From Tubiluchus corallicola (taxonomy: Eukaryota > Animalia > Priapulida): DNA of 64,000 bases. The DNA lies in assembly GCA_030141605.1 (NCBI GenBank), contig JAQGDQ010000089.1, forward strand, positions 186,001 through 250,000. Direction: 5' to 3'. Numbering within the stretch: position 1 is the first letter of the stretch; each line of letters opens with the position of its first letter. The notes below the pieces were generated by a model. It did not search any database, was not told the origin of the DNA, and saw only the letters and a program-made list of their open reading frames with translations. This document shows positions 1 to 64,000 of this stretch, one piece after another. The position numbers and the translations under genes were made by a program.

Positions 1-394
1 AAAATGTCGTTGACTCACCTTGCCAGTGAGCCCCACAGACTTACCAAAACAAAAAAATTTTAATTTTCTTAGATAAAGTGATTTAAAATTTTGTTTAGTC
101 AGTACAATGAATGCTCTGATTATTTCTTCAAACTTTATGCAATGTTATCTAAACTTGTTTCAAAAGACTTATCTTCAAAATGACTACATCTAACAGTCAT
201 CCTGGGAGTTTAAATATTTAACTTTATATAGCATTACTACTAATGCAAGTACTGTACGCAAAAAGACAGCATGTAAGTGATACAAAAATTTCAAGTAGAA
301 TTTTTAACGAATGCTCAGAAGCCAAATTTGAATTTTGTGGAACTCTGTGCTAGTGGCACCTAGTCTTGCTTAATGGTTGAATAGTAATATTACT

Positions 395-830
395 CACTGG
401 CAAGGCTAAAGGGAGCAAGGAGAGCAAGTGCTCCCGATAAACACATTTTTTTCAAAATTGACACTTTTCAACAAAGGAGTCATTCAGCACTTTCAACAAA
501 AGATTCATTCAATATTTTACTTGACCAACCTGCCTCCCATGTTTTTGAAATGATCGCGTAACACATTTGTCAAGGTTGACTGATTGAACCAAATCTGATA
601 ATGGTAATAATATATATTTTTGCCAAACGATTGTCTAGACGTGATTGTCTAATAGTACACCCTTTAAATACAGAATAACAATTATGTACTTTCTTCGAAA
701 CTGTATCTTCCTCGTGCTGTTAAATACAAAATTAAAATGCATAACCAATGCGTTAAAAATTATTTGGTATGTGTCACGGCAGCTTTTTTGTGGTTGCTCC
801 CCCTATCTTTAGAACCTATCTACGCCCCTG
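395..830. mobile_element. Degenerate hAT-type MITE with 8-bp TSD (ATATTACT)
   Basis: ATATTACT at 387-394 and 831-838 flanks the element. The right end reads CAGGGGCGTAG on the - strand; the left end CACTGGCAAGG is a decayed match. Subterminal GGGAGCAAGG...TGCTCCC motifs are present. Confidence 0.5.
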
Positions 831-910
831 ATATTACTCAGTTAAAATCAATGAAAACTGCTAACGATATCTGTAACAACTAACAAACGATACTATTGCT
901 ACTGTAACAG

Positions 911-3900
911 ATTTGCTATTTGACCCAATGGATTCAGCCAAGAAGTTACTACGACCACTAGAAAGTGTGCAGGGGTACGATGATGAAATGGACCCTAACG
1001 TAGAAGTCGTCGGGCCTGGAACGTTTGTACCACGAAAGTGTGCGGCAGCAGCTTGGTTATTAGAATCCACAACGATAGCACCAATACCATCGGATGTAAG
1101 TAAGAAAACTGTCCATTGTGCATCAAACAAGAAATGCGTTTAGTTCTGTACTCAACTAATTCCGTTACAACCTCTTATCAAGAAAAGACTTTAACAAGAA
1201 TTGTAACATTAAGAAATCACAAAGTTAAACCTTTATCTGTAAGCAAGAGATGAATATCATAAGGGCTACTTGACTAAACTGTTTGGTATGTAAACACTTG
1301 GTACTTCTGCCTGCTCGCTTTGAGGGAGGACGAAAAAGCACCCAAAAATATTCATAAAAAAATTCAAAAAATCACGTTTGTTTCTTGAAGAACAAGGACA
1401 AAAAAACAAATATATTTTTAACACCCCTCTACTGCTTTGACATCTTTGTTATATTTACTACTTTCTGAATAAAAAGCAGAAAACTGGTCCTTATTAACTA
1501 CATCATAATTTAATAAATCATTACAGTTTATACATACGATATGGTCAAGTATAATCCTACTAATGACTGCAATATTGTTAAGTAAATGAATTCATCATTA
1601 CAGTCTAATTTCTTTAACCACAATTCTGCATTTTACAAGCTAGGATCAGCGCTCAGTGTTAAGAGTCACTAAATGTATATGTTGTGGCGGGACTGGAATC
1701 TAGCAAATTATCAAGGATAATCCTCTATGATCTGACACTGAACCGGCGAAGGTGTGTCAGTCACGTTTGGATGCTATCATGTGTCCACCGATGAATAAAT
1801 GAAGGCCGTGTAACAAATAACACCACCCAGAAGCAGTTTTCCTGGTGCACAGCCACCCATTTCCTGAGTCTATATCACACAACTTTGCAGCCAAACAAAC
1901 ACCCAACTATCTGCCTGATGCCTATAATGTCAAATCTTGTCTTGCAGAAATATACGTACCCGCCTGGATTTATTATTGGAAATGTCTCAACAGAAGAATT
2001 CACTTTTATATATCCGACGAGGGACGCTCCTGCTACAGCTGGTACCACAGGTATGTTTCTCAGCCATCGTGTGACTACCTCTCTTTTGACATGTGGACAA
2101 AATGTACATGACAAAAGAGTAATTTCACCTAATATGCTAATTCTGTTGATTCAATTGGTAAATTCGGTTAACATAGAATTATAAGACGGGCCTAAACCAA
2201 TAAACAAGTTTAGAAATCCCGTGTCCTTTGTATCTTCTTATTCCCCACCAAAAGTGACTAGGAAAGTGAACACCTAAGCACTTTGAATGATGCTGAAAAT
2301 AGGCCTAACCATGAAAAACTGTTTGCCTGTGAAATTGTTGAGCTATTTCATAATGCTAAATGCAACCAAAAGATGACATTCAGTAGCCCCTGGAACTATA
2401 GCAGTTTAGCCTGACTGGCCACCATAAGCTTTTTTAAGAATTTTTTTTCCTTTTTCGAAGTAAATCTGAAAGTAAGGTGGCTTCAAGAACTGCTTTCCGC
2501 ATTTCGGAATGAGTTTTATATGTGTAAATACCGCTTTACCCAAGTTGCATATGATAAAGTTTCTGGGTTCCTTGAGTTTCTAAGGTCTAAAAAGCATTAT
2601 TGTGGAGTAATTGATCTGTAAATTATCTATCTGCACCAGATTAATCGAAGCACAACCTCAAACCTCTTTTGAAGGTTGCAGTGGCCCATACAAAAGCTTG
2701 ATGTGCCTAGGGTGAACTCCTTGATTGTACATGTGATTTTACCTACTTTGTGGGACTATAGGGCTGCTTGTACAACAAAATTAACAGCGATAATTTCAAA
2801 TTTTAAAAAAAAATTAATGTTAATTTCAGTCTGACAGGGTTCCTCCTAAAATGGATGCCCTATGCCACTGCAGGGCATTCTAACAATCCATTCCAGCATT
2901 ATAATTGAGTATAAAATAATGTAAATACACATTTTAAATGCATTCTATAGAGTCATCATATTTTACCACTAATTGACCTACCTGATCAATACAAGCAAAA
3001 CCTCGTAAATGCAGACACATATAATAATAAATTTCAATGCTATAATAGAGCATAAAACTGAATAGATCCACATTTTACTAACAAACTCATTATGTTTTAT
3101 AGTTGCCATCATCATCATCGTTATCTTACTCGTGATTGTCGTCATCTGCATTGCCGTCTATGCATACAAGTCCAATCAGAGCGCCAAAAAGAGGAAGGCA
3201 GAGACCAAAGACCAAGTGCAGGATGAGCAAGAAAAGCAGGCCATGCTGAAACAGAAGACAGCACAGAAACAAGGTTAGTACCTTCAGTCGATGCAGTAAT
3301 TTTCAGTAATTTATTAATAAAATTTGTAAAATAAAAATGACATGCAGCACACTTAAGAAAAGACATGGTTCTTATCCAGACATAACATCTCAATGAATCG
3401 CAACGCCGTTGCTGTAGCAATTTGAGTCGTAATTAGTGGTTTTGGGTACAAATTTTCTCCAAACCTGTCTTGAAGAAGATCTACAACCTAAATTTATTAA
3501 CCTAAATTTATTCAATTCAGAACGGCAAACAAATACTTAAGCAGTGATGGTGAGTACAAAAGATGCCAGATTTCATTACTTAAGATAGTTAATGCACAGC
3601 AGAGATTGCTGACACCGAGGAATGAAGCACTTTTGCAGCTAAGGAGTACAGTCTCATGACTGGACTTTCCCACCAAGTGTTTACAGATGTTGTGTCTAAA
3701 TAAAAGCCATGTCTTTTCTTAAGTGGGTGCTGGCTGTCATTTTTATTTTAAGAATTCGTTTTCCCAATCACCAATCAGTTTCTCAAGTAATAAAATTTGC
3801 TTTGCAAAAACACATTTACGATTTACATCACTAATAAGTTACAAAGAAATTTGCAACATGCTTATTGCTAACATTTGCTTAAAGATAGTATGTTGCAACA

Positions 3901-6900
3901 CAATAGAACAGCAAAATTTCTTAACCTTCCATATAAAACATGTCAAGTCTAACTAGACTACAACCACACTTTATGAACTCGTATATAAGTCGCTGACATA
4001 ATCATAGCTAATATTTTTTGCTTTTCTGTAAATAGATTCTCCTTATCACACCTGATACAAAATGTATTGGAAAACTCTTTTCATTTATGACTCAAGCAAA
4101 ATATAACTACGGGGTTAATTTGCACAAATAATTAGAAAATAGATACGTTTTGCACTATAGGTGATAACAAAATTGTATAATTAATTTAATCCTCAAAAAG
4201 AAATAATAACACTATACTATCCATAACATATGCTTCAAACTATACTATTACTAATTACAAACTATACTATTTTTTGCTGCAAAGACAATGCATATCTTTA
4301 TCAACACAGACTCAGCGACTATGCTAGCAATAATTTTTTTTGTAATTTACATGAAGGATTAAACGTGAGTTTGTATGCTTACTGACGGCATCAAGTAAAA
4401 TTTTGTGTTTACATAAACAATTTTGCCTTTTATGGTATAACAGCTGTAGTCTTAATAACAAAAAGTAGCTATAGATTATAAGACTTCATAATTGCTGTAT
4501 GTGAGAATGTAAAACAGCCTGTGAAATGTCCCCCCTTATAGGGGGTGCTGGCGTGTGCATGGTAAAGTGGGAAACACAAAAGGGGAGGGGTGGGCATTAC
4601 ACAGACTGTATGCAAATAGAATCTGACTCTCCACTTTACCATGAATGCGCCAGAATAGACATCGAACTTTTATAAAAGCATTCTTGAATGCGTGTGTCCA
4701 TTTCAGTATTCTTGCCAAGAATTTTAATTGAACAACAAAATTCAAAATTATCCATCAAATGTGCAAAGAAGCAATGCACAATTGTGTGATTTCTGGGGCA
4801 TGCTGGGAAGAACTTCAATGACTGCATTGAATTATCCTTCCCAGTCGGCCTTGCAGAAGACATTGTTTCCCCAGGGGAATAGGCATTGCCCACTATTTTC
4901 AATACAAAATTATGCCAACATTGTTCTCTCAAATGCTTGACAAGAAAAGTAATTCAGTTTTAACAAATCAATTTTATCACTTCAAATTATCTATACCTGA
5001 TTTTCATATTCGTTCTAGAACCCGCATAATGCCAGACTCATGGTAAAGTGAGAAAGTACAATTCTTTGCACAGAGCTGCCATTAATCTTCCCACGATACA
5101 TCATTTAGCGGGTGGTTACTGTTGGAGATGAAAACCAAACAAGCGCCTGCCTGGAACAGACGCTGCTAGTCATTACTCATGTTTATATGTTAGTAGAATG
5201 TAATGTCTTGTCTTGAACATGCATTTGTGTGAGCCATTTTAATATAATTAATTAGAAATGCTAAAGTTTTTGTGTTTTATCGTTATTTTAATGGAAGATG
5301 CGCTCAAAACCTCTCGCCATCACCTTTTACATAGCACATCTCGACCGAGTCTGTAGCCAGTGTAAGTGGTGACTTAGACTTGGTATTATAATGTATTTGT
5401 AAGTAAAGGTGCTGCCGCATAGAGACTTCAAGCGACATCCTTTATCATAGCGAACTTAATAAATTAATGGCTTCACCAAGCGTGCCTTAAAACAATGATT
5501 GACTTGGGTTGATTGATAATTAATTTACGAACCAAAAGTGCCATACAGAAAATATATGGAAAATTAGAGAATTTACGACTGTAGATTTTAAGTACATTAC
5601 TGTACTTTTTCTGATTCTCATTTAGTAAGGTGAAACGATAAACAAAAAGTTGAAGAAAGAATATGTTCTACTAGCTTTCGTGACATTATGCATTAGAATC
5701 ATAATTCTGTATTATACACATACAGAAAGAATGATATCATGCTTACAACAATTAGCCTTATGGCTGTAAACCAACCAGCCACTTGTAACAGATATGGACT
5801 GCATTAGGATTTGAACCCAGCACCTCCTGCTTACGTGGCAGGTTGCTCTACTGTTTGAGCTACTGGCTCAACCTAGCAGAGGTGGTCAGAATTCCCACAC
5901 ACATATATACCTAAAATGAATATCACCTAGGTCTTATGGCTGCTTAGTTGCCAGGTGTCAAAATGCTTAAATAAAAATTAATGCATAAATTAACGAACAA
6001 CTAATCAAGGGAATTATTTCGTAAATCATTAATTTATATAGATATATACAGATATGCATATTTTGTGTACTTGTAGTGCAGTGAGTAGTTTGTGGCATGG
6101 AAACTAGCATGTAGTTTGATGATAATGCAATTACACAAGTGAAAAATTAGTTTACGTGGCTTTTAATATTTTTAGCATCATTATTAATAATAGTAGAACA
6201 TTCCCATAGACTATCTGACATTTTCGTGTGTTATATGTGTTATAGTATAGAATGCAACATAAGCAAACGTAGCTGGTCTGTAATATTTAGTAAGTACTAT
6301 GTTTCATAAGTTTACTCAGAAATAAAAAGTATATAAAATCATTTTATTGCATATACGAGAATGCGCAGATAATGTCAAGAAATGCATTATTTTTGCTAGT
6401 TTGAAATTTGTAGACTAGTCAGAAAATTGTATTGTAAAGCTACGGTTGTGATAATGTGTTTGGGGTTATTGGGAAACAACAAGAACATGGCTAAAAGCTG
6501 TGACAAGTTATTTGTATATGTGACCCTGTATTTTACTAGCATTGTTCAGTACTAAATTAACAATTAGATCTTTTGCCCATACATGTTTAATGTATGAAAT
6601 GTCAGCACGAGTTTTCCAGTTACCATATACTAGTAGTACATAAATTTCATGCAAATAAATTCTTCGACATCTACAAAACTCACGTAGCGACGACCTAAGT
6701 TTAAAATAAATGTAACTGTGAAGACATCCTTGGAAACCTACCACATACACAGTGTACAGTTCAATACCTATGACAACTGTTTACTTTTTGAGTTCTCACT
6801 ACCTTGCTAATGTTTAAACACTCATAACTAGTTAGTTTTATGAAAACTCAGTAAACCGTTAAACCAATGCTAAAATTCCTGTCTATATTTTCTTAAAAGG

Positions 6901-9900
6901 GTATTTTCTGCATTTGAATGAATAAACAAAACTGAATATTTACAGTGTTTGTTGTAGTTTAAATATGACAATATCAAAATTACATAGAAGTTACAAACCT
7001 TAAGAGGTCAACACTGGGCTACACTTCCAACAGATGTGAGATCTGAAAAAAATCATTAATTTCACGAAATCTTTAGACAATGAAACAAAAAGCAAAATGA
7101 TGAAAAGCTTTCCTCAAAGCATTTTTGCATTAACCCTAACACAGTCAATACCGTCACTTGCAAATGACAAATTAGCAAATTGTTGTTAAACAATTTTTAC
7201 AAAAACATGCTTTTTGGTCATTTTACAACTTCAAACAGAAAACTATATAAAAAAAGGTCGCAATGCAAAGTGAGTTAGTCAATCAATTTTGTTGCCAAAG
7301 CAAGACTGTTAACTATCCTGGTATGATAATTAATAGAAGTAGTTAGGTAGCTAAGTACACACTACTCCACATTACAATCAAAGAAAACAAAATACTGAGC
7401 AATCCATATTGATGAAGACGACAGATGACATGTTTTTTCATACTCACTGATGAATTTGCATTAGTAGAAACGCATTTAAGAATCACTTTCATAGTCAGAA
7501 AACAGCCAGACCAAAAAGTCAGCTTTCATTTTTTGCCTAATTACATGTGTTATTTATAGTATTATATGTTGCATAAGAAAATGTGCCACTTACTAGAAGA
7601 ACATAATTTTAAAAATTCTTATGCCAAAATGGCAAGAAACAAAGACATTTTAAATTACAACTTTTTTATACCACAGTTGACTAAAGAATCTAAATATTTT
7701 ATCAATGTTTTACCTATCCTTTACCTTTGCATCCACTACTACTACCAGGTGACATTAACAGCAATGTTCATATCGAGAATGAACGTGACGCTGATCCAGA
7801 TGACGGAATCGAAATGAAGCCATTGATGAAAGCAGAAAGTGACAACACTATGTTAACACCCAAACCGGATGAGCAAAAACAGCAACCGTTTGGAAAGCAG
7901 CAACCGTCAAGAGAGATGGAAGAACTAAGAACTCCAAGTTACTGTAGCAACCAACCAGGTTAGATACCTTTTAACAATTCTCTCACTGTAAATGGTGAAA
8001 AATTATCAGTCCCATTATAATGATCCTCTGCAAACAGTTTGCACAGAGCTTTTATTTTCCACTTAATTGAAAATTAAATTCAACTAGAATGCATATTAGT
8101 ATACAAAACCTTTGTAGCTTAATTGGTTAATCACTTGTGCTATCCAGGAGAGCACCAGTTCAATACCTTCCTAACCCTTTTTTGCACACTCAATCAAATA
8201 TTTCACATTTTCCTCCGCTTCTCCTCTTCTTTCTGCAACCTAAGGTTAAGTTCATGGATTGATGATACACATGCCACGGTGAATTGTAGTGGTAGTAACT
8301 GAGTAAGGCAAACCGATTTTCGGTTACCAATTACTAGTAAGTAGTAACAAACCGATTCTCGCTAAAACATTAAAACTAAATAGGTCTGCTTAGCTATATG
8401 TATTACTGCAATGTAGCCTGTGCCCTATATTGTTCAGTGATGAATAAAACTTGGTTAACACACTTTATTTGTCCTGTGTTATTACACTTGTAACTGCCAG
8501 TCGTAAGTGATACGTAACTAATTGCTGTAGTTGTTACTAATTGTTTTAAGTTTTGCACAACTTTTAACTACACTTTATGCTACAACATCAACTGCCGCAT
8601 AATATTTGTTACATGCTTAGTGTGTTTTTTGCCTATGTAACTAATAACCTTGTTATGTGTTTATAGAAAAAGGCATACTGGGCATACCAGTTGATCCAAA
8701 TGCAAACATATATGATGATGCGCACCCAGTACCAAGCAATCAAAATACTGCAGGTATAACCCAATTGCTCATGATCGACTTACAAGTTATCACAAAATTT
8801 GTCAATATGTCCAGACTCTTATACCATTTGCTCTCATACACATGACCCAGATGGTTACTCTTTCTAGCAAAAAGAAGTCCATGCATTTCTGGTCCACTCA
8901 ACTACCAGTGTTCATTAAGACACTTATACATTAATACAAAATTGATTCCAGTCCACTTAACTTTAATCAAGTATACTCGACATGAAAAAAAATCACAAAT
9001 CTATATAGCTAATGCTGGGAATCATGCTGAATGTTCATTACAAAATTAAAATACGTAATTTATGCTCCTGTTAGCAATTAAGGTAACAACATACCTAGTA
9101 GTTACCTTCAGGCTGCATTAGTATATAAGCCTACAATAAGTCCTACACAGTAAGGCCTATACAGTCCTGGATGAAAGGGCACTAGTGTATTTCAGCAAAA
9201 TGTACAATTATGGCACAGCGCATCAATTTAGGTGCTTTCGTTATGCAACACAGCACTATTCGTAATTTGATGCTATGTTCCCCAATTTAAGTCAAGTGGC
9301 GTATTTAATAACTTTTACTTCAGAACATCTAAATATGTGATTAATTGTCCTCATCTTGGTTTCTTCCCAGGTATTGGTGCTTGATGTAATGCTGTAGTAA
9401 GTGGAGAATCCTACAGTAATCTGATGACGTGTCCAATCCATCTAAGCCGATACTTGTGTATGACCTCACTTCATTCCTCTTTCTTTGCTAAAACATATAA
9501 ATCCTGATTTGAAATTTTCTTTGGCCATTTTATACCCAGCAGTATTCTGTACAGACGTCTTTGGGTTTCATTCTTCTGGGCAACTTTGACTGTACACAAT
9601 TCAGAATTATACAATACAGGTTCTACATGTAGTGTAGTTTCTACGGTTAGATTCAGATTTTCAAAAATGTTATGGGCTTAGAATATGCAGCCAAAGCTAA
9701 TATTTTTCTGCATGGTATGTCAGCTTCAGTGCCTAGTAAAATACCAAGGTATGTGCAATTCTTCCAAGACGTATCCCCAACAAGTTGTATTGACTATTGT
9801 GTATTGTACTGTTGGCGTCATTTATCTTTAGATTGAAGTTTCTCACCTTCGCGGTGAGTAAACCCTAATTTCCGTTTCTTACACCGATCTCTGATTCACC

Positions 9901-12900
9901 GATAGAGCCAAAAGCAACCTTGTCGAGTTATTCGTCGTTGGTTTACTCTTCTCCTAATATGCCAAATTGGTATTAAAATAGACTGTTTCTCGCACGGAGT
10001 TCCACATCAGGAGACTCAAAGGAGATCCAGATATTGCATAATTATGCTCTTGCTGAATAGTCGGATTGAATTTGGATCTAACATTGTGTACATATGATCT
10101 ACAGGCTGTGCAAGTAGCATGTACGCATGCTATTAGCAAAATTAAAAATTAGTGTAGCCAGCAAGGCACGAAATCTTCCTGATCCTCTGATTTTTGGACT
10201 GTATTGGACAAATACGGCACACCCGCTGCACCGCACTGTTAACGAGAGCTTGTCTTTTGCAAAATAGTAATGTGATTTTGATCTGTTTTGTTGGTTCTGA
10301 AATGAACAATTGACGGAACAGTTTGGAATGAAAGCAAGCTGAACCACACTAAACTATTACAAACAAGGCATAATCAGTAAGCCTAGAGTCTCTATAACTC
10401 TATCTGTTGTGAACAGAAAGCCTTCACTATTTGATTCATGCTCCAAAGTCGTTTATTCTAAACAGAATAATAAAAAGAACATTAACAAGTAAGAAAATGA
10501 ATAAAATGATAAACTGAAGCTCAGTAAATACAAAGAAGTCAACTTATTGGCAAAGTACTTTCTCAAACTTGAGAGATTGAATTCACAACTTAATTAAATT
10601 ATTCAAATTGATGTAACTCACATCGTTGGCTCTTCGTCAAGATTTAAAATTTCTCAAGGTACAAAATTCGGTTATGACTAAACGATGTTATTAAATGTAA
10701 CACAATAACGACAAAAACATTGCTGTGATAAAAAAAACACGACCACCATTGTTCCCCTCCTGTCCTTTCCTCCTCACTCGTAGAGGGCAGCACCTTCCAA
10801 TACATAGGTGTCGTTATGCATATTGCCGTTACACTCCCCCTCTAAAATGCGAAGTCACAAAGCATTTTACCAAAAATTTCCAGTAAGCAGTTAGTCGGCA
10901 CCCTCTAGAAGACAGAGCTTGTGAATGGGGCGCTCTAAAAATCCAGCTTTCACTTTAAGTGTAGCACTTCTCACTAACCCATCTTCGCCTACATGAACTT
11001 GCTCTACCTTGCCCAGTGGCCACAGATTTCTGGGTGTGGTCTCCTTCACAAGCACCACATCATTGACTTTGAGATTTCTTTTTGGCACAGTCCACTTGTT
11101 CCGTTGCTGTAAGGATGACAAGTACTCTCTGGTCCATCTGCTCCAAAAGACATTCACTAAGTGTTGAATGTGTCGCCACTTGCGTCTGTAACGATCAGAC
11201 TCAGAAAACACTCCTCGTGGCAGTGAGGCAGCATTGTGAGCTAAAAGCAGATGATTTGGTGTCAATGGTTCTGCATCCTTTGGATCATCTGAAATCGGCG
11301 TTAACGGCCTTCCATTAATTATTGCCTCCGTTAAACAGAATACAGTGGATAATCCTTCATCATCAAGGGTCTGTCCATCTAAAAGGTGGACCAATATCCT
11401 TCTGACTGATCTTATCATCCTTTCCCAACAACCTCCCATGTGTGAAGCAGCTGGTGGATTGTACTCCCACTCTATGTTACGTTGATGTAGCTGACTAGTG
11501 ATGTTCTGATGGTTCCAGCCTAACATAGCTTTTTGAAGCTCCCTGTCTGCTCCAACTATGTTTGTCCCATGGTCCGACCTGATCACATTTGGCTTTCCCC
11601 TCTTGCTAATAAATCGGAAGAGGGCATTAACAAAGTTATCAGTGGTCATGTCAAAAAGAACTTCTAGATGAATAGATCGCACTGCCATGCACGTAAATAA
11701 ACATCCATATCTCTTAGCAGATGTGCGCCCTCTCTTTACACAAAAGGGCCCAAAACAATCTACCCCCACTGAGGAGAATACTGAATCTCTTGAAATCCTA
11801 TCGCTGGGTAAGTCAGCCATCTTTTGGCCCAGCGTGGGTGCATACAAATGTCTGCACCTGCGACAGTCCTTTATAGCCTTTCTTGCGATAGTTCTCAGTC
11901 CAATGATCCAAAACTTGCCTCTGACTACAGACATAGTGTAATTGCATCCAGCATGGCAGTTTTCCTCATGGTAGTGTCGGACAACTAGGCGAGAAAAAAC
12001 ATGGTCTTTTGGCAGTATTATTGGGTGCTTAGCTTGTTTAGCTAAAGGAGCTTTGGCTAGTCTGCCTCCAACTACCAATATGCCTTTATCTGATTTCTGA
12101 GGGTCCAATTGATACAAATGACTGGTTTTGAGTACATTCTGTCCCGTGAGCTCTTCTTTGAAGTGTATGTACTGCACATGTCTAATGATTTCTTCCTCAG
12201 CCTCCATTAGTTCCTTCAAAGAAAGGGCAGTGTGCTTTGACATAGTACGGACCCTCTTAAGTACTTTGTCTCTCAACAATCGTTTCAGACGTAGGAGATA
12301 AGCTACACATCTTTTTAGCCGATGCAGATTTGAATAATGCTCACACAACATGTCGATGACATTATCATCCTTTTCTACTGCTTTAGACGTGTAGACCACC
12401 ATAGGACTTTTCTTAATTTCGGAATCATCTGAGACATCTTTGCCTTTGATACTATCACCGATCTTTGGCCATTGCTCTCGCTTGCCTTTCAGAAATGTGG
12501 GGCCATTTATCCACCTGCTTTCCTTCACCAGATCTAATGCTGCAATTCCCCTTGTTGCATCATCTGCTGGATTGTCTGCTCCTGGTAGGTGATGCCATTG
12601 TTGTGGTGAAGTTAGTTCCTGAATGACAGCCAAACGATTGGCAACAAAGGTTTTATACCTTGCAACTTCATTATTCAAGTAGCCTAATACTATTGAGCTG
12701 TCCGTCCAGAATATGGATTCATCAATGTGCATGTTAAATTCCTGTCGTAATATGTGATCTACTCTAGCTGATAGCATGGCTGCAGAAAGCTCCAGTCTGG
12801 GAATTGTCATACCCCTCATAGGTGCCAAGCGTGATTTGCCCAAGATGAAGGAGACATGTACTTTTCCATCGTTGTTCTCGAATCGCACGTAGGACACTGT

Positions 12901-15900
12901 TCCAAAGGCAACTTCTGATGCATCACTAAAATGATGCAATTGAGTGTTATTTACGGTCCCAAAATGCTCTGGTTTCAAGCAACGAGCTACCATCATGTTT
13001 TCCAGTGTCATAAGCTCTTCTTGCCAAACTTTCCATTTTCTGGCAGTGTGCTCTTCCAGGGGTTCATCCCATGCCTTTCTTAGGCGGGTTTCTTCCTGGA
13101 ACATAAGCTTGGCACGTAGAACAAAAGGAGAAATTATGCCTGCAGGATCATAAACTGATGACACCACACTTAGTAGGCCACGGCGAGTCAATGGTTTTTG
13201 TCTTTGGTTTACATGGATTTTGAACTGATCAATTTCCATGTCCCAGAAAATTCCTAAGGCCCTTTCTACTGGCAAAGTATGTGCTTCTAGATCCAGATTC
13301 TTAACACCTTTGCCCCGCTCCTCTTCTGGGATGGACTCAAGGACACTTCTACTGTTGCTGCACCACTTAGTTAAACGAAAGCCACCTCGAGCCAATAGAT
13401 CAGTCAGTTTTTGACGCATGTGCTTGGCTTTCTCTTCATTTACAGTTGAGGTTAGGCAATCGTCAACATAGAAGTCTTTCAGCAGTGTCTGAATTATGTT
13501 TTCATCATACAAATGCCGGTTATGCTTTGCAACGCTTTGGAGTGCAAAGGCTGCAACACTTGGACACCATATTCCACCGAATGTGTGAACAGTCATTCTG
13601 TAGACCTTTGGTTCCGTGTTTAAACAACCATTTTCCCACCATAAAAATCTAAGGACATCGCGATCCTCTGCAGGCACCTTCACTTGGTGAAACATGCATT
13701 CAATATCAGCCATCAAAGCTATTTGGTTTTCTCTAAATCTAAGCAAAACACCGATCAGTTTATTTGTTAAAACAGGACCCTGCATAACGTTCCTATTTAG
13801 AGTAGTACCTGCGAATTGAACTGCACAATTAAAGACGATTCTCGTTTTATCTGGTTTGTTTGTATTTCTGACTGCAAAATGGGGCAAATACCATATCTTT
13901 CCAGGTCTTCCATTAACACCTTTGGCATTTATTTCCTCAGCATAACCCTTATTCAGCATATTTGAGATTTCTGCAGTATACTTCTCTAGCAATGCATTGT
14001 CCCTTTGTAACTTGTTCTTGAGCCCCTGCAGCATAGACTGTACCACAGGTAAATTGTTTGGAAGCTCAGGATTCTCACTTCGGAATGGTATGGGCAATTG
14101 ATAGTGATTATCCTCAGTTAGGGTTACTGAATCCTCCCACAATTTGATCACCTTGACATCTTCTTTGGAATAATGATTTTCGTCTTCACACATTTCCATC
14201 TGCCAAAACTGGGCGACAATGCTGTCAAGATCTGCAGTGGCTTGGACATAGTTACTGATGATTGCTTTGCTGCTTGTGTACCCTATTGGCCCATTAAGAG
14301 CCCACCCTAGTATAGTCCTGGATGCCCAAGGAGCTCCTCGTGGCCCTGTTCTGACCTCTAATGGAATCATCGCGATAGGCACATCCTGACCAATCAAAAG
14401 CCCCACTTCAGGTTCTCCAAAACCGCCAGAGGTCAATGGTATGTCCTGCAAGTGTGGCCATTTTTTTAGGTCTTTCAATTCTGGCAGAGTTTCTCCCTTT
14501 AATCTTAGTGAAGGTCTGGTGTACACTTCAGGAAGCGTTATGCATTCATCTTTTTCCATGCTCATCACTTGCAAACTCACCACCTTGGCTGTAAATTCGC
14601 TATTTTCCCTTTCCAAAGTAGTCAGTGATAAGGCAACATCCTTTCCATCTACGCCCAATTTAGCGGCTAGCTCCTCAGTGCAAAATGTATTTGTGCTACC
14701 TGAATCCAAGAAAGCCAGAGTCTCGAGTGGCATTCTTTGTTTTTGAGATTGTACAAGAACCTTTACAACGGGTAAAATAATCCTTTTGCGCACTGTATAT
14801 CTTTCAACATAACCATTTTGGACAGAACACTTGCTGCTAGCTTCTCTCATATCGCTATCTTCATCATCCTGCCTGCCTTGCTTAAATTTACTCAGGTGTA
14901 AGAAAGTGGAATGGCTTCTTTGACAGACATTGCATCTTTTGCTCATACGACACTCATAGCTGCTATGATTGGGCTTTAAACATTTAAAGCAAAGTCTCTT
15001 CTCTCTGGCTAGCTCCAGTCTTTCTTCAGGCTTCATGGCATTAAAGTCTGCACATTCAGTTATAAAGTGTTCACCAGTGCAAATGCTACACGTAGATCTC
15101 TTCGATTCGCCTGCTATTTTAGATAAAAAACTTGTTTGGTAACTTGCTTTAGCATCCTTTCTTGTTGTGAGTTTCTGGGTTTCCTTTCTTTCTCGGTCGA
15201 TATATCCTAAATTCCCAAAAACTGGATCATTTGCCTCTAAAGCTGCTGTTTCCACAAAATGAACTACATCATCAATCGTTGGACTCCTTTCTTGGCTCAT
15301 TCTAATTTTATATGCCTCTGTCTTCCACCTTGTTTGGAGATAAATTGGGAGTTTCTCAAGTATACACAAAAGATTTGTTTGGTTATTTATTTCTTCTCTT
15401 TTGTTAATACTGGCCAGTATTCCTTGAGCCATTCTCAAGTCATCTGCAAAATGCATTAATTCTTCTCGGCCCTTAACAGCCTTCGTTTCTCTAATCTGTG
15501 TTAGCCAAGATTCAACTATGTTGTAAGAATTCCCAAACCGCTCATAAAGCATCTTCTTCGCCTTTGCGTAGGCCTCATTAGGAGGCATGAGCAAGCAGCT
15601 TTCCACCACCTTTCTTGCTCTTCCTGTACAATAATGTAGTAAGCGCAGAAGATTGGCATGACTATCTACAGAAACTCTCTCTACTGCATGTTCAAAAGTC
15701 TTCATAAACAGATGAAACTTTAATGGGTCTCCATCAAAATACATCATCTCCACCTTAGGCAAGCTTGCACTTTCAGAATTTATTTGCCGACTTATTTCTC
15801 CTGTGTGTGTTTTGTTTCCTTCGCTGTGAGCATGACATACATCGTCACATCTATTGTCACAACCACAACATCGTGTTGAGATTGGTGCACTTCCTTGAGA

Positions 15901-18900
15901 TGAATGATTTGGCTGTCTCACTGCTTCTTCACACATTTCAACCCACCGCTTTGTCTCATCCCTTTTATATGCAAGCAAAGATGGGAGTTCCTTCTTTTCT
16001 TCTTCTTCTACTTTCTCATCGACTTCAAACTTGGCGAGCACCCTTTCTTCAGCTTCCAGCATTTTAATTTCAGCTTGTTCTTCCAATTCGCTCATTTTCA
16101 TTTGATACAATCGCTGCTCCTTTTCTGCCTTTGCTCTTCTCTGATATTCACAAAGCTCAAGGTTTCTCATCTTTTCCATGATGGATGCCTTTGCTTGTAA
16201 AGCGGCTCTTTTTGCTGCTACCATGGCCCGTGCACTGGCAACACTGCTTACGCTTTTATAGCTGAGCTTTCCGCTACTCCCAGCAATGGAATGGTTGTCT
16301 TTACTATGTGACTGGTCGTGTTCATCCTGGATGGGTTTTAGACAAGAATTTATTTTTGCGTGCATTTCATTAACGTTTCCCATGACAAATTTATATCCCT
16401 CTCGCATCTTAGCAATCTCATCAGGGGTTCCATTACATTCCCTAACAGCTGCGTAACAATCTTCAAAGGAATTTTTGTAGTCTGTAACGATATTTTCTAA
16501 TTCAGCTTGCTTTAAAAGGAGCTCATCTTGCTTCCATTCTTGTAGATTTTTCATCAAGTAATTTATCTTTTTTGTTAATCGACCCTGCTGTGTACTTAGT
16601 CTTCTTTTGCATTCCTGTAAATATGCTGGGCAATCGTCACCCCCTAATGTTTGCTCCTTGTCGCCTTGTTCAACTGACTTTTCGAAGCCAATTGCCTCGG
16701 CTGAGAGATCAGTTTTTGGCTTGAAGAGATCCTTTTCCATATTTTGTCTGTTGACGTTGTGCACTTAAAACCTGCTCATTCTGCTTTGTTACCAAGCAAC
16801 ATTAACATAAGCTATATGATACACACTACATAAGCATTAAAAATTACAATCCTATTGTACTTAAATGTACATGTATCATTCTAAAGCTATAGTTGCTATT
16901 TGTACTTAAAACTTATCAGACGCTTAAAATGAGGCATAAATCCTAAGTTTCACCAAAGTTATTCAAACTGTCATTAAATACCCGGATTCTACGTGCCGGT
17001 AAACATACAAACATACAGACACCGTGTATCAGCAAACCTATGGCCTTAATATGTAGACAAGAACTTTACCACAGATCTCACACTTTAACATAAATCGTGG
17101 CTTGGTATAGCAGCAGTTCACTTACCATGTATTAATGTTATACCGATTAAAGAAAACGTAATTATTAAATTAAACCCCATATTGCAAATTAGTTCAACAT
17201 TCAACCATGCTTTCTGTTGAGCTTTCACAGGCTTAGGATAATGCTTGATTACGCATTGTAGATTATGTTGGGTAACTTAGTAGATTTTCGAATTTTTTAA
17301 GCAGGTACAGCACGGTGTAAATTTTGTCAAAATGAGCAGTCGATTCAGAGTTGTTCACTGAAAACATTTGACACAACGCAAACATTGCATAATATCATAT
17401 TTTCGAACTTCAATAAACTGTACACAATAAGTACCATATCTTTAACTTGCTTCGATTAGATCAGCTGATGCACGGCAGCGTGGGAGTTTACTACTTGGCT
17501 GGATTCCAGCAGGTCTGTTTACATTCGCCGTATCTGTTGCGGTTCATGTTACTAGTTCCCAGGGCTCCTTAGTTGAAGCTGTATATCATTGGAAGACAAT
17601 CGCGTGCGCTGTAGCTCGATGAAGGTTCACTGGGAGTCAGGTTCGCCCAGAGTACGTTTCTTCCTGACCTCTGCAAGGTCGCCTGCGTCACAGGCTTGTG
17701 TTCGATATTGATTGGTTGCTCGCTGCACGGCATTCACTACATTTACTACGTCGCACCGGTGTGTAAGATGCTGATTGGCTGTTCGTCTGGACAGTGAAGC
17801 AGGTTACTAGGACTGCCTGTAAAATGTTGCTGGAAGAGTAATTTTCAAGGCTTAGACAGCTTTTTACTGACGATTATTGTCTTTTCAGGCAATGATCTAT
17901 TGTCCAAAATTATGCCACCAGGTTCTCTGGTATCTGGCCTCCTCGTCGACTATAATACTGTTTCTCGTAACACTGGCATAACAAATAGATTTATTCGCAA
18001 ATAATGATAGAATATTGAAGTGTACTACAGCCATGGTGGAAGAGCCGATAATAAACTGTTGTGAACAGAAAGCCTTCACTATTTGATTCATGCTCCAAAG
18101 TCGTTTATTCTAAACAGAATAATAAAAAGAACATTAACAAGTAAGAAAATGAATAAAATGATAAACTGAAGCTCAGTAAATACAAAGAAGTCAACTTATT
18201 GGCAAAGTACTTTCTCAAACTTGAGAGATTGAATTCACAACTTAATTAAATTACTTAAATTGATGTAACTCACATCGTTGGCTCTTCGTCAAGATTTAAA
18301 ATTTCTCAAGGTACAAAATTCGGTTATGACTAAACGATGTTATTAAATGTAACACAATAACGACAAAAACATTGCTGTGATAAAAAAAACACGACCACCA
18401 TTGTTCCCCTCCTGTCCTTTCCTCCTCACTCGTAGAGGGCACCACCTTCCAATACATAGGTGTCGTTATGCATATTGCCGTTACACTATCTCTATGGTAA
18501 AAATATTTTGTCGTGTAAGCATGCAGCTTGCAATTGTCCCACTTTGTCCCATAATCCCATTCCTTGTTTTATAAGGCCGTTTTGTAATTATAACTTGATA
18601 TTCTCATGCTTATAAAATTTAAGTCTAATAGTTATTGTACATTGTACATTTAGCAGACCGTCAACTTAGTGATTCTTCAGAAACCCTTTCTTCAACTTCT
18701 TCTTCATCACATGATGAGACGAAGCCAGTCATCCATCACGCAGAAGTTGAGAATGACCAGGATCCACCTGAAGATTTGGAATGGGACCCAACTGACAGTA
18801 CAGAATTACTAAATGTAAAGTTTAAAAATTCATGCTATTATTATAATATTCTATTGCTAAGCATGTTATAATAAGAAATATTTGGTATAATAATTTAGAT

Positions 18901-19644
18901 GGAGAGCACTAATTGCCTAAGGATTGTATGGCAGGTCCTAGAATGCATGGCTTCACTATCACATTCTATAATGTGACCCTGTTGTCCTCAGAGCTACTTG
19001 TAAATTGATTTTCTGTTGTCATCAGCCATATTAACAACATTATTGCCGTGTTGTTACTATTCTTATCATTGTAGCCATCATCCATGTTTATAACCATCAT
19101 TTCTTTTTTTCTCTATGCATTCTCTTTGCCATGTTTGTTTTCACTGTTACTTTTTGCAGAGATCCGGCATGCCAGGTGAATCGGTAAGATATGGAGATCC
19201 AGGAAATGAATATAAAGAAAATCATTTTGACGAAGATGAAGAAAGTGATTCAGATGATGACTTTTACAGTGCTAAAGATGGACGATTATCACCCATACAT
19301 GAAGAAGTAAAGGTAATTTTTGAATACTTAACAGATACTGTAGAACGATGTGCACCTAAAACAGTTAAGTATGTTCAGTGCATTAGAAGTGCTCCCAACT
19401 TCTTCCATCCAAGTGTTAGTTGCATGAGTTGCATCATAAAAATGAATCACAGATCAGACTTGAATTGCATGGCAATTTTTTCTGTTTATATGGTATGTGA
19501 TTTAATTGTTAGTTGTTATGATGTCATCCGTTACATGTTTTTCTCTAGTCTGCAGGGATAGCAATTGCTGCACCTCTGGCTACTATCGATGAATTCAGAT
19601 ATCCAATAGCTGACAGTGTTCGGAATAGCATGGTTGATCCTTAG
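911..19644 (+). CDS. 3' portion of an unidentified single-pass (type I-like) membrane protein gene with a long acidic, Tyr-containing cytoplasmic tail; 5' end lies outside the window
   Basis: Phase-consistent AG/GT exons: 911-1095 (..LLFDPMDSAK..IAPIPSD), 1948-2050 (KYTYPPGFIIGN..), 3103-3273 (TM VAIIIIVILLVIVVICIAVYAY then KSNQSAKKRK), 7749-7958, 8667-8753 (..NIYDDAHP..), 18654/18657-18814, 19160-19312 (..DEDEESDSDDDFYSAK..), 19549-19644 (..RNSMVDP*). They join into one uninterrupted frame. Confidence 0.8.
5796..5869 (-). mobile_element. tRNA-derived SINE head or tRNA pseudogene (Thr CGT-like anticodon arm)
   Basis: The - strand has an A-box-like TAGCTCAAACAGT, anticodon stem CCTGC/GCAGG with loop CACGTAA, and B-box GGTTCAAATCC. 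The acceptor stem does not pair. Confidence 0.55.
9345..9880 (-). mobile_element. Decayed RTE-like non-LTR retrotransposon fragment (RT C-terminal region)
   Basis: The - strand translation, with stops and frameshifts, gives WKNCTYLGILLGTEADI, LYNSEL, RILLGIKW, ISNQDLY, KYRLRWIGHVIRL and PGKKPR. These match typical RTE-clade C-terminal motifs (YLG, RILGIKW, RLRWxGH, GKRxRG). Confidence 0.7.
10405..10833 (-). repeat. 3' LTR of the BEL/Pao element (429 bp)
   Basis: TGTTGTGAAC...GCCGTTACA on +. By eye it is identical to 18057-18485 except at 3 positions (10602, 10604, 10790). Confidence 0.97.
10834..10844 (-). other. Polypurine tract (plus-strand primer site)
   Basis: The - strand reads TAGAGGGGGAG immediately before the TG of the 3' LTR. 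Confidence 0.9.
10891..16740 (-). CDS. BEL/Pao gag-pol polyprotein (~1949 aa from the first ATG at 16740; the open frame extends to GTG at 16764)
   Basis: Gag core (LPKVEMMYFDGDPLKF..F..F), three zinc knuckles (CSICTGEHFITEC, CFKCLKPNHSSYEC, CNVCQRSHSTFLH), protease AFLDSGS, RT (WYLPHF, ADIECMFHQV, FYVDD), RNase H (LHHFSDAS, WTDS, NPADDATRG), integrase (H-H-CRRC, DCFGPF, SDHGTN, WERMIRSV) and the BEL C-terminal LTPNHLL..WPLGKV region. No stops or frameshifts. Confidence 0.97.
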   Translation of the reverse strand: MEKDLFKPKTDLSAEAIGFEKSVEQGDKEQTLGGDDCPAYLQECKRRLSTQQGRLTKKINYLMKNLQEWKQDELLLKQAELENIVTDYKNSFEDCYAAVRECNGTPDEIAKMREGYKFVMGNVNEMHAKINSCLKPIQDEHDQSHSKDNHSIAGSSGKLSYKSVSSVASARAMVAAKRAALQAKASIMEKMRNLELCEYQRRAKAEKEQRLYQMKMSELEEQAEIKMLEAEERVLAKFEVDEKVEEEEKKELPSLLAYKRDETKRWVEMCEEAVRQPNHSSQGSAPISTRCCGCDNRCDDVCHAHSEGNKTHTGEISRQINSESASLPKVEMMYFDGDPLKFHLFMKTFEHAVERVSVDSHANLLRLLHYCTGRARKVVESCLLMPPNEAYAKAKKMLYERFGNSYNIVESWLTQIRETKAVKGREELMHFADDLRMAQGILASINKREEINNQTNLLCILEKLPIYLQTRWKTEAYKIRMSQERSPTIDDVVHFVETAALEANDPVFGNLGYIDRERKETQKLTTRKDAKASYQTSFLSKIAGESKRSTCSICTGEHFITECADFNAMKPEERLELAREKRLCFKCLKPNHSSYECRMSKRCNVCQRSHSTFLHLSKFKQGRQDDEDSDMREASSKCSVQNGYVERYTVRKRIILPVVKVLVQSQKQRMPLETLAFLDSGSTNTFCTEELAAKLGVDGKDVALSLTTLERENSEFTAKVVSLQVMSMEKDECITLPEVYTRPSLRLKGETLPELKDLKKWPHLQDIPLTSGGFGEPEVGLLIGQDVPIAMIPLEVRTGPRGAPWASRTILGWALNGPIGYTSSKAIISNYVQATADLDSIVAQFWQMEMCEDENHYSKEDVKVIKLWEDSVTLTEDNHYQLPIPFRSENPELPNNLPVVQSMLQGLKNKLQRDNALLEKYTAEISNMLNKGYAEEINAKGVNGRPGKIWYLPHFAVRNTNKPDKTRIVFNCAVQFAGTTLNRNVMQGPVLTNKLIGVLLRFRENQIALMADIECMFHQVKVPAEDRDVLRFLWWENGCLNTEPKVYRMTVHTFGGIWCPSVAAFALQSVAKHNRHLYDENIIQTLLKDFYVDDCLTSTVNEEKAKHMRQKLTDLLARGGFRLTKWCSNSRSVLESIPEEERGKGVKNLDLEAHTLPVERALGIFWDMEIDQFKIHVNQRQKPLTRRGLLSVVSSVYDPAGIISPFVLRAKLMFQEETRLRKAWDEPLEEHTARKWKVWQEELMTLENMMVARCLKPEHFGTVNNTQLHHFSDASEVAFGTVSYVRFENNDGKVHVSFILGKSRLAPMRGMTIPRLELSAAMLSARVDHILRQEFNMHIDESIFWTDSSIVLGYLNNEVARYKTFVANRLAVIQELTSPQQWHHLPGADNPADDATRGIAALDLVKESRWINGPTFLKGKREQWPKIGDSIKGKDVSDDSEIKKSPMVVYTSKAVEKDDNVIDMLCEHYSNLHRLKRCVAYLLRLKRLLRDKVLKRVRTMSKHTALSLKELMEAEEEIIRHVQYIHFKEELTGQNVLKTSHLYQLDPQKSDKGILVVGGRLAKAPLAKQAKHPIILPKDHVFSRLVVRHYHEENCHAGCNYTMSVVRGKFWIIGLRTIARKAIKDCRRCRHLYAPTLGQKMADLPSDRISRDSVFSSVGVDCFGPFCVKRGRTSAKRYGCLFTCMAVRSIHLEVLFDMTTDNFVNALFRFISKRGKPNVIRSDHGTNIVGADRELQKAMLGWNHQNITSQLHQRNIEWEYNPPAASHMGGCWERMIRSVRRILVHLLDGQTLDDEGLSTVFCLTEAIINGRPLTPISDDPKDAEPLTPNHLLLAHNAASLPRGVFSESDRYRRKWRHIQHLVNVFWSRWTREYLSSLQQRNKWTVPKRNLKVNDVVLVKETTPRNLWPLGKVEQVHVGEDGLVRSATLKVKAGFLERPIHKLCLLEGAD
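18039..18056 (-). other. Non-canonical primer-binding-site position (GTTTATTATCGGCTCTTC), not complementary to a tRNA CCA end
   Basis: Directly follows the CA of the 5' LTR on the - strand and does not begin with TGG. It is complementary to the predicted spliced LTR junction (see findings). Confidence 0.7.
18057..18485 (-). repeat. 5' LTR of the BEL/Pao element (429 bp)
   Basis: Direct repeat of 10405-10833, followed on + by the TSD CTATC. Confidence 0.97.
18110..18273 (-). other. Predicted 164-nt spliceosomal intron inside the LTR (second copy at 10458-10621)
   Basis: On the - strand: donor GAT|GTGAGT, a long U-rich pyrimidine tract, and acceptor TTATTCTGTTTAG|AATAAAC. The AATAAA poly(A) hexamer starts the downstream exon. 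Confidence 0.7.
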
Positions 19645-22319
19645 TTTTGTCAATAGTGTAAGTACATGTGAGCGAAACTCTTTATCAGTGTTACAAAATA
19701 TATTTAAACATGCAGGAATATAAGTGAATATTGTATACTATCAAATTATAAGACCTCTGTTGTTCTGCCACAAATAGGATTACCCTGTCTGCATGATGCA
19801 TGCTGATTTACTAATTACAATTTTTTGTATTAATGAAATAATATTTAAAATATTTCGTCTTTTGTAAATACAATTATATGGTCATACGTTTCTCAGTGAC
19901 TCAGTCATTATAAGGAATGCACAATTGAAAAAAATCAGGGCTTTTTAATTATGGACAACTATCAAATTTGTTCTCAAAAAGTCAAATTCTAGGTAATAAT
20001 GTAATATTTTAACAGTATGTACTTTTGTTATTCAGAATTCAGCTGTTCAGTATAATACTTTGTTACAGTCGTTCCAGTCCAATTGTTTATATCGTTAGTT
20101 ATATATTTTAGGTACTATTTAATGCCATGTATACCACGAGGTACTTGCATCGAAGGAAAAAGATGGTGTTTTTCTTTTGTATCGCTGCCTTGGACTTCTA
20201 AAATACTACACAAAAGCATCAGTACTGCATTATGAGATCTGCACAACGTCTTATAATCACCATGATGACTACTTTTATAATTACGTTATCATGCTGACGG
20301 TAAATGTTATTATATGCATTGCAAAATTACATTGGAAATTTTTCAAAGGCAGTGATTTGTGAAGGCACAAGGCGTAAAATGTAGTTTATTATTACTTCAT
20401 TTAACTGATATTTCTGCAATAAATTGTGAAAATCTGTAATATAAAAGTGCATATAGTAAAAACCCGCAAGTGACCTAGAGTAGAATTTATTATTATTGCC
20501 TTTACATTTGTATTTTCTTATTGTCTGCATATATGCCATAATTGTGGTAGAGGTAATCTCTGCACGTAGCTGTCACGTTATCACGCATAACAGTACTATG
20601 CGATTGGATTACTAAACCCCCACAGGATGAGTGTGAAGCTGTAGAAGTTATGGATTCATACTACTTATTAATAAGTTCTGTTAATGCTTCAGAAACTTTA
20701 CCCTTATGCTGCTCAATAAACAATAGTTTCATGGCATTTTCTTGTAACGTTGTGGATCCATGAATCAGCCAGCTGTGTTGCTCTGGACAAGAAACAATTA
20801 AATTACATTAACTTTTTTGCCATTTCTCATTAAGTTTCAGTTATGTAGTAGATTTAGCATTAATTTCTACCATACAAAAAATCGATGTGTTAATACTACT
20901 CTCTTATTCCATATTGCCTCAGACCCATACTACTCATTGAAATAAGTTTGCTATAATGTTCTAAAAACTACCTGTTCATATTATTCATTAATTGGATTAG
21001 TGCAGCAATGTACAATTGCTATAGATTTAAATATCATGCGGGCTGATCCATTGATTGTTTTACTTGAAATTCAAACCAAAACGTCCACACTTACTAGTGA
21101 CCACACTGTGGCTGATGAGTTTACTGTTAATATTAATAAATAGCCGTTAGAACGCTGCATTTCATATTACTGCAGTGAAATAAAAATAAAAGATCCACAC
21201 TAGTGAATAGGCCAGTCTTTTGCAATTGTTTAAAAGCCACAGGTCCATACTACTAAATGATGCGTTTAATTGCTACAATGGTTAAAACCATAAACATAAT
21301 ATTCAAGAAATGGGTTCAGTGGTCCAAACTTTACACTAACAAGGTAAAAACTGAACTAATTTGGTTATTCCACTAAATGGACGTATAAATCAATAGGTCT
21401 ATGTACCACTCATTAGTGTAGCAGGGTAATTGACAAGAATACTGACAAGAATAAATCTTATTACAGTAATAGAAAAATCTGAGACTAAAGAGAAAGAAAT
21501 TAAGAGATGACATTTCTGTCTTCGTGCAGCTTTGGTACCATTAATGACGCAAAGGCCCATTAATGATGTACTCATCAATTTATTATTCTGTAAGCCCTAC
21601 TGGTAAACCAAACTGCCACTACAGAAGGCTTGTAAGCCATCCGTAAACTACAGACCCGTACTACTCGCTCACGTGGCGAGATTAATTTTGTTGTAACGCT
21701 GAATGCTATACAAATCCATATTGTGCTTGAATGCATGACGAATACTTTGTATGTTGTGAAGCTGTTGAATAAAAAAAGTTGTAACGGCATTAGAAATCAC
21801 TATTAAAGTTAATTTTACAGGAAAAGTGACTTTAAATAAAAAATGTTTTCCCGCAAATGATGTTACATGTTTGGATTTTTACATGTTGAAATTTCTGATT
21901 CGTATATTAACTGCGCATTGGGCAGTATAAAAATTAAAAAGACTATGATGAAGAATTATAGTATCTAGCAAAATTAGTACAGTACTGTATCGAAAAATAA
22001 AATAATAAAACAATTAATAGTATCTTGCCGCCGTTTGCGCTAGCGCTGCGAGCGTCACTAGATTTGATTTTGAAAGCTTGCTGACTCCAATCCCAAAAAC
22101 CTGTTCTTTTCTATACAGGTAAAGCGGGCGCACATAGTAGCATGACAAAGAGGGTTGTTTGCAGAAAGTTTATCAAAGCTTAAAGCTCCAAATAAGTTTA
22201 ACTGTGTCAAAATATTATGTAGAAGTAAGCTACACATAGATTTAAACGACGATCGTGCAAGAATTTAATAACGAACAGTTGTTACAGTTTTTTCTTTAAC
22301 CTTGCTTCCTTAGCTCTGA

Positions 22320-22493
22320 AGTGGACACGCCCCGAGCAAGCACAGGTAAAATAAACGTGAGTCGTGACGTCACCGTCATGTCCGTCCTCGAGGCTGTTGG
22401 TATGCGTCGCCTTCGCCGTTAAATTAAAATTTTGTTTTGCGTTTTATTTATTTCAAGGAATAGATTCTTAGTTGCAATTGTTGATACTTTGAG
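22320..22493 (+). promoter_or_regulatory. Putative promoter and non-coding first exon of the L1/neuroglian-like gene
   Basis: Locally CpG-rich patch with a GC-box-like CACGCCCC (22326-22333) and a perfect CRE palindrome GTGACGTCAC (22364-22373). Donor GAG|GTATGA at 22493; the first coding exon has an acceptor 1 nt before its ATG. Confidence 0.5.
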
Positions 22494-22813
22494 GTATGAA
22501 CGATTTTTTGTTTATTATAATTGCGAGCACTTAGCTAGCTGTTTATTAAGTTATTTAAGCTGATAAACGCTGTGTTTGGAATTTGGGAATGGCTTAGGCC
22601 TCGTTTCCACTGCGCCGCCCGCACATGCACAGACTTTTTTCGGTAGACTCACACGGCAAAAAATTGATACAATTGCCCGCCTTTGAATACCGTAGTTTTA
22701 CGTGTATGTCGTTTCCACTGCGTGCGTCCGCATGGAAAGCCACGTATACGCCCGGATCGGCACTTTAATTGTTCAACATTTTTTTTGTGTGGACGGGCAA
22801 ATTCATTTTTATA

Positions 22814-22946
22814 ATGGAGGACGAACAGATCGTACACACTGTGGAGATCAGACCTGCTTTATATGATGAAAGTAACTCTTAATACAGCCACAGGGATTTT
22901 ACAAGACAGCTGTGGGCCGAAGTGGCCTTTCAACTTAATACTGAAG
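22814..22946 (+). pseudogene. Harbinger MADF/Myb-SANT-like DNA-binding protein, first-exon remnant
   Basis: MEDEQIVHTVEIRPALYDESNS*YSHRDFTRQLWAEVAFQLNTE followed by a GT donor. This fits the MADF pattern (V..RP.LYD....Y......W.EVA..L) with one in-frame TAA at 22880. Confidence 0.8.
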
Positions 22947-23104
22947 GTAGAATCCTCAATAATAATTAAAATTAGACATTATATATGTGAGTGTGTGTGT
23001 GTGTACACACACACTAATACTATTTGCGTAATAATAGTATTTGTGAAAATCTGAATAAAAATTTCATGCTAAGATACAGTTAATTAGTTGTTGGCTCTGT
23101 TTAC

Positions 23105-23196
23105 CTTAGCGTTACAACAAGGTGCTGTTCTGGTGAAATACAATCCGGAAAATTTGTGTTCTGTTTCTTAAGATATTCAGAACACAAATCAAGTAA
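23105..23196 (-). pseudogene. Harbinger (HARBI1-like) transposase remnant
   Basis: The - strand gives LLDLCSEYLKKQNTNFPDCISPEQHLVVTLR followed by a GTAAAC donor. This matches the K.DT..R..I.PE..L..TLR motif of Harbinger transposases. Confidence 0.75.
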
Positions 23197-23612
23197 AATA
23201 ACGTTTTCTTTAACCACCACAGCAAAATAAAAATCTTCTTTCATCTAGAGTCTCATGTTTAGAATTTCGCGCTAAAATTTTGGTTCATTTATGACGTATT
23301 TTACTGAATGAGTGCGGTCCCAATGGAAACAACTTTTGCTGACGTAAAACGTGCGGACAGAAAAGTTTGTGTCTGTGCATGTCTGTGCGGACGCAGTGGA
23401 AACGTGGCCTTATTCTGTTTTCTGGTAACTGTGTCTCATTTTATGGAATGACTCCAATAAGAGCAAAAGAAACTGGGAAATTAAGCGAACTGTACAGAAA
23501 CAATGAAGTTATTTTCTCTTGAATGGTCTGGAGATTAATTTTAATATCACATTGTAATAATCGGAAGATACAAAGTTGTGTCAGGTTTTTGAACTGCTTT
23601 TCTTATTTTAGT

Positions 23613-26600
23613 ATGTACTCTGTGAAGCTACTGTTAGTTATTGTCTACCTGTCTTGGAGCAATTACTGCAATGGTGCAATTGAACAATGGATGCAAGAAG
23701 ATGATGCATTAGTGGAGTTGGAGTTAGTAGATGCCAATAGAGCAGGTAGGAGATTCTGAAAGTGGATCTTGTTGGATAAGATATGATCTGTCTGAAGTCG
23801 TTATCAGCAGCGGAAAAAGTTGGGTAGAAAGCAAAGGCTTGTGTGTGAGACACTGTAAGGCAGTGTCTTAAGGTTGCACTAAGCCACTAGCTTTCGAAGT
23901 AGGGCCTATGTAATCGATTGTGTCTGATGTTGTTTGGACACATGTGGTCTGATGGACTGTAGAGCATTCTGTCATTATTTAAGATTTGTTAATCAAATTC
24001 AGAAAAATACAGCTCAGAAATTTTTTTCAGACTTATAAATCTTTGTAAGTGATCTTGAGTCACGTGTTAGAACAGTCATGTGTAGGCGGCAATGTCTACT
24101 GGCGATTTATTTTGTATTCAAATGGTTAATACAATGATTATACAACTATCTATTTTGCATTCACAATTTATAGCTAAAATGTATTGAAACTTGAAAGCTA
24201 AGAAAGTATGAACGAAATAGTTGCTAGTTGTCGATTATGACTCGGCAATTTTTGGAAGAAGTATAAGGAAGTTCTGTAAAAGATGTTACTGACCAGTAGG
24301 TGATGGAAATGTTGCATAAAAAAGTGTGGTAATTACCTGTTAAATCACTTTGCCTGCCACATCATTTTGATATATTTGTGGCTTTTTTCTATATGTATCA
24401 AGAACTTGATATTACCTCAGAAGACTGCGCTACTGAATGACAAATTAAAAAAAACTACTTCAATATTCCTTATACGGTACAATAATAATTGATGCAGTTT
24501 TTGCTTTAATTTGTTGTTTATGATATTAACTATATGGCCACATCTGTACTGATACTTCAGTTCTGAGGTAAATAAAATATGTTTATACAAAACAATTATT
24601 GGTTGTTGCGCATGTTGCAGTTGCTACGCCGCCGATGATTACACGGCAACCGGAAACAAGGAATCATGAGATGATATTCGAGAAGAGGAGGAATGTCGTG
24701 TTAGAATGTGAAGGGACAGGAGAACCTTTTCCAGAGTACGTTTAAATTGATGATATTCTTCCTGTTATAGTAACGCTTTTCCCGACGGGAGGGAGACCAT
24801 CTCGTATTTCTAATAATTCTAAACTCTTATAGAAATTAATCTTGTTATTGTCATTAGTTTTTGAAATATTTCTTGGAATGCTGTAATTAATGGAAATAAT
24901 CTTTGAGATAATACTGCAGTGGCTGGCCGTATCTAAGATTTGTACAGGCAAAACTTGTAAAGGGACCAAGTCAGATGATTTTAGTTTGGTCCATTTAAAT
25001 AGGTCCAAAAAAGGATAAACCCAAAATGTATAGTTTTCAAGCTCTCTGGTGATAAATAACTTCTGTTTTCAGTACTGTCTCTACTGGTAATACACCCCTG
25101 TTGCCTTGTTTTGTACTTCTAATTTTTTAGCGATTAACATTTAATTTAGCAGTAAGGTCTCTCAACAGGGTTCGTTGGGCCCTAATCTACCTCCATCGGA
25201 CACCATTGAGGGACCTTACTGCCAAATTAAAGATTAATTGCTAAGCATTACAAGTACAAGAAAAGATAACAGGGCTGCAACACCAGTAGAGGAAGTAACT
25301 GAAAAACAGACGGTCACAAGCCTTTTTTCTTCTTATACCCTGTTACACAAAACACGTGGTGGTACCATTTATAAAGAAGAAGAGGTAGAATTATAACTTG
25401 GGTGCATCTATAATACAGTTAATCTTATTATAATTCGTAGCTTTATAAGAGATTAAACATAATTCGGATTTCAGTGATGTATTGTACTTGTTGTTTATGT
25501 GAGTCATGTAGGTATATGCTTAGTCAATTTCATTAAAATAAATGTTAATTAAACACTATAAGCAGTGATTGCATGCATTAAGTCTACCTGGTGAGATGAT
25601 CTGCACATAAAATTACGCATGTATTAACATTTCATTTTGTCATTTTGGGGAAATTTTTTTTGTACCTTATGGGAAATTTTGATAAATGATCAAATACATT
25701 AAAATAGTTGCACTGCAGTCGTCGTTAATGCACATACAGTAATTAAATTTGCAAGTCTGCGTGCATTAAGCACGTGACCCAAATTATTGGCTCTGGATGA
25801 AATGAAAATTTTTATCCTATTCAAGGTTCTGGCTTTGTCTGGTGTCAGCTTTCTGTTTGTAAAACTGTACAACAAATAGTTTCGAAATGGCGGGAGTTAA
25901 TTCCTCAAGTGATGAATCAATCATCTTTCGGCCATAGTTACCCTATGGACATTTCCCAGTATTCCGGGCTAGTCTGTTACTAGTAGTGATTCTAGTAAAT
26001 ATGAAATGAAACAGCATAGCTTGAATTCAAGTGTTTGTTTACCTCGGTTAGTAAAAGATTTATTCCGGGCACATGATCACAATTTTGTGTGACTTTATGG
26101 TTTATACGGCTAGTACTTTTTAGTTTTTTTTTATTATAACAACATACTCCTAGTGAAAAGTGTTATTCGTGTTGCACTCTTTTTAAGCAGTCACTTGAAC
26201 ACTATACTTACCGATGGCTTTTAGTGCTTCATTTGTAAGTACAAAACTTTTTACAAAAGTTAAGTAAGTAGGCTTATATATTATTGCATTCTAGTTTTCA
26301 GTTCCATTAGTAATCAGTACACTTAATCGAATTCTTTTGGCCATTAGGTTTCGGTGGATAAAGAACGATCGCCATTATGACCCTTCAGCTGTTGACTCTG
26401 CCCGTGTGGCTACGCAGATTGATAAGGGTACAATAATCATCTCGAGACCAAAAGCCAGTGATGAGGGTTTGTACCAGTGCATAATTCAAAACCCTCATGG
26501 AGTTGCAGTCTCAAACAAGGTGTATCTCAGATATGCAAGTAAGATGATTGTTTAATTAACTGTGAGTCTGCCAAGTATTGTGTATTGTAACAAAACAAAA

Positions 26601-29600
26601 GTATTTTTTTAAATATGATTACTATGAATTGTTATTAATCATTTGTCACAATAATTTCAACCATCAACCGCAGTCATACTAACTAAAGTGTTACGCAAGT
26701 GCAATGTGCAAGAAAAAACACTAAGGTTTTTCAAAATTTGCTCTTGCTGGCAAGACATGGAAATTGACCTTAGAAAATGGAGAAGCAATAACAGGTGTTT
26801 ATTGGTCTTCTCCAGCATCGGTTTTCACATCGACACAGCTTTTCTGACTCTCTATTCTTTCTTCCCTTTCCTCTTTTTCATTACTCATTCTCTTTCTCCT
26901 CTTACGTTTTTTCTCTAGGTGACCTTTAAGTTATGTGGCTGTATTGCCATCTTCAGGTCTCATTAGCCACACGCCATTAATGTATGTAATTGAAATTAAG
27001 CTACAATTAATCTTAAATTGTTGCAGAAATGCACAAGTCTGTATTTGTTAGATTATTTATATGTTAGCTAAATAAAATTTAAAAAAATGGAATTACAGAC
27101 ATATGTATTTAGAAATTTAAGTTGCTAAAGTTTGTACTTGTGAAAGGAACCTTTGTGTTAACCTTTGTGTTATTTTGTTAAACGTAATGACCAACTTGGG
27201 TGCTTAACAATGAAGTAAATATTGATATTAAACAAGATATGCATGCATATGAACGTGGATAAGACACCAGTGCCAGTTCACTGTCTAATCTTAATCCCTG
27301 ATTTAAGTGCGAACCATACATTACAGATCATCAGATTGCCTAGAAAATAAAAAAACTGTAGTCCTGTTGACAGTGTCGTTATGACTGTAGAATAAAAAAT
27401 TACAACTGTTTAAAGGAAAACCTGACCCAATCTTAAACTGTAGGTCAAAACAATCTACTCTTGAAAATATTGAAAGGAAGCATACTATAAGAATGACTTA
27501 TGTGAAAAATTATTACCACACAAATGCAAGTTTGCGTTCAACCCCGTTAGTTCTTCACTGTTATGTGCATATTGCTATTTGCTAGTTAGACGGACAGGGT
27601 GTTAAAGTGTGTAATTTTTTTGTATTTGAAAGTTTAGTAAGATTTGGAAAATCATCCTGTCTTCCTTTAAATTGAGCTATTGGTATTGTCTTGATCTGTA
27701 TGTTGCAGTTTCTTAAAACTCGTGTTCACTTTTTAGCACTGGGTGATTTTGAGAAGATTGATAACACTCCAATTCATAGAGTGAAAAATGGCCAGTCGCT
27801 GACCATGAATTGTGTTCCACCTCAGGGGATACCCAAACCACAGGTAAGACGTTTGGGTTTTATCCAAATCATGAGAAAGGAATTCCTTTTTGGTAGCATC
27901 GTTTTATCCAAGCTATAGGTAAGATGGTGTGTTAACATTGTTTTACTGCAGCCACCGGTCCCAATTGTGGTGGTAAGTTGACATAGGCAAAGACAACTTT
28001 ATTGGTCATATATGCCACAGATGAGATACATGAAATTTGTTGTATCAACTTTGCACAGATTAACAAAAAGCAATTAGCACAACATATTCGCAGCTGTAAA
28101 TTAAATTCAACAATGCATATAAATGTATATTGTACAAATTGAAACAAAACTTAAAAAAGAATTTAGAGTTTAGCTACTATTTAATGTTTTGATTGATGAC
28201 TACCTGTATATAGAAATACTGATTTGCGAGAATCTCAGCACTTTCACTTCACTTGGTGAAGTGTTTCCTAGACTGTAAATTACCTTTTAATTTTTAAGCA
28301 AACAGAGTGAAGTGGTTGAAAATAAACTAAAATTTTCGAGAATTTTTTAGTGGAATTAGGTGAAAATCTGAAAGAATTTTCTCTACTGCTACATTTCTAC
28401 ATGTGTGGCACCTTCTTCAAAACACTACAGCTAATGGCTAACACATGCATTACTAACAACTTTTAATTTTTTTTATTGCGACAACACCAAACAACAATAC
28501 AATATAACAAAACACGATATGATATGATATGATATGACATGACTTGACAGAACTATATGATTACATTTATATTTTAATGTAATGGACATAACATGATATC
28601 CATGTAAATTGTTGCTTGTATTATAGTCAGAAGCATTATAGTCAGAAGCATTACAATACATTTTTGCACAACAATCTCTAGTTATCTCAAATTCATGCAG
28701 AGATCTTATTCTTGCTTTAAAAAAAATTTTTGATGTAGCTTCATAAAAATTGACTTTTGGGGTCCTCGGTGAACAATTCTTCGGATGGGGCAATCTTTTG
28801 TTGTTTCAAGAAAGCTCCTCTATAAACTGCTTTCATTAATATACTCCAGCAAATTCAATGAGCAGTTTAAATTGATTTTTTTTATAGTTTTATGTCTGAT
28901 TTCTTTTTCATAGATGTATCTTTTTACCAAAAACATGTAAAAAAACTGGAACACTTGCCTTCTCAGCATAATTATCATAATTTCGAGCAAGTGATGCCGC
29001 AGTACAGTTAAGTTAATTATAGGAGAATTAGTAAACTCCAAGATCCTCTGCGAAGAAGCCTCGTCACAGTTCTTCGTAGGAAGGAATTGTGACTTGGTTG
29101 TCTCAAGGTGCTAAGACTGGAGGATGATAGAAAAACAGACATCGATGTATATAGCAACTGTTGAGACACTAGGTATTTGTCACCACTACTTCCATTTTTA
29201 GATATTTTGGTCGATAAAGTCTAAAGAAGGCATCAAAGCAGTGAAATTGTCTGACAGAATATCTATGGATCTTGATCCGGGAAACCTCCATTTTGTTTAC
29301 GTGGAACCAGAGGACATGATGGATGGTGCTCCATACGTGTGCAATGCCTACAATCCATCTCTTAATAAACTTAAGGAAGGCGCTTATCAGAAACTGGAGA
29401 TTATTAATCCTTGTGAGTGGTTGATAATAGTATACACCATTTTTAATTTAGTGCTTAATTTTCGTAATTGCTATTTAAGGACTAGTATGTCTGAAAATGC
29501 ATTGCATATCAAATCTGTATACTTAAAAAATGCTTTTAAAATAGTCGTTTTAAGATGGCAAAAATAATTGAGCTTTGATGTAGTCAGTTGCCTTAATAGC

Positions 29601-32600
29601 TCATTGCTTTAATTATCATAATCTTAATTTCAAACTTACTATTAATGAAGCACAAACCCACAGTTAATTAGACGTTGATATCAAACTTGATCTACAGAAA
29701 TGTTAAAAGTTGGGATACCATCTGGATTTGAATTATGGTATGCTGAATTTGGTTTCCCAGCCATAAAGGATGAACTTTGGATTGATTTAATCACTGGGAT
29801 AGAGTAGCCTCGTGATCTAAGGTGTCTGTTTGTAAGCAGAAAGTCCTTAGTTCAAATCCAGGCCGTATCTCAGCTTTTTTGCATTGCCTACCTTTGAAAT
29901 TCAAAATTTATTTAATGGTGTGTTTTACATCAAATTATTGAGTTGTCTGCCGTACATTTCAGCTGATCCAATACCAAGAATAGAACCGCAGTTTCTTTAC
30001 ATGACGCCTAAGCTTACGGTTGGGCTTCTCGACGACGATTTTGAAATGAAATGCATCTTTGGAGGACAGTATGTATTGTGCTATCTACAGGGGCAAACCA
30101 CTTGAAAATGGACTAAATCATTCTAAATTAAAATATGTGTAACATAGAAAATTCAATTTAAAAATTTTATTGCATCTGATACAATAAATCTTTATTGATG
30201 AGATGCAGCAAAGTTATTTTTAAAATTGCATTTTCTCTAAAATCTTTGCCTGATGCATAGAAGTTTTTTATCAAGTGCAGTTAAATTATTTACATAAATA
30301 AATTTTGCTGTATTTTCTGTATTTTTCTGGTATTTTCTGCTGTCAATAATGCAAAACTTCTGATTCCGTGCTTCAGTAACTCCATTAATTAACGCATGTA
30401 TGAATGAGGTGATACAGCCATTGTTTGCAGCAACAACTGTAGATAACTGTTTATTGATGTTTGTGATAGTAAATATTTAAATATTTTTCTCTCGTGGCAT
30501 ATCAGTTTTATCCATTTCTATACAATCTGTTATAATGGTTAAGTTAATCTTTTGGTTAGACGTTTGGTACTTCAATTACCTTTTGTTTATATTATCAGTC
30601 CTGTGCCAAAGTATGAATGGAGACGACTAGGCACTAATCTCTTGCTACCAGAGAACCGCCACGTTTACCAGAGTTTCGGTCAATCGCTGATCATTCGAAA
30701 TCTGCAGTTCGAAGACGCTGGAGAGTACGAATGTTCGGCTAGCAATGGTCAAGGAATTCCGAAGAAACGTAAAATCATTCTGTCTGTTCAATGTGAGTAT
30801 ACTGGTCTGCTAATTGGTGTATTTTTTCAACTGCATTCAACATTTGTGGCTTAGCTTTTCATAATAAATGCTGTTAATTGTCTGTACCGCAATTTAAGAA
30901 TACTATATATAAATTTCACATGTTTATTTAATCATTGCTTGTTTTGTTGGATTTGTGTTAGAAATTTTATATCAAATATAGTAACGTTAGTTTTCTACTG
31001 TCATTTGCAACATTCTCAAGACATCATGTTTCGTAATAGAAGTGGTTAAGGCCATAGAAATGCCATTCTTTATGAGAAACGTTGCTTTTTTTCAGCGCGA
31101 CCATATTGGATTGAAAAACCCGAATCTCGTCACGCAGGACAGGGTGATACGGTGCAGTTCATATGCCGTGCTGGAGGAACTCCTGAACCAATTATCAGGT
31201 TAGTGAGTTGGAAAGAATAGTTGTTAAGTTTCAAGCTAGTTCTGCTCTTTTGTATAATATTCGATGTTATGGTGTAGTTTGGAGAGAGAAAGAGGATGGA
31301 AGAGAGACAGAGAGAGGGGGGATGGTGTCTAGGGAGAGTTGTGCTTCACTGTTTTCATCGACATATTTGTTAAGTACAGTCAGCCTTCTTCAAAATTGTG
31401 AGTTTTCTCTAAAACTGTCGAAAATCCATATAAATTGAAAATAAAGTGCTTCTTTGTAATGATTCTCTATTTCTCTAATAATGTTATAGGTTTGTTTTCT
31501 GTGCCTCTAATTAGTTTAACTCATTCTTTTTTAAATATTTTGCCTGATGTTTTTGCAAAATCTGTTTTATTACGTTATAAAAAAGAATCCTGTATGCAAA
31601 AGCCATTATTATAATAATAGATCGTCGAAAATGGTGCCTTTATAGGAGATATAGCCCCGTCAGTTATATATACACCCATATACCACCGAAATTAATATAT
31701 AGATAACAAAATGAACAGCAGCAGTGTCTGATGTGTGATTCTTTACAGCTTTTAAATAAAATCTGTTTTGCTTAGATGGTACATTAACGGTAGAGCCGTA
31801 TTGGCTGAGGCACCCCGGGAACAAGTCACCAACGAAATTATACAAAGTTATTACTACATTAACGATGAGTTTGGCGGCGCTGATGAAGATAGCATTGAGA
31901 CAAAGGCGAAGAAGCTGAACAAACGCTGGTTAATCAACCGTAACAATTTCACTATCTACAACCTGGACAAGGAGCAGGACACGATGGTGATACAGTGCAA
32001 TGCCAGTAACATCCATGGCTACATCTTTCAAAATGCATTTCTCAACGTTTTGGGTATGTTGCAGAAATTTCTTATTAGCGATAAGTAGGTACTTACAAAC
32101 AAAATTTGCACTCTTTTATATAGTTGTTACCCATACGCGTCTAACAAACCAACAGACATATACAAAAAAAAACTGAATTGGGAATTTTTTGGCAAATCTG
32201 AATTGATTAGAATCAGTGCTCAAATGCCCAAGGTTAAATATCGGTATCATATTGAATTGGATATACCATTATTGAACAACTCTGTTCAGTACTTGTTCTG
32301 GACTGTTATATTTGCCATATATAATGAGGTTGTATTCACAATTGAATGCTTAGTCACTTTTGCTGGTTTATTAGTGAGGGACATTCAGATCTTACAAACA
32401 ATCTATATTAAGTAGTAGGCACAGCGCGGAGTGCAGTATTATGGATTACAGTATGCCAAATTGTATATAAAGTACTGTAATGTTCAGAAAGTTCTTCCCT
32501 GTCTAATTTTAGCATTATACTGACTGTACGATATTAATTCTAGTACTATGCTGTTGCCAGATTTTGTAAGTTTTATAAGTTTAGTAATTGACAATTTTAA

Positions 32601-35600
32601 ACCTGCGCAGCATTATACTTTACAGTTTTAATAGGAGTTTTCATTTTGCTTAGCCGAAGCACCTGTGTTCCGAGAGGAACCACACCCTCTGTACGAATTC
32701 ATTGAGGGTAACGTGGGAGTTATTCACTGTGACACTTTTGCTGCTCCACGTCCGATAACACGATGGTTCAAAGACGGAAAAGAGCTGACTGGTGGCCGGT
32801 TTGATATGCAACCGAACGGAAACTTACACATTGCCAGGGTCTTATTTGATGACGTCGGAAGCTATATGTGCTTATCGTCAAATAAATATGGCACGATAAA
32901 GGTGAAATTTATTGTAACAGTAATATAACTTTTTTATTTTATCAGTATAGTTCCAGGAGATTATGTTACTTTTATGTCATGAGCGATCCTAGCTTACAGT
33001 ATTCATTTTGTTAACTGAATTTCTTTTCCAGTTCATATTTATTGAAGAAGGAAGTCTTTATCTTGTAATTTATATACTTGTGTCATTATCGATTCTAGTA
33101 AATACTTATATGTGCTACCACAGTAGTCTCCCACTCTCATACCACAGTAGTCTACTACTTTCATACCACAGTCTACCATATGATGTGCTACCACCCTCTA
33201 GTCTAGTCAGCAAATGGGTGGATGACCATCCGGGCAATTTTTTCTGCTGTTAGCTACTTTCTCATGAGAGAGGATTTAAATGCATCGAGATAGGATTAAG
33301 CTTTCTCTACCAGTTAGTTCTTCCTCTAAGGATTATCCATGATAATTAGATAATCCAGATCCTCGTCCTTCTCATTCACTGCCATAGATATTTTTTGTTC
33401 TGGTGTTGTATCAAATTCTGAAACTTTTGAATAGTACTTGAATGGCTTTAACATGGCTAATTGAGCCAAGGTTTTTAAAATTTTGACCTGTAGTATATCC
33501 ACAATTTTACTTTGTAAAAAGTGGTATCATTTGGCATGTCTACTTATGTTGGTCGGTAATAGAACATTTTGTTTATTAATATTTATTGTTTGTCTGCTCT
33601 AGGGCACCACTCAGGTTGTGGTGAAACAAAAAACTAAGATATTGAACAGACCACAAGACCTGGAAGTGCGGAAAGGAACAACGGCAACGTTCAGGTGTTC
33701 AGCCGTAGCCGACAAATCCGTTCGACTTGTTATAGGTACATTTTTATTATGCATTCCATTCAAATCTATGACATCCAAAGCATGCTGCCCAAAAGAGTAG
33801 ATTGGACATTAATGTTGCAATGAGTGATTTTGTCTTTTGACGGCTCACCAGAATCATTTAAGCCAAATTTGTATGCGTAAATTATAAGAAATATGTAATC
33901 ATTTGGAAAAAATATCGTTATCTGCAGGAATGGAATTCTGTTTTTACCTTACTTGCTACCTGTGTTATGATGTGTAACATAAGCTTTATGTTGGTGTGGT
34001 TCAATTTTTTCTAAACATTATGCCAGTTTAAGTACATGTGACAATGTTGAAATAAATATTATTGTTTTTGTTTGAGCTGTATTGCACTTTCATTTGAATT
34101 TTTATTTTCATGATCGTTTTCCTACTCTTTCCAACACCTTCCCAACACCTTTTTCTTGAAGAAGCACTAATAGTCATACACCAATCATAAATAGACTGCT
34201 TTGACTTATGGTGCTTCTCAGATTGCACTTTCTTCATAAAACCATCAGCATGTAGTGTGTTGTGTCAGTCACACAATTTGCTTAAAGTAAAGAAAGCAAA
34301 TTCAAAGAGATGCAAGGCTTGAATCCATAACCCATTCATCATGAATCTGGGCTCAATTTTACAAAGCCATCATTATTTCAACGACATCGTTATTAATAGT
34401 TTAGTGAATATAATAATGATGTTGCTAACTTAGTGATGGCTTTGTGAAACCGGCCCCAGGTATCTAATCAGTCTGGTCAAGTTTCACTGAACATAATGAA
34501 GCTATGCACAACACTAACAGTTGTTTTCTTTGTGGTTTTAGAGTGGCAGAAACATGGTGAAGATATCAACTACGCACTGTCACAGAGAATAATAAAGCAT
34601 CCATTGGATAACACATTACTCATCACCAATACGCTAGACGATGATACAGCTGATTATACCTGCATAGCAACCGCGTACAGTAAAAAACAGGGCGATGATG
34701 TTGTTCTGGATGTTGTCACGGCAACGGCCAACCTCACCGTCCAAAGTAAGAGGACAGATACATTAAGTTAAAAGATTAGCTTATTTGATGTCCAATAGTT
34801 TGTTTTGCTTAGTAAAATTTGGTTTCTTATTTTCAAAAAATTATTCATTGCGTTTGCAGTTTTCAAGTTCGTCGGTATAATTGAAATAATTCATATTTTT
34901 CCTGTTATTTAAATTTGTGCTCAAAATTTTAGTGAATTTGAAATCATTCTCTTATTACGTTTGCAATTTGTAGTAACTAATTGCTGTTTAATAAGATAAG
35001 AAATTATTTTTTTGATTTGAAATGAAATAAGAGAGCAGGTATTTCTCGGAAAGGTATGATTGTAATTTACTGTATTTTAATAAGACCTATACTGGAATAC
35101 ACTTGTCCTGCATGGCGTACTTCTTTAACATTAGAACAAACAAAATGAGTAGAGTCAATCCAAAACCATATTTTAAAATCAATTTTCCCCTGCACTCCTT
35201 ATGTAAATACTTTGCAGCTGTCTAAAATTGAATATTTATCTGTTTGTATAAATGACACTTTGCAGAAATTTTTTTAAGTCAATCCAAAATCAAGATAGCA
35301 GACTCCATTATTTGTTACCTAAACGCAATTCTCTTAACCGCAATCTTCGTAAGCCGATGATGTCCCTTATCCTTTTTGCCTTACTTTTAAAAATAGTTTT
35401 ATATCATATATGCCATATGCACTTTTTTATTATCAGTAAGTTTATTACTACTGTATAAATTGTGATACCGAGTTAATCGATTTTAATAAGATTAATCTTG
35501 ACCTAAATTATTGCCTTTTTAATGTAATGTAATTTAATTGTAATTTAAACACCAATGTATCTTAATTAATGTAATATAAGTTATCCTTCAGGTTACAAGA

Positions 35601-38600
35601 TTTTAATAAACTTAGATTAATAACTCATTATTTAATAAACTTATAAACTAGAATGTGATTGAGAGAATGTCTGAAAATGAACCACAGAGGCACAAATATG
35701 ACACTTAGAATGTTCTAGTCATACTTGAAGGCTTTAATATGTTTTTTGCTGTGAGATTTGCATTCTGAAGTTTTTTTGTTCAAATTCAGACTAAACTACA
35801 ATATCTTGGTATTTTTGCTGTCTGTTTGTAAAACCACTTTGTGGGGTGAGTGTAAATTATTTGTTTACAGAAACATGTTTATTAAATTGACAAAAAAGGC
35901 TTTTATAGTTTTCCTTTACGCAGAAATGTACGTTCACCTGTTCTTTTAGGTCCCCCCAATGAAGTGAAAAATGTGAAGCTGAAAAGTTGTGACCGACGGT
36001 CGGCAAATGTGGAGTGGACACCTATGGGCGACAACCGTGCTCCTATTCTTAATTACATTATTCAGTTTAACACATCATTTGAACCGGAAATATTTGTGGA
36101 TTTGGCAGTGAAGGTTCCACCAACAGGTAAAATTTGTTCAACTTTTTTCATTGAAGTGTAACTATTATGGATAGGATAGTTTTACTATCAATTGTATGTT
36201 GGATGTCAAGTACAGGGCTCTTGTCATTAATAAGTTCTATTTTTTGCCAATGAAATTTGTTTTGGCAAAGTGAGTGGAAGTTTTTTCAGTTAGTGAAAAT
36301 TTGTTGAACATGATTGTAGCTCTTAATAGACATCAATTTTACTTACATTTTTAAAATGTGCAAGTTGTTTTCACATCTGTAACCACTATTTCTGAATTCA
36401 TATTTTTTCATGGCATATTTATCTTGGGAAAACTATTTGTTTGCTTCAGAAATAATAATCACTGATCCATTTGACAAGGCTTTGATGAATATATTTGTAC
36501 AAATATTCAAAATATATACGGAACAGCAAAAGCAGAGTACCATTGAATTCAAATTAATGAAGCATAAACACATTAAAATACAATATATATTTATTAAACT
36601 GTATTTCTAACGTAAAGTAATTTACTTTGTGAAAATTTTGTGGTATTAAAATTTAACCTTTGGGTTATAAGATTTTTTGGCTAAAATTTCAGTTCCCCAC
36701 ACACAAGAAATTACTTCGTGAAGCAGAACAAAAGCAGAGTACTATTGCACTTAAATTTATGAAGCACCAGCATTACGTTAAAATACAAAATACATTGATT
36801 AAACTGTATTTTTAATGTTATGTACTTTATATTGTAAAAATTTAGTGTGTATTGAAATTTAACCTTTGTGTTATGATTTTTTTGGCTAAAATTTACAATT
36901 CCCCACACACAAGAAATCAGTTCGTGAAGCAGATTAGAATTAGGATTAAAGTTAGAGTTGGGATTAAGGTTAGGGTTAGCGTTATTGTTAGGGCATTTAA
37001 ATTGTGTTGGGAATTGTAAACTCCTTCCGGTTTTTTTGATAAACTTATTTTTAATGTGAAGGCGAGACTATAACATTCGATTATAGTACTAGTGCACCAC
37101 ATTATTGCCTGTTAGATATTATACTTTCGTCCCCTTAATTTTTTTGCTCATAACTTATTTGGTGCTTTGTTACTTTAAAAAACTGAAATGTCTCTTTTAT
37201 TTATGATTTTAGCAAGAGAAGCAAACCTACAGCTTTCTCCGTGGGCAAACTACACGTTCCGGGTGATAGCGAAGAACAAGATTGGCAACAGTATTCCTAG
37301 CGAGGTGACAAAAGTTTGTCTGACTCCGCCTGCTACACCCGATAAGCACCCGGAAAACGTGCGCGGTAATGGAACACGTCCGGACAACATGGTGGTGTGG
37401 TGGACGGTATGTTAGATTCCAGTCTACTTTTTTCATTTTGTAAGATGAAGATTATTTTCGAATCTATAGTATGCTTCTGTTTTTAGCCTTTGTGCTGCTT
37501 GCCAGACTACTTTTTTCTGTACAAATTGTACCAAATAAGATCTCTGGCCACTGTGGGTAACAGGATTTTAAAGAAATTGTGTAAATAATTCCAGAATAAC
37601 TTGGAATTATGTTTCTAATGATAGGCGGTACCCATAGCAGTTGACATTGTACTCAATACCAACTGATCTTCTGGTAGATGATTTCACAGATAAGAAGCCA
37701 AAGCAAAAAGCTAGGTTTATTAGTAGTTGATTTGTATCTGTAAATGTCCATAATAAAAGTATGAAAGGCTGTAGCAAAACGGGTTCTACAAATCATTTGT
37801 AGCATTTTGGAACCAACGACATTATGTCCAGAAGGTTATCGTGATAGTTTTGCTTCATTGTTATATCTTCTGTGTCACTGGATACCTGATTGGGAATACG
37901 AATCCTGTCAACACAAACATTTTATTTTTTTCAGCCGATGACATACTTAGAACAGAATGGGCCGGGATTCCGTTATCTTGTTCGATGGAAGCGGCACAGT
38001 GAGCCGGATTCTCCATGGCAGACCCAGAACATCAACGATGCACGGAATAGCTCTTATGTAGTCTGGGGGACATATACGTATGAAGCTTACGACATTCAGG
38101 TGTTAGCTGTGAATGTAAATGGAGAAGCACCTGTTACGCCTGTCACTGTAGTTGGATATTCTGGGGAAGACAGTAAGTATGACGTGGTGGTATTACTAAC
38201 CTAATTTGCTTAATTTTCTGACTGTTTAAATGTACTTGAGCATGAAAAATCTAATGACTCAAGACGCTGTCACCCCTGTGGCAGAAGTGAGTGCTTCAAT
38301 TTTTATTTTAACGCTAAGCTGTATTAGTCGATAGACTCGCACATTTTTGCAGGGTCAATGGCATTCTGTTATGGAACAGAGATGTTGTGTTCTGTTTCAA
38401 GTTTGAGCATTAAGACATCATTAAATTTCGACAGTTGAGTGCTAGTCTAATAATGGAAAACATTAAAATTATTTAATATACGTTTGTTTATGATATTGTT
38501 ATTCTAGTCTTGATTATAAGCATACCAAGATTTAAAAAATAAACAAAATGAACAGACCCACAGTCAATGAATTTTAAAACAAAACTTGAGATGGAAAAAA

Positions 38601-41600
38601 GAAAATATAAAAAAGTCGAGTCTGATTTTGAACCAGGGACTTTCGGATTAGAAGTCCAGTTTCATAACCACTGGACAACTCATTCTCTGTGATCAGGCCT
38701 TTCTTGAATCTTAATAATTCAACCATTTTAATAAATTGAAAGGAATGAAGGTTACTTTTGTCAGTGTTATTACCTCATCTCACATAAACTATTAATGTGA
38801 TATTTTATCTTGTTTAGAACCAGTCGTCATTGTACAGAACTTGAGGTTGGTTGATGTTTTGGGTTCTAGATCAGCCAGTTTCACTTGGAGTCCTGTTGAT
38901 CCAAGCCCAGATAATATTAAAGGAAAATTTCTTGGTTATAAGGTGAGTAATAAACTATGCTTATAGAGTTGCGATCTGTTTCGCTTTAGTGAAAGCAGTC
39001 ACAAAAGTATTTATTTGTAGGCACTTTGACAGTGCACTTAAAGCAGAATAAAGATATATTTCTACTATTATTCAATTATTATAGTTACAGCTAACAAATT
39101 GGTACTGCTTTTACTTCATGCTGTTTCTCCCTTGCTATGCTTTGCTTCACCTTGTTTTTTCTCTTTTGCATTTCTACTAGTTAATTAATTTCTCATCAAA
39201 ATTCTGGAATTCGGAGAAAATCAACGATTTTGGGGGATAGCCCTTCCTTTTTATCCCTCACAACCCTTACACTTTTTTGATTGTCTGTTGGTGTAGTGCA
39301 TTGGTTTAGGCAAATGAGTGTTTGTATTGAGACTTGATCTTGGTGCTGCACTTTGCTATATTGAGAAACCATGGATGATGTGTAAAAAAGACTGAGATTT
39401 CAAAGCTTTTTTTCTAGTGCAATACATTGTTGCCGCTGTTAAGTTTACAGACTAATCTTGTTTTATTTAATGCAGTATTTAATTTAACCAAATGCTATTG
39501 CGAATCTTCACAACAATTTTCATAAACAACGACATTTAACCATATCCTTCTAGTCTGGAGATTAATTCCTGTTGCCAATGGGTGTACTTGTCTGCTTGTA
39601 TATATGCTTTGTACGTATATTATTCAATGCCATATGTATATAGTAAGTGATAATTGCAAATAAACAGATGGCTTCTGATGTGTTTAGTGGTCGCATATAG
39701 TAATTCTATTTCCATTTTTTTATTTACGTCATCCATTTCTATTTCTTTTTTCTATTATGGATTTTTTTTGTTGTACCACTTCTTTATTCACCTTTATTTC
39801 TCTGTCTCTGTTTCTACTTGACGTTTTTTCCTTTCTTTCGCACATATTGTTATTGACACACTTTGTCAATAAAAAACTCCATCACCATTAGAATGCCTAC
39901 GTCATAAGCAATTAGAATATGTCCTAATATCAGTTTTATACATAGCTGTTGCCCTGACGCCTTTGCTGGGACAGCTGTGAAGGAGACATTCACACAGCTG
40001 TAGAACCAGGGATAGTTGTGAAAACGTTAGCATGACTGTGAGATTGCGCACACTTAACTATTCGTCTGTTAACTGTGATGTATTTTTACAGATACAAGCC
40101 TGGGTAGCCTCAGAAGGAATGGAGAACGTACGTGAAGTGCGTGCAGGTCCCAATGATACAATGGCAACCATAGATGTCTTACAGCCATACTCGGATATTC
40201 TGGCACAGATATTTGTTTATAATAATCAATATGATGGTGATCCTGGACAGACAATAAGCTTTAAAACTCCCGGGGGAAGTGAGTGTTCTTTGTGAATTAA
40301 TCAGTTTTTTGCTTGCTTGTTTTGAAAGCAAATTTGATTTAATTGCAAACACCTTGCAATTTTGTTGCACGTTTTTAGGAAGAATGCTAGCCTCTTTACA
40401 ACAAGAAATTTATGACCTTTAGATTTCCGTGTTCATGTTTTTGATTTGCAATAAATTGTAGCAGAGGATAAACACAAACTAGTTGATTAATATTTACTAT
40501 TTGATTCATTGTTTGTTTCAGCATCAGGATCAGTAGCAAATTTTGTCCTGACTCCACTCAGTTCCAATGCCATGTTGCTGGAGTGGGATTATCCATTGGA
40601 ACCCAATGGAATTATTATCGGTTATCGCATTGCATATCAGACTGTGCATGGTACTAAGATAGGTATGGTTGTTAAGTTCATGTCCAAACCTGTAGATGTT
40701 GGAATTACATAACTGAACTGTTCAGTCGACTTTTGGGTAACAAACAATTTCAGCAAATCTTTATCAACAGCAATTATTTGTTTTATAAAATATAAAAAAA
40801 AATTTTGTTTGAAACCTGTCTACAGTTACCGGTCTGCAGGTAACTGAAGTTAGGCAGTGCTGAACCTGGTTAGTAAATTTATAGGTGACTGCCTGGAAAC
40901 TGTGCTTGGTCAGTCTTGTCTGCCATCTGCCCTTGGCTGTTTATATCACTGAGTAAGGGTGTATATTCATGCAAATGCAGTTGACACACGTGCCTCAGTA
41001 CCTTATCTTAAATCTAATTAGCTGTGTTCTGGTCCTACTGCCACCGTCTGATTAAGTAAGCTGTTGGCCTGTCATTGAATTCTGAATACTTGGCTTGCAG
41101 GGTGCTAAACTATGTAAGAAGAGTTATATCTAACATTGTGTGAACAGCCTGAAAATCTGCAAACTGAGAAGTATGCATGTAAAAATAGTAGATAAGGATA
41201 ATTCCCTAGGAATTCCTCGTCTTATTACTTCTGCGCCAAACAGTTTCTACATTAGTGAAATTGTGAACTAAGATAGGGAATGATTTTTTGAAACTTCACT
41301 GCGTTCGTTTTTTGCCCTTTGCATTTCTTGGTGCAAAACTAAGCATGTTTAACTGTAGTACTTTAATTTATGTGTGTAGGTAAAATGATGTTTCGGGAAC
41401 CGGATATCTACAATCCACTTCAATTTTCTGTCAAACTTGCTGGTTTGGAGGCAGAGACCAAGTATCGTGTGACCATCTGGCCGCTGACGTATGCCGGCGT
41501 AGGGGAGCCATACTTCATTGAGAGGTCGACATTAACTGGTGGAAGTAAGTCGACTTTTTTAACAAGTTCCGCTGATGAGAACTTATTCTGTTAGATGTAG

Positions 41601-44600
41601 GTCCTTTGTAGAATACGATTTCTTTTGATTAAAGTTTTTTCATTTTTTATTTTGGTTCTGAAGTTTTTTTTTCTGGAGAGTGTAAGGCTTGTACTAAATG
41701 TTTGCTCAATTTGCCATGTGAATTTACAGTGTTTTGCACAAATAGAAAAACTTGTTTATTTCAGCTTTTCTTCAGGCACAAAGTTTCTCCTTTTCGGAAA
41801 ACATGGTTCTTGAGTGGCTTTAGCAAAAGAAAGTTAAATTAAATTTGTTTATTTTGGTAAGGTTGTTTTAACCGATAGACAACTATAAGAAAGGGTTTAG
41901 AAATCCAAAATATGTGGAATTAAAAACGAAAACCTGTATCTTCACAATTAATAGATGAAATTTACTTCCCAAGTTATTTTCCTAACACAGTTTATTGATT
42001 TTTTATGATTCTGTGTTTTCTGCTTACCAGTGACATAGCAGTCTTTATAACTTCTAAGTTTGCTATTTATGCTGATAATATCGGTTTCTGTAATGCTTTC
42101 CTCACTGGATAACTTCCGATTAGGAGCATCCGTTTGAATAGGGGTGGACCTGAGATTATCTTATTATACAACACAACTCATTCTATAATGTTTGTCTTAA
42201 CAAATCCACTGTACAGCCTTGTATGAAGTACAACAGCTAGATTAGCTTGTTGTATAAGGAAAAAAGATGAACTTGTAACTTTCCCTCATCATTGCAAGGC
42301 ATGTCTGGTGTACATATAGGTGTTTTGTCTTCTGATCTGTGATATTTCCTTGTGCACACATGATAGATAGGGAAAGTATTCTACTCTAAGAACATAAAAA
42401 AGTTCAAGCTTGTATTGTATTGGAAAATATTTAAGTCCTTACTTTATAATCTGTGTTTTTATAAATCAACTGCAACTTTATGTAAACTACAACAGTTATA
42501 ACTTGTTGACCCATTTGACAGATTATGAAAATCATCAGCACAATCACGTTATGAATTCATTTGGGTCTAATTTGGTGTCAGTGTTGCATTCTCTTGCTGA
42601 TCAAAACAGCCATACGTTGTTATATTATGCATTTTTTATTGATATTTCTGAATGCATACAGTTCACTTTCTCACCTGGATTTTGTCTAGATGTAGAACAG
42701 CTACGCATGAATTCAGTTTTTTCTTTGTGCTTCTCATTTGTCAAATTTTTACCAGAAAATTGTTTCCTTGTTAAGTACAACCTTATTTTCTTCAAAAAGA
42801 ACAAAAGCAAATGCCTCCCATTGATGTCTGGTTCTCATTTGTTTGAGAAAATTTGCATTAAAAAACTGGCGATTTGTAAACATGACCAAAATTACATTGT
42901 AAAGTTGAATGTTCTACTTTAAGGAAACTTTATTGTAAAAACTAACCTGCATGCTACATGTAAGATGGTTTTGTTGTTATGTAGTTCCAGCAATGCCAAC
43001 ATTGACAGTTTTGGGAAGAAACGAGTCGCACGTGAACATCTCTTGGTTTTCTCCTCAGCAAAGAGATCGTCAGGCAGCATCCATTTTCTATGTAAAGTAT
43101 CGTCGTTACGGACAAGAGCAGTGGCACAGTACTGTAGATGAAGTTATTAATGAGTGGATTACAGTATCGGATCTTGAACCGGGAACGTCGTACCAGATGA
43201 GTGTAATAGCGGTAAATGACGAGTTCGAATCAGGAAGTGCACCTATAGACGTATGGACTCAAGGTTCAAGTGAGTAGCGATTTCTTTTGCTGATACGTAA
43301 TTTGTTTTCTTGTGATCAATTAAGAGAAGTTTTGTATGACTTTTTTTCAAGTACACATCAACAATCTTAAATGCACATAATTTATTATTGTATTTGCTGG
43401 CACGTTTGTTTATGTTAGTGAAACATGATATGCAATTTCTTTTTAATATATTGACAATGTTAAAACATCTATATTAACATTGTTTGGGATGCTTATAAAG
43501 TTTCGTATAATGATTTTCAACTTTTGGGCTAACAAACTGGTGTCATTACTGCAATCAATACTAATGTTAGAGAAAGCAAACTTCTGACTTATAGTTTTAA
43601 TAATTGTTATGTTTATTAACAGAAATATGATAAGATAATAAATCTTGAATCTCAAGTTATGTTATGTTATGTTATGTTATGTTATGTTATGTTATGTTAT
43701 GTTATGTTATGTTATGTTATGTTATGTTATGTTATGTTATGTTAGTAACAACTGCTCGAGTTGTATTTGCTTTGGTTTTTTTACCCAAGTTTGGCGTGAT
43801 TCTTCAAAATCGAGTAATGTACCATTTCGACGTAATATATATTATCTTCATTTATAAAATATTTACCATGTCATATTTTAAAATTTTTCTTGTCATACCT
43901 TTGCATCGCTTGTAATTTTTGAAATTATTAATAAAATGTACAAAAACCTACATCTGTGTGATATTTAAATCAATACAAGAGGTAGGTAGGTGGTGGCCAT
44001 ATGATAATGCCATCATAATGCAAGGTAGGTAGGTCATCCAAATCGTCCGAATGCTTGATATCATTATATGTGGATAACCTTTACGTGTCGTTTACAGAAG
44101 AGCTGTTATTGTACATTCTAAGCTTAATTAAATGTTTTGCAGGAAGTGAGATCGGTGATGATTCAGCAGTCGCATCAGCCGGATGGTTTGTGGGAATGAT
44201 GATCGCACTGGTGCTTCTGATCTGTATTGCTGTGTTGGTTTGTCTGGTGAAGAGATGGAGGGATAGTCATTATCACGGTGAGTAATGCATTAAGCAAGAT
44301 AGATTACAGAAAGTTTGAGCAAATTTGTAATACAGTAGGTGCCGATTAATAGACTCACTTTGCGATGGAAGAGTTTTGACCCAATTATCTGACTGAATCT
44401 GTTAGCCGATTGTATGTAGTATAACTAATGTAGATGAACGAGTCATCACTCCTCACTTTCATATGCACTGCAGAGGCTGCGAGAGCTTTATATATTGGCA
44501 GGTTTTTATGCTTATGCTCCATTTTTCAATGTTAACTCTTGCTTTTAGTTCCTCTATGATGCTTACACTTGTAAAGTCACAAGGAATACTGGCATATTAC

Positions 44601-47600
44601 TGCCGCTGCATCAGTGGCATAACAGCAACAGGTAACTGATTAAAAATTCTGTGAAAAGAGCTTCAGAAGGAAACTGCTAGGCATGTAATTAAAAGTTTAG
44701 CTTCATAAATTCCTGTACAACAAGGTTAATTGCAGCGGATGAGCAGTTGACATATTCGAAGCAAAAACATGTTACTAGCATATCAGTGATGTCAATTCTC
44801 GACAGTTTTTATATACATTTGAATAGGAGTGGTTTGTTTCAGACGTTTTTCAGTCAATTAGGCGTCTGATTCTATTAACCCTCAGTCTGTTAAACAGCAC
44901 CCACCGTATTGTGATACACCAGTGTGGTGTAATAGACTCAGCTAAGAAAATATTCTGCATGGTATTTGTAGTCCTTGAATATGTTATCCTATGCCACATG
45001 TTATTTATGTTATTATGAAAAATCCAAAGCTTCGGGGAAAGTCTCTTCTGATGTTTTATATTTCTGTCTTTACGGTCACATTTAGTTTTAAAAGCTTAAT
45101 AATTGTTGGTTTGTTTCATTACCATAACAAGTGTTACCTAGCCTAAATGTGGGCTGCCTGTGACTTCTGTGGTACATTGTAACCATTTGTATTAGGTTTC
45201 CTGAAACACTAATTATGTATGTTTACCTTATATTGGTTTCTTGTTGCTGTAGATTTTTTTCTAGTTTAATAATGTACATTATTGTTGAAGTGCCGTATTT
45301 GTACAGTCTGCTGACATTGTCCCAAGCTTTAGCTTTTTTCGTTTTTAATTTAGTCTTTTTATTTTAAATTTTTATTTTTTATTGGTTTTCCAACATTAAA
45401 TTACTAGTCTTTTGCTTATTTAAATTTATGATTTTGTTTACATTTTTGTATACCTAACATGTTTACAATGAATGTGTTTTTTTACGTGCAGGCGTCCCAG
45501 ATTCAGACCCCGATGATACAAACTGGTCAAATAAGGGATTGGGTAACATGCGTATGTGTTACATATGTGTTTTTACTGGGCTTAGACAAATTTCATTCTT
45601 TTTCTATTAGGCAAAGACTGGCTTCATTTAGACATTGATAGTTTCCTTGGCTGTTATTTTTGTGGTGTTTTGCCTTTCTGTTTGTCTAGGTTGTCTTGGT
45701 TAGTTATTGAATTTAATAAATCTCTAAGCTCTGTTTGCTGGTACATATGTAAATGCACGCTTTTGTTGCACTGTCCCAAGTAACTGCACATTGATGGAAG
45801 GTTTGAAATTTCACTGTTTTTTTATAGTAGATTGTCTTTTACTAACATTTGTTCGTGAATCAGTTCATAATTGAGGTTAACTCCTGTTCAGTTTTGTCTT
45901 TCGTTATACTGGTTTAGTATTGCATCTTGGTAAATCTGTACGGCACTGCCCTCTTAATAACAGAACAAGTATATCTTTTGAGGCAACACAAATATGTCAA
46001 AAGTAGTCTTGAAGCATAGGATTACTTGTTTCCTTTTTGAAGTACTACCATGGCATAATATTCTTGTGACATGGTAGCAGTTTCTTAACTTCTCTACAAG
46101 CCAAGCTACAGCCATTTTTCAAAATTAGCTGTTGTAAAAATTGAGCGATGGTCGCAGATGCACACACTTATGTTTTTCTCGAATGTGTTTGTAAAATGTA
46201 CGAACTTCAGTAACACACTGTTTCAGATGATTTCACCATTTCCTTCAAGCCATTCATTTCTTCTGCAGTGGTACTCTATTGTGATATCACAATGTAAAAA
46301 ACACTCCATACCACCCACACCATGCCACAAGACAACAGCAACTATAAAAACATTTTATACAATGTTGAAACTGCATGACGAATGCTAATAAATCTATCCA
46401 TTGATGATCAATAATGCGCAAAGATTTTACATAATATTTGCTTTCTTCTCCTGAAATTATGGTAATAAAACAGCTGTTAAAATACACACATTTACAGTTG
46501 CCTTGAATCTAAATTTCTGTGAAAGTTTAGCGATGCATTGGTTGTCTCACAATGAGTAAATGACAGAGTTTTGTATTACATGAAAAATGAAAATGAAACT
46601 GGCATCGTGGCAAATGCCTATTTATAGAGGTTATTTTTTATAAAGGCTACATTGCAAGCAAGTAACCCAGAAATAAAAAGGATGTTGACTGGACTTCTAT
46701 GATTGTTAGGTACCATGCTTGGACTTCCACAATTGTTAAGGTACCATAACTGGACTTTCGTGACTGTTAAGGTATCATGACTGGAACTTTGTGATAGCTA
46801 AGGTATCACTACTGGACTTCCATTATTGTTAAGATACCTTTACTGAACTTCCAAGATTGTTAAGATACCTTTACTGGACTTCCAAGATTGCTAAAGTAAT
46901 ATGAGGGCATCCATGACTGTTTAGGTAGCATGACCAAAATTCCATAATTGTTAAGGTACTATGACTGGACTTCAATGTTTGTTGAGGTACTATGAGGGCT
47001 TCCATGATTTTTAAGGTACCATGATAGGACTTTCGTGATTGTTAAGGTACCATGACTGGACTTTCATGATTGTTAAGGTACCATGTCTGGACTTCCATGA
47101 TTGTTAAGGTACCATGACTGGATTTCCATGTTTGTTAAAGCACCATGAGTAGACCATCCATGATACATATAGCAATGGATAGACATCATGTTTTAAATTC
47201 CCAGCTCTTGAGTGTTCTGTTTCGAATTTAAACTTTGCTCGTGAGCAGTGTCACATACAAGTCTCAATATCCGGTTTACCAGTTAAATGTATTTCTTGGC
47301 ATCTCCATCTCTTTGCTTGTCATTACTACTTAAGTATAAGGCTGCTTAAGTATTTGTCTGATAATTGTTGCTGTCTGGTTTGTCCAGCTTATTATGTAAT
47401 TTACTGCTCAATTTTTCACAGATTTCTTTGAACTGTTAGGATCAGAGATTGATCCATTGATTGATTTTTATAATATTGCAGGTATTCTTGATTGGAACAA
47501 AATTCTGTCGCAGTCAAAGTTAATACATGCTGATCTAGTGATGTTTATTTGCCAAATGTTCTGTATGTGTGGCTTATGTTGACGAATCATCTTTGTGAAC

Positions 47601-50600
47601 TTTTGTAAAGAAACTTCAGTTTCTCTCTGTGTTCCTCTGCATAGTCGCTCCCAAACTGGGACACTTATTTGTTGGCATATTAGCAGGGCACTTTATTTAT
47701 GACTTTAGTCATAAATTGCATAAATAGCTTATTTAATACTAATTTCAGATTTTATTTATGACTATTTATGACGTGTCAAATTTTGACCAAAAATGCCATC
47801 CTGAGCTAAAAGAAATACATATTTTTAATCAGAATCTTGTATTTTGCCTTTCTTCGTTCTTCATTACATTAAAATGTAATAAAAATGTCTACTTTCATCA
47901 TTCCAAGGCCTGAAGTTTCTCGTATTGTTTTGCATGCAGGCATCCCTCCAGACTGAAATCCGTGATCGTGTTTATAATAATTATAGTATCGGTTTTAATT
48001 TGTTTAGGATGACCTATAAAATTACTGCTCATAAAAATCAATCTATTAATTAATTCGTACAGTCACAATTCGTAGCCACAATTAGTACAAGTAAATAATG
48101 TATTTTTTTAAATATCGATTTTAAATTTAATGTTGGAAAATACTATTGGCTATTACATCTTTCTAGGGAACCGTCACGTATGTTTTCTAATTAAAATTAC
48201 ATTAAGCAAAATAACTAAACAAGAAAAACAGTTAAATTTTAATGACAATGAAGCAGCAAATTCTCCCAAAGATAAAATATGCTCAAATTCTAGCAGACGG
48301 CATTATTCTTATTTCTTGAGGATGAGGCAGTAAGGCACGGGAAACGCTTGCGGCAAACTCGAGCTAAAACCTACACCCAAGCCATTGACTTACGCCGCTT
48401 AGGGGTAAGCATCGAAGTTCGGTTCGATTCGAATTCGAAAGTCACAAATTCGGTTCGATTCGAATTCGCTTTCTGGTAGAGAATGCTCACCCCTAACGCC
48501 GCTAGGATGAGAAAGGCACTGAAATGAACGTGCAAAGAAAAGAATTAGAAGTGTAGATTTCTGTTATTGTGCAGAGCGTAGGTTTGAGGCGGCAGAACTT
48601 TAGGACATTAAAATAGGTAAGCTGTCTTTAATTCAAATTTTCGATGGAACGACAACGATTCTGTCGGTGCCTATTTATTTTTTCGCGGTAACGCGCTCAT
48701 TTACTTTTTATTATTTAGGTTGCTTCTAGACGAGTTAATGACAGATAAACGCATCAGTTAGACAGTCTCAGTTACTGTGTTAGTCCACCAAACAGTCACG
48801 CGCAAGCTTCTTATGGACTGCCTGTGTGTGTGGGAGAGAGAGAGAGAGAGAGAGACGGTGGAAACAGTTTTCTGTACTGAATTTTTTGTTCCATTCATCG
48901 GGAAATGATTATTTTTCTTTCGTTATTTATGACAAATTTGAAATCTTATTTATGACTATTTATGACTATTTTGCAAGAAAAGTCATAAATAAAGTGCCCT
49001 GCATATTAGTCATTTGCTGTCGATTGTCTGCGGAAATGATTGAAGCCTACAAAGCCTATAGTTGTGCAAAAAAATTTCCAGCAAGCATAACTTTTTACAA
49101 TTTCTGTACATTTTTAAATTCTATGCACAAAAGTCATTTACAAAAAATGTTTGCATAGTAATATTGGAAAATAATTATTGTTGTGAATTCTTCTATTATT
49201 AATTAAATTTATTTACTCAATCTTCAACTTCAGTTCATGTTTATTTACGATATAAAATGTTAGGGGTTGCTGCCAATGTATTTAGTCTAATTTTTTTCTC
49301 ATACTGTAATATTCTAGAACACAAAAACTGTAATATCTAAATAAATAGATATGTCTTTTAAACATAGGTTACTGTTGAATTGATAATTATACACAAGGTG
49401 TTTCAATACTTATATTTGTAGATAAAATTTCTGTAATGTGAAATTTATTTAACATTTTAGTTAAAGAACAAGTTAGACTAGTATACATAGCTGATATTGT
49501 TCGTTGTTACTGAAATTATAGCTAACAAATTAATAATGAACATGCAAATCAGGGAAATAGATGTTGATCTTATTATGTTGCTTAATTGCTCATTTTTTTA
49601 TATTTAGAACGGGAAGAAAGAGAGAGAATTGCATATCCGGATAACGAGTATTCCCGGGGATACCAGCCTGAATACCGGACTGCACCATATCCTCCAGTAC
49701 AGGGTTATCAGTAAGTTTCTCTTCCGTGATTTTACTGACTTTTAATAATTAGGTTTATTGGTACAATTGAAGTCGATGTTGTAATCGCTTATTGAGCCTG
49801 ATCTTCCTGAATGCTGGCACCTTTTCAAGTTCATACTTTAAATGATCAAAAATCCAAGAAAAATATTGTAATTAAATGTATTTGCAAGCAAAACAAATAT
49901 GCAATGAATTAACTGACCTATAGAAAAGAAAGAGTTACAGTTCGTTTAGAATTGGCAAGAAATTAAAAAGTCCTCCTCAGTTTAGCATTCATTACCATAT
50001 CTTTAAATAACTGGGACCTATTTTAAAACTAATAAAAGAAAGTCTATTATACTCACAAGCCTTCTCTTAATGTGCAAAGTAGTTCTTATCCCTTAACTTT
50101 GGTTCCAAACACCTAGCTACACTTTTACTGTATCTCTCTCTTTTCTACAGTTCTGTTAATTCATTACATATTTGGCTTCCTTGTAAACACATAATAATTT
50201 CTGTACTGTAGGCTCTGCGTATATAAGTGGTTGTTCAATTAAATACATCCTGTAATGCATTGTGTAAGATATGTAAGATATTCTGGTGCTTCATAACGAT
50301 TATGGTGTTGTAATGATGAATACCCGCTGTTTACTGTTTATTGCCAAGTAGAGCGCAGTTAATAATTAAGAAGCAATGTTCATCAATATTAATAATTAAG
50401 AAGCAGAATTTGCTGAAAAGCAAACTGAAATCATGAAGGCGTTCATGTAGATACAAGATCTCGTAGATCTCGTTTGTATTTTAGTTTATTAATTGATCGA
50501 TTCAAGTTTTCCTGTTAGCTGAATAAGTCATCTGAGTAATTAGTTTGTTTAATTATTAGCTGAGCTAGCTGTTGATACTTTAATAATTAACAAAGGGTTA

Positions 50601-51550
50601 TAATTTAGCAATGCTGCGTTAAAGGATGAAGAAGAATCAGGACCAAGGTAGATTATTTTCTTTCAGTGTTTTGTCCATTGTTACAAGCTTTCATATTTAT
50701 TGCGGTTATTTGCAGTTTCGTGATTTTTAATATTTTGTTGTCAATTTATTTTATATTTCCAATTTGTATAATTGTAGTATAATAAGTATTTAGTTACAAG
50801 TTGTAAAAAAATAAAATTTACTGCCTTGTCTGACACATGCACACTGGTGTTTATGAATTCAAGTAATGCTTGTCATTTTAAACATTAGCAATCACTTTTT
50901 TATTTCACATTTTAATAAATCATAGTTACATTTTATTTATTCACAAAATGCAGCTCTATTAGTACATTTTTTTATGTTCTGCCTTAGTACAAATTATTTG
51001 GAATCAAGTTTTCTGATGATGTTGTTAGTATATCCTAATTTAAATCTTTTGTTTGGTTTGTTGAATAAATTGAAAAAGTGCTTAATGAGTGCTTTTACTT
51101 TTCATGCAATTGTTAATTATGCCAATTTAGTACATGTATTTGCATTTTTCGAAATAAGCTCTTTGTTCGTAGTGGAAAGTTAGCAATACTTGACACGATG
51201 GCTGCTCAGGATAATATCTGAAGAACTGGATGTAGAATCAGATTTACTAGGATGTTTCTTATTGGGTCACCAGATTGATTATTACATTTCTTGCATTTTT
51301 CAGTGGTGTTTCCCGTACTCCGGATCCCCCTGTCAGTGCTCATTCAGCCGACCAATCACAGGAGAGTGACCTAAAGCCACCCTTAGACAGTGATGACTCT
51401 GTTGTAGCGAGCGCCTCAGTAACCGAATCTGAGCCTCCTAAATACACTGAGGAGATTCCTCAGCGGCCAAAGAAGCGAGGAGGGCGGCGTCCGCCACCTC
51501 CACTCCCAGCAGAGGAACCTAATGAGAGTGGTTTTGATACTTTTGTTTAG
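23613..51550 (+). CDS. Nrg: L1-family (neuroglian/NrCAM-like) Ig-superfamily cell-adhesion molecule: signal peptide, 6 Ig, 5 FnIII, TM, divergent cytoplasmic tail
   Basis: Phase-consistent exons: 23613-23745, 24621-24735, 26348-26538, 27737-27843, 29202-29412, 29963-30068, 30599-30792, 31096-31198, 31776-32053, 32654-32901, 33603-33735, 34542-34745, 35950-36126, 37213-37406, 37935-38172, 38818-38942, 40092-40278, 40522-40662, 41380-41544, 42985-43269, 44143-44277 (TM), [45492-45542], 49608-49710, [50609-50647], 51304-51550. L1 hallmarks include DTMVIQCNASNIHGY, GDNRAPILNY, LSPWANYTFRVIAKNKIG, NGPGFRYLVRW, GYSGED, EPNGIIIGY and GWFVGMMIALVLLI. Family assignment is confident; exact orthology is not. 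Confidence 0.93.
25060..25312. mobile_element. Palindromic (fold-back) MITE-like element, ~250 bp
   Basis: Imperfect arms pair across the whole length, for example CTGTTTTCAGT/ACTGAAAAACAG, CTCTACTGGT/ACCAGTAGAG and TTTAATTTAGCAGTAAGGTCTCTCAA/TTGAGGGACCTTACTGCCAAATTAAA. Confidence 0.7.
29793..29872 (+). mobile_element. Degenerate tRNA-derived SINE-like head
   Basis: A-box-like GTAGCCTCGTGATCTAAGG, stem TCTGT/GCAGA and B-box AGTTCAAATCC. Confidence 0.4.
33117..33178. repeat. Short ~24-bp tandem repeat (TACCACAGTAGTCT..), about 2.5 copies
   Basis: TACCACAGT recurs three times at ~24-bp spacing. Confidence 0.55.
34347..34459. mobile_element. Small palindromic MITE (~113 bp)
   Basis: CTGGGCTCAATTTTACAAAGCCATCA pairs with TGATGGCTTTGTGAAACCGGCCCCAG; the inner arms also pair. 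Confidence 0.65.
35060..35645 (+). mobile_element. 5'-truncated CR1/L2-group LINE fragment (RT C-terminus plus 3' UTR)
   Basis: IRPILEYTCPAWRTSLTLEQTK*VESIQNHILK and LCRNFFKSIQNQDSRLHYLLP, ending in an AATAAACTT-type tail. Confidence 0.7.
36521..36992. repeat. Diverged ~200-bp tandem duplication followed by degenerate TTAGGG-like hexamers
   Basis: CAAAAGCAGAGTAC...CCCCACACACAAGAAAT..TTCGTGAAGCAGA occurs twice (~36521-36726 and ~36726-36932), followed by TTAGAA TTAGGA TTAAAG TTAGAG TTGGGA TTAAGG TTAGGG TTAGCG. Confidence 0.7.
38615..38687 (-). mobile_element. tRNA-derived SINE head or tRNA pseudogene (Arg TCT-like loop)
   Basis: The - strand has TGTCCAGTGGTT (A-box-like), loop CTTCTAA and GGTTCAAAATC (B-box-like); stems are imperfect. 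Confidence 0.45.
43656..43744. repeat. (GTTAT)n microsatellite, ~17.8 perfect copies
   Basis: Read directly from the sequence. Confidence 0.98.
44333..44906. mobile_element. Tc1/mariner(pogo)-type non-autonomous element with TA TSD
   Basis: TA|CAGTAGGTGCCGATTAATAGAC at the left and GTCTGTTAAACAGCACCCACCG|TA at the right form imperfect TIRs. Confidence 0.55.
46686..47165. repeat. 31-bp minisatellite (consensus AAGGTACCATGACTGGACTTCCATGATTGTT), ~15 diverged copies
   Basis: Direct periodic repeat with contiguous units and no spacers. Confidence 0.93.
47684..49001. mobile_element. Non-autonomous TIR DNA transposon (hAT-like) with 8-bp TSD CATATTAG
   Basis: Perfect 23-bp TIR CAGGGCACTTTATTTATGACTTT, TSD at 47676-47683 and 49002-49009, and subterminal TTATTTATGACTATTTATGAC repeats at both ends. 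Confidence 0.9.
48400..48495. mobile_element. 96-bp hAT-type MITE nested in the previous element, TSD ACGCCGCT
   Basis: TIRs TAGGGGTAAGCAT / ATGCTCACCCCTA, TSD at 48392-48399 and 48496-48503, and an internal direct repeat TTCGGTTCGATTCGAATTCG x2. Confidence 0.88.
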
Positions 51551-52989
51551 GTTAAAAATGATCCCCTCACATAATACTAAAACTGTAATGTGTACTGTTT
51601 ATTGTTTCATGGCGCTTTATGTAGTATTTTGTAGGTGAGGTTACCTCCAACTTTATAGGTTAGTGTATGATAAATAGTGTTAATTTGTCAAAATTTCCTA
51701 GGGAATTTTCCAAAATTTGTTAAACAATAATGGTATAGGGAACTGTTTGATTTAGAATGGCTGTCACTTTCTTAGATAAAGACTTGAATTTGTTTATTGC
51801 ATTGTCAGAAATTAAATTAAAAACTGAGTTTGGAAATCCCACTTGTCTGGAATTATATGGGAAATTCCATTAGAATTAAGTCCATTAAAGATGAAAACGG
51901 GAAAATACTTCAGAAGATAAATTTCAAACATGTTGGAAGTATCAGCAGCTGCACAAAGTAAAAAATTTGTTCGCGTTTACGCAGATATTATAGTTTTTCT
52001 TAAAAGTGATATTTCACGTAGGTTAGCATCTACATTTTTGCCAAGTCAAAAGTCCATTTGTAATAGAACACTGTATATAGTGAGAACAGGACTTTTGCGC
52101 TGTGGTTGTTATATTGCAAGAATACATGAATTTAGGGTTGTGTCTTTATATTTTGTGTCAAATTTGTGCTGCTATATAACATTTTTGATGATGTAATAAC
52201 TGACGCGGTTTTGCGTCTCTAATCTTACGGTTGCAATTTGAATCAAAATGCATTTTATAATGAATGATATTTCAAAGTTTTTACATTCAACTCATTTTGG
52301 AATCTCGTTTATTTTCACAGAAGTTTTATATTTTGTGCGCAAAATGTGTTTTAAAATTTTAATGTAAAAAGTTCTTTGCACTAGTTTTTAATTCCATTTT
52401 GTTTCTGTGATGTATCTTTTAGCGTTAGTAACAATAACTGTTTAAGCATAATGAATTTATGCATGAAAATTGGTGATGAAAATATGAACATTCCAGTTTT
52501 CAGTAGTAAATATTTTAATTATTTTAATATGATAGGCAGCTAAGATTATTCTATCACTCTTTAATATTTGATTTCCCCACAGATGTCATGGTTATTCACA
52601 CTGATAATGGTCATCAGCTAGTTTATTCAAACTAGTTTAATCGTACACCCAAACCTCCTTATAACTCACGTCTTTATAATGCCAATCTCACTTAATGACA
52701 ATTTTTTTCGCAAAACAAAATATCTGTATTTGCATGTATTACTGCACCTTGTTATAATACCAAACTCGCTAATGCCAACTTTTTTGCAGTCCCAAATTAG
52801 ATGGTATAAAAAGGTTTCACTGTAGTTATTCTAAACTAGATTTACAATAGTTCTACATTTCTTGCTGGGCAGCTGTACTAAAGTTCTTTTTCTGAATATT
52901 CATAAGACATAGCTGCAACTGAGAACTGTATGATTACTTTACTGTTGGCATTGTGCTTTCAACTTTGTTGTGTAATCTGAACATGTAGG

Positions 52990-53445
52990 CAGGCCCGACG
53001 AAGGGCAGGGGACCAGTGCCCTGGGGCTCTGGTGTCTAGGGACCCGAGAGGATTAAGGACACCACCAGGGTTTTATATAGCTAGAGCTGCTAGTTTTTTC
53101 TTCTTAACATTGTCTACGTGGATTAGCCATTTCTCTGGGTTCCCTCATCAGTAGTACTTTTTTGATTGGTGGTGGCATTGGAAATAATGGGGAATTGGTG
53201 GAATCGTTCACAAAAGTTGAGCAAGTTGAGAGCTTTATAGTTACTTTAGTTAATTAAAAATATATGCATTTTGTGGTTTTTATTTTTCTTATAGTCATCA
53301 CAGCATCAGTGTCTTACGTTCTTACAGTATGTCATCAATGGTGTCATTTCTGTGTTTAGTTCAGCTTTATGTAATGTTTCACCCCTTGAAATGGACCCCT
53401 TAATGCTTGCTGCCCTGGGGCCCGCAATAGCTCTTGACGGCCCTT
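52990..53445. mobile_element. hAT-type MITE with 8-bp TSD CATGTAGG
   Basis: TSD at 52982-52989 and 53446-53453, imperfect TIRs CAGGCCCGAC / GACGGCCCTT, and subterminal GCCCTGGGGC motifs. Confidence 0.7.
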
Positions 53446-55020
53446 CATGTAGGCAAGCCAATCAGACCAGCTGTCTAATCATTTTCAGTGTGAATAGACT
53501 GTGCGAACATGTATGTTTCACATGTTTTAATAGGGTTAGGATCTTTTCATTTTCTTTGCTACATTTGAATGAGCCTAATCATGCATATTTAGTGATTTAT
53601 ATTTGTATGTAATTCAGGGCCATTACCAGCTTCATTTAAGTTCAAACAATCTTATGCAACCACTTTAATGTAGATTGATAACATAGTCAAGTTCTAGATA
53701 TCCTAAAACAAATTTTGTAAAAAACAGGCAGCTGTAGGTGATCCCTGGATCTACCTCTAGTCTTATACAATGGATATGGACGTATGAAATCCATCAATTT
53801 ACATCACAAGGGTTGTTTTTCAAGTCTTTGTCACGTTGTAATATTAATGTGTATTGTCAGTAAAAAATGGTTACTGGCTCCTAATTAGCTGTTACCTTAC
53901 TTATCTGGCCTCACAATGTGCCATTATACCAGCATGAATTATGAATTATTGATCATGCAATTGCATCATGTCCAGGCTGTAGTGAGTTCAGCTTTGCACA
54001 TTAACTTTTCCATCAACATTTCTGCTACATTTTACTGTAAATAATCTATCAACTTGAAAACTCTTGTACTGTAGATAATTATTTTTAAATAAAATAGAAA
54101 ATCATTATAGCTATCAGCTTTCAGTTTTTATTTTACTTTTTTCTATGAGGTGTACTTTTAAGCAATTAAAAATAGGTCACATGCGTTTGATTACTGTAGT
54201 TAAACAACATTGAGCCTGATTAGTAAATGGATGTGTGATATCTCAGAAAGTTGCTTCTGTAAAGCTATATCTATCTACCTGCTTTAACTGTTTAAACTAC
54301 AAATTGAAAAGCTGGATGCCCCTAGTTTTTATTATTCCAGCTTTGCAAACTACAAAGTGCTTTTCTAAGTTCAAAGATGATTTTTATTTACAATTGCTAA
54401 AATACATTCATAAAACAATGTAGTGTATTAATCCATGTTTTTACAAGTGAGTTAGCAAAAAATATTTATCTTATGTATACACCATAGCACACTACACGTG
54501 CAGTCTTTATGGCCTATATATACTTTAAAAGCAGTGGTGTGAACAACAATTGATCTCAGTGATGTTCATAATGATGTGGAATCTGTGAACATGCGGCATT
54601 TATGAGACATTCAGAATGCGTTATTGCGTATCCTGCTGTGTACAACTAACCCAAAAGAAATAGCTGCAGAAAAAAAACGCAGGTCCGATAAATAGATTCA
54701 TTGAAAAGAATGGAAACAATATAAAGTAATTTTTCCACAATAAGCATTCCACAGAGTCTGGGCGTAGACTTGCCTCTTGAAATGCTTGCCCTAATTTGAT
54801 GCATTTTTAGCGGTAGATGGCAGGCCATTCGTTATTTACTGTACGCGACAGTCATGGAAGTGTTTGATGCTGAAGTTAGTCATCTATGAAATTTTGTTCG
54901 ATTTTGCTAATATATATATATATATATTTGTGAAGAAAGGCGCCAGTTAGTAAACAGAGTGTTTTTGAAAATTGAGCATTGCATAGAAAAGAAATAATGT
55001 GATAATAGTGCTTACTGACT

Positions 55021-56687
55021 ATGTCTGGTTTAAGTGTTTGTGAACAACATGATTTTGAAAGAGTAGATCCGAGAATTCAGGTACATTACTTATGCAATAA
55101 ATAAAAAGCCAATAACAAATTTAATAATAATACTGTCACACTGCTCATGTTTAGGGCATTAGTCATTAGTCTAGATTGAAAGTAAAACTGTTTTTTGTAC
55201 CTAAAAAAACGTTTTTTAAATGCGAGAAAAAATGCATATTCGTTAAATTTTTTTTAGCAATTCAGCTCATTACAAGCCTGAATCTGGCGCTCAAAAGTGC
55301 ACACTACTAATATTGAACAGTTTGTTCCAAGCATAATTTTCAAAGGTGAAACATCCGTGCTAAGTATCTTAGCCACGTTCAAAATTTCAAATGTGCCTAT
55401 TGTTAGTAAGCTAGATTTTTAGTTTAGTGTGATATATCAGAAGACTTTATCACATCGCAATTGTATCATTAGAGTTAACAATAAATGCAGTGTTTCATGG
55501 CAATAATAAATCTCTAAGTCATGTCAACAATCTGCTTTATGTAAAAATGAATGATGAATAACTATTTTGATAAACTTAACATTAACATTAACACTGTGAT
55601 AAAATTAACATGTGAAAATTAAATAGTAAATAAAGCAGGGTGTTCATAGCTTTTTGTTTGCAGGTGATTTACTTTTTTTATATTCTCAGTAGTACTTATG
55701 TTTCATGGCTGATGCTGTAATTGTGAGTGGTTAATAAACTAATAATTGATTAATAACAATTAATAAACTAATAATTTTGCCAGAAATAAAACTAAGAGCT
55801 GTGCTTACAGATTTCCAGTATTTCGTTTATCATTTACCTGCTTGTTTGGACTGTATTTCATGGGTGCTGGCCGGCAAACGCACTGACGCACGTGCATCCA
55901 CAGAATTCCTTAAGAAAATTTTTTATGGCTAAATAAATTTTTTAGCAGTAAACCAAGGCACACAGCAACCCCCGAGCAGCAAATTTGCATAGGAAGTTAT
56001 GTTTATGCATGTCACTTACATAGTGTCGATTCTGAACTGTGAGTGGGCTGTAAACTTAACAGTCTCAAATCAGTTTTATGTTTGACTATCCACCTTTTGC
56101 TGGGTAGATAATCTTGACACTAAATAAATTAAGCTTAAGTAATGGGTCATACGCATTGCAATGTATTACGAACTACTACAGTAGAATACAATGAATATTA
56201 CTCAGGTAAATGTAGATAAATATATTTATTAAAACAGAATTTTTCACGTTTGAGGAAGTCTATGTACCAGAATTTAGATCTCATTTGATGCCTCTAAAAT
56301 GTGTTTAAATACAGAAAAATGCGTTGGTGGCCGGCGCTCGGCCTCCCCCCCCCCCCCGGATCCTTCTGGGGGAGCTCACAGCACTCCCCCAGTTACCCTA
56401 GCTGCTTATGTGTCAAATTTTTTAAACTCTGGCGGTGCCCATGCTGTATGTTGACTACAAATTTATGAAAGAATGCATGATAATGGGAAAAATGTTCTCT
56501 CTGGTTAAATATAGTTTTAATTGCTGTAGGTAAAACATGAAACACCCAGTATTTTGAAGTCTGAATGCATTATTTCAGACTTTTTTGCTATTTAATAAAT
56601 TCATCAACAACTGCATATTTCTAGGGAGAGCTAGAAGCGCTGAACAATGCTACAGACGAAATTAATCGACTGGAGACTGAAGTCGAC
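55021..56687 (+). CDS. SH3BP5: SH3 domain-binding protein 5-like (parcas/REI-1 family Rab11 GEF), first two coding exons; the gene probably continues beyond the window
   Basis: Exon 55021-55080 MSGLSVCEQHDFERVDPRIQ|GTACAT and exon 56625-56687 TAG|GELEALNNATDEINRLETEVD|GTAAGT. This matches the family N-terminal signature VDPRIQxELExLNxxTDxINxxExEL. No further exon was recognised in the window. Confidence 0.85.
55859..56443. mobile_element. hAT-type MITE in SH3BP5 intron 1
   Basis: TIRs CATGGGTGCTG / CGGTGCCCATG, near-TSD CTGTATTT / CTGTATGT, and an internal GC-rich hairpin CTGGGGGAGCTCACAGCACTCCCCCAG. Confidence 0.65.
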
Positions 56688-56898
56688 GTAAGTTGTGTAA
56701 TTATAGACATTTTATAACATAACTTATAATGGTTTAAGTTTGCATTGTGCCAGCCCTGAACGAACTATCTACAGTACTATATAGTACTCTGACTCTTGAG
56801 CAATAGCGTAGCTTGGTGAAGATATTATGCAATGTTCTTTGTTTTCATAAGAGTTTTTTCCTGTTTGTCTTTGGGACAGAATAGTGTTGAATAGTGCA

Positions 56899-57392
56899 GT
56901 TATTTTTGTGGAACCTACAAAATGTGGGATTGTTGATTTAACCTGTTAAAACACCGTCCCTGCAAACTTTTTAACAAGCCTCATTATTAGTTACTTTTTG
57001 CTTTTCTAAAAGTAAATAATATTTAAAATTGCATTTGTGAACACAATCTAGTATTCATAATTTCGTTTGAATTGATTTCATAATTTTCTTACTTCCAGAG
57101 ATCTGCTCAACTTCCTACTGTGTAACTAGCATTGTGTTATGTGATGTTATTTTTGTGGAACCTACAAAATGTGGGATTGTTGATTTAACCTGTTAAAACA
57201 CCGTTCCTGCAAACTTTTTAACAAGCCTCATTATTAGTTACTTAATGTTTTTTTAAAAGTAAATAATATTTAAAATTGCATTTGTGAACACAATCTAGTA
57301 TTCATAATTTCGTTTGAATTGATTTCATAATTTTCTTACTTCCAGAGATCTGCTCAACTTCCTACTGTGTAACTAGCGTTGTGTTATGTGAT
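56899..57392. repeat. Recent 247-bp tandem duplication (2 copies)
   Basis: 56899-57145 and 57146-57392 are nearly identical, with only a handful of differences. Confidence 0.92.
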
Positions 57393-60300
57393 GCTCTATT
57401 TATTAACAATGGCCTGAATTATTAGTCTTGCAAAGGGCTCATGAATGGGCACAGTTACTCTAATTGATTGTTTTGCTTATTGACATCATTGCATTGTATT
57501 TACATTGTTTTTGAGCCTTGCAATAATGGATAGAAATATTGTTTGTTCACACTTCTTGACCCGCTGTCTAATCCTGTTTTCTTGTGTTGGAACTTTGCTG
57601 AATCTCTTCTTGATCTCTTCTAAAGCAAGAAATACACGAATCAATGAAATTTTTGTAACCACAAGATACTTTGTTCTAAACATCTGAGTAGGCTTTTCAA
57701 TACATTTTAAAACAGTATCAACAGTTTCTGTAGGCGAGATGAATTAATTTACTAATGCTAATTTTGGAGCTTCCAGTTAACTTAGTGCTCTCAATTTTGC
57801 ATTGGCCAGCTTATGAGATTGCCAGCATTTTATAATCACAATAGTCCATGTTTAGGGTTGGGTTATGTTCTAAAAGAATATTTGTAATAGGATTAGTTGT
57901 TGAGATTAGGCTGTACGTTGCAATAACACGGAAGACTCGCTGAACAGTTCCAGTTTTAATGCTTGAGGTTCGTAGCATTCATATTTAATTTGCTGCATGG
58001 GTCATAGTTGACGTTAATTGCTCATATTGTAAGTATGATCCAGTCTTGCTGACAAATTGATACTACGAAGTTATTAAATTGTTAGCACAAATTAATTCTG
58101 TCAATGGTGTGCTTTTTCAGGAGTGAAATGTGCTGTTGAATGTTTAACTTGTCAGTTGTCTGTCAAATTGGTCACATGGTTGAGTGAAAAAGTTGTGTTT
58201 TTTATGCTTGACAGTTTTGGCATGACTTTTAGCTTTCTTGTTTGCCACGCGCCAGTGTCCTTTTTTTATTAGATCTATGTATGTCTATTCATGGACTGCT
58301 CAATTTAAGCGGCTTTTTTGACAGTTTAGGGAAATGTAAGTCCAAGCAGAACTAGGTTGTGAGGTTATTATCGTGTTGCTGTCGAAAGAGACAGTCAGCT
58401 ATGGTTCATGAGAGTTAGCACTTAGCACTCCAGTCAATTGCAGTCAAAAACTTAAGAGTAAATGCTGACACTTTGATCAAATTATTTTTCCTTGAGTGCC
58501 ATATGACTTGAATGAAGTCAATGTAATTTTAATAAAAGTGTTGTTGGCTAAGGAAGTAAGCCAGTAAGCCTACAGATTCGGTATAAGCTATCTAGTTCAG
58601 AATGATAATTGAATTAGGAAAACCACTCGATTCTGTTCTCCTAAGTGGTTGACCCACTGGCACTGGCTTGCTTGTTCTTTGCCATTTCATCTATTGTCAC
58701 TTACTGTAATCAGTTAAAATTAATTGTAATTATTTTTGCTTGTAAAAAGCAAAGTTGTTCATATGTTGTGTGAATAGATTTTATGATGGCTTAACAAAAA
58801 TAATTTTTACTGAACAATAAAATAACTAATCGTAATGTTGACATGCACTGCACATGACACGCAGGCCTGTTCTCGTTGTCCGGAAGCATGGCTTCGTTAT
58901 AACCGACTTGTCAGGTATCGTTCTAACTATCCGACAAGCATAAACGAGTCTGTTATATCCGAAGTCCATTATAACGAGGGTTTACTGTATAATTGGATAA
59001 AAATTATTATTAGAAACTATTTTTATCAGTTGTTTATTGAATTGCTGCTGCCGCAACATTTTATTAAGCGTAGTTCTTCTTAATTTCATTTTGCTGGGGT
59101 TTTGAGCAGCACCGTATAGTAGCAACGTTTCATTGCGTATGCAACTTTAATTATGGATTAAGTACATGTATTTAATTTTAAACAGTTCTGAGGACTGTAG
59201 CTATTCCAAAACTGTCTGCATTTAGCTTTTTGGGGTCAGTGATCGTGCGGCAAGAGTCAATAAACGCAATTCATTAAATTTTAAGAAAAGATTACTGCAT
59301 ACCAACGATTAATTCTAATTTGGTGATCGTGTTGTATTTTATTATAATTCATGCAGGTGAGATAAAATTACATGATACGAATGTGCCATATCCCTTCGTC
59401 TACAGTGGCACTAAAATGCACGTTAACTCAGAAGTTGAACTCATAAAATGCTGTGAATGATATTAACCAAGAAAACTAGATCACATTCTTAAAATGAGCA
59501 TTAAATCAGCTGAAAGTTTTGCCTTTTTTCTGTAAGCTCCGTTACTATTTATGTCAGCTGAAACTTCGCTACTTGTGGTTGACTGGTGACATTGACCTCT
59601 GTACGACTTATTATAAACAACTAATGACTTTTTCTGGCATTAACATGAAGACACTTCTATAGATGGTGTAGCTCGCTTACCAGGGTTTTATTATCTTGCG
59701 TTAGCTAGGGGATACCCAGGGTGAAAAGTTTATTTAGCTTATTGAAAACAATCTTATATTCAACCTGCGATAAGAAATATTTATAAAGCTAACTATAAAA
59801 AGCTACCCATAAAAAGTTATATTTAACATAAATCTGGTTTATGACGTGTGTGAATTAGGCGTCATATAATATAATATTGACTTGTAATATCAAGCCAATG
59901 TACGGTATCAAACTTTCTTGACTACGTCTTAGGAATAAACATTTTCTTGTTTACAAAATATCCATATGGATTTACTACTCTACATTATAATTGTCATTAA
60001 TACATCCAACCTAATATGTAACCTATAATAAAATAAAGTTTGGCACTTCCACTAGAGACGACCCTCTTAAAATGAGCATAACAATTAACTGTAGACATTG
60101 TTCGAACATTTATAAGTGGATTTGGTAAATAAGCTGCTTGTTGTATTGTTTTATGACGTTGTATAAGTGGGTGCTGGTGATTTCTCTTCTCGCCAAACTT
60201 CAACTTTCCAGGCACAGCTCTATTTTTTGGATTTGTAATGCACAGGAAATACAGTTGAAAAAAATCAGAACCGCCAATTACGCACCTAAATAGAAAGGAC

Positions 60301-61957
60301 ACAAAAAGCACAAGATGTCACTAACAACACGTCAGTTTCTTGTTTACTTGAACGTTTCTTATAAATAGCCAAAACGACAAACTGTGTCTTCTGTGGGACA
60401 CGAGTAATAACTTATTAAGGTTACATTAATCACAATAGACCTAAGTAGTAACTAAGAAAGAATACATGTTAATTGATCATCAGAAATTCCAGGCCAATAA
60501 TAGAATGGCCAATCTAAATGACTATGAGAGATGGAATTTTGGGCACTGTTGCAAATTATTGCCGAGCTGAATGGAAGACCTAGTTCTCCTCTTGAATTCC
60601 TTGTCTTTTGTTAATGATCTATTGTTTAATTGCTTAGATTTTATCGCTTCTAATAACACTTGCTAACTAACAATTAACATCAATTTGGTTGTGGATTGGC
60701 TTGCTGGTATTTCTAGTTCACTGACTTCAGTTGTCCATTGACCATTCTTTCATCTTGCTGTGGCTCTTTATATAGGTCAGTTTAAAAAGTGAAACCGACC
60801 TAGTTTAGAGTGAATTCCAGTACTAGCGTAAGCTGCATTGGTCTCTCGAATTTTACTTTAACCTATTTTCAGCTGTGAGTTGAATTTTACTGTGAGAATT
60901 TGAGTTGGTTTCGCAAATTTTATTCCCTTTTTATTGCCAGTTTTATAAGAAGACATTTATTTTCACTGCTGAGCACCACTTGCCCAAAAAGTGCTAATGT
61001 AACAAAGGAACTCGAACACGTAAAATGAGTGGCATACATCGGAACCTTCTGGCCACTGGTCATTTCTATTCGAACTGAATTCTTTTGATTTTAGCACCTA
61101 GTAATAGCCTAGGTCTGCGTGCTAGCTATGTACGTTTCAAGAACCAACCTATGTAAAAGTTGCATTGGCATTTGTCTGTTTTCTTTTATAACCTTAGAGA
61201 CCTATCGAACATGTCAGTAGATTTTACAATATAAAAGAACGATCCTAGCATGTTTAACTTGAAATTTTTCTATCATTGTAGTCACCCGAGGCGTATTCTG
61301 CACTTTGCTTTCATTTAGTTAAACATTTGGCCTTATCCGGGCACAAGTTTGACGAAATTATCCTGTTTACTATTCGCTGTCGAGTATTATTCCCTATATG
61401 GAGCGTGCATCATGCTCTTTACAAATAGATCAATAAACTGATTTCGCAAATATTTACTTACATATTGTCCCTTTTTTTAGTTGCCCTGATATATGAATAG
61501 TTGATTGACACGAAGGTGTTCACATTCGGTAAAGCAATTTAAAGATTAAGTCATTTTTCTCACCAAAAGTGTAATTTTTTCTCTCGTAACATTTCCAGAT
61601 AATATAATAAAGAGTTCGTTGATCTGTCACTCTGCATCATTTGAGCATTCGAACATTCTCGTTTTCCTTGAACTACTTTTATAATACATTAAGAAACTTG
61701 CAAGATTTGTTTGCGTACTTAAACCCTGGATTAACTGGTCGAACGAATGGGATTGGGATTTCTTTAAAATTTGCACATAGCGTTCATTGTAATAATTCAG
61801 ATCAAATTTTATTGATGAGAAATTATAGGTCTGTTGCTTGTCAGAAGTGCCCTGTACAGGGTTGGAGGAAAACCTTAGGTAGCGTGAGAAACTTTTGTCT
61901 AGAATGTGGAATTATAATGGTGCATAATAATTGAACACATTAAACTTTCTTTGCATA

Positions 61958-62840
61958 AATAGTAATTTATTCATTTTTGAAATCTTCAGATCATAGGATT
62001 TTCTTAAGTGAAGTAGCTATTTGTGTTCAGGCCTTCTATAATAGCCTAATGGATTTTGGTAATTTTTCAAAATCGCTTCTGGGTTAAACTGATGGTCTGT
62101 TTGTAATAATTTTTTTCTTGTATTATAGGACCCCTCAAAGGCTCAAACATACACAACAACCGTTTACAACTGGAAAACTGTATTTATACAGATGATGTAG
62201 TTTATTTAGAAAATTGAAAGTATTACAACGAAAGTAGAAGCTGTAGTAGACAGTAATTTTCCCAGTTTGCCCTTAATTCGTAATCATTTTCATGTAGCCG
62301 AAAAATGCCAATTTTTTCTATGGAATCAATGTGACTCCGCTTTTCAGTGTCGAGCGAGGATCTTGGATCAGGGAACGACTAGCCGGTCTATTGTCACATT
62401 TGTCAGGACTTATTGTCCAGCGGATCTTTATCAGGGTATTTCCGCAAGTTCTGTTCCGGTCATCTTATATTAGAGATTTTCTACAGTTCTTTTGCGTTAA
62501 GCAACCTTCCTTTAATCAACTCCTCGACTGCGTTTTATCACACAAAGCTTAAAAAGTTTCATCCGGTGGTAAATTGTAATGCTTTCAGTTTTCTAAATAA
62601 ACTGCACCATATGTGTAAAATACAGTTTTCCAATTGTAAACGGTCGTTGCGTATGATTAAGTGAAGCCTACTATATAAATAGTCGAAGGAATCCATTATT
62701 ACAAACATCTGTCCATCCGTTTAATGCAGAAGTAATTATGGAAAATTACCAAAACACATTAGGCAATAGAAAGCCTGAGCAATACAGCAGCCATTTCACC
62801 AAAGGAAATCCTACTCTCTGAAAATTTCAAAAATGAATGT
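61958..62840. repeat. Diverged inverted repeat pair (~270-bp arms, ~350-bp spacer)
   Basis: The reverse complement of ~61958-62228 aligns by eye with ~62575-62840. Shared blocks: TGTAAT.CTTTCA.TTTTCTAAATAAACT, TACAGTTTTCCA.TTGTAAACGGT, TTATTACAAACA, AAAATTACCAAAA, TTTCAAAAATGAAT. Confidence 0.7.
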
Positions 62841-64000
62841 ATGTCCCCATTTAGTTGGTTTTATACTGCTGAATTTGTACAATTTCACTACACGGTTTAT
62901 CCGAACCGATATAACTACTTTTATGCCTATTCAAAAAACTAACACTATTTGCAATGAAATTTATTCATTATTTTCAACATTATATTTTATTTTTAGACTT
63001 CGTTTAACCTACATACATGAGTAATGGGGGAGTATAGACAAGGGTTTGTCTGTGCAAGCTAGCCTTGTAGCGGTTATTAGTTTTAGCGTAGACAGGCTAC
63101 AGTGTTAATAGAATGAATTTTAACCAAATTAAATTTTGATTTCCTCGTGTCGTTGTGCTTGTACAGCGTCAGTTTACCATAATTGCATTTTCTCGAATTT
63201 TGATGACATATTTTCGGGTCACGTGACATGCATTCCGAACATTCCAATTCTTTGTAAATTGCGAAGTTTTGCAAAACGTTGACGCTTCGTTGTCCCACTT
63301 TCATTCAGTTCTTCATTGTTGGCGTTCTGGCAGCCTGCCAATTTCGTGATGTCCAGAGGACCAGAACTCGCTACTCTTCGTGGAATGATGAAATTGCATG
63401 AATAGTATACAGGAACTAGAATTCTATATTCCACCAAGGATGGGTGGCATTAAGGGACTGGTCTGACTGGAAAAAGAGAACATAATAAAAAGTTAATATT
63501 TGGTAAATTGTGCGGTTTCTCTTGGTAACGAGGTCCCAATACTGTATTGCCTTTTGTCGCAGTATTCCAATTTGAAGTAAGCAATTAGCGGCCTGTTGCT
63601 AAATTTTGATAGTGTACTCTTTGCGAGCATCATTTAGTCAACTTGAGTACTGTACCTAACCTAAATTGACCAAAATGGACCTAAGCTCAAACATTACTTC
63701 ACCTTTCAAAAATGATGTTGGTCATTATGCCCCCCCCCCTCCTCCAATGAAATGCTTACCGAAATATCCATGTCAGCCTTAGCACTTTAGTAAACAGAAT
63801 TGGTAGCGCCGAAATTGTTTGATAATAAGAATGAGAATAAGAAGTCACGAAAATGTAAAAGAAAACAAAAATAAGACAGAAGGGAAAACTTGATACACAT
63901 TTCGAGTATTCTTCTCATGTTGATGATCGTGAGATCACGAAAGGAAATTTGATAAAAATAAAATAACAAATTTATATATTTCATAATCTTATTATATGCC

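Follow-up and report, generated by a model that had tools for sequence, protein, structure and literature searches.

Tf1 of Schizosaccharomyces pombe is described, in the passages of one report that deal with priming, as a self-priming retrotransposon using 11 bases and an RNase H cut (PMC7175516). For tRNA-primed elements, the same passages state that the primer templates the plus-strand copy of the primer site (PMC7175516). Self-priming has also been predicted from LTR-to-site complementarity in the plant lineages Tcn1 (gypsy) and TAR/Houba/Osr-1 (copia), as far as the relevant part of that survey goes (PMC6317226). Belpaoviridae carry, according to the ICTV, an 18-nt primer site complementary to tRNA-Arg or tRNA-Gly; BEL/Pao replication is poorly understood and tRNA-primed by description (PMC8742986). 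A literature search, with subscription journals, Repbase and supplements outside its range, found no report of BEL/Pao self-priming or of an intron-split primer.

The window analysed here is a 64,000-nt stretch of a contig from the priapulid Tubiluchus corallicola. It harbors an element of 8.1 kb on the minus strand (18485-10405) which, judged by its sequence, is a complete, intact and young BEL/Pao retrotransposon, the assignment being made at family level. Its features, in the sense of the element, are:

18486 to 18490, minus strand: target site duplication, upstream copy, 5 nt
18057 to 18485, minus strand: 5' LTR, TG...CA, 429 nt
18280 to 18287, minus strand: second-helix arm in exon 1, pairing with post-LTR nucleotides 11/12-18 behind a 3-nt bulge
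18274 to 18277, minus strand: last 4 nt of exon 1, 5' part of the predicted primer core
18110 to 18273, minus strand: predicted GT-AG intron in the 5' LTR, 164 nt, formed by the best donor and the best acceptor of the LTR
18103 to 18109, minus strand: first 7 nt of exon 2, 3' part of the predicted primer, overlapping an AATAAA poly(A) hexamer
18057 to 18102, minus strand: 46 nt that, by their coordinates, would template strong-stop DNA in a cis model
18039 to 18056, minus strand: putative non-tRNA primer binding site, core 18056-18046
10891 to 16764, minus strand: single gag-pol ORF, 1957 aa stop to stop, first ATG at 16740
10834 to 10843, minus strand: polypurine tract (PPT), 10 nt, adjoining the 3' LTR
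10405 to 10833, minus strand: 3' LTR, 429 nt, 99.3% identity with the 5' LTR
10458 to 10621, minus strand: intron copy in the 3' LTR
10400 to 10404, minus strand: target site duplication, downstream copy, 5 nt

The two 429-nt LTR copies differ by 3 mismatches. Because a G also follows the 3' LTR, the LTR end was set by the TG...CA termini and the target site duplication. The gag-pol product contains two zinc knuckles, a DSG protease motif, the YVDD of a reverse transcriptase, the DAS of an RNase H (residue 1273), an HHCC motif and a DDE-type integrase, the catalytic motifs following the order PR-RT-RH-IN. Peptidase_A17 (E 5e-44), DUF1759 and DUF5641 were matched above the Pfam cutoff; Integrase_H2C2 was matched as well, and RVT_1 below its curated cutoff. 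Homologues of the protein number 4,885 at E<=1e-50. The best of them share 45-51% identity across residues 850-1500, and their named sources are echinoderms, molluscs, a priapulid, a nemertean, a soft coral, a crab and a fish. LTR size (0.2-1.2 kb), TG...CA ends, target duplication, PPT, domains and the PR-RT-RH-IN order all agree with BEL/Pao, whereas a primer site complementary to the 3' end of tRNA-Arg or tRNA-Gly is lacking. Because membership rests on the protein, this lack is best read as a departure inside BEL/Pao.

One contig of run X1 joins both flanks (10399-18486) without the element and represents an empty allele; the insertion may be polymorphic, and the element-free junction fits a recent insertion. 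At 10577-10853 (part of the LTR U3) and at 15286-16393 (part of gag), summed contig depth in run X1 exceeds the depth over most of the element by a factor of 10-170, an excess hinting at many related LTRs or an unrelated repeat. The leader upstream of gag-pol (18034-16740, minus strand) spans 1.3 kb and contains 29 upstream ATGs. The first, 22 nt past the LTR end, has a strong Kozak context; the 45-aa ORF that starts there has no Pfam match. The leader also holds a strong donor (8/9) at 17125, and the mRNA may therefore arise by further splicing. Six small ORFs had no Pfam match, and a PDB sequence search returned no match. Repeats elsewhere in the window, outside the BEL/Pao element, are a 31-nt tandem array (46703-47169), a 247-nt tandem duplication (56894-57387), a 5-nt microsatellite (43639-43754) and two inverted-arm sets (61969-62838 and 3350-3725). 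The inverted-arm sets may be DNA-transposon remnants.

The original prediction held that this 5' LTR contains an intron whose removal creates the primer. Its coordinates for the donor, the acceptor, the post-LTR site and the 3' LTR copy of the intron were all correct on re-examination, and no TGG follows the window 5' LTR, as it had stated. The donor (18274/18273), described there as consensus, is the top donor-consensus match within the LTR (7/9), and the acceptor (18110/18109), described as pyrimidine-rich, has the most pyrimidine-rich tract (17/20). The predicted junction is located 212 nt into the LTR. Both LTRs keep the intron, as claimed, with the 3' LTR copy at 10621-10458. A variant at 10463 in 4 contigs of run X1 lies within the acceptor pyrimidine tract and raises its pyrimidine content. 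A 163-nt skip in run X1 (10735 to 10899) is not the intron. Contigs of run X1, which is of unrecorded kind, and of run X2, which is RNA only by guess and contributed 2 records, neither on an LTR, showed no joint at the intron, a result that speaks neither for nor against splicing.

The post-LTR sequence 18056-18046 is the exact complement of the predicted junction over 11 contiguous nt, of which exon 1 supplies 4 and exon 2 supplies 7. Unspliced RNA matches over at most 7 nt when the match has to begin at the first post-LTR base; both lengths are those given originally. The LTR offers 361 GT-AG pairs, and the one with the best consensus also pairs best (11 nt; runner-up 9). With donor and acceptor fixed, a single one of 127,960 window 20-mers (both strands) reaches 11 nt, and this is the real site. 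If any GT-AG pair is permitted, 3 of 7,171 internal 20-mers do so; a lax search found one other 11-nt chance match, off the LTR end (donor 18238, acceptor 17829, target 17201). Allowing one 3-nt bulge, the junction pairing extends to 18 nt, and the minimum-energy fold favours a register of 10 + bulge + 8. This longer duplex, also part of the original prediction, can form in the window, where its second-helix arm ranks 0.04 against swaps. Folding of spliced and unspliced model RNAs, which had been proposed as a check, agreed with the prediction: with four assumed starts, site nucleotides 1-10 pair with the junction at P of at least 0.98 in spliced and at most 0.08 in unspliced RNA. The duplex energy in the window is -21.7 versus -14.7 and -4.8 kcal/mol.

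Relatives were collected from metagenome contigs scanned with a 50-protein alignment, and the best 80 of 542 confirmed stretches were taken. Enough upstream DNA was present at 48 of these 80 loci (too little at 32), which formed 42 families at 85% identity. A search of viral contigs for relatives found none. A split match was called in 21 families and an intron-less one in 6, these calls being selected on the match and hence partly circular (swap controls gave 2-13% positives). In the remaining 15 the LTR start was not found in a 5' copy, which made them unreadable. The intron-less families (L002, L003, L023, L031, L065, L013) carry the complement in one piece. A 10-nt unspliced match in L009 was discarded because the upstream DNA belongs to another source than its element. 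Most relatives are collapsed metagenome contigs, and in three of them donor and acceptor come from different LTR copies. The statistics on 27 families include the window and leave out L013.

Split and intron-less families share 40-53% identity with the RT-RH region of the window element. The match spans the junction in the split families and is located at, or 2-5 nt after, the LTR end. The perfect core measures 10-16 nt across the 27 families (11 nt in 14 of them), with 4-7 nt contributed by exon 2, and a core of 10-12 nt is the conserved unit. The second helix is only weakly common to the relatives (7/27 in the best tenth, p 0.04, in a test inflated by cores longer than 10 nt); the predicted 18-nt duplex is sound in the window and weak as a feature of the families at large. 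The helix starts directly after the terminal ACA in 14 of the 27 families and behind a spacer of 2-6 nt in the rest; the claim that the duplex ends at the first post-LTR base is exact for those 14 families, the window among them, and not for the others. Where a second LTR fixes the LTR end, the site begins 0-3 nt after it in 7/7 elements (window 0, L013 3, L018 3, L031 0, L045 2, L054 0 and L059 3 nt). The first bases of the site are GT in 24 and AT in 3 of the 27 families, and TGG at the LTR end occurs in none of the 27 sites (window and 26 relatives).

Site sequences are specific to the families. The 27 families contain 26 distinct 10-mers, differing at 5.2 positions on average, and perfect matches across families number 2 of 702. 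Because the sequence differs in this way, the paired stretch is neither a tRNA site nor an accident of the poly(A) signal. Donors have G at +5 in 21/22 and A at +4 in 17/22, strong donors being partly a search condition; a YTRAY branch motif was found in 8/22. In swap controls requiring at least 10 nt within 6 nt of the ACA, 14 of 43 own combinations were positive versus 76 of 1,806 swapped ones, and at 11 nt the counts were 10/43 versus 32/1,806. Laxer sites with at least 11 nt gave 21/43 versus 230/1,806, and unspliced 11-nt matches 5/43 versus 37/1,806. Position-blind best matches fell exactly after the ACA in 9/25, versus a background of 2%. Without any splice-site prior, an AG precedes the longest match to the site start in 13/22. 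The co-variation check suggested with the original prediction thus found 21 further families with a junction-spanning match, family-specific sequence and consensus splice sites, clearly above the swap controls. The split match behind the putative primer site is real and widespread in this BEL/Pao branch.

The intron is kept in 22 of the 28 readable families. On a quick tree, which lacks L059, L062 and the loci with fewer than 300 aligned residues and leaves L013 unlabelled, the intron-less families require 5 changes, no fewer than shuffled labels (154/500 as low), and are therefore scattered. This scatter fits repeated loss through copying of a spliced 3' end, the direction of change not being proven. 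Two further observations were made by eye. A T-starting spacer between LTR end and primer site tends to go with a stretch ending in A that separates the G-rich tract from the 3' LTR (L018, L023, L045, L046, L059), which suggests that the cDNA ends are trimmed by integrase. Three related loci (L012 at about 125, L024 at about 58, L027 at about 17) show a GT-starting site after ACA and a short spacer; the LTR part expected to hold the primer was not found in their contigs. In L048 (128-165), the first 10 nt of the primer site are present twice, 27 nt apart. Poly(A) tails were not found in the loci.

Taken as a whole, the element, devoid of a tRNA-type primer site, likely primes minus-strand DNA from its own spliced LTR RNA (4 + 7 nt). 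Host splicing likely builds this RNA primer, because in the element and the 21 split families 10-16 post-LTR bases match only the predicted junction. The spliceosome would remove the predicted 164-nt LTR intron and join the 4 + 7 nt, and the junction would fold in cis onto the post-LTR site. Cleavage 3' of 18103 would free a 3'-OH, the enzyme being the RNase H of the element if the analogy to Tf1 applies. The reverse transcriptase would then copy about 46 nt and jump to the RNA 3' end; with the poly(A) signal in exon 2, this end would lie beyond the cut site. A new copy would inherit the intron only if the jump lands on an unspliced 3' LTR, in the same RNA or in a co-packaged partner, and intron-less families would result from an occasional jump to a spliced 3' end. 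If the primer serves as template for the plus-strand copy of the site, any change in the junction would pass to the site directly, no second mutation being needed. Such templating would account for the close co-variation, and would in turn presuppose that the junction exists as RNA.

In 17 of 21 families, against an expectation of 3.3, a poly(A) hexamer follows the primer and precedes the LTR end, which gives the overlap needed for strand transfer. The window hexamer starts at base 1 of exon 2, so that poly(A) factors could compete with the acceptor; in most relatives it is positioned further downstream than the start of exon 2. Measured in 15 families, the junction lies at a depth of 126-748 nt within the LTR; a search of 15 families for a consistent TATA or Inr, or for a promoter motif in common, found none. 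With the window junction at a depth of 212 nt and no consistent TATA or Inr, there is no ground for placing the primer at the RNA 5' end, where it lies in Tf1. It appears reasonably probable, with somewhat less assurance than for the single element, that a broad animal BEL/Pao lineage uses the host spliceosome to make its reverse transcription primer, each cycle combining a spliced 5' end with an unspliced 3' end. Replication would then be gated by splicing, because the primer would exist only at the LTR exon-exon junction. The original claim that the primer arises only after splicing is supported in the split families; for the clade as a whole splicing is dispensable, since the complement is already present in one piece in 6 families.

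The poly(A) signal follows the intron, and the intron of the 3' LTR is therefore transcribed and open to splicing. A last intron, here the 3' LTR copy, would normally be spliced. The cis model alone leaves the retention of the intron in the 22 families unexplained. Retention without selective splicing is accounted for if the spliced primer acts in trans, either as a short spliced LTR RNA (from a solo LTR, the 3' LTR or a prematurely polyadenylated 5' LTR) or as a spliced partner, together with an unspliced genomic RNA. This possible arrangement, held tentatively, shares the main claim that splicing builds the primer and differs in geometry, primer and template being separate molecules. In its favour, such short RNAs would result from the poly(A) signal in exon 2, the fold of unspliced RNA leaves the site free of pairing with the junction halves, and in the run X1 contigs the depth over the LTR is far greater than over the internal region, as summed contig depth and not as copy number. 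Any spliced full-length RNA is, however, predicted to close the helix on itself (P of at least 0.98), and the intron-less families would form an identical cis helix. A spliced trans primer with an unspliced template fits equally well as the cis version.

The remaining explanations are much less likely than a splice-built primer acting in cis or in trans. A helix of regulatory function, for instance hiding the poly(A) signal of the 5' LTR or serving packaging or translation while priming proceeds by other means, is improbable: the hexamer lies within the helix in the window, L001 and L036, yet elsewhere it is found 11-217 nt after the acceptor or not at all. The helix, moreover, always starts 0-6 nt from the LTR end, with GT or AT in 27/27 families and no tRNA site. 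Priming by a host tRNA fragment or another small RNA, with the LTR match being secondary, is very improbable, although the ICTV gives tRNA-Arg or tRNA-Gly priming for the family (PMC8742986) and half-tRNA priming is reported for copia lineages in part of the plant survey (PMC6317226). The 27 sites without TGG and the 26 different 10-mers, each fitting its own LTR, speak against it, as do the lack of an Rfam match in the element and of a tRNA gene in the window. Chance, with AATAAA a mere poly(A) signal, described as a conserved LTR motif in the pertinent part of one study (PMC3601003), and the splice-like sites AT-rich noise, is already largely refuted and hardly credible: in spite of the one 11-nt chance match elsewhere in the element, exon 2 opens with the hexamer in only 3/22 split families while the junction pairs in 22/22, and the swap, 20-mer, GT-AG-pair and no-splice-prior controls all speak against it.

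Splice-assembled self-priming, a variant of the Tf1 mechanism, is consequently the most likely mechanism. If true, it provides a testable priming model for a large part of BEL/Pao and extends self-priming to a third LTR superfamily. A retroelement primer would be made by pre-mRNA splicing and transposition would be tied to splicing, the puzzle being one intron removed at one RNA end and kept at the other. Annotation tools requiring a tRNA primer site would under-call such elements.

Belpaoviridae as delimited by the ICTV resemble the window element in being animal LTR elements with a single gag-pol ORF, the order PR-RT-RH-IN, a PPT and LTRs of 0.2-1.2 kb (PMC8742986). Unlike them, the window element and its readable relatives have no tRNA-type site. 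Tcn1 and TAR/Houba/Osr-1 are not BEL/Pao, and the passages on these lineages mention no intron-split primer (PMC6317226). Closest are Tf1/Tf2 and the Tf1/sushi group of Ty3/gypsy, which according to the priming passages likewise lack a tRNA site, carry about 11 nt of their own LTR RNA complementary to the post-LTR sequence and need a cut (PMC7175516). The Tf1 primer is described there as one uninterrupted stretch, the initial 11 nt of the RNA, whereas that of the window is split by a predicted GT-AG intron. A U5 stem reportedly adjoins the primer duplex in Tf1/sushi elements. A stem between post-primer sequence and LTR end is predicted in the window's fold; a shared one was not detected across the 27 BEL/Pao families (1/27 in an 18 x 18 nt swap test). 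The core lengths agree, with 11 nt in the window after predicted splicing, a mode of 11 nt in the 27 families and the 11 nt described for Tf1. Tf1/sushi elements belong to Ty3/gypsy and the window element to BEL/Pao by its domains; it would hence work like Tf1 and not be a member of that group.

Follow-up and report, generated by a model that had tools for sequence, protein, structure and literature searches.

The window analysed here, a 64,000-nucleotide stretch of a Tubiluchus corallicola contig (JAQGDQ010000089.1, positions 186,001 to 250,000), carries on its minus strand an LTR retrotransposon of 8081 bp with BEL/Pao-type proteins. The element is young, its two LTR copies differing at 3 positions, and its parts are collected in Table 1. 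Within its gag-pol frame the domains are arranged in the order DUF1759, RVT_1 (below the curated cut-off), Peptidase_A17, Integrase_H2C2 and DUF5641, and the same domains are present in the best protein matches. Named relatives, sharing 50–56% identity in the RT-RNase H region, come from echinoderms, molluscs, cnidarians, a priapulid, a crustacean, a hemichordate and a fish; a search of a viral contig collection returned no relative.

Table 1. Features of the BEL/Pao-type element, in coordinates of the window
Feature	Position	Strand	Remarks
5′ LTR	18057..18485	minus	429 bp, TG...CA
3′ LTR	10405..10833	minus	429 bp; differs from 5′ LTR at 3 positions
Target-site duplication, 5 bp	18486..18490; second copy 10400-10404	minus	
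Polypurine tract, 10 nt	10834..10843	minus	
Single open gag-pol frame, BEL/Pao-type domains	10891..16764	minus	1957 codons, stop to stop
Putative exon 1 end, 5′ arm of the predicted primer	18274..18287	minus	11 paired bases, 3-nt bulge; prediction
Putative LTR intron, 164 nt	18110..18273; 3′ copy 10458-10621	minus	GTGAGT donor, U-rich tract, TAG acceptor; sequence signals
AATAAAC, first 7 nt of exon 2 and predicted primer 3′ arm	18103..18109; 3′ copy 10451-10457	minus	
Remaining exon 2, 46 nt	18057..18102	minus	U/GU-rich stretch, predicted stem-loop, 2 candidate cleavage CAs
Primer-binding-site position, 18 nt	18039..18056	minus	no TGG start; complementary to spliced exon junction

According to the ICTV definition, Belpaoviridae have LTRs of 0.2–1.2 kb, a genome of 4.2–10 kb and an 18-nt primer site that pairs with a tRNA-Arg or tRNA-Gly at its 3′ end (PMC8742986). 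The element agrees with the description of the family in size (429-bp LTRs, 8081 bp in total), in its proteins (RT before integrase, Pao-type domains, one gag-pol frame) and in its polypurine tract of about 10 nt (10834–10843). It departs from the description at the primer site, which lacks an initial TGG and is complementary to the exon junction of the element itself, and in having a putative intron within the LTR. Because there is no tRNA-Arg or tRNA-Gly site, we call the element BEL/Pao-type on account of its proteins and do not regard it as a textbook member of the family. ARAGORN found no tRNA gene within the 64-kb window, and an Rfam search gave nothing near threshold.

The initial annotation had pointed out that an AG acceptor abuts AATAAA in both LTRs, 46 nt before the LTR end, and that the complement GTTTATT follows the 5′ LTR alone. 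These observations are borne out. The acceptor AG, preceded by a U-rich tract, ends at LTR position 376 in both copies (18110 and 10458), and the hexamer adjoins it at 18109–18104 and 10457–10452; the LTR end lies 47 nt after AATAAA or, counted from AATAAAC, the 46 nt noted before; and GTTTATT is found directly past the 5′ LTR only (18056–18050). Each LTR holds one A(A/T)TAAA, the AATAAA adjoining the acceptor, and it is probably the real poly(A) signal. CA dinucleotides that begin 11 and 18 nt downstream of the hexamer (18092 and 18085) are candidate cleavage sites. In a contig comparison from one run, among the 40 of 42 rows listed, no difference fell on the donor, acceptor AG or hexamer, this comparison being the sole source for conservation of the hexamer within the family. 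The three LTR differences had been suggested as tags for assigning 3′ ends to one LTR, but we had to drop them: one is at 18442, close to where the LTR begins, the other two are at 18256 and 18254, within the intron, and because none falls in exon 2, spliced or short 3′-end reads are unassignable to either copy. The two differences spaced two bases apart at 18254–18256 create a weak GT donor-like site present only in the 5′ LTR.

Taken alone, the seven-letter match is compatible with the absence of any splicing, the AG, the hexamer and the complement being chance neighbours in AT-rich DNA. A complement of this length turned up by chance in 868 of 20000 shuffled LTRs (~4%), and the unspliced 7-bp duplex is weak (−4.8 kcal/mol). 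Removal of the 164-nt intron, on the other hand, produces an 18-bp duplex with 18056–18039 that contains a 3-nt bulge and reaches −24.2 kcal/mol. This pairing is the best of the 339 GT-AG pairs in the LTR, and the pair picked in this way, by energy alone, carries a consensus donor and a U-rich acceptor. Not one of 5000 shuffled primer sites attained the pairing of the spliced junction. Moreover, the duplex terminates exactly at the LTR boundary, so that cleavage behind AAC would yield a 3′ end from which copying of the LTR end could begin, a layout known from Tf1 and Tf2. An alternative acceptor at 18166 and other donors in the LTR gave worse pairing. We also considered free exon 1 as a primer and rejected it, because the conserved exon-2 arm of 4–7 nt would be left unexplained. 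Among 148 contigs of one run, which contains the stretch and may come from the source sample, none was listed as joining across the intron; as contigs drop rare forms, we do not count this as evidence. A search of sequencing runs listed no RNA data set with the stretch, a result that has no bearing on expression.

The same arrangement is present in relatives. A metagenome scan retained 68 loci, representing 51 families, from 636 confirmed stretches; many of the loci share record prefixes, so that hosts are unevenly sampled. For 11 relatives the LTR end could be set by comparing both LTR copies (in L064 the 3′ copy stops at the contig end). Seven of these 11 have a junction match of 10–15 bp in which the donor chosen by pairing only is GTAAG, in L049 an 11-bp junction match involves the 3′ copy, and L038, L040 and L065 have an unsplit match of 10–12 bp. 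The unsplit matches, at LTR ends set independently, were reached by 18, 8 and 33 of 5000 shuffles; the regions concerned are L038:565-940, L040:896-1370 and L065:1684-1890. The sister of L065 is a family with the intron, so that the intron may have been lost or gained repeatedly. A blind scan for unsplit primers in the 26 remaining loci yielded unusable noise (9 matches, against 66 in 520 shuffles) and was abandoned.

The blind scan for split primers covered 48 loci whose upstream DNA was long enough, another 20 being left out, and found matches in 17 of them, belonging to 13 families, versus 9 of 480 shuffles; many of the 31 loci without a match in this strict scan have part of the LTR missing from the contig. 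To the 13 families we added L015 as well as L032, L045 and L047, which were first picked by eye and then confirmed under relaxed scan settings (for each, 0 of 200 shuffles). This makes 17 relatives, or 18 families with the window element; for 9 of the 17, including L001 and L042, the pairing itself was used to place the LTR end. Across the 18 families, the run of pairs between a family's own junction and its own primer site is 10–16 bp long (mean 11.9), whereas cross-family runs average 3.1 over 306 pairs; runs of at least 10 bp occur in 20 of the 306 cross pairs, all among five related families. The paired arms of the primer site begin with GTT in 15 families and with ATT in the other three, and TGG is found in none. 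Given this start, the AAY end of the primer is fixed, and so are two letters of the hexamer. Pairing alone picks consensus donors and acceptors in many distant families, which makes a chance juxtaposition in AT-rich DNA scarcely credible.

The duplex, its position at the LTR edge and the AAY 3′ end are kept in all 18 families. Because these common features are the ones a primer needs, we take the duplex to serve mainly in priming, and its conserved role across families is most likely the priming of reverse transcription. Our main reading, to which we assign a probability of about 0.6, is that AATAAAC is a poly(A) signal and at the same time constitutes the last seven bases of a primer built by splicing in the 5′ LTR, priming being the main task of the duplex and burial of the hexamer a secondary one in a minority of families. 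Against this reading we count the short overlap predicted for the strand jump, about 12–19 nt. Several relatives have a primer-site word that presumably resembles a tRNA T-loop, and such a resemblance would suit a different explanation, namely that a host tRNA or some other RNA does the priming and the junction duplex is a structural signal for packaging, export or translation control. The tRNA priming listed for the family by ICTV (PMC8742986) agrees with that explanation as well, but the absence of a TGG start from all 18 arms, the variation of the arms in step with their own junctions and the fixed AAY end at the LTR edge, exactly what a primer needs, render it highly improbable.

Self-priming has precedents among LTR retrotransposons. 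Tf1 and Tf2 have, past the 5′ LTR, a site able to pair with RNA that derives from the LTR of the element itself, and RT has been proposed to free the primer by cutting (PMC4600332, PMC5341516). The Tf1/sushi group of self-primed Ty3/gypsy elements, including Tf1, Tf2 and Tj1, likewise lacks a tRNA site and has a primer site matching its own RNA. The window element would work like this group without being a member of it, having Pao-type domains and none of the Tf1/sushi chromovirus proteins. There are further differences. In Tf1, the mRNA supplies the primer with its 5′ end. In the window element, the match to own RNA appears only after predicted splicing; its putative primer is split by an intron and would exist only in spliced RNA. 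Furthermore, in the window element and two relatives, the 3′ arm of the primer coincides with the poly(A) hexamer, unlike in Tf1/sushi. In sushi LTRs, AATAAA has been described, in the part of the source available, as unusually near the LTR end (PMC3601003). By eye, a second word like the exon-2 arm can be seen about 40–80 nt before the LTR end in L005, L006, L029, L049, L051 and L064; by analogy with Tf1, it may belong to a second helix.

How widespread is the association between the primer and the poly(A) signal? An A(A/T)TAAA follows the acceptor within exon 2 in 15 of the 18 families, window included, compared with 2.05 expected, and for this reason the hexamer is probably a working poly(A) signal; in the hexamer-bearing families it lies 24–121 nt before the LTR end. 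Three families have no hexamer. In 12 of the 18 families it is located 11–126 nt downstream, outside the duplex, and is predicted to be partly open (unpaired probability 0.14–0.78). Fusion of the hexamer to the acceptor is confined to three families, namely the window element, L001 and L042. L001 has a fused AATAAAC within a 16-bp duplex whose exon-1 arm is different; in L042, ATTAAAC faces GTTTAAT, a compensated change on both strands that still leaves a valid hexamer. The LTR ends of both were inferred, and the L001 intron was read across overlapping contig ends. Fusion in two of the 11 other 7-nt arms has p ~0.01 given the fixed AAY, provided that the families are independent; four further letters of the arm must fit (1.4% each time). 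This recurrence hints that burial of the hexamer matters more than a mere side effect would.

The initial annotation had proposed a stronger role for this burial: the duplex would mainly serve to bury AAUAAA in the 5′ LTR, cleavage factors would win in the 3′ LTR because acceptor and hexamer overlap, and priming might use another route. The fold model upholds the burial as such, the predicted probability that the hexamer is unpaired being 0.00–0.02 in the spliced 5′ RNA and 0.82–0.99 in the spliced 3′ copy, though not burial as the main function of the duplex. The switch is further favored by the recurrence of the fusion in L001 and L042 with a wholly different exon-1 arm and, in L042, with a compensated change that preserves a valid hexamer. 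It also has a parallel in HIV-1, where a polyA hairpin over AAUAAA represses the 5′ site, as stated in the accessible part of PMC2645353. That hairpin is local and present at both ends, whereas the strong duplex predicted for the window element is long-range, confined to the 5′ end and dependent on splicing.

Several observations speak against the switch as the function of the duplex. In 15 of the 18 families, the duplex is maintained although no hexamer lies within it. In addition, a poly(A) mask need not end 0–5 nt from the LTR edge, nor need it pair 4–9 nt of exon 1. Folding of the unspliced AU-rich LTR RNA did not separate the 5′ from the 3′ LTR: the surroundings fold alike and the hexamer is paired in the same way with the U-rich intron, so that in the fold model it is paired in the spliced 5′ RNA and in both unspliced copies. 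The duplex can form only after splicing and requires bases 48–65 nt past the hexamer, when cleavage and downstream elements are already present. Finally, the element contains nine more A(A/T)TAAA words at which read-through occurs with no duplex of this kind, although the first of them is likewise predicted as paired. We therefore consider the switch quite unlikely, while burial of the hexamer as a second use of the duplex in a minority of families, as opposed to the 5′/3′ switch of the whole group, is plausible.

The proposed behavior of the 3′ LTR calls for separate comment. Steric overlap between the factors of the acceptor and those of the hexamer is plausible at zero distance. Our literature search, which took in the accessible parts of PMC2874999 and PMC5546720, found no test of such an overlap. 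Instead of competing, U2AF/U2 bound at an acceptor normally stimulates 3′-end formation (PMC5546720, in the part available), and the coupling of splicing to cleavage needs the acceptor but not the removal of the intron (PMC3737548, likewise in part), findings that run counter both to the competition suggested earlier and to the switch built on it. Together they fit a polyadenylated 3′ end that retains the intron, with no need for strict competition.

Nor does the element have the nearby splice donor that had been invoked by reference to HIV-1. In that virus the distance from the 5′ hexamer to the downstream donor is 195 nt, whereas in the window element nothing comparable is found at ~200 nt, the nearest downstream consensus donor being 984 nt away. 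In foamy virus the donor is upstream of the poly(A) signal in both LTRs, and suppression is mediated by U1 and does not need splicing (for both viruses, the available portion of PMC3694450). The donor of the window element is similarly situated 164 nt upstream in both LTRs, which makes foamy virus a closer model than HIV-1. Control of the foamy-virus type also involves a fold, specific to the 3′ end, that conceals the donor. Foamy virus differs in that the acceptor of the window element is also inside the LTR, adjoining the hexamer, and in that no self-primer is described for it in the portion available.

The likeness to foamy virus leads to an explanation that accepts splice-built priming as real but regards the fusion as a by-product of a shortened exon 2; the 5′/3′ choice would then depend wholly on U1 at the LTR donor and on nearness to the promoter, burial adding nothing. 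In line with this, the donor is upstream of the hexamer in 15 of the 15 hexamer-bearing families, and foamy virus suppresses its 5′ site in this very way, independently of splicing (PMC3694450, in part). Exon 2 is indeed short in the fused families (30, 53 and 87 nt versus 51–250 nt; one-sided p = 0.016), and the AAY end is already set by the primer. The three fused families sit on long branches, all within one starred 7-row half of the 21-row tree, and the AU test does not reject a single clade, in which the fusion would have arisen once (p-AU 0.123). However, four letters beyond AAY must still fit each time, and a fusion of single origin would have survived terminal branches of 0.5–1.0 changes per site while the exon-1 arm turned over. 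On balance, we find this explanation rather unlikely. What seems more likely is that early read-through of the 5′ LTR rests on U1 at the upstream donor and on promoter nearness, with the duplex acting as a later lock.

If priming is indeed the main task of the duplex, the replication cycle might proceed as follows. Splicing would first remove the 5′ intron of the RNA, an event probably helped by nearness to the cap. The spliced junction would pair with the 18 nt past the LTR, covering AAUAAA, and RNase H would cut after AAC, as in Tf1, so that the freed 3′ end could prime at the LTR edge. RT would then copy the 46 nt of exon 2 from that edge. At the other end, the 3′ LTR would retain its intron, with cleavage about 11–18 nt past the hexamer, and the strand jump to the RNA 3′ end would use the overlap of ~12–19 nt, after which the unspliced 3′ LTR would be copied. 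As the junction lies within the primer and would never be copied, the new LTR would inherit the intron from the unspliced 3′ copy. Relatives without an intron could have arisen from accidental splicing of that copy. A more far-reaching version, which we offer tentatively and with some doubt, is that one seven-letter word performs three splicing-gated jobs. Splicing at the 5′ end would build the primer and hide the poly(A) signal, thereby licensing both read-through and priming, while at the 3′ end poly(A) machinery seated on the exon start would keep the intron for every new LTR, such a design being kept in at least three deeply diverged families.

According to ICTV, BEL/Pao replication is poorly understood and tRNA-primed (PMC8742986), and in the available parts of two BEL/Pao papers (PMC554778, PMC3118150) we found no mention of PBS, tRNA or splicing. 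A literature search, whose reach did not extend to subscription journals, supplements, Repbase and GyDB, where earlier remarks may exist, found no account of a primer assembled by way of an LTR intron; within the same reach, including the accessible parts of PMC3601003, PMC8220671 and PMC6934838, it found none of a hexamer fused to an LTR acceptor. If true, our main reading implies a widespread group that uses the host spliceosome to build its primer, representing a new start of reverse transcription, with transposition hinging on one splicing event. It also offers a possible answer to how identical LTRs can act differently, as only the spliced 5′ copy would hold a primer. The three fused and 15 unfused families provide a natural comparison for the value of hiding a poly(A) signal in the primer duplex. 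Elements of this kind will be overlooked or wrongly scored by annotation tools that require a tRNA site.

The 1.3-kb leader (16740–18056) has features of its own, including CCAAT boxes at 17778, 17715 and 17592 and a strong donor at 17125, possibly reflecting, as far as such motifs can tell, an internal promoter and a second intron. The leader also contains another AATAAA (17995), which is missing from a diverged sister contig that covers 17793–18084 (29 other letters and 34 gap letters). The sister contig also differs at 18023, 18026, 18034 and 18037, with no listed difference inside the 18-nt primer site. On the plus strand, the primer site itself reads AATAAA (18050–18055), and at 17865–17888 there is an acceptor-like site with a branch-point-like word that is altered in the sister contig. 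In one run, contig depth over the LTR (18054–18497) is 716–7518 compared with ~49–125 over the interior; this is summed depth and not copy number, and the deep LTR pile hints at many solo LTRs or a short non-autonomous relative. Elsewhere in the window, the plus strand at 30543–43277 contains exons for Ig and fibronectin-III domains of a host adhesion-molecule or receptor gene. Tandem and inverted repeats occur at 46689–47185, 56894–57387, 43649–43744, 61969–62838 and 3321–3756. These five places comprise a 31-bp tandem array, a 247-bp tandem duplication, a 5-bp microsatellite and two long inverted-repeat pairs, the last of which look like small DNA transposons.
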